Of a stretch of DNA of 64,000 nt, positions 1 through 64,000 are shown one piece after another. A program made the translations under genes and the position numbers. Origin of the DNA: Macrostomum lignano (Eukaryota). The DNA is taken from contig NIVC01004009.1 in NCBI GenBank assembly GCA_002269645.1, positions 836 through 64,835 on the forward strand, in the 5' to 3' direction. How positions within the stretch are numbered: position 1 is the stretch's first letter; each line of letters starts with the position of its first letter. The notes under the pieces are model-generated. The model did no database searches. It was not told the DNA's origin and saw nothing but the letters and a program-made list of their open reading frames with translations.

Positions 1-604
1 TTGTTGTGCCGCTGCTGCAGCAGTCCAGCCTGTTGACGATGGTGACGTGCGAGATGCGGGCGGCGGTGGCCAGCTCGGCCTCCCACCAGCCGGGCACGCC
101 AACCTGGGTCAGGATGCACCCGAGGCCACCCCACCAGTTCTGGTTCTTATTTCCGTCGAAGGCTCTCTCGCAAACTCCGCCTTGAGCTACGGTGCTCTGA
201 TTGCAGGTGACAAAGTTCAGTTTGGCTGCAATTTTCGTCAGACAAGAGAAGTCACTGGGGGTAATCACAGGTACAAACAGGTACTACAATCAGATATGAA
301 ACTCCTACTTACTGAACTTCATTGTGTAAACATGGCAGGGCTCTGTGCTGTTCCAGGCAGCCTCATTATAGAATGCCGACACGTTGAAAAAGCGGCACAA
401 ACCCCGCAGCCAGCTGAAGCCGAAGCAGAACGGCCTCAAACTGCAGCCTTCAGAGCACTTGAGCCTGCTGCTGCCCAGTGCCGTCTCCGTGGCCACGGGA
501 GCCAAGTCGCTGTGCAATCTGGCGGAACTGAACACAGTCTGCAGTGCTTGACTAGAGGGCAAAGCCGTACAAACCAGCAGCAGGAGCGCTTCGTTGCACC
601 GCAT
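1..604 (-). CDS. Secreted protein: signal peptide + PAN/apple-like domain + F-type lectin (fucolectin/FTP) domain; exons 604-313 and 225-<1, runs off the window
   Basis: ORF 305-604 starts MRCNEALLLLVCTALPSSQA and has C..C....C.GF.....C spacing. A GTAAGT donor at 312 and TTGCAG acceptor at 226 (87-nt phase-1 intron) join it in frame to CNQSTVAQGGVCERAFDGNKNQNWWGGLGCILTQVGVPGWWEAELATAARISHVTIVNRLDCC, the FTP-domain pattern (QS..G..RA.DGN, C..T, WW..L, I..V.I.NR.DCC). The second exon is not in the supplied ORF track. Confidence 0.8.
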
Positions 605-908
605 AATTTATTTTCTGCAAAGCCTTGCTGTTTCTCAGAATTGATGGGATGCCAGAGCTTTGTCTGTGCTGGCCTGATGCTTGAATGCAGCTCTGAACTT
701 TTTATTGAATTTGCCCTGCAGATGCTTCTTTGATGTTCTGAATGATTTTATTGGGCAGCTCAACCAGCCAATCCGGGTGCGTGTTTATTTAGTTAGTTGG
801 CTAGTTAATCTTAGAGGCAGTGCAGTCTAGAAACCACTTTGTAAATTCCGGTAAAATCTGCCATTTTTATCCTAAGGGACTTTTCCCTTAGGAAATTGAT
901 TTTAAATC

Positions 909-1230
909 AGAGGCAGGGGGCTGCGTGCACCCTGACGCAATTTAAGCGACATTGTCACAACCGGCGAGAGGCATTACCGCTCATTCCGCCGACTTCCCTG
1001 AGCAGGCACACAAGCGCAAGGATACGTACGCAGTCATACGGACAGCCACGCACTCACACAGGAGTTCACAGCGGCCCTGACTTTATTTATCGTTAGGCAT
1101 GTACACTTCAGTGTGTTTTGGGGTTGGTCCATATTCCAATTTAGCCCCAAATTAATGTGACTGCACTTGGAATCGAGCCTGGGCCGCTGGCGCATGCGAG
1201 CAGAAGAGCGCTGCGCTAGACCACTCGGTT
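909..1230 (-). mobile_element. tRNA-derived SINE, diverged copy of the family at 27141-27499
   Basis: The reverse complement aligns along its length with 27150-27495: B-box-like GGCTCGATTCC, body CATGCCTAACGATAA...GGGCCGCTGT...CTCCTGTGTGAGTG, and 3' end GCCTCTCGCCGGTTGTG...CCCCCTGCCTCT. Confidence 0.75.
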
Positions 1231-2387
1231 TACGAAGATTCATGCTACGTTAGATTTACGAAAAAGAATAGGTTTAATGTGTTTTGTAATCATAAGGCAC
1301 AAAAAATCGAGTCGATTAAGAAAGCCAGGAAACTGATGTAAAGCTTTCGAATGTGACTTATACAGAAAAATGTTTAAACGTCGATTTAAAATTTCTATTA
1401 AAAATAGCTCGTAATTAGCTTCCGATAGAAGTTTCAATCAAGACTTTTGAGTATAACGATCAGGTCGGTGAAAAAATTGACCCAGTCAGCCTGGTTGTCA
1501 CTTTTTAAAGCCTATTTAGCACCTTCATTCACTAGATGTTTGGAGTTGGAGGCATCGAGTAGTTTATTGATAGTGCTCAATAAAGTTTGTGGTCATTTGT
1601 ACACTCCAATGCCCTTCATCTGTAGATGACTTTCATCTGTACATTCGCAAAGTTGATTCGATACCTGCTTAGTCTGAGTCCTTGACTTTCCTGTACTCGC
1701 TGCAAAATTTGCTCTCAATATTTCCTCTGTTCAGTCTAACAAGTGATTTTAACGGCTGCCACTGGCTGCGAAGCAGCTCCAGCATGTGAGGCGTCTATAA
1801 TGACGTTTAAAACACTCGAAAGGAGTCAGCATCAGCTTCATTCATTAAACAATAGGCTTGCAGTAACTCCTAGGTCCCACTGCCATTAAATTTCTGAAGT
1901 TGCCTCCTGATCACTTGACTCACCATCCGCTTTGTCAACGTGGCCAAAAAATTAACTTCATGGAACTCCATTCAATCCGTGAAATTTCGCAGTATTCAAA
2001 TCATCGGAGCAGTGTCCGCTGAGAAAGCTCTTAAAAAGCTTGATCAGAAAAGACCGACAAACACTTTAAAATTTTTGAAGCTGGGTGGAGAAGCTGAAAG
2101 TGCCTTCTCACCCAATCATAGGAAGCGAACATTCATATTTCACTCGAGAGCTTCTTCTTCGTTTTGGCAAAATGCTGCTCCAAAGTGAATTGGAGGTCAA
2201 TAAGTTCTACCAAGATGCAACCAGGATGCAACAGCGTCATTTAAGATGCATTTGTTGTTGGAATTTTCCTATTGTGTCCTTTAGTGTTTTTGTAATATCG
2301 ATATTTACCCTGTAACAACCCGACCTTCTAGAAATTAATTTATTAAAAGTTCCCTACTAATTCTAACTCCCAATGCCCCCCTACTAA

Positions 2388-2935
2388 CAGTAGGAATACC
2401 AAGCTATTTTTTCCGCCCGTCGAACATTGTTGCAACAGGATGTCCATAATCGTCTGGTGTCATCTGTTGAAGTTTTCGACGGCGTCCAGGTGATAACTGA
2501 ATGCTTGAGAGACTATCTGAGGATGTCCAGTAGTTGAGGTTTGCCCACTGTCAAGGCTTGATCAGCGAAACTCGAGAAATTTGTAACAGCGTGTCCATAG
2601 TCACCTGGTGCCACCTGTTGAAGATCTAGAAGCTCCGCCTGGGTGAAAGCCAATGATCAACGAAGTCAGAGCTGATGCAGACACATGTGATCGATGTGCA
2701 AACGAATTTTGGAGGCTTGGCAAGGCTGCACTGAGGCGCAGTGCTGATTTGCGCACGCAGGGGTGTACTGAATACACTGGCACTTATGAAAAAATCCGAC
2801 CTTTTGGCAGAATCGTCGAATATCTGTATCGAGTATTTATTCTTGTTTGAGAAAGTGCGGAACAAGAAGTTACTCCGTGTTCTTGAATTTTGTGTGCCTA
2901 CGTTGCTCCGTTCCGGCGCAGCAAAAACAATTGTT
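2388..2935. mobile_element. Left end of a putative TIR DNA element with 151-bp internal repeats; homologous to 18262-18888
   Basis: CAGTAGGAATACCAAGCTATTTTTTCCGCCCGTCGAAC at 2388 is the near-perfect reverse complement of 18852-18888. 2530-2935 is a direct, diverged copy of 18370-18805. Internal repeat spacing is 151 bp in both copies. Confidence 0.55.
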
Positions 2936-2979
2936 AGGGGGATTGTAGTTCTACTGCTAATGCTATTCGTATGCACGTT

Positions 2980-3450
2980 CTAGTATAACAGGAGCATACT
3001 ATAGGCGGTGCGTGTGCCTTCAAGATGCTGTTCGAACGAGCCCGTCAGCGTCCAGGTTTCGACGTTTAAAACAGGATGGCCTCGACCACCGCCTGACCAA
3101 ACGTCGCTCTCTGTCTCGAACTGCAGGATTGGCGTCGCTTTAAGAAAGCGAGCCCAGGCAAGCCCGCGGCGACGCCGCAGATTTCCACCGACGGCCCTGA
3201 AACAGGCAGCCAAGGTAGAAGAACTGCTGAACTCCGCGCCTCGGCAGATGACATCAGTTTTGATGTCGTCTGCAACGCAGAGCACAGAGGTCTTCTGCGC
3301 AGAGCTTTTCGACGCAGCCAACCATGCTAAGCCGACTCTCCGACAACCGAAAGCCGTCATCATTGGTGGGAAGAGCAGCACCCCGTCGAGGTCGAGCACC
3401 AGAGTTTCCCACCTGTAGCATCGTCTAAGCCGTCTGATATTGGCACAGCA
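2980..3450 (-). CDS. Possible HAD/FCP1-like phosphatase fragment
   Basis: Open frame reads WETLVLDLDGVLL (HAD motif-I-like) and later RRRRGLAWARFLKAT...DVWSGG (loosely like RPGL..FL / VWT). No clear start; fragmentary. Confidence 0.3.
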   Translation of the reverse strand, partial: CCANIRRLRRCYRWETLVLDLDGVLLFPPMMTAFGCRRVGLAWLAASKSSAQKTSVLCVADDIKTDVICRGAEFSSSSTLAACFRAVGGNLRRRRGLAWARFLKATPILQFETESDVWSGGGRGHPVLNVETWTLTGSFEQHLEGTRTAYSMLLLY

Positions 3451-4779
3451 GCTTTTGCATCGCGGTACTCACCCAGCAGGTCTGGCACATTGTATTCACG
3501 GGAAGAAATTACGCTCGTATTTTTTGCTCACTGAGCTTGGTGGAGCGTTAACCCACAGGCACTTGAATCAGTCCTTATAGAATATACACGTAAGAACAAT
3601 AAACAAGCTAGCTTTCAGTGCCACTTGCAAGCGAATTTATGGTTGCGAAACAATTATCAGTCAGATAAAGAAAAGCGAAAGAAAAAATCTGAGAAGACAA
3701 GACATCTTAGGGTCACAAAATGAGACAGGAATAAAGGGTCAATTTCATAAGACCAAAGTTTATAACTCCGAAAGACACCTGCCTTCACAAGACCGAAATT
3801 TCACAGCGTCGAAAACTACTGCATGATCCTTCACAAGACCGACACTTCATAAAATTCATAACAACGAAGCCCGCCTCCTAATACACCAACCCCAAGCCAG
3901 CTCATCCCACAGTTTAAACGCCTTACCGCCAACACAAGTGGTAACAAAATACGGAGTCAAAAGATTTTTTGACAGAGCTACGGAGAATTCAATTCGACTT
4001 TAAACTGAGGACCAACCAAAACCATACGACGTCTCGTACACCTTTACCTTTTAACAGATCTATGATAGGAATATAAGATCTATGGGACCAACTGAGTAAA
4101 ACTCGGTTTGACCAGAATACTTAACTTATGAAAATGTCTAGTGTTCACTCTTCAGAAAAGATTAGGCACAGAAAGGACAGTGACAGTGCGAAGAGCATGC
4201 GTTGCCATAAAATGAATAGAAAGGTAAATATCGCTGGCCTAAAAAGTCGTCGTATAATGTAAAATCTGTACACATGTGTCTGCTCTCTCGGCCGTTATTC
4301 ATGCACGCTCATGTCTTCTTTCTTCCCCTTATCTTCTATTGGAACTTAGAACTCATTTATTAGAAGAACGCCACTTTGCTAATTACGACTAATCGGCCAT
4401 TGCTCGTTGGCAAGCGCAAGTCCACATCTCAGATCGAAATAAAACGACTGCAAGTGTTCGCAAGCCAGCCAATTTGAATCCTTCAAGCTTACGTTAAAAC
4501 CTTATAGGTAAATGAAAATAAAATTTTAAATAATTTCATTAAATCCTGTTTAAATAACTCCTCGAAGTATCTTGAAGCCTTTTATTTACTGTGTTGCATG
4601 CAATTTACTTCTATTCGTCTCCATCACAGAGTATCTTTACGGTATGTGGGATGCGATATATTTCTGTCAAATTAGCTATTTTAATTGTAAATTTTGTTGC
4701 CTGATTTTGGGTCCACTAGTATTTGAATTGGAGGGGTTTCACAAACTCGAAGTTTCACAACGTCGAAAGCACCTTCCTT

Positions 4780-4938
4780 CATAAGGTCGAAATTTCACAA
4801 CATCGAAAACTCTAGCAAAGGGACTTCATAAGGTCAAATTTCACAACATCGAAAACTCTAGCAAAGGGACTCCATAAGGTCAAATTTCACAACATCGAAA
4901 ACTCTAGCAAAGGGACTCCATAAGGTCAAATTTCACAA
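4780..4938. repeat. 46-bp tandem repeat (~3.5 copies), with degenerate relatives at 3744-3870 and an inverted partial copy near 4990-5010
   Basis: Unit CATAAGGTCAAATTTCACAACATCGAAAACTCTAGCAAAGGGACTC recurs at 4827, 4873 and 4919. Confidence 0.85.
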
Positions 4939-5656
4939 GGACAGTACGAAAATGTATTTGACAAGAACGATGAAGTAGTTTTCCTCCTTATGAAATTTCG
5001 ACCTTGTAAAACGACGCCTTTAAAGCTTCAAAACTTGGATATGGATAAATTCTCGGCCTGGGGCTAAGGAAGGAATTGGCTGGCTCTTGGGAGTGACTCG
5101 GCGTGGGTTGCAGGGTTGCCCCGCCCGCAGTGGGGAGAGTTACATACATATTTAAAGTATTCCCTGGCCAAGAAGTTCAGTGATAAGTCAAGTGAGTTTA
5201 CATTGATGCACTATGGGCCTATAGTATAGTGAATCCCCAATGAAACCCTTTCCCAATAAATACGGCCAGTGCTGTGGTCACGGGGGTTGTACAACAGAGA
5301 CGTACACCAGCTTGCTTTCGGTTCCTCCGTTCCTCAATTCGTACTAACTAGCCCATTTAACTCTTAGGGTCTAGGTTTCCCCTGTACATTTTGGAGAGTT
5401 GGGCAGGCCCAGAGATGGAGGCGGGCCTCGGCAGGGAAGGCGGAACTGAGGGATGGGAAGCAAAGGAGCCTTTTTCAAGCGGCCATATTTGTTATCGGTT
5501 TCTTCCCCCCCCCGTGAGTGTCCATTTGAAACTTGCTAAATTAAGAACTCCTTGACTGGGCCTTATGAGTAGAGCTAACCCCAAACCCAAAGCACACAAG
5601 CTCGCTCTACTCTTCATCCTTCCAAGAGTTAAGGTGTTCCTCAACACAGCTTCAGC

Positions 5657-8600
5657 ATGCAAGCTTCATCGTCCGCCACCAGCGTGCCCACCAGTGACTC
5701 CAGCAGTAACAGTCGCATGTCCAGCACCCGAATCTTCATCCGGGGCTTGTCTCCCGGCACAACCGATCTGAAAATTCGGCAGCTCATTGCGCACGAAGCC
5801 GGAGTTCCTGATCACTCCATAGTGTTTGCTCAAACCATCTTGGATTCGCAATCTGGCCAGTGTAAAGGTGCGATTTCAATTTCTTATGTAGTCTGTTTTA
5901 TCATGCAAAGTATGCCAAGTGCATTAGTTTGCGATTGTAATAATATATATATAATTTAATACGCAACCGGCAAACCCGACACCCTCAATTACCCCAGGTA
6001 ATGCTGACACCCATTTTACAGCTGGGTGAACTGAATCAATGCAGAGTTTTAAGTGTCTTGCTCAAGGACACAAATTGTTCCGAATGAGTCGAGAATCGAA
6101 CCCCGACCTTTCAGTCGTGAGTCCGACGCGCTGACCACTGGGCTGCAACCCCTGAATTAGTGATGAAAATTTAAAATATTTAATTGTGAGTACCTACGTA
6201 ATTACTATAATAGATCATGATAAATGATACTCGTACGATAGTGAACTACTAGTACTCAATTTCAAACCAAAAAAATAAGGCTTCAAAACAAAGAAACTGT
6301 GGTCGAAGAGCAAGAAAAGTGAACAAGAACTTTCACTCACATTTAGGGACCGGCTTCGCTGAATTTCGAAACGCAGAGCGGGCGAAGATGGCAGTAAGAA
6401 ATATTCAGCAGCTGCAAGCCACGAAACATGCCAGCCAGGGACAATTGAAGGTCGAATTCGCTCGGGTGAGTCTTCGATATTTTTTATTAGACATCAAACT
6501 TTCTGATAGCGCAGCATTTCAAATGCAATGCCGAGCACCCACCGTGTACAAAATACAGGAGGCAGAAAAGGACGGCAAAGAGATGTTCGTATGGAATTTG
6601 CCTGTCAACTGCACGATGGAGGGGATTAGACAGTTTCTACTATACGAATGCAATTGTCGCGAGGATGCGATCTTGTCATTCAGGACTTTTCGTGCTAACC
6701 CATATTATTCAACAGGCCTTGTGAAATTTAAAACGGAGTTCACGGCTTCACGTGTTATCCAACTCATCAATCACAATGGGCTAAGGCTCTCCCACAAATA
6801 TGGATGCTCTGGGCGACTTGCTGCTAAATTTTCTGAAAAAAAGACCCGTGATGTCGGTGGTCGACCAGTCTGCCTTGAAGATATTGTGAAGCCGAGCGCG
6901 CATCTTCTTGTAAGTTTCCTCATGGCTGTACTACCCAATTGTAATCAAGGTTGGAGGTGGGTAGCTGCCTAAGTAAAGCGAGTCTAAAAGGACACCGTTT
7001 AGCCTTTTGATTGCATCAAACCTATTCTGCAGGCTAAGTCAAGCAAGCCTCGGTTTTACCCTACACCAGACTAGTGATATGCTCTAGATGGCTCGTATTA
7101 AGATATAAATGCTCTAATATCGCCTCATACTAATAGTACGAACTGACCAAGCTTACAAAATACGAGTACATGTAAATGCAACTTGCAGCTGCTGTCAGCT
7201 GAGATGCTCCTGTGGTTCTTTGAATCCTTATCGCTTATCTCATTCGATACTTGCAAAGTCTGGAGGTTAATACAGTAGGAGAATGATGCAGAGTGGCACT
7301 GAGGGGAATAATGCTGAGTAGTACCTCGTTAATGCATTGATATGACAATTGAGAAGACTATAGCATATTACTATTGCTATGCATATTGTTAAAGTCACGC
7401 TAAAATGGCCGGAGCGATTCGTCTTTCTCCTACTATTAGACAGCATACTCTACTTAAAGAGAATTTTTAAAAAGGATAATTAATCAAAACCTTAACTGAC
7501 TGTCCAATAATTGACTCGGATCATTCATTCTGAAATTCATTTCAGGAAATCACAAAGGAACCACTCGAACTGAAAGACGCCGAAAACCCATTCAAATGGT
7601 GCGCATACGATGGCTCCGACAAAAATATAGAGGATGTGATCGACACAATTTCGGACCGACTGAAACTTGAGCCAATGCTCTCATCGGCTTATCATGGCCT
7701 CCTGGCTGCTTATCACGGAACCAGATTCAATCGGCGTAAGCATATCGACTTCACAAAGTCAAGGGACTCCTTGAAGAGCGCAATAGACTATTGCAAAGAC
7801 ACAGATGAAGGTCATGTCAGATGCGAATTCGTCTTGCAAGCCATTGAGTTAAACCTGGATGCTAAGCAGAGACGGAACCAGCTCAACTTCATTAAACGCT
7901 TCGAGGCCCTCAACAAGATTTGGAACACTCAAGATGAGGCCAAGCGCATCGAGATCAGAGCCAACGTTTTTCACGTTAAAGCTCTGGACTTTTTTCACCA
8001 AGGCATAAAAAAGTACGATGAAGCAGAGGAAGCTGTGAAAGCAAGTCTGAGCTTGCGACCGGATAACTTCATGTGCATCTACCTGCTGGCGTATATTCGT
8101 GCGCGGGTGCGTCGCCATCACAACAACAGGACGCCTGCTGATGCGGAGGAGTTGTTCCTGTGGAATCGTGCATATGATCTGGCAAATGAACACCGGTGGC
8201 AGGATAAGAATGAAGGAACAAAAATGTACTTCTATCAGTTTTTAATAAACTATGCGGAGGCTATTTTGAACAACCGGAGCTTAGAAGACAAGTGCCTGGA
8301 ACTCGCGAATGCCACGTACCAAGCATTGAAAAACATAAGTACTCAGGTATTGGATGAACATTACCGAATTGTCTTCAGGTGTGAAAAAATCTTTCGGATT
8401 CGCAAGCATCCAGAAACGCAGGAACTCCAGGAAATATTGCAACGCCTAGAGAAGGATACTAGAAATTCTGATCTGCTTTTCAGATTAGCGATGTTGGCTG
8501 AAGAGAAAAAAGATGATGAAAGGTGCGAAGAGCTGCTGATAAGGGCCCAAGAGTTGTCCTATGAGCCTGGACACATTTGGGTTGATATTTATTATCAAAA

Positions 8601-10059
8601 CTTCAAGGAAGCTAGACCCGAAAAATTTTCGAAGAATACTATTTTGAATACGTATGACACTCTCGCTAAAAGATATAAACGTTATGGTTATCCCAGGTAC
8701 GAAGCCGTTTGTCTGTACTCGAAGGGAGCCTTTATGATGACATTTTCTGAAACAGAGAGCGTTGCTGATGGTTTTGAAGAAATGGTCAAAGCGGTGCAGG
8801 TCTATCCTGAGGTTCGAGTTCATATCCATAAATCGAAAAAAGATGAGACGCTAAAAAATCTGAGCCAGAAGACTGACAGATGCGAATTCGAGGCTTGGTT
8901 TCAGCAGCATATGCTGGACCTTGACTTGCAGTCAGATGAACCACAGAGAATTGTTCAGCTCTATACCGAAGCATTGAATAGTGAAAACTCGGATCACCAG
9001 CTGGTGTACGAGCATCTTGGTCTGTTATACTTTCGCCTTCGAGACTTTCAAGCTGCAGAAGAAAATTTCCGAAAACTTCAGTCTGAAAATCCTCGCAGAA
9101 ACTCTCTGCTGTCGTCCGCTTTGCTCAAAAGAGCCGAATCGAGAGATGAAGCTGAAAAGAGAGACTTGATTGTCGAGGCTCTCCGACTTGGAAACCCGGA
9201 GGCGTGCCAGCCCGCTCGACTCTTGCTGGACAACCGACTGGATCATCAGCGGCGGTTCCCTCTAGAAGCCATCAAGCAGAAGTACTGTCCTGAGGACACT
9301 GACAGACCAGTGCAGATCGTGCCGTGGCTGTTCAGCAAGGACTCGTACGAGCTGCTCGCTCTGATCAGCATCGCGTCACAGGAGGACAATGAAAACTACA
9401 CAGAAACGTCGCCTCTGGTCCAGACGGATCTGCAGAAATCGAGACTGGCTCTGGAGCGAGTAGAGCAGCTCGGGAAACAGACTGAGAACGATTATTATAA
9501 TGCCATCATGGAAACCCTGAAACTCGCAAAAAGTGCAATGGATGGATTAACTGCAAAACTGGATGGCAACGAAATGGAAAAGAGGCTTGATTACTTCCCA
9601 TACGGTTTCAGGTATATGACTGTAAAAAAGGATGAGACAAAAAAGTTGATTTGCGGATTACAGAAACAAAGCCACGAAAATCGAAGAACGGAGATTAACA
9701 AGAAACTTTCAAATTTGCTCAAGCTGAAGGCATCCGCAAATGATGAAGCGAATCAGAGAGTAAATGCGCTCGTTGATTTGCTGAGCGCTCGAGAATCAAA
9801 AGCGTTTCAGTTCCAGCAGCCATTTGCTTGGCTTGTGATCTGGCAGGAGTTGAGAAATAAAGCGGAGCACTCGAGCGGACAGAAGCCCATGAAGACTTTG
9901 ATTCCCGAGTTATTGGAGGCCTGGAACTGCGACCCAGATTGTGCTGGAAGCGTCGCGCACATGGCTGCGGAGTTCGTTGAGGAGACCCGGCTGATATTCG
10001 AGGCCGAGACTGAGGAGCTTCAAAAAGCAATTACTAAAGGAGGCCAAAGCACCAATTGA
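5657..10059 (+). CDS. Copy A: RRM-RRM / IFIT-like TPR / HEPN-like protein, ~1064 aa; exons 5657-5867, 6347-6465, 6559-6909, 7546-10059
   Basis: All four exons join in frame through GT-AG introns (phases 1, 0, 0). Exon 1/2 splicing builds RNP2 IFIRGL and RNP1 KGTGFAEF. Exon 3 holds a second RRM (MFVWNLP...STGLVKF). Exon 4 is a long helical TPR-like ORF ending in a domain with WQELRNKAEH. Intron 2 is 93 nt and stop-free, so it could be retained; the start codon is uncertain. Confidence 0.8.
5955..6152 (-). mobile_element. tRNA-derived SINE with CORE-like central domain, in intron 1 of copy A
   Basis: Minus strand: CAGTGGTCAGCGCG (A box), GGTTCGATTCTC (B box), GTGTCCTTGAGCAAGACACTT...CACCCAGCTGTAAAATGGG (CORE/MIR-like), followed by a TA-rich tail. 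Confidence 0.8.
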
Positions 10060-10345
10060 AGTGTCCAACACTGCACAGACGACACCTGTGCCTCCTGCCA
10101 GGTTATTTAAAAACTTAACTAGTTTTTTAAGTTAACTAGTTGGTAATGGCGTTTCCGGACCTTCTTTTCATTTATTCGCTTTATGCTATAAAAATTTCGA
10201 ATGCGTGCATGTAATTATCTTTCCGGTTCACATACTTTAATCATGGAGCTTGCATGTCAAGTGAAAACGAGAACAATCATTTTAAACATTAAAACGAAAT
10301 TAGAATAGGACTGCCAATCTATACACTAAAATGAACCTTCTCAGC

Positions 10346-10842
10346 TAATCATGAGTGCAGGAATAGAATGGATTGCTAATCTAGCCTATCATGGGTGCAG
10401 AAATAGAATGGATTGCTAATCTAGCCTATCATGGGTGCAGGAATAGAATGGATTGCTAATCTACCCTATCATGGGTGCAGGAATAGAATGGATTGCTAAT
10501 CTACCCTATCATGGGTGCAGGAATAGAATGGATTGCTAATCTAGCCTATCATGGGTGCAGGAATAGAATGGATTGCTAATCTAGCCTATCATGGGTGCAG
10601 AAATAGAATGGATTGCTAATCTAGCCTATCATGGGTGCAGGAATAGAATGGATTGCTAATCTAGCCTATCATGGATGCAGGAATAGAATGGATTGCTAAT
10701 CTACCCTATCATGGGTGCAGGAATAGAATGGATTGCTAATCTAGCCTATCATGGGTGCAGAAATAGAATGGATTGCTAATCTACCCTATCATGGGTGCAG
10801 GAATAGAATGGATTGCTAATCTAGCCTATCATGGGTGCAGGA
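10346..10842. repeat. 40-bp tandem repeat, ~12 copies
   Basis: Unit ATCATGGGTGCAGGAATAGAATGGATTGCTAATCTAGCCT. Confidence 0.95.
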
Positions 10843-11095
10843 TATAATTTTTTCTAATGCAGGAAATAAATTAAGGAAATATTATTTGTTATAATTGTAT
10901 CTGAGAAATTTGGGTATATACAGGAACGAGTTTTCTGTCAAATAAACCAGCTGTCAACCGTCTGTGAGCACTCGTTTGCAAGCAGGCTAATTGCAGTTCA
11001 ATCTATACATCCTTAGAGTTTCCAAGTTCAGAGCGACTTATTCAATTTCAAGCTGAGAAACAAACAGTTCGAAGAAATTTTCTAAGAGAGAGAAT

Positions 11096-24030: not shown

Positions 24031-25239
24031 TGCTGCCGCTTCTCTTGCTGCTGCTGCAGCTCTGCCTGTCTATGGCTTTAAGCAGCCAGGCTGCTGCTCA
24101 AGCGGTTGAGCAAATTCTCTGAGTCTGAGTTTTTTGTTTATTCATACTGAATTGTTGCATTTGCTCTGACTCTGAGTATTTACTCAGCCTCGAGAAAATG
24201 CTCCAGCTCAGAGTGCGAGCATTTGCTGATTTTATTCATACGGCCTATTGTACGCACCTGTGCATTTTTTGCACACTGTGGCACAAGCGCTCACGCCCCG
24301 ACCGGCGGAAGCGCGCAGCGAATAATAGCAAGAGGAACCACCGACAGCAGCCAGAGTAAAGCACTGCTCATCGTCAAAACTAGTCGATTTTATATCTATT
24401 AAACGACTAAACAATAATTAAATAAAGTTCCGAAGCTAAAAGCATGACAAAAACGAATCAAAGGTAAAAGCTAATATATAACATGTGTAAGTGTGGGAAA
24501 TGACATTCACCCAGAAACTGTTTTTGGAGTGGAAGCCTCAACATGTTGCGGAGTTGTCACGCGCGCTCGTAATTCGGCCATTATTCAACGGCTAGCTAAA
24601 GCTCAGGCCGAAATGAGGCTACGCCATGCGGGTGGCCGGAAAACTTTTTTTACCTTGAGGGACAGATAAATATTCTAGCTTTTGGCTGCCGGCCAGGTGT
24701 GAAAGGAAAGGAGGGAAATAGAGTAGAGATTAGATGAGAAGATACGTGTGACAAGAGGAGATGAGAGATAGAGGGACAGTTGAGATGAAATGAGATATGA
24801 GATGAGAGAATTATAGAGAGGTGATGTAACCACGCTCTGGTCGCGGGATAGGGCATGGGAACTTTTTCGAAGGTGCCTCCTATCCCGCGTACCCCCCTGC
24901 ACAGAGCTGTCGAGACTCGGCCAGGTCTCTGACCAGGCCTGGAGACTCCCGCTCTGCTGCACCCCCCTGCTGCCTTGGTTCCGTCTCCCCTGCCGCCACG
25001 CCTGCCTTTCCGGAGCTCCCTGTCCCTCTCTGTACCCTCCCCTCTACCTTATCTCCCCTGCGCCCCACCCTATTCTTCTTGCACTCTCCCTATTCCCCCC
25101 TCTTTTTGTCTCTCTCTGCACTATTTTCCTGCGCTGCCCCCTCTTTCTCTGCGTCTACTTACAGTATTTTGTGTGCTCACCGATCTCCCATCCCTTCCCA
25201 AACTCCCAAACGGTGACGCAAGTCGTGTGACCCCTTCTT

Positions 25240-26100
25240 CCCCTCGATGACTCATCGATGACTCATCCCCCCTCTTGCGCAACCTTTTCTCATGCCATTG
25301 TTCTCCTCCCCAAATTTCTCATGCGACACCCACCCCACCTCCGCTTCTATTGTTCTCGTTTTCGATTCTTTTGTTCTTTTTACCCCCACCAATTATCACA
25401 TTTTCTCCGATTTTCTCTTTCTTTTGTTCTCGTTTTCGCACCTAATTATCACATTTTCTCCAATGTTTACTTTTCCATTGTCCTCGATTCTCCCCAATTA
25501 TCCCCGATTTCCAATTCCTTTGTTCTCGACCCCAGCCCTATTGTTCTCAATGTTTGCTTGCGCAACACTTTCGCGACCACCCGCTGCGCCAATTCTCCCC
25601 CACCCCACCTCCGGATTGCGCAATTTCCCTATTTCTCATGTTGCTATGCCGGTCTCATGTTTCTCATCATGACTCATTCTGACGTCATTCGGCCGGCAGC
25701 CAATCAGAGAGAGGGAGCCATGGAAACGACCTTGGAGCGGCGGCTGGGAAGGCTATAAAAGGAGGCGGTTTTCGGCATGAGAAGACTCAACTTTTGCCCA
25801 CCTTCGGGCTCCTAGTCTTTCTTTAGACTTGCCGTCAGACTGAGTTCTGACCCATTCGTCTATAAGACGAATCCCTGCCGGTCCGCGGTCTGTTACCGCC
25901 AAGTTATCTTCAGCTCCCCGAGTGAGATCGCCTATTGGCCAGCGGTCTGATACCGCCCAGCATCATCAGCTTCGCCTGATCTACACCAGCGCCTCGTCGC
26001 CTCAGCGCATCGCCGCTTCACTGTCTGCCAGACTGCAGCCTACAGCCGCCCTCGGTCACTCCGCCTCTCTCTCTCTCTCTGTGCAGCTGCCGGTAAGTTC
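25240..26100 (+). promoter_or_regulatory. LTR-like promoter block: AP-1/CRE sites, CCAAT box, TATA box and splice donor
   Basis: TGACTCA at 25248, 25259 and 25670; TGACGTCA at 25680; CCAAT at 25700; TATAAAA at 25754; GTAAGT at 26093; internal short duplications (AATTATCACATTTTCTCC x2, CCCACCCCACCTCCG x2). Termini and TSD were not found. Confidence 0.4.
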
Positions 26101-27140
26101 CTATTACTGATTTGTGCTCTAATTGCCTTTGCTTATCCGGAGTTTGCCTATTTTTCCATTGTCTGATTAGAGAGCTGAGCCAGTTGTAATACCGTACCTT
26201 TTGCTGTATTTTTACTTAATAGTGAAGCCGCCTAACTGCCTGATTACTTGCCTAAAAGCCTAATTATTAGCTATTAACTAACCTCATCATTATTCACTCT
26301 TTCACCATCATTTCACTCATGGCTTGCTAAGCCTTTCTCCCGGGGTGGCAAAGCATAAGGAAGTTGGGTAAGCTAATGGCCTCTCCCCGTGCAAAGCCCG
26401 CCTGTGAGTGCGTGCTGCGGGGCCGCGTGTGTGTGCAGTAGAGGGATTAGCGAGTCTTGGCACAGAATGGCAGTAGGAAGGTTGCAACCCCATGCTGACG
26501 CGTCCCTTCGCCCTGAGCAATCTAAACTATAGACAGTATATGTTCGCCTCATACTACTCTTAGTAATCAAAGTCGCAAGTCAGCCTCGCTCACAGCCACA
26601 AAGGATCCCCTGCTGAGAAATCCTCCAGATTGAGCCCAGAGTTCCCGATCATGCCACAAGCAGAGTCCCTGTGCTCGGCTGCATGTGTCTCCCCTGTTAG
26701 CCTAAATCTCCTGGTAACCATCCCAGGCGGGGCTCTAGCCTCGAGAGGTCTGGTAGAAAGATCCAGGTGCGCCAGGTCACATAGAGTGGTGGCAGCCACT
26801 CGGTCATACTATGACCGAGTGACCAACTATTGCACCTTGGCTACAGGTGGGGTCCATGTGGGTCCTTGGCCCTCTGGTCACAAAGCGCTACCAAAGCTAT
26901 CAATCATGTGGGCGGGACAGTCTGGTGCTGGAGGTCCGTCAGGTCATTGCCCGGTCAAAGGCAGCCTACGGCCATTGCCCCCCTCTAGTCATGCGTTCGT
27001 CTCTCTACGGAGCGGACAGGCGACAAGAGCGGTTACATCAGAGGGAAGAAGAGGAAAGGGAGAGAAAGGGAAAAATCTTCTAACCCCAAAGAGCAGACGC
27101 GACAACGCAGATATTTAAGCGAGGAGGAAGTTCCTCAGGG

Positions 27141-27499
27141 AAAGGGGGGCCGTAGCCCAGCGGTAGCGCAGCTGCTCTGGTGTGCCAGCCACCCAGGCTC
27201 GATTCCAAGTGCAGCCACATTAATTTGGGGCTGAATTGGAATCTCGGCTTGGCTCTGCTCGTGCAATTAACGGCCTTGAGAGCCAACCCCCCAAGGCGCA
27301 GAGAAGTATACATGCCTAACGATAATATAAAGTTAGGGCCGCTGTACACTCCTGTGTGAGTGTGTGCCTGCGTACGTATCCGCGCGCTTCTGTTCCTGCT
27401 CAGGGGAGTCGTCGGAATGGGCAGTAATGCCTCTCGCCGGTTGTGTGCCTATGTCGCTTAAAGTGCGCCAGTGTGCACACAACCCCCTGCCTCTAAAAA
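27141..27499 (+). mobile_element. tRNA-derived SINE with 13-bp target-site duplication
   Basis: Head GGGGCCGTAGCCCAGCGG (A box) and GGCTCGATTCC (B box); short A tail; AAGTTCCTCAGGG at both 27128-27140 and 27500-27512. Confidence 0.85.
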
Positions 27500-28051
27500 A
27501 AGTTCCTCAGGGCTAATAAGAAAGAAAAGAGAAGATGAGAGAGATGTGAGGGGAGAAGAGAAGAGAAAAGGAGAAAATAGAACTGAGAAGAGACACAGAC
27601 CTTGAGCGGGCCGGATTGCTATGGTGAAGTTTCAAAGGACCCGAGGGCCGGATGGAGAGCCTGGAGTTTGGCGACCGCAGTTCTACGCAAACTACTGCTG
27701 ACAAGTAGACGGTACCGGCTTGTTTCGCTCGTTTGCAGCAAATTGTTGCATTTGGACAAATGAAACTACGAGCGTAATGACATGCATTCAATTGTCAAAA
27801 GGATGTAGTTGTTTATTTGTTCTTGAGAGCAAAGCTACATATAATATATATATAAGTAGGCAAAATAAGAACGGGAACAGTAATTTTTACGTGAATATAT
27901 TGTTAGAGTGACACGACACCATGTGCGAAAACTTTCTGTAGCCATTCGAAAATTTTGCAATAATCAGATTAACGTGATGTAAAATTCTGGCGTTTTAAAA
28001 TTTATAAACGTTTTGCCGATTAAAACTTATGAAGCTTGGTACAATCTTTAG

Positions 28052-28550
28052 GGCTGTAGCCTACCTGAGTGTAGCCTACCTGAGTGTAGCCTACCTGAGT
28101 GTAGCCTACCTGAGTGTAGCCTACCTGAGTGTAGCCTACTTGAGTGTAGCCTACCTGAGTGTAGCCTACCTGAGTGTAGCCTACCTGAGTGTAGCCTACC
28201 TGAGTGTAGCCTACCTGAGTGTAGCCTACCTGAGTGTAGCCTACCTGAGTGTAGCCTACTTGAGTGTAGCCTACCTGAGTGTAGCCTACCTGAGTGTAGC
28301 CTACCTGAGTGTAGCCTACCTGAGTGTAGCCTACCTGAGTGTAGCCTACTTGAGTGTAGCCTACCTGAGTGTAGCCTACCTGAGTGTAGCCTACCTGAGT
28401 GTAGCCTACCTGAGTGTAGCCTACCTGAGTGTAGCCTACTTGAGTGTAGCCTACCTGAGTGTAGCCTACCTGAGTGTAGCCTACCTGAGTGTAGCCTACT
28501 TGAGTGTAGCCTACCTGAGTGTAGCCTACCTGAGTGTAGCCTACCTGAGT
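28052..28550. repeat. 15-bp tandem repeat, ~33 copies
   Basis: Unit GTAGCCTACCTGAGT with an occasional C>T variant. Confidence 0.97.
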
Positions 28551-29291
28551 ACAGATAAGGCAAACACTCAAAAAACAAAGAACTACAAATATTGACATGG
28601 CGATTAAATTCGCTTATCAGTGGTTCAATCAGCGCAACAAAATAACAAAAAATCTCCCAATTCTTCTAGTGTGGGGTCGGTCAGTCCTGATTCAGAAAGC
28701 GATGATTGGACATTTCCAAACGGGTCATTGCAAGAAAATGGCAATATGAGCGGGCTTCTAAATAGTGAGAAGTTTAGTAGAACTGAAAATATATAGTCCA
28801 ATTAATGTACCAACTACTTATTCTAGAAGAAAAAAACATGCAATTAAGCATCGCAACAAACAGTTTACAGTAGTATATAAACATAGAGAGGCGTTATAAA
28901 TATTGAGTAAGTAGGAGGAAACGGCCATTTCATGCAGGCATGCTACACCACCAACCTAAACCTTAAGCTGGTAGAGCGTGCACTAAAAATTTGTGGCTGG
29001 ATAAAATTAGACTTGAGAATTATGGGGATCAGGATGCGATAAATCAGCGAATGCAGCACATCAGCTGAGCTGCGGGAAAAATAATACCAAATACTCAAAC
29101 TCTTCATGGAGTACGATTGTAATATTTTGAGTTCATCCCTATTGGCCCAGAACTGATAAATAAGCAAGATTTAAGCAAGACAGAGCCAAACAGTCTGATA
29201 TTAGCTCTAAATCAGTAAAATTTCTACTGCAGAAATCTCCCAGAGTGAGTGTCGTACTCCGGAACCATCACCATTTTCAGCGTAAAGCAGC

Positions 29292-30207
29292 TCAGTTGAA
29301 AATCAGGCACTCAAACTTCTTCATCGAGTACGACAAAACAAGTGCGCTAGCAGATCCAGATGCATGAAGAAAGTAATAGATTCCCTGTGTGTTAATATTG
29401 GGACACACTTGGTAGACTCCGTTCAGCTCCATGAATGCGCACACGCCGTACCACCACCCAGCGGACCGGTGTTGTGCGCAGCTGTCTCCACTCCAGTTGT
29501 CATTGTCGGAGTCCGGAGTGCTGAACTGCCAGTTGTTTGGAGAGTAGTTCGTATCAGGAAGCTGTCCGACACTCGACCTGCTCGCGTCCAGAGGTCCCAT
29601 CGAACACCTGTACTTGTCGCTCGCTGGGCCAACAGAGAACGGAGCATTCTCAGCCCAGTACCAGGTGCCGTTCCAGTCGCTGAACTCCCAGCGAACTCTC
29701 CACACTCCAGTGGCGGTGAGCTGGTGGAGCTGCTCCAGTCCCATCCAGTAGTTGAGACTCTCGCCCTGACCGAATCCGCTCGTGTAGTCCGCCCAGTTCC
29801 GGTTGAAGCTGTGCTGGAAGGTCGTCCAGCACTTCACCGGCTTCCTTATCTGCAATGGGCGATTTCATGCACGCATATTGAAGCGGTGCTGAAAAGTGCA
29901 GAAGCCGCAAAGCAAAGCCCAGATCACTCACCCACAGCTGAGGCAGGCTGGAGTCGCTGGCGTGGCGGCACTTCCTGCAGGCGTCCATCGCTCCCCGATC
30001 GCAGGCCAGCAGCGAGCAGGAGCCCGAGGCCGCGTCGAAGCGGACGGCATCCGCGTTCTCAGCAACCGTTGTACAGTGAATGTCGCTGATGGCCAGCTTC
30101 ACCGCCAGCACCCGGTACTCGGCGAGGTCGCCTCTGTGGATCTCCCAGCCGGAGTCTGCGGCAACAGCAGTTGTCATGACAGCGCAGATGATTAGCAGAG
30201 AATGCAT
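29292..30207 (-). CDS. Secreted fibrinogen-related (FReD) protein with PAN-like N-terminus; exons 30207-29932 and 29849-29292, ~277 aa
   Basis: Signal peptide MHSLLIICAVMTTAVAA; 82-nt phase-0 intron GTGAGT...TTGCAG; FNRNWADY..GFG...YWMGLEQLHQLT, FSTPDSDND, GWWY..C....LNG.Y. Confidence 0.85.
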
Positions 30208-30547
30208 TGTGCCGTGAGACAGCAGTTGTTTGAGATTCCGCAGTTTTGCTCCGTGTGTTGGCATCCCCGGAGGCTGCGCTTTGATAACTCGAGTTTGGAG
30301 GTGACTGAGTTTTGTTTATTTACAACTGCTTGGCAACAATGAGCGCACAAGCGGATGAGGAAAGAGAATTGAGACGTCAATTTTTACTACTCAGTGTACA
30401 GTTAGCGGAACGGCTGGAGGACAAAAGCAGGAGACACAGCAATTGCAGACGATTATATTCGCTAATGTAAGCAATTGGCTAATGAAGCGAGAAAAACTAG
30501 AAATTGTGATTACGAGTAATGGAGGCTAAAAGCAGAATAAAAAACGC

Positions 30548-30888
30548 AAGAATCGCCTTCTAATCGTCCTAAGAATCGCCCCAAATCGTCCTAAGAATCG
30601 CCCCTAAACCTTCCTAAGAATCGCCTTCTAATCGTCCTGAGAAGCTCCCTCAAATCGTCCTAAGAATCGCCTTCTAATCGTCCTGAGAAGCTCCCTCAAA
30701 TCGTCTTAAGAATCGCCTTCTAATCGTCCTGAGAAGCTCCCTCAAATCGTCCTAAGAATCGCCTTCTAATCGTCCTGAGAAGCTCCCTCAAATCGTCTTA
30801 AGAATCGCCTTCTAATCGTCCTGAGAAGCTCCCTCAAATCGTCCTAAGAATCGCCTTCTAATCGTCCTAAGAATCGCCTTTAAATCGT
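30548..30888. repeat. 46-bp repeat built from two alternating 23-bp subunits
   Basis: TAAGAATCGCCTTCTAATCGTCC alternating with TGAGAAGCTCCCTCAAATCGTCC. Confidence 0.9.
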
Positions 30889-31810
<922 letters not shown>

Positions 31811-32545
31811 AGAGGAACGCACATCCAATCCCAGGCGCTGACACGGTGAAAGGACTGATAAAAGTCAATTTACTTCGAAATAGTTAATGTTACCGATATT
31901 TCGAGTAAGGTTACTCTTCGTCAGGGCAGTACTCATATTCGAGTATAGTTTATTTGCGCGAATTGCTGTCAAAATATTTAAAGGCGATAACGTTGGGGAG
32001 GAAAATCGATAAAGAGAGAGGTAGAGAGAGAGAGAGAAGAGAGGTCACGGCGTGTTTACAAAATAATTAATTTAGTATGGGCTAACGGTTTCGAGCCTTT
32101 GGGCTCTTCGTCAGGCCAAAAATCAGTGTTTCATGCAGTGCAAGTTGGTCTTTTAAGTATTAGTTTTCTCAGTCTAATAAAATCGCTGAGCTGCTGTACA
32201 TATGAGGGGTGTACATTTAAACTGGGTTCATTCTAGCTCTAACTTGTCCCAGAGGCTTTCAACCGGTCAGTTTAAGCGACGGTATATTTAGTATATTAAA
32301 AAATTGTTTTTTCGAAGTTACGATTAAATAAAATGCGGTATTGAGGGTGGGAGCATAAAAATCGACATTTGTGCGTACAGTCAAGCAGTTTGAATAAAAT
32401 ACACGACAAAGTGAATAAATATTGTAGTTCTATAGGTAAAAAGAGCGCATTGGTTAAAACGATTCAATGGTTTCCTGGCTGGACGCTGGACGATCCGTTG
32501 GAAATAGACCCAGATCTCAACCTTCTTCCATTTCCGATTGAAAAC

Positions 32546-33652
32546 ATGGCGCGAAGGAATCCTGCCGTCCATCGAGACATTAAAGAGACAGTTGGGTCTT
32601 ACACTATGGACAAAGATTTTGCGACCTTCATTGACCACTTTGATTTGGTATCAAGAGAATATGGATTACAAAATCCAGAAAAGGCGCTACTCCTCCCTCC
32701 ATTGCTACAAGGCACAGCCCGAGAAATTTATGGAAAATTAGATGCAGCTACACAACGAGATTACCATGCCATGATCACCCAACTTCGAACACAGTTCGCA
32801 CGATGCGGAACCAATCGATCGGTGTTGTTACATAAATTACATAACCGGAAAATGACACCCACGGAATCATTCCTCACCTTTGTCGATGATATTCGACAAA
32901 TCATCAAAGCCTTGCATCAACAGCAACCGCAACCAGCAGCAGCAGCTCAACCCCTTGGACCAGCAGAAGTGGCTGCTAGAGAAAGACAACGGCTTGCAGA
33001 TCAAAAGCAAAGTCTAATTCTTAATGTCATTAACAATGCTCAACCTGCCTTGCGAGATAGACTCCTGCGAGAAACAATTGAGACAGAAGAACAGTTACTC
33101 CGCTGTGGAATGCAGTGGGAGGCAAGCGCACCTCTTCTGGCTAACCGCACTAGTGACACCGCACAATTAGCAGAACAATTAAGCAAGCTTATGCAACAAC
33201 ACCAAGCCGCAGCAATTGCAATGCGCCCGCCACAAAGCAACCCTCGAAACGTTACTTGTCACAATTGTGGAAGAGTAGGTCATTACTACAGAGATTGCCG
33301 CCAAAACTTGCGTCAGAATCAACCACGAAATTATTCCGGTGGAAACAGACGAGACAACTGGTCCCGCTATCCAAACCAACAATATCCATCAAACAGAAAT
33401 CGGATGAATAATCGACCACCACCATGGCGGGATAACTTACAACCTTACAACTCACGCCGACCCGCTCCACCAAGGCAGCCAACGCAGGTGCATAGACAGT
33501 ACACACAGGCCATTGAACCACAGGCCAGTGAACAACAGGCTATCGAACCAAAATTTTCGGTAGAAGAATTAACACCAGATTTCAGTATCAACGTACGTGA
33601 TACTCTCTTTGAAGATACCGACTACATGTTACCATCTCCAACGGTGCAATAA
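32546..33652 (+). CDS. gag: Ty3/Gypsy Gag
   Basis: Retrotrans_gag-like F..FIDHF...KALLLP.LLQGTAREIY...ESFLTFVDDI and CCHC knuckle CHNCGRVGHYYRDC. Confidence 0.9.
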   Translation: MARRNPAVHRDIKETVGSYTMDKDFATFIDHFDLVSREYGLQNPEKALLLPPLLQGTAREIYGKLDAATQRDYHAMITQLRTQFARCGTNRSVLLHKLHNRKMTPTESFLTFVDDIRQIIKALHQQQPQPAAAAQPLGPAEVAARERQRLADQKQSLILNVINNAQPALRDRLLRETIETEEQLLRCGMQWEASAPLLANRTSDTAQLAEQLSKLMQQHQAAAIAMRPPQSNPRNVTCHNCGRVGHYYRDCRQNLRQNQPRNYSGGNRRDNWSRYPNQQYPSNRNRMNNRPPPWRDNLQPYNSRRPAPPRQPTQVHRQYTQAIEPQASEQQAIEPKFSVEELTPDFSINVRDTLFEDTDYMLPSPTVQ

Positions 33653-35640
33653 TCCGAACCGGAATACGAGAATCTTGCTACAATTCTTAATGCTGAAAAA
33701 CGGAAACGGACAAACAAAGGTGTGAACACTCAACCGTTCCACTTCTCACGTAACCGATTCACTCAAACAGAAGATAACACCTACGTTACGATGAATGTCG
33801 GAGAACTGCATCAACAGACTTCTTCTACGCCGACTCGACCAGAATTCATGGGTACCTTTCGAAGACACCCTACAGCGTGTCACCCACCAGCGTATCAGGA
33901 ACCTTTAACACCTGTACCCCACTCAAGAAAATGGTTCTTCCGTCCACAAGACATCACTCCATCTGAAGAACCAGAAAACGACTACGAGGAACTGGACGAA
34001 ACCACGATCACAAGTCACTCCAACAAGAAAGGAGAACAAGAAGAAAGTATGCCGATGCCGAAGAAGAGCAAGAAGAGACACCCTCTAATGAAATGGCTAT
34101 TTGCGATGATCCTTTTCGTCCTGCTACCACTGGTAACTTCAACTTCAGTACCAATGATTTGTCCTACAGACGCTACCATCCAGCCGGTCATCTACAAAAT
34201 TCCTACGGAAATCAAATGCAGTTATTTTAAGACGAATCAAACAAAGCCGCTACCGCTTACAATCGACATCTACAAAGCGAATACAAAGAAGCATCGACAG
34301 ATGGGAATTGTGTGCTTTAGAGACAAAGACGAACTCGAAAAGATTTGGTTGGTACAATGGAACCGAATCAGATATTGGCAAACATCGATGAAGGTATCAC
34401 ATGAAGAATGCCTCCAGTGGAACCAAACCCTGTTTTCCAAAGACGGTGAATTGAAGCTCCACGACACGTCAGCAAACGGAGCGCAACTATTCCGCACCAA
34501 CAACGTAGCCGAAGGAAGATATGTGCACTACCACGCAGCACGATGGCCTCTGTATACTGTCTACAACAGCTATCTGATTCGAAACGTCTTGTTCTACCAC
34601 AATCCTTTCGAAAACATGGAATCCTTGCAACTACCGCTTGACCAATGCCACTACAGCTCAGGATATTGTGCTACTCCTAACTACAACAAAGAGAAAGCTC
34701 AAAACTTACCGCTAGCTCCGAATTATTTCCATGACTATCGATACCAAATCGAGTACAGATCGGATTCTCGATACAAGGAACCGAGTCGAACTCGCAAATA
34801 TTTCATCGCATGGGAAGTCAAACTGAAATTGACTGCAAACTACAGAAATACCATACTGTTCAGGGAAAACTGCTATCTAACATCTTCCTTGCCGATTCTG
34901 GAGATCTAGCTCTTACCTTTCCAAAGCAACCAAGCTATACACAACTGAAATGCAAGGAAAACAATGAACAACTAATTCTATCTGACCAAGAAATACCAAT
35001 TGCACTGAAGGACATGGACAAGAATGTATTTTTGAAGGTGATAAATGGTACCTATCCAAGAGAAGAAACCTTGGAAAGACAAAAGCGAAACTTGCCCAAA
35101 CCTTCGTTAGTATCAGCACGACTTCTGGCAGCAAAACTAGCCGCCATGGAACACACAAACTGCACAAGCAACTGAACTATCTGCATCGCTCCATGGTCAA
35201 ACTGACATGTCGAATGCACGAGACCAGTCTAAACTACGCGCGACAGAACTACTACGTCAACCCTACGACCACCTTCAGGAAAATCACAGGAATTGAAGAT
35301 GTCCTCGCCGTTCCGGTTTATGGATACTTGCTAATCTACAAGTGTACTCCGATCCATCACTTTAACATCTTGTCATCAAACACGTCAACAACTTGCTACG
35401 ACAAACCGCGGATTGAAGCCTTCTACAATGGAAAGCGAATTCGAGGATTTTTGGATACGGTCCACAACATCATTGTCGGAACTGCCATCCCACGACCATG
35501 TACCAATTCGGCCAACTATTTCAACGTGAACGATCTACTACATCAAATTTCGCCAACAGGAGACATCAAGAACATCTCGAAATCACAAGCCATTGTTGAT
35601 GAAATTTACGAAATGTCGGATCTTCAACTGAAGTTTAATA
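33653..35640 (+). pseudogene. env: env-like glycoprotein between gag and pol, broken by two frameshifts (~34810 and ~35180) and lacking a TM anchor
   Basis: In frame with gag across one TAA. Internal signal-like stretch WLFAMILFVLLPLVTS (~34094) followed by MICPT...IKC, GIVC...VSHEEC; furin-like RQKR at 35077-35088; NPTTTFRKI...LLIYKC. This cysteine pattern recalls class III (chuvirus/rhabdovirus/gB-type) env ORFs of invertebrate LTR elements. Confidence 0.65.
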
Positions 35641-35644
35641 GAAC

Positions 35645-38600
35645 AACGAAATCCTCATCCCCACAGCACTGGTACTAATCAGCCGACAAAACGATTCCGG
35701 TACAAATCGTCAATCCTAACCAGCACCCAGTGAGAATCTACGCAGGAACCTGCATCGGACATCTCAGCACACAAGCGTCAGTGATGCTTATTCAATCAAC
35801 ATCGACAACATTGCCAAGGACACAATTCCTAGAACAAATCGATCTGTCACAAAGTCCAATCACCGAAAAACAAAAGAACCAAGTTAAAGATATTGTATGG
35901 AAGTACAACGATGTTTTCTGCCACCACGACTACGACATTGGACGAGCCAAAGACATCAAACAGAAGATCACACTGCTGCCGCACCAGGAACCGATTCAGT
36001 GCAAACCGTGTCCGATTGCAAAACATCTACAACAACACTTCGACGAGATCATCGAGAAAATGCTCAAAGCCGGTATCATCAAGAAGACAGTTTCAGCCTA
36101 TTCCTCTCCATGCTTGCTTGTCGAGAAGAAGGACACAAACGAGAGAAGACTTGTCTGCGATTTTCGAGTCCTAAACAAGTATATCCCGACAGATCAACAA
36201 AGCCCACCCAAGATTTCGGAACTAATGGCGAGACTCAACACAGCGACACTCTTCACAGTCTTTGATCTACGACATGGATTTTGGCAAATCGAACTAGAAG
36301 AAGAGTCTAAGCAATACACAGCCTTTAAGACGTACAATGGAGAAGTCTTCGCTTACCAAAGAAGTCCTATGGGAATTTCAAACTCACCTGCTACAATGAG
36401 CTGACTAACAGCCTACATGCTTGCTGGATGTACCAATCTACTCCACTATGTAGACGATATTCTTGCCTTCGGAGAAGACTTCGAACAACTACTCCAAACG
36501 ATGGAACTCGCGTTATTCCTTCTCAGGCGACAAGGTCTCAAACTACAACCCACCAAGTGCAAGTTTTGCCGAAGCTCGGTACGATACTTGGGACACCACG
36601 TATCCGCAAAAGGAATCTCACCAGATCCAAGTAATGTGGAGAAAGTAAAGAAATTACCACGAACAACCTCTATAACAAAATTGCAGTCCTTTCTTGGACT
36701 AGCACAGTATTTCCGAAAGTTTCTGCCAAACTTTGCCAAAACTGCCAAACCGCTATACGAACTGCTCAAACAACCAAAGTGGAAGGAAGAAAACTGGAAG
36801 GACGAACAACAAGAAAGCTTCGAAAAGATCAAACAGCAACTGACGACCGACGCCTTACTGCAACATCCAAACTTCCAAAAACCCTTCATCATTGAAACCG
36901 ACGCCTCAGGAAGTGGACTAGGCGCAGTTCTACTGCAAGAAACGGAAAGAAAAGTCGAAAAGCCCATCGCCTACATCAGTCGAGCTCTACGACCAAACGA
37001 AACCAAATGGTCCGCCACAGAAAGAAAATTACTTGGAGTTCTGTTCGCACTACGACAGTTTCACTACTACATCTACGGTTCTCCATTACCGACAATTTTC
37101 AGAACCGACCATGCACCGCTGACGCACGTTGTCCAGACGAAAGGACAGACTAACAACCGCCTCATCCGAATGACACTCAAAATTCAGGATTACAACTTCC
37201 AACTAGCCTACAAACCGGGACCACTCAACAAAGCAGCAGACGCACTCTCCAGAGCTTACGAAGTCAACGCTATCCATCCGATTCCGAAAATGCAAGAACT
37301 GATTACAGCACAGCAAGACGACAACTTCTACAAAGCCGCACAAAACACCGACGACACCACGCAAGCCAAATTAACAGAACAAGAAAGAAAATTCCTTAAA
37401 AAACAGCGCGACAACCTAATCTTCAAAGAATCAATCCTTTATTGGATCTGTGACAATATTCCGCGAATCTATCTGCCATATTTGTTTCGACCCGCTATCT
37501 TGCAAGAATTGCACGACATGCCATTAGCCGGACACCTTTCCGCTAAGAAGACAATCGAACGAGTGACAAAATTCTACTTTTGGCCGACAATGGTTGGTTA
37601 TTCGTAAGTGAGACTTTAGGTCGGAATATCTTTATTATGAACAACTGCACTTTCAACTATTGCAATCTGTAATGGTCTTCGGCACTATGACAATTGCGCC
37701 ATATTGATACTGCACAATTAACTTTCCATAGCGCTAATCTTTTGTTGTTGGTGTTTGCTGTTTTGTTCTAAAAATAGGCGTCCATTATCCCGAGTTTGAA
37801 ATCATTATCCTGAAGTTTAAGTGAAAAAATAAATAAATGTGCTCATGGTTTAACCATAGACGATTGCATTATCCTAAAGGCTGATTTTAGACAATGACCA
37901 AAGACATCAGCAAATATTGCCACGAATGCCACTCATGCGCAGCCGCAAAAACGGGACGACGCCAAAAGCCACAACTACAAACAGTACCGAAAACAACGAC
38001 ATGGGACACAGTCTCCCTCGACATTTCGGGACCACTACCTGCCGCACGACAACACTCGATCAACTACACATACATCCTCACCGCTCTCGACGTCTTCTCG
38101 AAATTCGCTATAGCAATCCCACTGCCGAACATTACCGCCGAAACAGTAGCTATGGCGTTCTACAACGAGATTGTCTGCAAGTATGGAACGCCCAAGACTC
38201 TAACCACCGACAACGGAACGCAGTTCACCTCACAACTATTTCAACAGGCTGCAAAACTGCTTAACATACAACAAATATATACGTCTACCTACAACCCCAA
38301 AGCAAACTTAGTAGAAAGATTTCACCGCAATCTACACGAAATGCTGACCCACTATGTCTACAAGCAACCAGAAGATTGGATCATCTACTTGAAAGCGGTA
38401 ACAATGGCATACAACAGCGCGAGACATCGGTCAACGGATAACACGCCATTCTTCTTGATGTTTGCTCGAGATTTTCAACCGCCCAGCCTACTCGCAAAAC
38501 AATTACTACCATCTCAGTACGTGGAAACACCGCCGACACTCCAGACCTTTGCAACGCGACTACACCTGGCTTGGCAAATTGCCAAACACACTTTTGACAA

Positions 38601-38967
38601 CCAGACGGCAACATCGACAAAAACCAACAACGCATCTACGCTACAAGTCGGAGATATGGTCTATTTGCACTATCCAGCACAACAGACGCACAAACACGCA
38701 CAAAAGTACAAAGGACCATTTCGTGTATCAGCACTGACTTCGGCAACCACAGCCAAACTGGCCAATGTCCAAGATCCACATCAGCTGCAGTTCTACGTGC
38801 ACATTCATCGACTGAAACGCATCAACACAGACTCTACATTTCTGCCAAATTTAAACAATGAAAATCACACAAAAAGACCGTCTAAACACATTGCTACTTC
38901 TCACGCTGAAACACAAACTACGGACACTCCCATAACTAACCACCCCTATAGCCTTAGACCCCGCTAG
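35645..38967 (+). pseudogene. pol: Ty3/Gypsy pol (RT-RNaseH-integrase); protease absent, stop at 36402, insertion at 37593-37889
   Basis: YSSPCLLVEKK, RLVCDFRVLN, FDLRHGFWQI, YVDD, IETDAS..GLGAVL, HDMPLAGH...CHSC, LDISGP, DNGTQF, ERFH, KGPF. Confidence 0.95.
37593..37889. mobile_element. 297-bp AT-rich insertion in the integrase, with 7-bp TSD
   Basis: GACAATG at 37586-37592 and 37890-37896; removing the insert restores FWPTMTKDISKYC. Confidence 0.8.
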
Positions 38968-39072
38968 ATTACTAACACCCGTGTGGAACTCGGGAAAGAA
39001 TAAGTCCACAGCTTCACTGTGCTTGTCGTAAGAGGCGACTTAACAGAAATCTATAGCAACTGAAACACAATA

Positions 39073-41088
39073 ATGGCTAAAAAATTCGAATGCCCTGTCT
39101 GTCTAGACAACAACCTTCCGAAGAAACCGCCATGTATATGTGTAAATAATCACCGCACATGCGGCACTTGCCTCAGTGACGCTCATTATATCCAGCCCTG
39201 GCGAAATTGCCCCATGTGTCGAAGCGCTCTACGCCAATGCATGATTTGTACATCATGGCGCACCTACAAGTTCTGTACCAATGAACATTTTCTATGCATG
39301 CGTTGCATCAAGAAATTAGCTAGGCGATCAGTGCTTCTGTGCCCTGAATGTGATGCTTTTCCTCTGGTAAAAATGCGCGACCAACTTTTACGTATACAAC
39401 CGGTACAAACGGTTCAGTTATCTGCATCCATAGTGCATCAACTCGCTCCAATAGACGTTATTCGCCGACTAGACAAGTGGCCCCTTCCTAAAAACTCTCG
39501 CTCCGCATATGTGCACCTCGTTATGTACGAGGTGTATTCAAAAAGTTCTTTTCGGTGCCCTACAAAACTGAACACAAAACAACTGGAACTATGAAAACAC
39601 TGTTAGATTGCTTAACATGATTCTGTCACTCAACATATTCACCGCCAATGTCTTTGCACTTCTGCCAGCGATTTACCAGGCCTCTGATTTCGGAACTCAC
39701 ACCACTCGCGTCCGTTTGGCGAACAGCTTGATTGCATGCAGCTTCGATGTGCTCGACGCTGTCAAATCGAATGCCCCGAAGGTGCTTCTTCACAGATGGA
39801 AATAAGAAGAAGTCGCACGGCGACAAATCAGGCGAATAGGGTGGATGTTGGAGCACTTTCCAGCCCCATTTGCTCAGGAGTTCCACGACGTTGTGCTTGC
39901 GATGTGCTGGCGCATTGTCGTGCAGCAGGATCACGCCAGATTCCAGCAGACCAGGGCGCTTCTTTCGTATTGCTGGGCGCAGCTTCTCCTGCAGAATCCA
40001 CTTGTAGTAGTCCCCATTGACGGTGGTTCCTTGTGGGACTGCCCAGTTCAGCAGGATTCCTAGGGAATCAAAAAACATGACGTGCATGATCTTTATCGCG
40101 CCCTGCTTCCTGATGGCCTTCTGAGGTCTTGGAGAATGTGCTGGAAGCCATTCGGCAGACTGGGCCTTTGTCTCAGGATCCCAGCTGTAAACCCACGTCT
40201 CGTCTCCAGCAACAATTCTTGATAGAAAATCCTCCCCTTCTCGATGGAACCGACGCAGGTGGCTGCTTGAAGCCAGAGTTCGCTGCATCTTTTGCTCACC
40301 TGTCAGCAGGTGTGGCACCCACTTGCAGAACTTTTTCTGTAGGAGAAGACGCTCAGTCAGAATAGTGTGGACGCTTCCACTGACACACCAACGTCTTCTG
40401 CCAACTCTTCGCAAGTCCGTCGCCGATCATCATCCAAGAGCTCTTGCACTTTCTTCACAACAGTCTCTTTGGTTGCAGTCATCGGCCTTCCAGAGCGGCC
40501 ATTGTCCTCAACGCTCTCTCTTCCCTCAGCGAACAGCCGGTACCATTTTCGAACTGTCTGCTCAGTTGGTGCACAGTTGCCAAGCACTTGCTGAAGCTCC
40601 CTAAACATATCCGGTGGCTTTTTTCCTTGCAGAAACTGAAACTTCATCAAGCTTCGAACGTCTTGCTTTGAAAATGATTCAGCCATGGCCAAGAAATTGA
40701 GTGGCAGCTGATAGAAATGTTCGCTGCTCTAACATAGTTGCAAACTGAGACTTAAAACCCTAGGAACGTTTAGGCCATAGACATAACTTGGTAAAATCGC
40801 TAAAATTCTGCTTACAACGCTTTCTAAAAATAAATGCCAAAGGACCGAAAAGAACTTTTTGAATAAACCTCGTACACACATCATAATAGACACCGACTAA
40901 TACTCTTCCCGTTACAACGAAATCAACAACGTTTGTTACAGTATCTATCAATATGCGAACAGCCAAGTCTTCCATTCCACTGTGCTATAATACCCCTACT
41001 TATTAAGAAGCATGCCGATTTAACGATGTTATTAAAGTATAGCGAGCTAATAGCCTGGCAAGGCGATACGTACGACGAAGTCGATTAA
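39073..41088 (+). CDS. Double-RING-like protein A1 (222 aa once the mariner is removed; segments 39073-39527 and 40875-41088)
   Basis: CPVC...CVNNHRTCGTC...CPMC followed by CMIC...CTNEHFLCMRC...CPEC. The reconstructed frame is open to GDTYDEVD*, matching the uninterrupted copy at 44211-44441. Confidence 0.75.
39528..40872 (-). mobile_element. mariner transposon (DD34D), 1345 bp, with TA TSD and one frameshift
   Basis: TIRs CGAGGTGTATTCAAAAAGTTCTTTTCGGT / ACCGAAAAGAACTTTTTGAATAAACCTCG; TA at 39526 and 40873; HTH exon MAESFSKQ...GRP; GDETW, HDNA, HPPYSPDLSPCDF; frameshift near 40380. Confidence 0.97.
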
Positions 41089-41121
41089 TAAAGTATACCA
41101 GTACCTCCCCTTATTCCCCAG

Positions 41122-41724
41122 ATGGAATCATGTCCCGTGTGCTACGAGGAAGAAATCACACCATACGTCTACTGCCAGAACGGACACAAGCTGTGTTTCC
41201 TCTGCTGCACTACAGAACTGATGGACAAGTGCCCCCTGTGCCGAGCACCACCTACCAACTGCCAAGTGTGCAACGAAGTCCCACAAAGGCAACTCTGTGG
41301 AAACAAGCACTGGGTATGCCACGACTGCGTAATGTCAATACAGTGACGCAACATGACAAGGTGTGTCACCTGCGCTCAACCAATCTTAATCGACACCCCG
41401 GGCAACAATGACCACATAATCACGCTAACGACGAATACCTTAAACAACTTAAGGACAACTGATCTTGCCCAGATCATCAGAGAGTGGCCTATACCCTACA
41501 ACCGGCAGCCACAGCTAACCTTCTTGTTCCAACGGGCCCGACATTACGCCATGACGACAAACGCCCTTCCTGCGGAGGAAATCTACCTCAACCTACTTCA
41601 CGAGACCAACACTCAGGAGTACACAGCCGTTCAACACCTCATCTGGCCCATAGCATTACTAACGGCAAGTATCAACAATTACTTCATCACAACGCTCAAC
41701 GACCACTTTGCTTCTTGCTACTAA
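41122..41724 (+). pseudogene. Double-RING-like protein B1, with one nonsense codon at 41344
   Basis: CPVC...CQNGHKLCFLC...CPLC and CQVC...CGNKHWVCHDC...CVTC, then IREWPIP. TGA where B2 has CGA. Confidence 0.75.
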
Positions 41725-41851
41725 ACATTCACATAGCTCAATTGACTCTACCTTCCACCAATTATGGCCACATAGAAAACAGCATTGTTTCTACGCACCA
41801 ATCACAAACAATAACCATCGAAACACCCGAGTCCACTACAATTAGTCTACG

Positions 41852-41852
<1 letters not shown>

Positions 41853-41901
<49 letters not shown>
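41853..41901. repeat. (TA)n microsatellite
   Basis: Pure TA run; the paralogous position near 45237 has only a few TA units. Confidence 0.95.
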
Positions 41902-41905
<4 letters not shown>

Positions 41906-41975
41906 ACTACTCGCCTACATACATAGCACACGCCTTACGAAACTACCCTACCACGCTACCATATCTTGCCTTACA

Positions 41976-42584
41976 ATGCCTGAAGTAGAATGCCCCGTCT
42001 GCCTGGAGGAGGCCACCTACCAGCAGGTGATGTGCCAATACGGGCACAAAACCTGCTTCAGGTGCGTCGACTCCGGCATGATAGCCATTTGCCCACTATG
42101 TCGCGACCCCCTAATAGCGTGTAGCCTTTGCGGGGACAATCCCCAGGTGAAGCTGTGCCAGTCTCGTCACTGGTGCTGCTTCACCTGCCTGCAAAGGCTG
42201 GGTACACGTGGTATCACCTATTGCCCTAATTGCCTTGACACTCTCCTTCCCCCGACAGTAGAATTAAACCAAAATACCGAAATCTGGCCAGAGGTGGGCC
42301 TGCATAACCTGGAACAATTCACCGAACGAGAAATCGCCGACAATATCCGAGAGTGGCCGCTGCCGGTCGAGTTGCACGACGCACGCCAGCGACTGCTAGC
42401 TTTCGGCCGGCAACAAGCGGTTACGGAACCGCCTAGATCGGCGGAGGACATCTACAACCAACTAACTGATACGATGAACAGCTCCCACTACATCCCACTA
42501 CAACATCTGTTCTGGCCAGTCGCCAGCTTGGTGACACGAACGCAACGATACATCCGGCGCACCTTGACGGACATTTTTCAATAA
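41976..42584 (+). CDS. Double-RING-like protein C1, intact, 202 aa
   Basis: CPVC...CQYGHKTCFRC...CPLC and CSLC...CQSRHWCCFTC...CPNC, followed by a helical tail with IREWPLP and LQHLFWPVA. Confidence 0.8.
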   Translation: MPEVECPVCLEEATYQQVMCQYGHKTCFRCVDSGMIAICPLCRDPLIACSLCGDNPQVKLCQSRHWCCFTCLQRLGTRGITYCPNCLDTLLPPTVELNQNTEIWPEVGLHNLEQFTEREIADNIREWPLPVELHDARQRLLAFGRQQAVTEPPRSAEDIYNQLTDTMNSSHYIPLQHLFWPVASLVTRTQRYIRRTLTDIFQ

Positions 42585-43874
42585 ACATTGTGACACTGTC
42601 ATGTACTCTTGCTTATCTTAACTGATTTACTTACGTAACTGTTTTGCTTGTATGTGTTGCTCCCTCATGTGTATCTTGTATACTCATATTTTGACTCTCC
42701 CCAATAAGTGACAATGACTATGTCTTCACCAACTTACTTAGCATCTGGCATGCAATTGCTTCCTTGTTCACATACTCAGCTGAAAATTATTATAATAACC
42801 ATGTAAATAAAACAATATTCACCAGTTCAACCCTTCAGCTTATAAAACAAATTCGAGACGAATTTTTTGTAAAAAAGGAGATATTGTAGAGATCTCCAAA
42901 TACGATACAAAGTAAACTACTGTAAGTAGTAACATAAAAAAGCGAAAAACTTGAATGTTATAAAAATTGCAAAATTGTCATACTCTATTTTAAGACCGTG
43001 AATACAACGTACGACGAAGCATGAGACAAGTTGCTACTATGGTGAAATATGTTGCAACTATGGTGAAATATGATAAAATATGATGAAATCTGATGAAATA
43101 TGATGAAATATGAGTCGCGCTACTAAGTATATACCAAAAATTCGTCTATAAATATAAGCGTAAAATCCGAGCTGAAACCTCAGACTCGGAGCAGCCTCAA
43201 AAGATCTTGTGGTTAGTTAGAGCAACTAATCGACGCTATATCTCTGGGAGAGAAGCGTATCAATTGTGAAGTGTTGTTCAAGTCTTCGTTATTTTGATTA
43301 ATTAAGAGCGATTTTATTGCCGGCCGGCCGTTGCTGATCCGTTGAATTTACTGAGACTATTTTAGGCCTCCCATTTTCCTAAGCGATTGGATAGGATCTG
43401 CGGATCGATTCCGATACCCTTAGAGGATTACTGACTGTTGATTTGGATTATCCTAGATTAACAGATAGGAGCACACGACTCCCATTCCGTTAGATCTAAA
43501 AGAAGACGCCCCTTTTGGAGGACCTCGCGTTAGAATTCGAGTTTATTAGGGCGCTCTGTTGATACTGATTTGGCACTCGAGAAACGTACTGAATCCCGCA
43601 CTCAAGGAGATATTTCGACGTCGACTTCACTGTTCTGCTCTCACTCTCGGCCGACTTTGGACTTCGAAGACTTCAAGAAGATTCCTCCGGAGAAGAAGAT
43701 TGGAAGAAGCGAACTCTACAAACGCGCGCATTAAAGAAGAAACAAGGAACAAGCTCGGAGAACCTGCCCGACACAGAAGAAGAATCCGCCACAGTAAGTG
43801 CACACGTTAAATTTGTTCCCAGGCTTAAGTGTCTGGAAGTGGGAGTTTACGGGTGACTGATCACCTCCCGAATC

Positions 43875-44441
43875 AACTCTTCAACCATATCCAATTTTGG
43901 CAAGCCTGCCCCATATGTCGTGGCGCCCTATGACAATCTATGATTTGTACATCATGGTGCACCCAAAAGTTCTGTAAAAATGAACATTTTCTATGCATGC
44001 AGTGTACCAAGAAACTAGCCGCTCGAAAACTGCTTATGTGCTCTGAATGCGATGCCTTTTTCCTTAGTACAAATGCGCGATCAACTCCTACGCATACAAC
44101 TGGTACGAACGGTTCAATTGGCTGAAAACATTGCGTACTAACTCGCTCCAATAGACGTTATTTGTCGACTAGACGATTGTCTATTTCCTAGAAACTCTCG
44201 CTCGGCATATGTGCACCTCGTTATGTACGCACATCATAATAGACACCAACTAATACTCTTCCCGTTACAACGTATTCAGCAACGTCTTTTAAGATACTTA
44301 TCAACATGCGAATTACCATGCCTCCCATTTCATTGCGCTATATTATCGATACTTATTAAACGAAATGCTGATTTAACCATGTTAGTAACGTACAGTGAGT
44401 TAACAGCCTGGCAAGGCGATACGTACGACGAAGTAGATTAA
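43875..44441 (+). pseudogene. Double-RING-like A2, 5'-truncated, with a stop at 43931 and a frameshift
   Basis: Nucleotide-level copy of A1, lacking the mariner. Confidence 0.75.
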
Positions 44442-44474
44442 TAAAGTATACCAGTACCTTCCCTTATCATCCAG

Positions 44475-45077
44475 ATGGAATCATGTCACGTGTGCTACGA
44501 GGAAGAAATCACACCATTTGTCTACTGCCAGAACGGACACAGGCTGTGCTTCCTCTGCTGCACTACAGAAATGATCGACAAGTGTCCCTTGTGCCGAGCA
44601 CCACCAACGCACTGCCAAGTGTACAACACCGTCCCACAACTACAACTCTGTGAAAACAAGCACTGGGTATGCCACGATTGCGTAATGTCAACACAGCGAC
44701 ACAAAATCACAAAGTGTGTCACCTGCGCTCAACCGATCCTGGTCGACACTCCGGACAACAATGAACACAAAGTCACACTAACGACAGACAGCTTGAACAA
44801 CATGACGACAACTGACCTTGCCCAGATCATCCGAGAGTGGCCTATTCCCTACGACCGATAACCACAGCTAACCTTTTTGTTCCAACGGGCCCGACATTAC
44901 GCCATGATGACAAATGCCATTCCTGCGGAGGAGATCTACCTAAGCCTACTGCACGAGACCAACGCTCAGGAGTACGCAACGGTTCAACACCTAGTCCGGC
45001 CCATCGCACTACTAACGGCAAGCATCAATAATTACTTCATCACAACGCTCAATGACCACTTTGCCTCTTGTTATTAA
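44475..45077 (+). pseudogene. Double-RING-like B2, with one nonsense codon at 44859
   Basis: Copy of B1; TAA where B1 has CAG. Confidence 0.75.
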
Positions 45078-45278
45078 ACAATAACATAGCTCAATTGACT
45101 AACACTCAGATAGGGATAAATAGTAAACACCTACCTTCAACCAATTATGGCCACGCAAAAAAACATTGTTTCTACGCACCTATCACAAACAATAACCATC
45201 GACACTCCCGAGCCAACTGCAATTAGTCTACGATAACATATATAGGCCACGGCTCGCCAACATACACAGCGCAGGTCC

Positions 45279-45585
45279 TGTTGTGACTTTTCATGCAAAT
45301 AAAGTAGAGAGCGCTAAATAGAAGTTTGTAGTTAACGAGAGAGCGTTCTGGAGCTAGAGAGCCCGCGCGCGAGCCTAAATAACTTACTAGCCGATTTTAT
45401 TGATTCGCGTAGATAACAGAACCACAGAAGAGGGGGTGGAACGTACATTTATCGAGAAAGATAAGCGATGGACGAAGGGGGGTGGCGTACATGGGGGGCC
45501 GAGGCGCTGATCAATAAGGTGGATGGTTAGGCAGAGAGGGGAGCAAGTGCAGGCGCACTTATATTAAAATAACAATTTAGCGACA
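45279..45585. mobile_element. Solo LTR, 307 bp, TG...CA, with 5-bp TSD
   Basis: GGTCC|TGTTGTG...AGCGACA|GGTCC; absent from the paralogous B1-C1 spacer. Confidence 0.85.
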
Positions 45586-45608
45586 GGTCCTACTAAATCT
45601 TCATTTAC

Positions 45609-45902
45609 AATGGCAAACACAGAAGAAGAGTGCCCTGTGTGTTGGAGGCGGCCACCTTCCAGCAAGTAATGTGCCAATACGGGCACAAAACCTGCTTTAG
45701 GTGCGTCGACTCAGGAATGATAGCTACGTGCCCCCTATGCCGCGACCTGTTAATAGCTTGTAGCCTTTGCGGGGACAATCCCCAGGTGAGGCTGTGCCAG
45801 TCCCGTCACTGGTGCTGCTTCACCTGCCTGCAAAGGCTAGGTACACGCGGCATAACTTACTGCCCCAGCTGCCTCGGCACACTTCTTTCCCCGACGGTCT
45901 GA
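45609..45902 (+). pseudogene. Double-RING-like C2, frameshifted after CPVC and 3'-truncated
   Basis: Near-copy of the C1 RING region. Confidence 0.75.
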
Positions 45903-46865
45903 AAAGTACTATAAAAAGCTCATGTTAACCAAGCAAGAAGCTCGCCCCTCCCTGGCCTTGCCTCTCTTTCGCCTCTCTTCTCCCTTCTCGCTATTCTAAC
46001 TACTTTTGGTTAAAACAGCTAGGGTCTCAACCCAAACACTAAAACTGATAAATTGACTCACTAAAACTAAAACAACAACCAACCCACGTTCCACAATAGA
46101 CGGAACCTTCGGTTCACCCGAACACTTAGAAACCCATTGGAACTCGAACAAAACGAGCTTCTTATTTGGAATTCCATCTTAGACATTATATTTTGTAAGA
46201 TAACATCTCGAGATTGTGACCATCAAATACAACGGTCTATAAGTTACCATCAAGTGTTTGCATCATCAGGAAAAGTCAGTTGAATCCGCCGCCTCAGTTA
46301 TTTGGCTCTCACATTGATATTTGAAGTAGAACAAGAGCCATAGAAGTGAGAGACCAGAAGAAGAACAATAACATATATTTTAAAATATTTCACTCCTCTA
46401 TGCGACGTAATGTACAGAATATGTGCCACTGCAGCATCTAATATGGCCGATGGCATGTCTAACACAAAAGACACGGAACTAACATGGGATACATTCTGAT
46501 ACACATAACTATTCTGAGACTAACAGATACGAGCTACAGTAAGATAGTGCAACGTTGTTCTACTATATCGGAATTCTTACACCCATGCCTGACTCAAATA
46601 TACTCGTACCAATAGATATAACATGGTATCACAGGAAAATACTTTTAATCTATGTCCAGGCCACCGTAATTCAGAGTGAAACTTGAAACCAATGCATGCC
46701 GGCCTAGAAAATATGCGCTACTTTTCACCAATTAAAATTTAATGGTTGCAACAACGAACCAATGATAGCCGCCATGCGTACCTACATATATATACTCATT
46801 AACAACCATCCATGCCTTGCCAAACACCCTTTGTAAAAATTTAACACAAGACTATACCCTCCGAG

Positions 46866-47489
46866 ATGGAAGATATGTGCCCCGTTTGCCTGGAAGAGAA
46901 ATCCCAGCAACGACCCCTCTGCCAGAACGGTCATGGAATATGTTTCACCTGTTTCGATATGGGCTTCAGTCACAACGGTTCATTATGCCGTGATCCGATC
47001 ATTAGCTGCAGACTTTGTGGGGAAGATCCCAACGTGAAACCATGTAGCTCCAAACACTGGAGCTGTTTCACATGCCTCCAGAGGCTAGCACGACGGGGCA
47101 TTAGCTATTGCCCCACCTGCTTCGGGCCGATAGAACCGGCCGCAGCTCATCTAGTACAACAAACGCCAAGACACAATGAACTCGGTCTCAACAACCTAGA
47201 AGCCTTACCAGCACATGAGATTGCTGCCAATGTGCAGGCTTGGCCAATACCAACTAGCCTGCACGGTGCGCGTCAACATCTTCTGGCCGTTGGACGATAC
47301 TACACCATGGCCGACAGTTTGCTGATCCCGGAGGAGGAGGTGTACTACCACCTCCTCGAGGCAACAGAAGACACGCAGCTAACCACAATTCAACACCTCA
47401 TGTGGCCCGTGGCGGTGTTGACAGCCAGAGTACAGAGAATATTCCACATATTTTTGACGAACATTTCGATTAGAAAAAAAACAAGCTAG
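46866..47489 (+). CDS. Double-RING-like protein D, intact, 207 aa (diverged C-type)
   Basis: CPVC...CQNGHGICFTC...(S)LC and CRLC...CSSKHWSCFTC...CPTC, followed by VQAWPIP and IQHLMWPVA. Confidence 0.8.
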   Translation: MEDMCPVCLEEKSQQRPLCQNGHGICFTCFDMGFSHNGSLCRDPIISCRLCGEDPNVKPCSSKHWSCFTCLQRLARRGISYCPTCFGPIEPAAAHLVQQTPRHNELGLNNLEALPAHEIAANVQAWPIPTSLHGARQHLLAVGRYYTMADSLLIPEEEVYYHLLEATEDTQLTTIQHLMWPVAVLTARVQRIFHIFLTNISIRKKTS

Positions 47490-48287
47490 GACTCTCACCT
47501 GCATACGAACATATTTAAACTTTTAACGCGACAATCGGTTATTACGGTTTAATATTATGTCAATATATTGAATATATCAAATAACGTTTTCCATATCATT
47601 AATGAGCCGCTTGCCTACTGTAAATCGCCTTTAAGTCCCAACGTAAATTCGGGAGAAATTTTTCGTAAAAAAGGGAGATATTGTTGAAGTCTCCAAGCCT
47701 CATAACCTACTAGAAGTAGTAAGATAAAACTATGAATACTATTTAAAAATTAACATGCGTCAAAGTAATAATTTTTAGTAATACATGCAATATCACGTAA
47801 ACAGAGAGTGACCATCAACATAGTCCAAAAAACCGGTTTTCAACCTATATGGTAAATGTCAATTTAAATGCGATCCAAGCTTCACCCTTTTCTATGTAAA
47901 ACCCCACCGGTCAAGAGACAAAGTCCATCTTTTGATTCTTATCAGTAGAATTTTCCATCCGTTCCACCTCCGAGAGTAATTCAGAAAACTATTGAATAGC
48001 ATGCTGCGACATAGTGCCCACAAAGACGTAGATAGTTAAGGAGCGAGCAAATCCAGTTTAATCAATCCTCGCCAGCGCCGATGAAACTCCCGCGGCAAAG
48101 TTTATAGTAGGCCTAGAGAAAAAAACCCCAATAAAATCGATCATCCTACGATCCCCACCCCCAGTAGGGGTAAGAGCCGTAAATAAAACAGCGGAGGCCC
48201 ACAACCCTCACCCGCGTACATTTGGCTAGCCACGTATGTACAATGCCAAAACAAGAATTAACTAACAGCCGAAATTATTCCCGCACA

Positions 48288-48641
48288 ATGGCCGGTCGTG
48301 GGTGGCGCACCTACACAGCCTACGATGCGTATCAAAGAAGGCCGGGCATCCGTTTTAGAGATGTCACGGTGCAAGGCCAACCGTGCATGAAGGTGGACGC
48401 CCCGACGCAGGTTACAGAGAAAGACCTCGACGGCGGGCGATCCGTGGCTTCCGGAACCACGGATCCCGAAGGGGGAGTCGTCCGAATCCCAAGAAGGGCA
48501 TGGCCGGGGGGCGACTATGAACCAACATCAACTAGCCGCTGGCGGTCTCTCCAGACCCACCCCATCTTTGCCTGGGGCAACCCCAACGGAGCGCCCCGGA
48601 AGCAAAAAATGATCGGCTACATAAGTAGTAGTATGATGTAA
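48288..48641 (+). CDS. Orphan ORF (MAGRGWRTY...), function unknown
   Basis: Open frame with protein-like composition in an otherwise AT-rich stretch; no recognisable motif. Confidence 0.3.
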   Translation: MAGRGWRTYTAYDAYQRRPGIRFRDVTVQGQPCMKVDAPTQVTEKDLDGGRSVASGTTDPEGGVVRIPRRAWPGGDYEPTSTSRWRSLQTHPIFAWGNPNGAPRKQKMIGYISSSMM

Positions 48642-49365
48642 GGGGTTGGGCCACATTGATCGTTCGGGCGCAGTTCGCGCCACTCACTAGATGACTCACC
48701 CCCTTACACCATTCGACTACAACCAGGAGGTCAGAGTTGCAAGAGGGTGTATAGACATGGCGTGGGGCAATGAGGGTGAGGGCATGGAGGGGGCATTGGC
48801 ATGTGGTATATTTCGCTGAACACAGATTTTTAGAATTTTTTACACTTTTAAAAAAGGGGTGCCCTCATCTCATGCCCTCATTTTTTGTGATTTTTAAATA
48901 TTTGGCAAAAGTGCCATTTTCGAGATTTTGTGAGTAAAACCATAAGAAATGTGTGGTTTGGGGGTTAATATAATCTATTTTCAAGAATAAACAATATGAA
49001 AGTGTCATCCGATTTGAGATTACTTACTTTTTTCATTATAAAAATGGTTTTCAGTAAACCAATTTTTCTTTGTAAACCATTCAATGATGCAAGCAAAAAC
49101 TAGTTAACTGCGTATAAATGCGCAATCCAAAGCTTCTGCAGTGAGTCACTCTTCTCTAAACCTGTGTGCGTTACAATTATTCGTTTTTAACCCCAGTATG
49201 TTGCATGAGGTTTCATTCACTGGCCTCTATTCGTTTTTAACAAAAGACACAATGACCCACTACGAAATGGATGGCTAACACACAGAACAACTAAACTAAA
49301 AAAAGCTTCCATTTAAATACCTGCACAGCGATTCCTCTGAATCTCTGTGTTGAAAGTATTTTACT

Positions 49366-50519
49366 ATGAGTGATATAGAAGTAGCTATAGAGAAATCAAA
49401 GCAACTACGAACTAGAACTGATATTGGACTAACTGAAGCTCTTACTAAGTGGGAGGCGCAAGAGGGACGCAAGTTCAAAACCCGGCTCTCCAATTTGGAG
49501 GAAGGGGTTAAGCTAAAAGCTAAAAAGCCTAAAAGAGCTACCAGTAATGATCGTGAAGAGCGCATATTTTTGCGAAATCTTAGAGAGAAGCTTGTAAAAC
49601 TCAATTCTTGGGGCTTACTAATTGACAGTCGACAGTTTGACAAACTTTTTGACGAATTGGCAAACGATCTAGAGTCAAAGGATATAGACGAAGTCAAGAA
49701 GCACTTTTGTTTAATTTCCGAAGCTCTTGCTGAAGACTTTAAAGACGTTGAGAGAGTTTGAACTGGCCAGAACGATATCATTTTCGAGACGAACTCTCAC
49801 CAAGGAAAATATCGCAGAGGACTTTGGACTAACAAAACGAAAGGTTCTTGATCACACAACTTTTTATGACATTTGTCTAAAATTCCCAGCTCTATTTTTT
49901 CTGGCTATTGTCTATCAACAATTGTGAAATACAAGAAAACAATAGAGAGATTCAGTAACGAAGATGAAGAGTTTGGCGAGTGTTTGAAAATTTCACACGA
50001 GACAGTAGAGTATATTTGTAGTGATGGAAAAACCAAGGAGAAGAGTGTTTCCGTTTGGACAGTTGACGTACGGACGAAACAACCAGAAGAAGATGACGTA
50101 CTCTCGGTTTCAACTGTGCGGCTTCTGGTAAGAAGCGATTCAGCTTTTTACAATAAAGTTTCATGCCATTACTAACTTACCTGTAATACATTTTCTTTAG
50201 AGCTCAGCAACTGGAGGTCACGATGAAGACGATGAAGACGATCTCATGAACAGTGTGGACTGAGAAGGTGTGCCAAGGCGAGACGGAAATAGATGCGTCA
50301 AGAGTAAAATGTCAGCAATGTGGAAGCACAATCGTAAAATCGAACCTAGCGAGGCACAGAAAGACATGTAAAGAACAACACCACAATCCACCGGAGATGG
50401 AGGAGAACAAGAGAAGAGCAAGAAAATACCGAAGGAAGACAGCAGAATGCGACAAGTGCGGAAGAACGTTATCGGCGACAAACATGGCGCGACACAAACG
50501 CACTTGCGGTGAAGCCTGA
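49366..50519 (+). pseudogene. Degenerate orphan gene ending in two C2HC-type zinc fingers
   Basis: Charged helical ORF at 49366-49761 with stop-interrupted continuation to ~50175, then VKCQQCGSTIVKSNLARHRKTC and AECDKCGRTLSATNMARHKRTC. Confidence 0.45.
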
Positions 50520-51227
50520 CGCTGTTCACTCCACGCCGCAAGGCGATAAACGGAGAAGAAGAAGAAGAAGAATAAGTGTGGACTGATTCTTCTCAGGAAT
50601 GCGCCGCTATACAAAGACTGCGCATTTTAATTGATTGTTTGATGATTGAATTAATAGTGTTCTACTGTGAGTAGTAGGAAAAAGTTTTCTTCTTTATTCA
50701 TCTTAAGCCAAAGTTTTTTTATGAAGATTTCGTAAAAAACGAAGAAATATTGTACAAAATAAGCAACACTTCTTTTCTCACTACTCACAGGAAAAAGCGG
50801 CAAAATGCATACCATCTCATTGAATAAAAAGCGCGCCACTATTGTGTTCCACGAGCGCATTGTTATCTTTGGACAGATACTTATTAGTGTCTTCTCGTCT
50901 CATTCATTTTTCACCTACTAAAATAGAAACAAAAATGTGCCACTCAAGTAAGCCACTTTAAATCTGAGTCATCTGCGCTGCTGTGGAGATCTCCAGGTAC
51001 GGTACAAAGTAAGTCACTATACTGGTAAGTAGTAACGTAAAAACGTGAAAACTCAAAAGCTAAAAATTGCAAATTTTAAGACCACGAAAGCAACAAATGA
51101 TCATATTTTGCAACATTTAAATTTATAACTCTGAATATGGTATTCGAGGCTCAAACCTAATGCATTCTATAGGGGTCCCAGGCTTAGGGTCTGGAAGTGG
51201 GAGTTCGAGCGTTTAGACACTAGACAT

Positions 51228-51230
<3 letters not shown>

Positions 51231-51320
<90 letters not shown>
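51231..51320. repeat. (TC)n microsatellite
   Basis: Pure TC run. Confidence 0.97.
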
Positions 51321-51323
<3 letters not shown>

Positions 51324-51562
51324 CTCTTCTCGTTCTCTCTGTCTTTCCCTGCCTCTCTCTAGTGTGCTAAAGCGAACTCCTTACTGCTCCATTCTGAAGC
51401 TGGGTTTGGAATCTGCAACATGAAATGCTGCTAAAGAGTTATGAGAAGCGGTCACTTTGATGTCAGGATGGAAAGCGTTTGAAGTCAGTAATGAAAGAAT
51501 ATTGACTAATTTCGAACTCTCTGTACCCCCACAGTACCTTGCCTTTCTGCTAAAAAAGTGTC

Positions 51563-52470
51563 ATTTCAGTTTTAGAATACATCTTAGTGTCAATTTCAGT
51601 TTTAGAATACATCTTAGTGTCAATTTCAGTTTTAGAATACATCTTAGTATCAATTTCAGTTTTAGAATACGTCTTAGTGTCAATTTCAGTTTTAGAATAC
51701 ATCTTAGTGTCAATTTCAGTTTTAGAATACATCTTAGTATCAATTTCAGTTTTAGAATACATCTTAGTATCAATTTCAGTTTTAGAATACGTCTTAGTGT
51801 CAATTTCAGTTTTAGAATACATCTTAGTGTCAATTTCAGTTTTAGAATACATCTTAGTATCAATTTCAGTTTTAGAATACGTCTTAGTGTCAATTTCAGT
51901 TTTAGAATACATCTTAGTGTCAATTTCAGTTTTAGAATACATCTTAGTATCAATTTCAGTTTTAGAATACATCTTAGTGTCAATTTCAGTTTTAGAATAC
52001 ATCCTGGTGTCAATTTCAGTTTTAGAATACATCTTAGTGTCAATTTCAGTTTTAGAATACATCTTAGTGTCAATTTCAGTTTTAGAATACATCTTAGTGT
52101 CAATTTCAGTTTTAGAATACATCCTGGTGTCAATTTCAGTTTTAGAATACATCTTAGTGTCAATTTCAGTTTTAGAATACATCTTAGTATCAATTTCAGT
52201 TTTAGAATACGTCTTAGTGTCAATTTCAGTTTTAGAATACATCTTAGTGGTCAATTTCAGTTTTAGAATACATCTTAGTGTCAATTTCAGTTTTAGAATA
52301 CATCTTGGTGTCAATTTCAGTTTTAGAATACATCTTAGTGTCAATTTCAGTTTTAGAATACATCTTGGTGTCAATTTCAGTTTTAGAATACATCTTAGTG
52401 TCAATTTCAGTTTTAGAATACATCTTAGTGTCAATTTCAGATTTAAAATACATCTTAGTGTCAATTTCAA
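51563..52470. repeat. 30-bp tandem repeat, ~30 copies
   Basis: Unit TTTCAGTTTTAGAATACATCTTAGTGTCAA with recurring variants and a 1-bp insertion near 52250. Confidence 0.97.
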
Positions 52471-53890
52471 TTTTTGTGTAGACATTGTTTACGTGCCCAT
52501 TAGCATCGTCAATTAATTGTAACGGCGATATTCATTGCGTCATTATCTTCCTTTGAATAAGAGTCTGAAACATTTCTATTAGCTAACAATAAATTATACA
52601 TTTCCTCTCAGTAGAATGCATGAGGCGGCTTTTGAGACAATTTTTTTATTGTCCTCCATAATCCTATTAAATCCATTCATATTATACCCGACAGAATCAG
52701 AAAAAAGGGGAGTCGCACTTGCTCCGAAAACTTCGAACATAATCCTCCTAAATCCATCCATATTATCCCTGACAGAATCAGAGCATAACAGGTGTCCTAC
52801 ATAATCCACTGACATCCACCCATAGCATCTTCGAAACAATCAGAAAATAATCTGTATTCTTCTCCCCACATTCATTTCGCAACGCTAAACCAGATCCTCA
52901 GCGCAGGGTGCTCATCCCCTGAAAAAAATTAAATTCTTAATAAAAATGCTTCCAATCGTCTCTCCAGGTTCTTATTACAAAGCGCACGAGTCTAATTACA
53001 AGAGTAAGTACCGATGCAAACTAGAATGCAGTGATTACATGAGAAAATATTGGCCCGGCGTTGATATCAATGTCCCTAATATTAATCTAGCTCTCCAAAG
53101 CCACTGGTTTCTTAAGTATGGAGTAACCTACGTTTAAGATTACGACAGCTACTATAACTTTTCAGAAATCATTAAGCAATTGTAGTTTTTTTTCGACAAA
53201 CGATTGATTCTCTGCGGAGTACTCACAACTCCTAATTTTTGTTTTGGTTGGTGCTCTCGGGAAAGGAGTTTAGAGTGAACGAGACACGTTTCTCTCCTCT
53301 CCTTTCTCGACCCAAGGAAAAAAGAAGTTCCTTGTGGGAATTTTAAGGTCAGCCTTATAGAAGGAGCATGTTATGTGATTCACGCGCCAGTTAACCTTTA
53401 CAGAGCATGCAGCAATTTCTTATTTTTGACTTGCTTAATCTTTGCATCTTGCCATGGATGTTGAAATGCGAGCAGGCGACAACGTTTACATCGAAAATCT
53501 GGAGAACTTCATTAAGGCAGTATTTTCTAGTAAAGATCTTGGCAATTGGAATGTTTGGGCCGATAAATATAATGCAATTGCTCGGACACCCATCGAGAAG
53601 CCAACTATCATCGGTCGAATAGCAAAAACTGCCGACAAGCAATCGCAAATCAACAAGACTCTGGACGAGCTGCGCAGGCCTACAAGGCCAACGGCGAGCA
53701 TGTGCCTGAGAATTCTCTAGAAGAATTTGAGCAGGGAGCATTCACGATCGACGCGGTGCTTGTACAGATTGCCAACCTTAATAAACTAGTTGAACGGCGC
53801 GGTCAGCAAGGCTTTGCAAACGGCCTACAGCTCGGCAGGATCTTTCGTTTTACAAACGAAGGCTATTACAAACTTATCATAGATATTTAA

Positions 53891-54196
53891 TGTTAGACCC
53901 ACCCATTTGCCAGCACTAAAACAGCCACGCAGACCATGCGCGCCCTCTCTGTGTTAATCCATCTAACTAGCTAACTATGCAAAAAAGCAAATAAGATGGG
54001 TGGGGCGGAAAAATATCACGCCACCACCCCAACACTGCCCCCGAGCACAATGCTGAGTGTTATAAATACAATGCAATTGGAAGAGCCGAGGCTCTCCACT
54101 GCCGAGTTTAGTAAAGTTTGAGCTCAAACCTAAGAAAGGACTTGTCTCAGTTCTTCGAAGTTTCTGCCTGTCGTGGCAGAGGGGTAGCAGGCAACA
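53891..54196 (+). mobile_element. Probable LTR, 306 bp
   Basis: TGTTAG...GCAACA termini; flanks TTTAA/CTTAA (one mismatch); TATAAATA near 54061. Confidence 0.5.
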
Positions 54197-54229
54197 CTTA
54201 ATTTTAACCCCTCTATCACGGAATCATTC

Positions 54230-55338
54230 ACAGGACAGCAGATCACACCCAACAAATAGTGCTTCCATTCAAGTTTCGCGAAACAATCTGCCACTCGTTA
54301 CATGCACTACCACTAGCAGCGCACCTAGGATTCGAAAAAAACCTAGAAAGAATTTGGTGACACTATTTCTGGATCTCAATGGTTTCCGATATTCGAACCT
54401 TTTGTCAAGACTGCATGGATTGCGCTAAGAACAAATTCGGCCAACTACACAAGGGGCTCATCCAAATGCCCGAAATCTATCAGTAGATCTCGTAGGGACC
54501 CATGGTCCCCACAAAACTCCGGAACGAGACAGTCACCCACATCTTGACTATTCTATGCTGTTTTTCACAATTCGCCTTTGCATTCCCAATCCAGATCTAC
54601 CAGCAGAAACCACAGCCGAAACTTTGTTCCAAGTCTTCTGTATGTTTGGAATCCCGATAGAAATTTTCGCAAGCAATGGAAAAAATTTCACGGCATCACT
54701 ATTAGCTGAAGTTCTAGAAATTCTGGGAGTCAAGCACATCTTCTCGTCCACCTACCATCCGCAAGCAAACCATGTAGAGAGACTACACTCTACTCTGCAA
54801 AACATGCTTAGACATTACACGGCGGAAAATCCAAATGAATGGCATAAATACTTATCAGCCACAATCTATGCCTACAATACAGCCAAGCAATCCTCTTCAA
54901 ACTATTCTCCCTTCGAATTGGTTTTCGCGAGGAAACCCCTTGATGCCCACAGAGCTCAAAACTCAGCTGAATCTAGTAAGATATATGGATGAACCGTCCT
55001 ATGCGGCCCGAATGCAAGAAGCTATTACCCTGGCTAGAGAAATAGCCAGACACCATCTCAAAGTGGCCCAGGAAAAGAATACCGGCAGAGCTAACAAAAA
55101 TCGAATGGCCCCTACACTAGCTATTGGAACCAGAGTTATGCTTCAGATCCCAATGAGACAGGGAAAGCACCAAGCCAAGTTCACGGGCGCATATGAAATC
55201 GTGAAAAGAAACAGCGCCACGTCCGTCAGATTAAGGAAAATCGACGATCCGACGCAAGAATCTTTCCAGGTGCACACGGCCCAAGTGATCCGTGGAGAAC
55301 GCAACGCCAACACAGGCAACAGTTCAGTAAGGAAGTGA
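54230..55338 (+). pseudogene. pol: Second, degenerate Ty3/Gypsy integrase related to the one at 37-39 kb
   Basis: LHALPLAAHLG...YFW...CQDCMDC, ASNGKNF, YHPQANHVERLH, YNT, SPFELVFAR, KFTGAY; stops and frameshifts; purine tract near 55425. Confidence 0.85.
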
Positions 55339-56197
55339 GCGTACAAGCTGATGATGAGACGCTCGCGGACACAGTTCGAAAGAAGTACAATTCCCATACT
55401 CCTAGACAAATGATGTCAGGAGATGGGGGGAGAGTAAAAGACTATAGTGACTATTTGATTTACGTATTCATTCGTTGGCGTGCTGAGCACACTAGAATTA
55501 GAAACTCAAATTTATTATTTACTCAAATATCAACACTTAATTTTAACCCCTCTAAAACGAATTATTACGCCAGATGTATGACCAACAACTCGATACCCTT
55601 AGTAGTAATAGGAAATTACACACAACCCCGAATTTTACATTATAGAACAAATAGGACACTATCTGTCAGAAAATTTATTGAACACACAGCCCGATATGTT
55701 TTAAATAGAAAACAAGTAGGACGCTATCCGTCTGTTTTCATTACACATAATCTGTTTTGCAGTAGCCACATTCACTGTATACACACTTGCTGTTTAGAAT
55801 TCTCGCTCATTCTCTCTAGTTATATCTTACACTCCGTGCTACCCATCTTCTACACACATCCCTCTCAGTCTAAATTGCCAAGAAAAAATCATATCAACAA
55901 TTTGTGTGTACAGCCGACTGTACAATGCCCGAGCCCGCGAAGAGTCTTTCAAGGCACACACCCCCTCTCGCCCAAAAAGAGACCCTATGTACGTTGAAGT
56001 TGTACGGTGCTCTCCCCGCACGAAGAGAGGAACGACCCTCCCTCCCCCCAACCCACAGTGGCGCATAGGAATCAAAATAACCCACCCTTCGATTCGCGCA
56101 ATGAGAAGCGTGCGCTAGCCAGCCTTAAAAGCGAAGTCTACTGCAACCGGTTTAGTTTAAGATAGCGAAGCCAAGTCAGTGCTCCGAATTCAACCCA

Positions 56198-56749
56198 GTG
56201 GCAAGAAATCTACTTGTAAACACTATGTCAAGTCAAATGCAGAAAATAGCCATTATATTAAATCGACAGTCTGAAGCACTGCAAAAGAATACTGAAGCTT
56301 TCGAAAAACTCCAAGAATCAGTGAGACAATTAGCCCAAGCTTCAAAAAACACACTCGAAACGCTAGAAGCAGAGCATCGTTCCTCGCAAATCCAAGTCTA
56401 CAACAGTTCGGCTGCAATCGCCTCAATTAGCGAAGTTTTTCAACGAATCTCGAAAGTTTCCAACGCGCAAAGCGCCAGCTTTGGTTTTCTCGCGCTAATT
56501 CTTGTGCTCCTGTTGGCTAGCACTGCCGTATACTGTCTCTGCAAACGCGGCTACAAGCAAAAGTTGATGCGCACTATTTCGCGTCCGCATCATGACAATA
56601 CTCAAGCCACACAAACGATCCCAAGGGCCAACACCGAAATATCCGTTTGGTGCACACCGATTCGCTCTCCTACTGTTCGATTCTCGACACCCCGCTCGTC
56701 GTCTCTACCAACGTTTCCACAGGGCTCTGATGTCGGTCTAATCGTGTAA
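56198..56749 (+). CDS. Coiled-coil + transmembrane ORF of unknown function
   Basis: Heptad-like MQKIAIILNRQSEALQKNTEAFEKLQESVRQL, TM FGFLALILVLLLASTAVYCLC, then a basic cytoplasmic tail. Confidence 0.5.
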   Translation: MARNLLVNTMSSQMQKIAIILNRQSEALQKNTEAFEKLQESVRQLAQASKNTLETLEAEHRSSQIQVYNSSAAIASISEVFQRISKVSNAQSASFGFLALILVLLLASTAVYCLCKRGYKQKLMRTISRPHHDNTQATQTIPRANTEISVWCTPIRSPTVRFSTPRSSSLPTFPQGSDVGLIV

Positions 56750-56970
56750 TCGCAGAGCAGTACGATGGGCTTATTTTTTTTAACTATAACGACCCGATTT
56801 TTACTGTTCTAACAGTGGCTAGCGTAGCAGTTCCAATTATAACAAATATATTTCTCATGTTTTAACCGTGGCCAGTTTAATAATCTATAATTTTTATTGA
56901 CTGCAATGACGCAATACGCTTCAACAGGTGGTAATATTTTGTAATGCTTTCTCTAGCTTTCTCTTCTTTG

Positions 56971-58078
56971 ATGTACCGCTCGATAAGTTCCTTACGTCTT
57001 GATTCCTTGTCCATCGCGACGATTCAACAGCCCGTAGTAAAAGTAAGTTGTCAATGAGCTCGATCGAATGAAGGACAGACTTGTAGACCTTGGAGTTTTT
57101 ATTAAAATGCCCCTTGGAGAGGGGCAGCGTGTCGGATCATTCAACCTCACCCAACGCCGAACCTCGAGACGAAGTCGCCCTGCCTATTTTCGCAGAAGAT
57201 TTTTGCAAAACTCTGTTCGACCTTTTGAGGTAGATTGCGTTTTTGTTAAATGTCTATGTACTGTAATATATACTTTTGCCATTTAAAAAAGTTGCCAAAC
57301 TATTTTCTGCTGCAGATCGGTGGAGCGCATAATCGAGATTGAGCTGGAGGCCAAGTCAGTCTGCAAGATACTGTTTCGCGCAACGAAACAGCCATGTCGC
57401 CACGCGACGGAAGGGTCTTCTGCAGACTACAACCCGGTGCAGTGGGTACCGCTTAAGGCCGCGTACGCTTGCCTCGGCTTTCGAATGAACGACCCTGCGC
57501 ATCCGGACGGTGTGGAAGCCGCGCCGAGCGAATTTAAGGGGGTCTCAGGCCGTTACCACCTATCCATTCAGGCGACGTCCCTGTTTCGACCGCGGATTGC
57601 GACCGGCTGGAAGCTCTCCTTCGCTTTACGATCTATCGTACTAATGGACAGGAACCCAAGCAACCTAAATCTGTTTGCTGGACTCCGCCGACAGCTAGCC
57701 AAGAATCCGACCAAGCTAAAGCGCAAACTATCCACTGGGTCGGGAGAAGAGGAAGAGCAACCTGGGAAGAAGAAGTCCCAGACTTCGTTGGGGAGACAGC
57801 AAGCCAAGAAACCAGCTGCACCCCGTCGCTCTTCTGGCACTAAGAAGCAACAACAAAAGAAGGAGCATGAGCAGCACGACAGGTTGGGCGCGGCTGAGCC
57901 GGTCCCTCCGGTCAAGGTTCTGGTGAGCCCTCCGCAAACAGCTATGCGGTTTGTTGTCAGTGGCGTCCTCGTAGGCACGAACCAAGAATTTACTGCCCCA
58001 ACTGAGCATTTGCTGACTCAAGTGTTCAACGGCAGATCGGTCTCGCACACTCCCCATGAGACAAATATAACTAGCTGA
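56971..58078 (+). CDS. Three-exon orphan gene (56971-57042, 57087-57229, 57316-58078) with a basic C-terminal tail, convergent with the Maverick ATPase
   Basis: GTAAGT...TTGTAG (44 nt, phase 0) and GTAGAT...CTGCAG (86 nt, phase 2) give a continuous frame: MYRSISSLRLDSL...VVK|TLEFLLKCP...LFDLLR|SVERIIEIELE...GRYHLSIQATSLF...WKLSFALRSIV. Confidence 0.5.
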
Positions 58079-58534
58079 TAGACTCCGAGTTCGCGCCTCT
58101 GGATCCGACCGATTAAATAGATTTTGGCAATGGTACACACACGTTAAGGGTATATGATGTGCATATTTTGTGAACATGCCAGTCAAGGCTGTAGATTTAG
58201 CAACTTCGCTTTGTAAATCGTCCACTACCACGAAATCGTGCTCCTGAAGTTGGCTAACCAGCGTGTCTGGAAATCCTCTAACAAAGTGAATTGGACTGTC
58301 GCCTCCGTCTAGCCAAAACGTTCGAATACGTTGCTGTTCCGTCGCTGACAAATCGGTCCCATGACACCAAACTAGACGTTTTGGAGCCTTGTCAAACATC
58401 GCATGGCGTTCCTTCAAGAGTCGCAGGGTCCACTCGGTCTTGCCAGACATCGCTGGGCCAGCAATAATGAACGAGGAATCGTGTGCCAATTGCAAGTTGA
58501 ATGTCTCCGGCGTTGCAGCAGTCATTTTAGGCAC
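57930..58534 (-). CDS. Maverick/Polinton packaging ATPase (FtsK-HerA/A32-like), C-terminus truncated near 57930
   Basis: Walker A GPAMSGKT, Walker B VVVDD, HCQNLF...RTRSLSASYICL, ending at AYEDATDNKPHS. Confidence 0.9.
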
Positions 58535-58946
58535 TCAGTTTCTGTTTCAAGGACATCATTTTTGATACCATCTTGGCAGTAACCTTTTCACCGAAAGGTG
58601 TTTTTGGATCTTGTGCAATCTCACGGGCACCGGTTTCTAGAACCCGGTCTGCCTCCAAGCGTTCCTTTACCCCCTTGTGCTTCGAATAGGCCAAGTCGTG
58701 GATCAGACACAAATCATCAAGACGATTAACCCCGCGTTGTCCCTCCGATAAACGCTGGCGTAGGCGGGTTCCGAAACCACAGAAACGGTAGCCAGGTATT
58801 TGGACCTCAACAGGCAAATGGTTGATTAACCAGTTTACTATTCCGGAACCTCGTTTTTGCTTCTGTTTTGAACTTCTACTTTTGGAATCAATTCGGCCTG
58901 ATACGAGTTTAGTTTTCTTCTTCTTTTCAACTAACTTTTTACCCAT
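58527..58946 (-). CDS. Parvovirus VP1u-type phospholipase A2-like protein typical of Mavericks/adintoviruses
   Basis: PGYRFCGFGT.L..RL...GVNRLDDLCLIHDLAY...R..AD..L, preceded by a basic RGSG stretch. Confidence 0.85.
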   Translation of the reverse strand: MGKKLVEKKKKTKLVSGRIDSKSRSSKQKQKRGSGIVNWLINHLPVEVQIPGYRFCGFGTRLRQRLSEGQRGVNRLDDLCLIHDLAYSKHKGVKERLEADRVLETGAREIAQDPKTPFGEKVTAKMVSKMMSLKQKLSA

Positions 58947-59096
58947 CCAAAATATCGGTACCAGCAAAGCAAAAGAAAAAAATCGATAGTAGACAAGACA
59001 AAATACCCTTGCATATAGCTTTTAAGCGTGGTTATTGTGTATTTAATCTGAGGTTTCTCAAATTTTTAAAGTCTTTTTGTTGCTCTTGTTGCTCAT

Positions 59097-59624
59097 TTAT
59101 CGACCGGTGCTACCAAAGCCCATAGCTCCGCGCTTGCGGGGCTTGGGTTCAACAATCAAGCAGCACTCTCCAGGAGCCTCCTCCAGCACGACCGGAACCA
59201 CCAGTGCCTGTTCCAAGATCAGCTGGGCAATGCGTTCTCCAGCCTTAAAAGTGTAGTCTTCAAAGCTGTGGTTGTAAAAAATCACAGCAATCTCGCCGGC
59301 GAAATCCGGGTCGATGACACCCGCACCAACATCAATGCCACGCATTGCAAGCTCAGATCGCGGTGCAATCCTTCCGTAGGTCCCGTCCGGAACGCGAATA
59401 GAGATTCCGAGCGGTACAGCCGCGCGGCCGTGTGCAGGAATCAACCTGTCTTCGATGACAGACAAATCGTAGCCGATGGAACCTTGGGTAAGACGCACCG
59501 GAAGCACACCAGTTTCCCGCAATCGTTTCACTTGCAGTACAGCCGGCAGATGATTCGTTGAATCGTTTTTCTGCGTCGTCATTGTCTCGCCACACAGTTC
59601 TGGCTTCTGATCTGTCGAATCCAT
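59097..59624 (-). CDS. dut: dUTPase
   Basis: GYDL, GRIAPRS, GVIDPDFAGEI, GERIAQL, RGAMGFGSTG. Confidence 0.92.
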   Translation of the reverse strand: MDSTDQKPELCGETMTTQKNDSTNHLPAVLQVKRLRETGVLPVRLTQGSIGYDLSVIEDRLIPAHGRAAVPLGISIRVPDGTYGRIAPRSELAMRGIDVGAGVIDPDFAGEIAVIFYNHSFEDYTFKAGERIAQLILEQALVVPVVLEEAPGECCLIVEPKPRKRGAMGFGSTGR

Positions 59625-59976
59625 TGTGGCTGAAATTTGTGAAACAGAGGTCTCTTTGTAGTCACCACCTTCTAGCAGAGATGGTTGCTTATACCCAAAA
59701 TCAAACGCTTCTTCTTCTTCAATATCGACGAATACTAATGGTTTCAATGCGTACGTATTCCACATTTTTTGTGCTAAGTACCTAGCAAATATTACTTTGC
59801 TTACACCCTAAATTCCCAAATGAGTGAAATCTCAAGTTTGACAACATTTATGCAGATAGAATAAAACGATAATTATGCAGATAGAATAAAACGATAATAT
59901 TTAATCAGAAACGTAGCTCGTATATTAGGATTAGATCATTCTTAGTCTACAAAGTAGCAGCAAGTCAATAAATTGA

Positions 59977-62900
59977 TTAATCATCAAGACGCCAGTGACC
60001 AAAAGGTAGTGAGACCAAATCACTGGTCCAGGCTCGCTTTGTGTCGAAGTAGCCTAGTGCCTGCTTGTACTGACTCATCGAAAACACAAGCTGCTTGCGC
60101 GACGTAATTGTTTGCATGGTTACGTAGTGCAAACGCCGCTCGATTAGTACATGCAAAAAAACATTATGCTTCAGACTACGACCAACACTTCTGCACACTC
60201 CCTTAGATCGAGACAGCTGCCGAACTGCTCCCTCGTCATTGCAATGCAAAAAAGAGTAGTTCTTTGGACGGAGAAAAACAAATTCTAACGCCAGTCGACC
60301 ACCGAACTCGTCTTTCCAGGCCAGCAATCTTCCCTTGTGAGCAAGAGAATAGAGCTCGTGGGTTGGTGGGTAGTTACTAGTATCCAAGAGCCCCTGTGCG
60401 GCCAAGTCCTTGAATAGCGTCTCGTATGGCGTCTCAAAAGCGTTTCGCATTACCAACGCCATCATTAGAGAGTCTGTATCACCTCCGAGTACGCGAGCAC
60501 GTGCAAGCGATCGATGCACCTGGAATATAGATTCAACGAGAAAACGGTGAATATTTAAGGTCATCATTTGCTCTCCAACACGAACAGCTGCGGTTTACTC
60601 AACTGCACGTGTTGATAATAAAATTCGTACACAATCGTTTTAGCAATATCCAAAATCGTTGCACCAATAATGATTGCTTTGTTAAGCACTACTCGTTGAG
60701 GAGACAGGCTGACACCAGCCAAACTCTCGGTGTATATTGTCACGCCCAAAAATTCTTCTCGGCCTATGTAGGCCTCCAACTTTTCCGCTGAAGAACACAT
60801 TCGATACGACACCCGATCTCGAACGCGTTAAAGGAACTTTCCAAAAAGTGCATTGTTTAAAAGTTTGAAAAAGTCTTTTTCAAACTCTGTCTTCGCAGCC
60901 ACCCGGCGCGCAATATTGTGATTAATGTATTGACGCAGAATGGGTTTCTCATCGAAAGCAATGACTCGATGTACGCGGGTGACTCGCAACCCCAACTCTA
61001 AGTAGAGACGCAAAGCACGATGATGAACCACGTAGTTGCGCTTGTGGTCCACCGAACCGACAAGCTTTTTTGTCGAGCTCTTGAAAGGTTTAACATCTTC
61101 GTAGCTTGTAGCATTGGCATAGCGTTCCGGATTCAGTTGGCGTTGCAGGTAAACCCAATCGTCTTTCATCTGTTGGGTAAGCTGAGAGCCCGTTAACGTC
61201 TCGTGCCCGACAGCTAGTGGAAGATCGGCGGTCGAGTCATGCAAAAATCGTGGATAGTAAAGGTCTACATTGAACAGAGCTCCACGCTCATTGCAGCAAA
61301 AACTAGTCAGCCAGTCAAGCATGCAACTTTTAACATGCAGAGTCTCAAGAAGATCGCTGTCACATGGGATTTGAGCAATCTCTTGCCTAGTAAGCCAGCG
61401 AAAGTCGCTACACGGCATCGGTTCAATCATGCAAGAAGCATACAGAGAATTAGCGTCCAAATAAACCAAATAAGTTTCATCGGGTGCATTGTCCCGCAGC
61501 GTGGAATATTGAGGCTCCTCCTGATTCAACTGGTTGCGATACTTTCTTACAAGTTTATTGTTGGCGGTCGTAATATGTAGGGTTCCAAAACTAAATCCTC
61601 CACGAATTGAGGATTCTACTTCTGAATACATTTTAGAATCTGTAAACAAATGAATCGGTGACTCCAAACGAAGCAAGCAAGCCGCCATACTGTACATGGG
61701 CGAGCCAAGAAAATTCGCCGGGTCAATTCCATACTCTTGCATTGCTGTCTTTCGAAAGGTCTCAAACACATCACACAAAAGCAACACATCCAACAGCAAA
61801 TAGGCGGTGGTGTAGTCGCGCAAACTCTTGCAACTGAATTCTAACCAGGCTCGTTGAGCTCGAGCGTAGTTTTCATCGGAACAGTGCTGCATAGTGACGC
61901 TATCGTAGAAAGCCTCTTTTGGTGGGAGCTGCTTAAAAGAATCGAGTAACTCTTCATCGGATAAGAATTGATATGGATAGACGGCTTTTTGTTGGAGCGT
62001 AGCCGGCTGCAGTTGTGGATACACCTCGAGCAACTCGCGCGTGTGAACCAGCTGCTCTGGCAAGAGACGTTGAGCCAATACCGCCAGACTGGTAGACAGA
62101 TAGGCAAAAGTGTCCTTGAAGCATACTTCAAACCATACATAATCTCGCTTCTGCTGGCGCCAAGAAGCACGCAGTGGTATCTTAAACTTTACTGAAAAAG
62201 TTTTAAATTTCTCTCTGGTTTCGGGAAGCACGTGAAGCTGTACATCGTTTCCAGAAAAATATTCGTACAATTCTATAACGAAAAATTTGCCGTCATAGTT
62301 GCTCAGGCAGTGCGTATAGACAAGAAGCCGGTATCGTTTCAGAGAAAGTTTCCGATTACACGAAAAAAATACAATACCTCTAGGTATCCCACTTAAATGG
62401 CAATGATCCAAAACCTGGCGCTCATCAGGAGCAAATGCCCGATGACACAACTGACAATATTCTAATCTCGTTCGGTTATTTGGTGGTAGAGGTGAGTACT
62501 TGCGCAACAAAGGAGTAAACGTGGCTCCAGAAGTTTCGGTCTCGCAACAAATATCCGTAGCCAACTGGCGAAGAGCCAACAAAAACTGGCGGATGCAATT
62601 AGGACCGCCGTCTGGATTATTGTAGAACACATTGCATGGTCGCTGTTGACCAACTTTGGCTTGCAATCGCGCAGCCGAAATTTTGTCAAGTTCTGGGCAA
62701 ACTACCAATCGATAGGCTACACATAAAGGAACGTGAATATCTCGAATCCGCATATTCGAACTTGCAACTCGCGGCTTGTTGACTTCAGCAACGGTCTCGG
62801 GCGGCGCCAGAACGCTCTCGATATCAGCATAAATGATATACAACGGAGGCAATCGAGCCTCGTGTGCAGTAAACTCAAGAATTGCATCAGAGGGTTTTGG

Positions 62901-63949
62901 TAGCGATTCTACTGGCGCGCATCGGCTCACACGAAATTGTTTTTGGTCTGACGAGGCCCACTGGACTGTCGGTTGGTCCATAGTTCCTCCCTGACAATTG
63001 TGCTGCTTCAAAATGTAGTCCCACGGAACGGTGTGGGAAAACCCGACCAAGCAGTCGGGGCAGTAGCGCCTCCGTTTATTTCTCGTGCTCAGCAGCGAAT
63101 TCACATTTCGGACGGGTATGTAGTGCCCCAAATTGTGCTCACCGTACGGAGGAATGAACAAACAATTGGCTAAATGCTTCTCCTCCCTGTTACGCAATGA
63201 AAAGTAGAGAACACCAGTCTTGCTTTCGTGATCCCAGACAAATATGCGCAAGCTGATATGCGGGTTTCGACGACAGAACTTCCTGTACGAACCAGCTGTA
63301 TGTCGAGCCGGACCAACCCTACTACCGAACAACACCATCATCAGCCATGGGGCGTAGCTTTTTTTGAGGTAGGTTTGGCAACCTTTTCATAAAAGATGCT
63401 TGCCAATATTGAATACCGAAAACAGTCGGTTTGGTTAGCGTTGTGTGGCTTAGAGTAGATTACTGCATCTCGTTTGCGCCGAAGCGAAATCGGCACTTTG
63501 AATGGACCGCCACCGCCACCGCCGCCGCCGCCGCTGCCACGTAGGGTGGTTGTACGACGCCTGTGACCAGACGGCGCCGTCTGGTCGCTGGTGTTGTTCT
63601 GAGCAGTGCTAGCACTACTACTCGCTCTCGTCGGTCGAACACTCCCTTTACGATAGATGCACAGCATCAAGTCCAGTTGTTCGATTCCACCATACTGCCA
63701 ATTTGAACCTCGGGCAGTAAAATTTTCCAATTTGCTCACCAATTCTGTGACAACCGATTCGAACCATTCGTTGAAGGCATCGCGCGAGAGCAGCAACCCA
63801 CCACTGTCGCTTTCGTCAGACCGGATCGTTGCAACGTTAGTGTTGAAATAAACAGAGATATTCTCCAGCATTTCATTGTTGTCATCGTCATCGTTGTTAG
63901 TTGTTCTTGATCGAAACATTTTCACTCTCAAATGTATGCATGTTCGCAT
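59977..63949 (-). pseudogene. Protein-primed family B DNA polymerase of a Maverick/Polinton, split into four frames
   Basis: N-terminal RGSNW; YADIES (ExoI), DHCHLSG, H.LSNYD (ExoII), YLLLDV (ExoIII), YLDANSLY, KLLNNALFGK, DTDS. Frame breaks near 63341, 60820 and 60565. Confidence 0.95.
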
Positions 63950-64000
63950 TAGTAGTAGAGGCGAGGCCAGCCGGTAAAAAGGCGATATATCGAAGTGCGT

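Follow-up and report, generated by a model that had tools for sequence, protein, structure and literature searches.

A species-restricted RRM-TPR gene pair of Macrostomum lignano with an orphan, predicted all-helical tail that carries an R-N-x3-H motif

Two convergent genes and their homeologous locus

Two convergent paralogous genes, here called A and B, lie 10 kb apart in the window, by which we mean the whole 64-kb stretch of Macrostomum lignano DNA that was analyzed. Gene A has three exons, all of them intact in the window; together they encode RRMs in tandem that resemble those of RBMS, followed by a TPR region and a C-terminal tail of ~250 amino acids. Using tblastn with the M. lignano database protein P0001, we placed exon 1, with the start of RRM1, at approximately 5657–5869 on the forward strand (aa 1–71 of P0001, 98.6% identity), and the remainder of the tandem RRM, in exon(s) 2, at approximately 6346–6966 (+; aa 71–247 of P0001). 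The last exon (7546–10059, +; tblastn) holds the TPR region and the tail up to the stop codon; the open reading frame within it, ORF A (7636–10059, +; 807 aa), ends with the tail. Two TPR profiles of Pfam exceeded their gathering scores on ORF A (TPR_8, 34.5 bits against 25.7; TPR_2, 27.3 bits against 27), with matches at residues 457–487; the top-scoring repeat spans residues 458–486 (9007–9093, +). With a profile built from the family, both N-terminal RRMs matched the RBMS1/MSSP tandem RRM (6m75) at E=8e-14, and Pfam RRM_1 (PF00076) was detected in the paralogue P0002 (E=6e-9). RBMS proteins, however, have neither a TPR region nor a tail of this kind. When ORF A was searched against 5.8 billion protein clusters, five proteins were recovered, all of them M. 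lignano entries named "RRM domain-containing protein." Among the proteins searched, the family is restricted to Macrostomum lignano, and it is of flatworm origin.

Gene B is read from the reverse strand. Its last exon (20225–22831, −; located by ORF, tblastn, and codon comparison, with an ORF at 20225–22813) encodes the paralogous TPR region and a nearly identical tail, and another exon (23157–23537, −; tblastn) encodes aa 112–238, a part of RRM2. The exons for aa 1–111 (RRM1) are missing from the window, as seen both by tblastn and by comparison with L001 (NIVC01004067.1). Reached through protein P0004, L001 carries the same two-gene locus as a homeologue or allele, ~96% identical; we denote its genes A' and B'. 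At 23541–24243 (−) of the window, ~660 bp of unrelated DNA replaces ~1.2 kb that is present in L001 (9314–10532). Between genes A and B lies a BEL/Pao LTR retrotransposon (Peptidase_A17, RT, integrase, and DUF5641; 13996–18311, −), which is absent from L001, so that its insertion is either polymorphic or haplotype-specific. Among the database models of the family, P0001 shifts to the +1 frame beyond an A-run in GACAAAAAAGTTG and terminates in that frame.

The two copies differ greatly in their similarity along the protein. Compared codon by codon, A and B share ~50% protein and ~58% DNA identity over the N-terminal 450 residues, whereas between ORF A residues 509 and ~790 their DNA is 97%–100% identical, and 99%–100% from residue 559, a stretch that covers the tail. 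In the window this gene-conversion tract appears as an inverted repeat of 1087 nt with 96% complementary arms (arm 1, 8942–10028; arm 2, 20316–21402). Near-identity of the tail DNA, set against the ~50% identity of the N-terminal protein, shows recent gene conversion with a sharp tract. Because the tails have been homogenized in this way, the tail of copy B lends no independent support to any motif found in that of copy A.

The tail: motif, selection, and predicted structure

The tail comprises 252 aa to the stop codon (9301–10059, +). An original prediction, made from the DNA letters alone, had quoted 238 of these residues as a C-terminal domain with an intact HEPN-type motif; they are the exact translation of 9301–10014 (+), including YYNAIMETLKLAKSAMDGL, YFPY, QPFAWL, and WLVIWQELRNKAEH. 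We describe the tail as an orphan domain, predicted to be all-alpha: AlphaFold models of it contain helices only, and its relatives were found within M. lignano alone. The hexapeptide RNKAEH, to which that prediction pointed, is encoded where it had been reported, at 9853–9870 (+; R740, N741, and H745 of ORF A) and at 20474–20491 (−) in copy B. Each of the four genomic tail copies has it unaltered, as do the proteins P0002 and P0003, all from one species; since the four genomic copies have been homogenized by gene conversion, their agreement on RNKAEH is not independent.

With an asparagine after the arginine, RNKAEH conforms to the HEPN pattern Rx4-6H with a polar residue (N, D, or H) following R, a form of motif, RN...H, that also occurs in 8% of shuffled sequences. 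More precisely, RN...H arose in 8.2% of ORF A shuffles and, when the 252-aa tail alone was shuffled, in 0.8%, and the looser R.{4,6}H was found in 99% of ORF A shuffles; the six-frame translation of the 64-kb window contains 13 instances of RN...H. The frequency of the motif is therefore compatible with chance, and on its own it is weak evidence for HEPN. A second HEPN feature, an acidic residue of helix 2, typically in the form Ex3[KR], has a possible counterpart in E-A-N-Q-R (9745–9759, +), read from the sequence in the helix that precedes the one with the motif, although the pattern is common in a helix rich in Lys, Arg, and Glu.

We observed a marked difference in selection between the two parts of the tail. 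A core of 103 codons, LSNLLKLK...IFEAETE (9706–10014, +), holds the motif and has pN/pS values of 0.04–0.27 across the four copies, whereas the 97 codons preceding it have values of 0.7–1.8. Comparing gene A of the window with A' of L001, the last 103 codons differ by 10 synonymous and three nonsynonymous substitutions, and the preceding 97 codons by four synonymous and 15 nonsynonymous substitutions (Fisher p=0.003 for the contrast). The low pN/pS of the core indicates that the segment bearing the motif is a real, constrained protein segment. Such constraint would fit a catalytic domain, and would fit any other functional module equally well. Between the two parts of the tail, a stretch of 35 aa (window 9614–9720) is wholly different and unrelated in A' of L001, and P0003 skips 36 aa in the same place, where the frame change of P0001 also falls. 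Unlike the constrained core downstream, this middle stretch is either variable or prone to error.

Structure prediction gave models of low confidence. AlphaFold2 returned a mean pLDDT of 40 for the 252-aa tail with a five-sequence alignment, and a pLDDT of 52 with a pTM of 0.44 for the last 157 aa as a single sequence. Both low-confidence models are all-helical and have the same local layout, with RNKAEH at the end of the amphipathic predicted helix PFAWLVIWQELRNKAEH, the Gly/Pro-containing loop SSGQKP of 6–7 residues after it, at least two helices before it, and two more helices following the loop. In the 157-aa model (pLDDT 52), E-ANQ-R falls in the helix of residues 53–68. A HEPN domain is a four-helix up-down bundle. 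In HEPN domains, Rx4-6H is located where helix 3 ends and its loop to helix 4 begins (PMC3710099). The predicted secondary-structure layout is thus compatible with HEPN, and the models do not establish a tertiary fold. Foldseek searches of the PDB with the 157-aa model gave a best E of 0.77 and no recognized HEPN RNase among the 50 matches listed; given the low confidence of the query model, this outcome says nothing either way.

Searches for relatives of the tail

Profile searches of the segment against the HEPN clan and bacterial proteins, which the original prediction had proposed as its test, gave no significant match. No HEPN-clan family was found in Pfam at E≤1 or at E≤10, also when three different sub-segments were used as queries; the PADLOC profiles gave no HEPN match to the tail; and no HEPN protein was found among PDB sequences with the tail, its last 125 aa, or the family profile. 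The R-N-x3-H motif stands as described; the HEPN identity attached to it is unproven, and we regard it as unlikely. The sole NCBIfam match was to Csm6 (TIGR02672), with tail residues 14–191 aligned to profile positions 195–379, its helical and HEPN region, and the alignment ending on RNKAEH. The match has an E of 0.39, and its 9.7 bits compare with a cut-off of 150; the M. lignano protein is eukaryotic and has no CARF domain. A score of about this size would be reached by the motif on its own, and hence the match does not constitute independent evidence.

An exhaustive phmmer search of 1.84 billion representative proteins produced no true relative of the tail beyond the M. lignano cluster. The only match outside Macrostomum, P0006, is an acidic repeat protein of 3865 aa with 18 matched stretches, which we discarded as a compositional artifact. 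No relatives of the tail were found in 185,579 bacterial and archaeal genomes (GTDB) or in metagenomes, and no orthologues outside M. lignano in the protein collections searched. A word-indexed search with the 252-aa tail missed even P0002 and P0003, whose tails are 90%–94% identical; having missed known paralogues, it is uninformative, and short queries can give false negatives there. The layout of the tail had also raised the idea of a horizontal origin from bacteria. No bacterial relative was recovered among the representative proteins, the GTDB genomes, the metagenomes, NCBIfam, or PADLOC, and the tail shares its exon with the eukaryotic TPR region, downstream from RRM exons that are separated by introns. 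Transfer of the tail from bacteria is unsupported.

Some weak similarities were also followed. Pfam HPF1 (histone PARylation factor 1; PF10228) matched the tail with E=0.03–0.05 and 14 bits, below the cut-off of 27, and Nematostella HPF1 (6tvh) aligned without gaps over 60 aa with E=0.71. These local alignments cover LDYFPYGFRYM...ASANDEAN and pair GFR with GYR and ANDE with ANDE, which would suggest that the C-terminal domain of HPF1 is a relative of the tail and that the protein is a PARP-associated factor. We built an HMM from collected HPF1 proteins, with the human sequence verified against the PDB; a word-indexed search with human HPF1 had only tetrapods in its listed top 120, so this profile is shallow. 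The vertebrate HMM scored 2.2 bits on the tail, a value that 36 global and 62 block shuffles reached out of 2000 of each kind (p about 0.02–0.03), and hhalign assigned the pair a probability of 0.16%; neither comparison is significant. At the place of the conserved Tyr-Arg element of HPF1 (Y238/R239 in human), three copies of the tail have GFRY but A' of L001 has GFSF, and the Foldseek TM for HPF1 was 0.23 with the model of pLDDT 52. With the shuffle scores, the hhalign result, and the loss of the GFR element in A', we dropped HPF1 homology.

Two further Pfam matches, ARPP-2 (E=0.015) and CDC37_N (E=0.02), are weak and mutually exclusive, and both were rejected; the one ARPP in the literature searched is a beta-sheet domain (PMC9503650), to which we equate Pfam ARPP-2 by name only, whereas the tail is predicted to be all-helical. 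Ten shuffled or reversed control sequences yielded 0.4 matches per sequence at E<1, with a best E of 0.054. That a helical, charged tail attracts mutually exclusive weak matches shows that Pfam E-values of about 0.02 are unreliable for it.

Adaptor module or ribonuclease

The solid result is a pair of RRM-TPR genes restricted to one species, whose helical tail is an orphan under selective constraint. On the most likely reading, to which we give a probability of roughly one half, the protein is an RRM-TPR adaptor and the tail its constrained helical module without catalytic activity. The protein would bind RNA or single-stranded nucleic acid by its RRMs and bring in partners through its TPRs, and the conserved helical tail would serve as a putative interaction or oligomerization module. 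RNKAEH would then be a surface motif at the end of a helix, and its likeness to HEPN most probably coincidental. The RRM and TPR matches, the absence of any HEPN family match, the chance-level frequency of the motif, the all-helical models, and the constrained core all support the adaptor reading. Against it, the full canonical arrangement of R, polar N, three residues, and H is found at a HEPN-like helix end, where the tail is most constrained, with a possible Ex3R in the helix before it, and the protein combines RNA-binding domains with TPRs, which recur as fusion partners of animal HEPN domains.

The main rival is that the tail, or its last 110–130 residues, is a new and highly divergent metazoan HEPN RNase. 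HEPN RNases are characterized by dimerization-dependent, metal-independent activity. If the tail belonged to them, the RRMs and TPRs would select an RNA, two tails would dimerize to form a composite Rx4H site, and cleavage would leave 2',3'-cyclic phosphate ends; such a protein would resemble the lineage-specific metazoan HEPN proteins proposed for immunity or RNA surveillance. This is suggested by the motif itself, with its polar residue after R; by its place where a predicted helix ends, with a loop and two helices after it, as described for HEPN domains (PMC3710099); with low weight, by E-x3-R in the preceding helix; by the low pN/pS of the segment and the intactness of RNKAEH in four copies; and by the Csm6 alignment over a helical and HEPN region. 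Against it, chance alone would put such a motif into 8% of proteins of this kind, the four copies were homogenized by gene conversion and have no orthologues that we could find, the Csm6 score is about the worth of the motif, and neither Pfam, PADLOC, PDB sequences, nor Foldseek with its poor models returned a HEPN family or protein. HEPN families are notoriously divergent, and negative HMM searches are therefore weak evidence. Weighing the chance rate of RN...H, the negative profile searches, the helix layout, and the RNA-binding context, we judge a HEPN RNase improbable.

There are precedents for such a fusion. TPRs are a recurrent partner of animal HEPN domains, as in DZIP3/hRUL138-like proteins (Anantharaman et al. 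2013, PMC3710099) and C6orf70, and an RNA-binding domain is fused to HEPN in CXorf38-dsRBD. The M. lignano protein resembles the DZIP3/hRUL138-like proteins in being an animal TPR protein with a predicted all-alpha domain, R-N-x3-H at a helix end, and a family confined to one lineage. It differs from them in that the tail matches neither HEPN_DZIP3 nor any other HEPN profile, its fold is only predicted, and RRMs stand in place of RING, NACHT, or Death domains. In KEN domains, the corresponding motif strings are RNKKHH in IRE1 and RNLGEH in RNase L. The string RNKAEH is alike, and a Pro-containing loop follows it in each case, but there is no similarity beyond the motif (Pfam and PDB sequences), and the M. 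lignano protein has no kinase or pseudokinase partner.

Were the tail a true HEPN RNase, a lineage-specific RRM-TPR-HEPN effector would be added to the few animal HEPN nucleases known, and Macrostomum, a model for regeneration and germline, would gain a candidate RNA-cleaving surveillance factor. It is doubtful that the locus represents a new tandem RRM-TPR-HEPN architecture confined to Macrostomum, with an RNA-guided-by-protein endonuclease acting in surveillance or in defense against viruses or transposons. Equally doubtful is the corresponding picture of two convergent genes in which gene conversion maintains identical nuclease ends, with null alleles in the homeologous locus. For both the HEPN label and the idea of horizontal transfer, a six-residue motif is insufficient ground for annotation.

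Slightly less probable still is a reading in which the genome is polyploid, the genes are duplicates in decay, and the tail has no current function. In L001, each gene has an in-frame nonsense codon, A' through CAA>TAA (codon 351 of window A) and B' through TCG>TAG (L001 13138–13140, just upstream of the tail); these codons may be null alleles, pseudogenization in one subgenome, or assembly errors. Gene B of the window lacks the exons for aa 1–111, and the frame change at the end of P0001 points in the same direction. However, gene A is intact and the core of its tail is under purifying selection; moreover, A and A' differ by no frameshift across 2.5 kb, every indel being a multiple of 3, and some of the defects may be errors of the assembly. 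A relationship to HPF1, for which the Pfam and 6tvh alignments with their GFR/GYR and ANDE/ANDE pairs had spoken, is close to refuted by the shuffles, hhalign, the Foldseek TM, the GFSF of the homeologous copy, and the equally good Pfam matches to unrelated families. The remaining probability is spread over other possibilities.

Beyond the two genes, the window is ordinary repeat-rich eukaryotic DNA, in which Rfam and tRNA scans of the 64 kb gave no match. It contains a Ty3/gypsy-type retroelement (zf-CCHC gag, RT, RNase H, and integrase; 32369–38967, +) and a Polinton/Maverick-like ORF (DNA_pol_B_2 and Endonuclease_7; 60828–63341, −). Two minisatellites lie directly 3' of gene A, one with a 40-bp unit repeated 12 times (10348–10842) and one with a 23-bp unit repeated 89 times (11211–13252). 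Three more are found farther along, with a 15-bp unit repeated 33 times (28055–28550), (CAGA)n repeated 231 times (30890–31811), and a 30-bp unit repeated 31 times (51557–52474). The 40-bp, 23-bp, and 15-bp arrays have counterparts in L001.

Follow-up and report, generated by a model that had tools for sequence, protein, structure and literature searches.

A Ty3/gypsy family of Macrostomum lignano with envelope between gag and pol, seen through a decayed copy

In the 64,000-nucleotide stretch of Macrostomum lignano DNA analyzed here (the window), a gypsy element carries envelope-like sequence between gag and pol, behind a gag frame that closes in a TAA. This arrangement raises the question of whether the order is natural to a lineage of retroelements or peculiar to one damaged copy. 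A sequence-only reading had offered both: a gag-env-pol lineage with a Gag-Env polyprotein or readthrough, later stripped of the env 3' end and the protease by deletion, or a recombinant chimera. Comparison with relatives makes it highly probable that the window holds a decayed Ty3/gypsy copy, that intact members of its family have a single frame of ~2,500 codons for Gag, a class III Env, and Pol, and that the TAA and the gap are likely lesions of this insertion.

Gene order and intact relatives

The family has well over 100 copies, about 25 of which we read; by DNA identity to the window it divides into three subfamilies (about 90%, 75-83%, and 68-72%). Among 23 sequences tested (22 loci plus the window), env precedes pol in all 15 copies that have both parts; gag-env-pol is the normal order of the family. 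A TM anchor and a protease lie between env and pol in 12 of these 15, and the other three are the window and two copies named C272 and C4067. The remaining tested sequences are a deleted derivative (six, described below) and fragments (two). In an own-genome DNA search with the env-pol join of the window, which scored 40 of 170 candidates, many relatives keep about 1.07 kb between both sides of the join.

One relative, L013, translates without a stop into a protein of 2503 aa (P0001), in which Pfam matches follow one another in the order zinc knuckle (residues 258-273), fusion protein (965-1092), protease (1333-1421), RT, RNase H (RH), and integrase (IN); a second, L015, has a single open frame of 2502 codons. 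Together with the uniform gene order, these frames bear out the proposal of a natural gag-env-pol lineage with a polyprotein. Gag and Env are indeed joined, but the extent of the fusion had been understated: in intact copies the one frame takes in Pol as well. P0001 has the PR-RT-RH-IN order of the Metaviridae with gypsy-type domains, and the RT-RH neighbors of the family are Ty3/gypsy proteins.

With a query covering the env tail, TM, and protease, we scored 136 places out of 1085 candidates. The whole env-TM-protease join is spanned by 54 of these places, at 47-100% identity, and 52 of the 54 are stop-free. At least 16 of the scored places belong to open frames that are at least 2450 codons long, with domain content checked in C717 and C583; some of these long-frame places are just 24-28% identical to the query, and therefore more distant families share the design.

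LTR pairs are 98.9-100% identical in six relatives, and the 4-base target duplication, read by eye, is exact in five of the six, indicating that the family is young. LTRs of the form TG...CA, a primer-binding site, and a polypurine tract are present in relatives, and the window copy keeps the tract and the 3' LTR. Searches for the primer tRNA genes gave no match for either of two patterns.

The window copy and its lesions

Table 1. Features of the element copy in the window (positions are those of the window).
Feature	Positions	Strand	Evidence
Unrelated high-copy repeat in place of 5' LTR, primer-binding site, and leader	32048..32482	.	Similarity to relatives starts at 32483
gag part, capsid region and CCHC zinc knuckle	32546..33652	+	PF00098, E 1.4e-4; 84% identity to P0001 capsid part
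In-frame TAA closing gag, most likely a nonsense lesion	33650..33652	+	Stop in window, C272, and C4067; sense codon in C391 copy (90% identical)
Acidic, proline-rich, fast-evolving Gag-Env linker	33653..34084	+	dN/dS 0.44
Internal signal-like hydrophobic stretch behind basic cluster, predicted to start Env translocation	34085..34144	+	Kyte-Doolittle peak in P0001 and P0002
Predicted class III (gB / mononegaviral G-like) Env ectodomain, Cys-patterned, gapped near 34818 and 35151	34148..35647	+	86-91% identity to P0001 env
Deletion join, out of frame	35645..35648	+	1,063-1,081 bases missing vs three relatives; ~3 bases fit either side
Rest of pol: spacer, RT, RNase H, integrase	35648..38967	+	RVT_1, RT_RNaseH_2, Integrase_H2C2, and rve matches
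~300-base high-copy insertion in integrase zinc-binding domain, window copy only	37586..37889	.	Absent in C272 and C4067
Cargo gene 1, double RING-HC, interrupted by mariner	39073..39524	+	
Mariner/Tc1 transposon, 33-base inverted ends	39524..40876	-	Absent in C272 copy
Cargo gene 2, double RING-HC, internal stop at 41344-41346	41122..41724	+	Sina_RING, E 3e-7
Cargo gene 3, double RING-HC and helical tail	41976..42584	+	Open frame, 202 codons
3' LTR, TG...CA, about 1 kb, behind polypurine tract	42885..43883	+	Matches both C391 LTRs at 91-96%

The gag frame closes in the TAA that the sequence-only reading had named (Table 1), and a Pfam scan of the window places the zinc knuckle (PF00098) at gag residues 237-253, about 33254-33304. 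The claim that the same frame runs on without a stop holds for 33653-34909 (418 codons), but near 34818 a 1-base gap takes the env-like sequence out of it and into frames 34735-35175 and 34986-35678 in turn, with a second small gap near 35151. The linker of P0001 contains 20.6% D/E and 10.3% P. The Env ectodomain has a furin-type RxKR at 35077-35088, and its last piece (frame 34986-35678) matches PF24664 (Monjiviricetes_fusion) with an E-value of 2e-5, below the curated cut-off.

Pol-side similarity to relatives begins at 35645-35648, where pol-like sequence had been said to resume, and the window contains neither a protease nor an env TM, as also claimed. The proposed loss of the env 3' end and the protease by deletion is confirmed by comparison with three relatives; the lost segment comprises the env end, TM anchor, tail, protease, and first half of the PR-RT spacer, and its length leaves a remainder of 1 when divided by 3 against all three. 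The join at 35647 is not due to chance, since two further assembled copies, C272 and C4067, carry it at 97% identity. Its support consists of these three assembled contigs; among the contigs listed from four runs, which cover all 30 bins of the window copy, none bridges the join.

Other damage includes a stop codon in RT at 36402-36404. Contigs of all four runs skip the insertion in the integrase domain, with 7 bases fitting either side. Contig depth is 270-8800 over the repeat at the 5' end versus 17-490 over gag, and no upstream repeat of the 3' LTR occurs in the window, where the copy is without a 5' LTR. Because the 5' LTR, TM, and protease are missing and the linker and RT contain stops, the window copy cannot move by itself.

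The TAA and the 1.07-kb deletion are found only in the window, C272, and C4067. All three share the upstream host flank at 31400-32047, and the window and C272 share nested sequence behind the 3' LTR; they therefore go back to one insertion, either duplicated along with host DNA or existing as alleles. In C272 and C4067 a 1-base gap breaks the frame 45 bases past the TAA. Given this early loss of frame and the confinement of the stop to a single insertion, the TAA is most likely a nonsense lesion rather than a readthrough site.

We examined the stretch from the zinc knuckle to the env start in 19 copies, leaving out one without a knuckle match. Ten of the other 18 are open, three have this TAA, one has another stop, and four have 1-base gaps. 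The C391 copy, an independent insertion with its own flanks, has a sense codon at the TAA site, and its frame stays open from the linker across env and into RNase H; its own stop lies earlier in the linker, at a different codon, and there is a further stop in the capsid. None of the copies fetched from the window's subfamily is fully open; the window-type and C391 insertions both have a linker stop. Many 1-base gaps occur in one copy each and could stem from assembly errors, so some of the apparent lesions of the window may not be real. We also considered a programmed frameshift near the env start, where four of six copies of the large subfamily have a 1-base gap, and rejected it on the absence of the gap from the other two. 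Copies in this subfamily have 8-13 scattered 1-base gaps each; since the env-start gap is one among these and is missing from two copies, we read it as an inherited lesion or an assembly error.

Could the TAA instead be a programmed readthrough site, tuning Gag against Gag-Env in the window's subfamily? The frame stays open for about 390 codons past the stop, with a dN/dS of 0.17 versus C391; this other insertion of the subfamily also carries a linker stop, and a 1:1:1 polyprotein would presumably gain from extra Gag. Yet the two linker stops lie at different codons, each copy having sense where the other stops, two of the three TAA copies shift frame shortly downstream, and the majority of knuckle-bearing copies run open into env. 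The low dN/dS past the TAA is accounted for by selection before the insertion, and we found no stop conserved across independent functional copies with an open frame downstream. Readthrough, which the earlier reading had entertained, is thus very improbable. It is just as hard to believe that the form with TAA and deletion was mobilized and spread in trans as a non-autonomous, Gag-only element. Three assembled copies of this form exist, and at least five sites were reached by another deletion derivative of the family, but the shared 5' flank marks the three copies as one insertion duplicated with host DNA or as alleles, and on this ground we rejected a mobile TAA subfamily; the search with the 35647 join found no fourth copy among the 40 scored candidates. 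A one-off recombination or misassembly might also have put env ahead of pol, and the heavy rearrangement of the window copy and its nesting among relatives speak for this, but all 15 copies with both parts share the order, across three subfamilies and down to about 70% DNA identity, and proteins of other data sets have it too. We rejected the recombinant chimera, along with the possibility that intact relatives are gag-pol-env and this copy a one-off, as almost certainly wrong.

Envelope, RING cargo genes, and a second derivative

Our model of the L013 (P0001) ectodomain covers 589 residues (36-sequence alignment, pLDDT 76.8, pTM 0.53). All PDB matches listed by Foldseek are herpesvirus gB (best E 6.5e-20, TM 0.23-0.37), and the BFVD matches are nyavirus G and rhabdo-like, chuvirus, and entomopoxvirus glycoproteins (best E 6e-25, TM 0.42-0.44); the TM-scores of all these fold matches are low, 0.23-0.44. 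Because the model matches herpesvirus gB and nyavirus G, the predicted fold of the envelope is that of a class III fusogen. The polyprotein has exactly two hydrophobic peaks (Kyte-Doolittle, P0001 and P0002), at 616-634, behind a basic cluster, and at 1218-1236, which flank the ectodomain; in P0001 the ectodomain has one RxKR site, at 948-951, and 13 cysteines. The family thus has the gB-type arrangement of a predicted class III ectodomain between a signal or TM and a TM, the latter being deleted in the window copy.

Env is under purifying selection, with dN/dS values of 0.13 and 0.06 between L013 and L015 and of 0.05 and 0.04 between L013 and L011. Values for enzymes, capsid, and env range from 0.01 to 0.13 (RT, 0.015), and the linker stands at 0.44.

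We collected 64 distant env homologues and scanned the 19 longer ones for domains. In 15 of the 19 (16 with one weak case), gag or a knuckle precedes env, or a protease follows it, in the same chain; RT or integrase precedes env in none of the 19. On a quick RT-RH tree of 35 chosen proteins, in which 14 of 32 branches are open, the family groups with two env-before-RT proteins, one of them named from Macrostomum lignano (SH-aLRT 99), and five further env-before-RT proteins, two from nematodes, are placed elsewhere without resolved links. The closest named proteins from M. lignano reach 82% and 40% over RT-RH, and the closest reaches 66% over part of env. The PR-RT spacer has no solved-structure match at E 1, and a dUTPase-like fold is not supported.

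Two or three genes per element lie between pol and the 3' LTR, encoding two tandem C3HC4 RING patterns and a helical tail. In 12 aligned RING proteins the zinc-ligand positions are invariant or nearly so, as is, without exception, an arginine behind the first RING, which we take to be the E2-activating residue. The cargo proteins likely act as ubiquitin ligases. The dN/dS of the RING genes is 0.21-0.27 in four of five measurable pairs and 0.92 in one close pair, and at least 150 places in the genome were scored for them. In most of these genes an acceptor-like CAG lies either directly ahead of the start codon or within a conserved motif that follows the pol stop, and on this basis the family seems to use splicing; the RING proteins are likely translated from spliced or subgenomic messages of their own. 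No homologue of the RING protein was found among 42 candidates. Its Atlas matches, all under 0.9, are to RING-labelled viral clusters and serve as a lead only. A limited search of the open-access literature found no paper on RING cargo in gag-env-pol elements; PMC5408684 does not mention RING, and the available passages of PMC4604429 contain nothing on the element.

The deleted derivative is of a different kind from the window copy. Here env is joined, just behind the furin site and in frame, to the last residues of pol, with about 8 shared bases at the joint, giving Gag and half of Env in a 1031-codon frame, with both RING genes kept. Its six copies are about 99% or more identical and occupy at least five different sites, and their LTRs are 99.4-100% alike where both were seen.

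Published elements and proposed expression

Burro / GYPSM1, a group of giant gypsy-like elements from planarians, is reportedly the subject of a review by Arkhipova and Yushenova. According to the available text of PMC6431247, the single polyprotein of Burro includes an in-frame env, placed after gag and before pol, that matches mononegavirus fusion glycoproteins, and Burro also carries extra domains tied to ubiquitination; ORF1 measures about 4,900-5,100 aa, in an element of over 30 kb with BIR, BCL2, MATH, and ankyrin. The family described here likewise has env in frame inside one gag-env-pol polyprotein but is compact, with 2,500 aa in 11-12.5 kb and separate double-RING genes after pol, and the 2503-aa P0001 has no BIR, BCL2, MATH, or ankyrin Pfam match at E 0.1. 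Judged by its domains, the family appears to work like Burro without being a Burro.

In the accessible portion of their paper, Chary and Hayashi (2026; PMC13524379) describe GAG-ENV-POL errantiviruses with HSV/gB-type ENV in Platyhelminthes, Nematoda, and Bryozoa, which are not monophyletic, and list a Macrostomum element, Platyhelminthes_Rhabditophora_Mlig_errantivirus_2, with 16 copies. These errantiviruses likewise have a Ty3/gypsy pol, a gB-type env, the gag-env-pol order, and many young copies. The env row of the listed Macrostomum element is not among the first 30 of 58 supplement places, and the comparison with it is by primer-binding site and spacing only: the 12-base primer-binding site is equal in two of our three subfamilies, whereas the window's subfamily has another, and LTR-to-LTR spacing is 9.7 kb there versus 10.4-11.5 kb in four copies here. 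The main text of PMC13524379, as far as available, makes no mention of a polyprotein, single ORF, frameshift, or zinc finger, and its discussion does not include the single frame or the RING cargo of our family; its figures may show single frames or cargo.

Nematode non-canonical endogenous retroviruses (Sacco et al. 2022, as cited in the available part of PMC13524379) include env before pol in a metavirus. In the nematode proteins P0086 and P0113, as here, a single chain has env ahead of RT, but they show no supported grouping with the family on the quick RT-RH tree. Insect errantiviruses (gypsy, ZAM) likewise combine a Ty3/gypsy pol with a captured viral fusogen but are gag-pol-env, with env a separate gene after pol, of F-type in Drosophila according to the same portion of PMC13524379. 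The novelty that the earlier reading implied for the order and the single polyprotein was overstated, both being in print for Burro (PMC6431247) and errantiviruses (PMC13524379) in the parts available. The element is a known kind seen through a damaged copy.

From hydropathy and motifs we infer the topology and cleavage of a membrane-threaded polyprotein. Gag would be made in the cytosol. Translocation of the Env ectodomain into the ER is likely started by the internal hydrophobic stretch and would be halted at the second one, so that PR-RT-RH-IN stays on the cytosolic side, attached to the Env tail. Signal peptidase, furin (at RxKR), and the element's own protease would cut the parts free, by analogy with flavivirus or alphavirus polyproteins. 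Gag, Env, and Pol would arise in equal numbers, with the enzymes held at the budding membrane.

Retroelements generally need excess Gag, and this favors a variant in which the single frame is kept, yet spliced or prematurely ended messages without env supply most of the Gag or Gag-Pol, the full polyprotein being a minor product. The acceptor-like CAG sites upstream of the cargo genes point the same way. Against it, contigs of four runs on the window copy show no joint across env, a weak objection as none is recorded as RNA, and the TM-tail-protease join is in frame in 52 of 54 copies. This variant concerns the expression of the family and is compatible with a decayed copy of a single-frame family; we regard it as rather unlikely. 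Equally speculative is a broader picture, in which the family may be a compact enveloped retrovirus-like agent of a flatworm with a flavivirus-style threaded polyprotein, expanding tandem-RING ligases directed against host control, and a young, in-frame derivative with an anchor-less half Env as its parasite, either defective-interfering-like or a source of extra Gag.

The TAA and the loss of protease and anchor amount to ordinary decay and are of little consequence. The family itself offers a compact, tidy case of a published layout with Env in mid-polyprotein, which raises the questions of how such a chain is threaded through the membrane, how a membrane-tied protease dimerizes, and how enough Gag is made. 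Dozens of young copies in a likely tractable flatworm make these questions approachable through native RNA and protein, and the double-RING cargo would extend the short list of host-manipulating accessory genes in retrotransposons.

Cargo genes and priming

Acceptor-like sites precede the double-RING genes carried between pol and the 3' LTR, both in the window copy and at the related loci L013, L015 and L019. Just 3' of the pol stop, all three subfamilies share a short conserved motif that includes a small hairpin. The primer-binding site of the window's subfamily (L011 811-830) differs from that of the other two (L013 662-680; L019); judging from these sequences, a primer switch between them is likely.

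Features of the window and of related element copies
Feature	Sequence	Position	Remarks
Double-RING cargo genes, two or three per element	window	39073-42584	inside LTRs
Double-RING cargo genes	L013	8600-9923	inside LTRs
Double-RING cargo genes	L015	8587-9850	inside LTRs
Double-RING cargo genes	L019	8972-10000	inside LTRs
Non-autonomous derivative copies	L024, L025, L037-L040	 	M. lignano (G000) contigs C2869, C525, C2828, C1192, C352, C301
Mariner element	window	39524-40876	33-base inverted ends; within cargo gene 1
Host gene remnant	window	29292-30315	minus strand; sequence spread over two frames
Inverted repeat pair, 1087 bases	window	8942-10028 and 20316-21402	

Derivative and distant relatives

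The deletion in the derivative is in-frame; Gag and the two RING genes remain, together with Env's N-terminal half, and this young, non-autonomous form occupies at least five insertion sites. More distant families, with open frames of 2458-2866 codons, are found on contigs C247, C270, C1672, C4280 and C1189, where identity to the env-tail/protease query used to search the genome is 24-28%.

The window copy and its surroundings

The sister copy on contig C272 lacks the mariner element. Window 32048-32573, which consists of a high-copy repeat and the element's first 90 bases, is missing from this copy and from the other sister, on C4067, possibly through imprecise excision. Elsewhere in the window, the host gene remnant contains what we take to be fibrinogen C-terminal-like sequence, and the inverted repeats, 96% complementary and separated by 10.3 kb, enclose a 23-base tandem array; the pair is perhaps a large DNA transposon.

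Immediately downstream of the 3' LTR, window 43884-47700 holds RING regions from older relatives, with the start of another LTR near 47682. Contigs C2121, C1130, C87, C272 and C1405 likewise have many RING matches each. Together, these observations suggest that the family has nested into itself, or that decayed copies are clustered.

Follow-up and report, generated by a model that had tools for sequence, protein, structure and literature searches.

Tandem-RING genes as accessory cargo of a gag-env-pol Gypsy lineage in the flatworm Macrostomum lignano

Remnants of three element copies at one locus

The window, a stretch of 64,000 nucleotides of the M. lignano genome, contains at positions 32483 to 38967 of its + strand the gag-env-pol body of a Gypsy element, recognized by the Pfam domains zf-CCHC, Monjiviricetes_fusion, RVT_1, RT_RNaseH, and rve and by alignment to a sibling element (G000:C391). 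The body is damaged by stop codons, one frameshift, a deletion of ca. 1.07 kb covering the end of env and the protease, and a 297-bp insertion, and the 5' LTR is missing so that the 3' LTR alone is present. Behind the pol stop (38967) lies a leader (38968–39072, + strand) with a conserved core of ca. 65 nt that is retained even in families with a dead gene A; compensatory changes were found in none of the 12 predicted pairs of a leader RNA fold, and we claim no structure. The first RING-type gene begins 106 bp after the integrase stop and all genes lie on the + strand, as the earlier note had stated. This gene, A1, is interrupted by a mariner transposon of 1345 bp on the − strand (39528–40872, with duplicated TA) that is not present at the duplicate locus G000:C272. 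Its 5' part (39073–39527) encodes two RING domains and the start of a helical domain, and its 3' part follows at 40875–41088. In gene B1 (41119–41724), codon 76 is a stop and a CAG lies immediately 5' of the ATG, while gene C1 (41976–42584) is open and encodes 202 aa with RING1 at residues ca. 6 to 43, RING2 at ca. 49 to 86, and a four-helix domain at ca. 117 to 201. A polypurine tract and 3' LTR (42871–43883; LTR 42885–43883 with TG...CA ends) close this first element, and the 999-bp LTR is 95.7% identical over 1001 nt to that of G000:C391. A1, B1, and C1 are a cassette between the pol stop and the element's own 3' LTR.

Further on the + strand, gene A2 (43884–44441) lacks its 5' end and carries stops and frameshifts, B2 (44475–45077) has a stop at codon 129, and C2 (45610–45898) has a frameshift close to its 5' end and is truncated behind RING2. 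A repeat piece of another Gypsy family (45899–46394, no strand assigned), 88% to 89% identical to the repeat at both ends of the G000:C2365 family, separates C2 from the 3' tail of a further gene, the eighth at the locus and of B type (46395–46482, + strand; 75% to 77% identical to B genes of A-B-F elements). Gene D (46866–47489, + strand) is open with 207 aa and belongs to the C clade, with Gly as its seventh RING1 ligand. The polypurine tract and diverged LTR that close this third copy (47665–48619, + strand) are of the same lineage, and this LTR differs from the one after C1. A2-B2-C2 and the B-type tail with D are remnants of two further element copies. The earlier note had described a single array of seven ORFs of ca. 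200 to 220 aa; seven genes or gene pieces do lie where it placed them, but the open ones are C1 and D only, and the seven do not form one array because an LTR with polypurine tract, which the note had overlooked, separates C1 from A2. The locus instead holds three, three, and two pieces from three copies, and whole elements hold two to three genes.

The Gypsy lineage and its variable cassette

Matches to the RING genes across the M. lignano genome are far more numerous than expected by chance (at least 150 at E≤0.001). Sibling elements encode gag, env, and pol in one ORF of 2479 to 2498 aa with the protease between env and reverse transcriptase (RT), and the 2479-aa version comprises zf-CCHC (residues 235–250), a Monjiviricetes_fusion match (941–1070) that at E 6.7e-5 falls below the cut-off, the protease (1310–1399), RT, RNase H, and integrase. 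LTR pairs are 99.0% to 100% identical in 22 of 23 sibling elements examined, and a 4-bp target duplication flanks 20 of the 22 LTR-paired siblings. Judged by sequence features, i.e., LTR pair, primer-binding site, polypurine tract, target duplication, and gene order, the lineage classifies with the GAG-ENV-POL errantiviruses of Ty3/Gypsy. RING-coding ORFs are internal to the LTR pair in 18 of 22 elements; the cassette consists of two or three genes in 13 of the 22, of a shortened gene A in 5, and of a dead A in 4.

Gene A or a remnant of it lies no more than 900 nt from 90 of the 94 integrase matches of this lineage, compared to none of 20 from distant families. Conversely, 112 of 114 gene-A matches adjoin parts of the Gypsy lineage, which answers the linkage question that the earlier note had posed: a listed integrase lies upstream of 87, and 25 more adjoin LTR, gag, or integrase pieces. 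No lineage parts were seen beside the other two, one of which is a duplicate, with a deletion, of a locus that is itself linked, while the surroundings of the second were left out of the examination. The cassette is accessory cargo of one gag-env-pol Gypsy lineage, in line with the earlier suggestion of cargo of an env-bearing Gypsy, since the genes sit inside the LTR pairs of gag-env-pol siblings.

Subfamilies combine gene A, always in first position, with one or two further genes drawn from five paralog types, and both RINGs are kept in the shortened-A family. Integrase matches are followed by full-length A in 36 cases, by an A of ca. 124 to 144 codons in 25, and by dead A in 22. The two commonest young families lack a full cassette and have LTR pairs with 99.2% to 100% identity, suggesting that any benefit of the cassette is conditional or borrowed. 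In the young RING-only family, a 124-aa form with all 16 ligands is found in four of five copies examined; six pol-less copies have both cassette genes open, and RING genes are absent from sister gag-env-pol families. Given that RING-only and dead-cassette families as well as pol-less carriers of both genes have all spread, we regard the cassette as accessory, with a probable action in trans.

Protein architecture

The two Cys/His clusters and the W-P tail motif that had been noticed at the locus are real, with 12 invariant Cys/His and invariant W127-P128 in all 25 aligned open copies, and the reported deep divergence was borne out by identities to C1 of 21% to 26% for A, 29% to 34% for B, and 47% for D. 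Eight C3HC4 ligands are present in both clusters of C1 and most paralogs, with single losses in D and a few copies. RING1 has C-P-hydrophobic-C at both ends and an invariant CxxC-Arg (C42-R43 in 25/25 aligned open copies, with P40 nearly invariant); we take this Arg after the last Cys to be a linchpin Arg, tied to E2~ubiquitin activation. RING2 is of fixed spacing with a first loop of eight residues and no Arg after its last Cys. In the structure model (pLDDT 91.9, pTM 0.82), each of the two Cys clusters adopts a RING fold. Residues 1 to 56 superimpose on the RING of RNF146 (Z 5.7, rmsd 2.4, 52 aligned) and residues 44 to 97 on that of RNF213 (Z 5.4, rmsd 3.0, 52 aligned), and the two halves match solved RINGs overall with Z 5.0 to 5.7 and rmsd 2.0 to 3.0. 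RING2 also aligns to Lassa Z over 47 residues (Z 5.1, rmsd 2.0), on a par with other RINGs. Profiles matched SIAH1, TRIM21, and Ring1B (E 3e-5 to 4e-5), and 23 of the 25 members matched Pfam Sina_RING (E≤0.05), though C1 scores 23.1 bits and thus below the curated cut-off of 29.3. The top Foldseek matches are RINGs, yet all have E>0.001, and among viral models the closest are RING proteins from large DNA viruses.

The helical tail is the most diverged part between paralogs (11% to 16% identity between A and C1) and gave no clear match to a known fold when folded alone (pLDDT 86; best Z 5.7 to generic helical bundles, best Foldseek E 3.1). All paralogs and the outside homologues P0007 to P0009 share the RING-RING-helical architecture, including the RING1 Arg, and this architecture matches no named family. 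A start of MGNxxS, which resembles a myristoylation signal, is limited to type A of one clade. Searches for homologues gave none among 42 candidates with the single C1 sequence, generic RING matches alone among 1632 candidates with profiles, P0007 as the one match among 738 candidates in a further profile search, and no related protein among 51 pattern matches in a scan of metagenome contigs. In an atlas search, the whole protein gave leads below 0.9 only and the tail no usable match. Separately, a heterodimer prediction for A and E run without alignments scored 0.00, which is no evidence either way.

Expression and selection

A YAG lies 0 to 2 nt before the ATG of all ten B, E, and second-position F genes, which represent three gene types and are not independent, versus none of eight A genes and a background of 118 of 1484 ATGs. 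This pattern suggests that the second cassette gene is likely read from spliced or trans-spliced RNA. The third gene is preceded by a TATA-like run, behind which its transcript may start. Contigs of four runs, whose RNA nature is a guess, covered 30, 30, 30, and 29 of 30 bins of a sibling element, and no splice-like joint was listed for them; we do not count them as evidence. A heat-induced RING transcript that could not be linked to the cassette family appears in a supplement row of PMC12801592.

Estimated from coding sequences, dN/dS of cassette genes is 0.13 to 0.47 (15 of 19 gene pairs estimable), with values ≤0.32 at p≤0.0013 for 14 of the 15 pairs, which shows purifying selection. The integrase has dN/dS of 0.04 to 0.09, and the RING genes are faster-evolving.

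Proposed function and alternatives

We propose, with about even confidence, that the cassette products are predicted RING ubiquitin ligases whose likely targets are host proteins that hinder the element. RING1 with its C-P-hydrophobic-C ends and invariant Arg would bind and activate E2~ubiquitin, RING2 without this Arg may be its packing partner, and the helical tail would select the substrate; as the tail is the most diverged part, the paralogs would have different targets. Acting in trans, the proteins may be a shared good that lets both cassette-less copies and pol-less carriers spread. A host-defense target is suggested by analogy to viral RING ligases, which include ICP0 and the RING proteins that large DNA viruses encode. 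For the window's TPR/IFIT-like genes, proposed earlier as substrates, proximity is the only link to the RING proteins. More tentatively, and in our view possible rather than probable, the lineage would maintain an expanding ligase arsenal directed at silencing or restriction factors of the host; subfamilies would exchange paralogs and share their products in trans, ligase-only carriers would coexist with ligase-less cheaters, and the substrate-binding domain would be new.

The cassette might instead serve the element's own cycle in RNA export, particle assembly or release, or turnover of its own proteins, comparable to CERV of Cer1 or the arenavirus RING protein Z, which we consider unlikely but the strongest competitor. 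The alignment of RING2 to Lassa Z, the invariable first position of gene A with RINGs retained in the shortened family, and the myristoylation-like start would fit, as would the Cys-rich accessory protein of Cer1 that is made from spliced RNA and needed for genomic RNA export (PMC10309623), but the Gly2 start is limited to one A clade, the dead-gene-A family (22 matches) has young, target-duplicated copies, and the genes are missing from sister gag-env-pol families. That one element has several diverged paralogs also suits many targets better than one core step. Somewhat less probable still is a noncatalytic role, in which the proteins would be RING decoys or adaptors that tie up an E2 or a host RING partner. 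The 124-aa RING-only form of a young family, the open state of D despite a lost RING1 ligand, and the eight-residue first loop and missing Arg of RING2 speak for this role, whereas the three-part architecture including the RING1 Arg is kept in all paralogs and P0007 to P0009.

It appears improbable that the genes were picked up once and have since been copied as neutral passengers, or that they benefit the host and not the element. Loss of the cassette in the most numerous young families and the broken state of most copies in the window would agree with passengers, but such breakage is expected after insertion, and dN/dS of 0.13 to 0.32 across subfamilies with dS up to saturation largely refutes this idea. 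Least credible by far is cargo of a Maverick, which the earlier note had entertained in view of a neighboring Maverick-like element, or an ordinary host gene family unlinked to mobile elements. Maverick-like polB, dUTPase, and PLA2 genes do lie 10 kb away in the window and also near two other loci, but enclosure by LTR pairs with target-site duplications and the lack of lineage parts beside only 2 of 114 gene-A matches refute both.

Comparison with known systems

Whether animal retrotransposons encode antidefense proteins, as complex viruses do, is a largely open question, and the ligases proposed here would, if true, be a retrotransposon counterpart of viral counter-defense ligases. The cassette offers small, separable, and well-folding candidate ligases in young element families, and the natural families (full, RING-only, dead, and cassette-only) are built-in comparisons. 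Substrates, if found, would point to restriction factors of flatworm stem cells or germ line. With viral RING ligases and SIAH/Sina, the cassette has the C3HC4 RING fold in common (nearest Pfam family Sina_RING), but this likeness is confined to one RING of ca. 45 residues, and RING1 is followed by a second RING and a purely helical domain where SIAH has zinc fingers and a TRAF domain. M. lignano is a model flatworm with transgenesis and RNA data (PMC12801592).

The element family itself appears to be catalogued among the GAG-ENV-POL errantiviruses with gB-type env, which share gag-env-pol order, a class III fusion-protein match, and a flatworm host with our lineage (PMC13524379). Their Mlig_errantivirus_2 agrees with the short family found here in its 12-nt primer site, 864-nt LTRs, and 10.6-kb span, a length that fits the form with shortened gene A alone. 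We found no description of the cassette: the terms "accessory", "zinc", "ubiquitin", and "ring" are absent from the main text of that paper, and we found no account of the 11.3- to 12.5-kb forms with two to three RING genes. Literature listings and the beginnings of abstracts likewise showed no report of RING genes carried by LTR retrotransposons.

CERV of the C. elegans element Cer1 resembles the cassette proteins in that it contains Cys, is an accessory protein encoded by an LTR retrotransposon of an invertebrate, and is made from spliced RNA. It has H, M, and G domains but lacks a RING, some of its exons are also those of gag, and RNA export depends on it (PMC10309623), whereas the cassette is dispensable in cis. 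Rotifer elements encode an ORF3 (GDSL or DEDDy) between pol and 3' LTR and thus also family-specific non-env genes in the same position that are gained and lost between families (PMC5408684). These are different proteins, with "ring", "ubiquitin", and "zinc" absent from the accessible text, while the M. lignano cassette comprises several paralogs in series. In the giant Burro/GYPSM1 Gypsy elements of planarians, env lies between gag and pol in the same frame, and there are additional domains tied to ubiquitination and apoptosis (MATH/TRAF, BIR, BCL2, SUMO-like, and an AIR1 motif described as related to RING zinc fingers), for which a suggested role in counter-defense was left untested (PMC6431247). 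Burro exceeds 30 kb and carries these domains in or upstream of a polyprotein of ca. 4900 aa (PMC6431247), whereas the M. lignano element spans 11 to 12.5 kb and has, behind pol, stand-alone tandem-RING genes of one family whose set depends on the subfamily.

Seven RING genes from three element copies

Three-frame translation of the window locates RING-type genes on the forward strand wherever an earlier note had placed seven ORFs of ca. 200-220 aa (39073-47489), but an unbroken reading frame is left in C1 (202 aa) and D (207 aa) alone. A1 is interrupted by a mariner at 39528-40872 with its TA duplicated, B1 and B2 each carry a single internal stop, A2 is frameshifted and has no start, and C2 is frameshifted and truncated behind RING2, the second Cys/His cluster. 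The two Cys clusters and W-P motif held up well, since 12 Cys/His positions, R43 and W127-P128 are invariant among 25 aligned open copies from the same genome.

The proposed single array did not survive alignment to the whole sibling element G000:C391 (cassette A-B-C, LTRs 99% identical), which assigns the genes to three element copies. In this whole-element alignment, the window matches the sibling from gag through C1 at 90-92%, and the first element's polypurine tract and 3' LTR lie at 42871-43883; its 5' LTR is missing and its coding region disrupted. The end of the 3' LTR directly abuts the middle of A2, pointing to insertion of the first element into an older sibling's gene A. Downstream of C2 follow a terminal-repeat piece of another Gypsy family, the tail end of a gene of type B, then D, a further polypurine tract and a diverged LTR. 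Window 31424-64000 recurs at 95-99% identity at G000:C272:383000-430300, and this duplicate has neither the mariner in A1 nor a 297-bp insertion in pol.

Elsewhere in the window, an inverted pair of paralogous TPR genes (7534-10059, forward strand; 20225-22876, reverse strand; 1087 nt at 96%) encloses a BEL/Pao element (13996-18419) and a 23-nt satellite, and the reverse strand of 57728-64000 holds genes of Maverick type, namely a polB that also shows a match to endonuclease VII, a dUTPase and a PLA2-like domain.

The carrier element

Siblings with an intact reading frame encode a single ORF of 2439-2498 aa comprising zinc knuckle, class III fusion protein (a weak match), protease, RT, RNase H and integrase, the GAG-ENV-POL order that PMC13524379 reports from nematodes, bryozoans and flatworms. 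Mlig_errantivirus_2 from the supplement of that paper shares primer site, LTR length and 10.6-kb span with the short family here. A nearly identical protein carries the label Macrostomum lignano. LTR pairs are 99.0-100% identical in 22 of 23 fetched elements, and a 4-bp target duplication flanks 20 of 22 LTR-paired elements, with four cut positions allowed and some pairs possibly duplicates of one insertion.

Between the pol stop and A1 (38968-39072), ca. 65 nt are nearly invariant among subfamilies, including dead-A and pol-deleted ones, and likely represent a cis-acting signal. In sister gag-env-pol families, whose integrases are 33-38% identical, pol is followed by unrelated ORFs of 253-318 aa that have no clear match in Pfam (L094:5798-6577 and L102:5344-6297, reverse strand; L105:268-1026, forward strand). 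The lineage gathers in single-orientation clusters, with LTR pieces on one strand only at the five loci examined (forward/reverse: 22/0 at G000:C2121:1-70000, 0/16 at C87:225001-285000, 0/11 at C272:355001-440715, 9/0 at C273:236001-276000 and 0/13 at C1405:243001-283000). LTRs often adjoin truncated sibling genes, as at window 43883; such clusters may be nested self-insertions or uni-strand, piRNA-cluster-like loci.

Linkage and dispensability of the cassette

The RING genes are co-mobile with this Gypsy lineage, a link that the earlier note had raised as a check. We kept 114 gene A rows out of 150 listed, setting aside second pieces and rows that cross-match another paralog; with 150 scored candidates as the ceiling of each search, all counts are minima, and a row does not equal a copy. 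Among the matches listed, at least 87 of the 114 have a listed integrase no more than 900 nt upstream and at least 25 more are adjoined by LTR, gag or integrase pieces or leader, placing 112 beside lineage parts; of the two other rows, C356 duplicates a linked locus in deleted form, and the count stops short of the surroundings of C1588. Reciprocally, gene A or its remnant follows 90 of 94 lineage integrase rows and 0 of 20 distant-family integrase rows, again among the matches listed.

Gene A always comes first in the cassette and forms its own clade, followed by B, C/D, E or F genes in the combinations A+E, A+B, A+F, A+B+C, A+B+D and A+B+F. Among the matches listed, the gene behind the lineage integrase is full-length A (at least 36), shortened A (25), dead A (22) or another short piece (7). 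In four of five examined copies, shortened A encodes 124 aa and keeps both RINGs whole; in dead A, ligands are missing and codon 71 is a stop. Because young LTR pairs occur in all three kinds, and six pol-less copies keep both RING genes open, the cassette is accessory in cis.

A 6.9-kb internally deleted family (G000:C352, C301, C525, C1192, C2869 and C2828) has a 1008-aa ORF (gag, env start, integrase end) besides both open RING genes; its LTRs are 99.8-100% identical in five of six copies. An MGNxxS N terminus, which we take to be myristoylation-like, starts one type A clade (L036:197-862 and relatives) and is retained in the RING-only family.

Fold, homologues and expression

The Cys/His clusters adopt the RING fold in structure prediction, as the earlier note had supposed: in the C1 model (pLDDT 91.9), residues 1-56 and 44-97 each align with RING domains of known structure (Z 5.0-5.7, rmsd 2.0-3.0), and the profile matches RINGs of SIAH1, TRIM21 and Ring1B. 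A Foldseek search with this model returned RINGs in its top rows, none of them as strong as E 0.001. RING1 ends in C-P-x-C-R, and RING2 has loops fixed at 8 and 11 residues and no Arg, a difference that in RING ligases points to RING1 as the likely active E2-binding unit. Folded alone, the four-helix tail reaches pLDDT 86, and structure comparisons found no match to it above background.

Among 1.84 billion representatives, four matches reach E<=1e-30: one is the host's own protein, and the other three are full-length homologues from short contigs (P0007-P0009), 25-38% identical to members here. P0007 clusters with type A. The best match of P0008 in this genome is ~30% identical; the tandem-RING family is therefore present in other organisms.

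YAG lies 0-2 nt ahead of the ATG in 10/10 B, E and second-position F genes, in 0/8 A genes and at 8% of all ATGs, and the host has operons and spliced-leader trans-splicing at a TNCAG-type acceptor (PMC8629364), which makes splicing to gene 2 plausible. TATA-like runs lie 70-90 nt upstream of C and D genes.

Possible roles

We put at an even chance the reading that the cassette encodes predicted ubiquitin ligases, whose helical domains would select substrates paralog by paralog and which would act in trans upon host factors. The place of the genes in the element, their co-mobility, the selection on them and their fold are established, and what they do, on which targets and how they are expressed is conjectural. 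A contribution to some step of the element's own cycle seems unlikely to us, beside copies with dead A and young LTR pairs, and non-catalytic decoys rate slightly lower still. By Nei-Gojobori estimates (transition-uncorrected, pairs sharing branches), dN/dS of cassette genes is 0.13-0.47 in 15 of 19 pairs, the other 4 being saturated; 14 of these 15 lie at <=0.32 (p <=0.0013), and the pair at 0.47 is separated by 13 differences. For integrase, four of five pairs lie at 0.04-0.09. Neutral cargo, which the dead copies might recall, appears improbable beside these values, and an origin as Maverick or host genes, with Maverick-like genes in the same window, looks very remote next to the linkage to Gypsy integrases.

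Extra ORFs behind pol are of a known kind (PMC5408684), here a tandem-RING family, and domains related to ubiquitin and apoptosis occur in planarian Burro elements, with a role proposed without test (PMC6431247). We found no description of a RING cassette in literature listings or in term searches of the survey of errantiviruses and of the LTR paper on Macrostomum. The element itself belongs to a known kind, and the family of tandem-RING proteins that it carries has no name.
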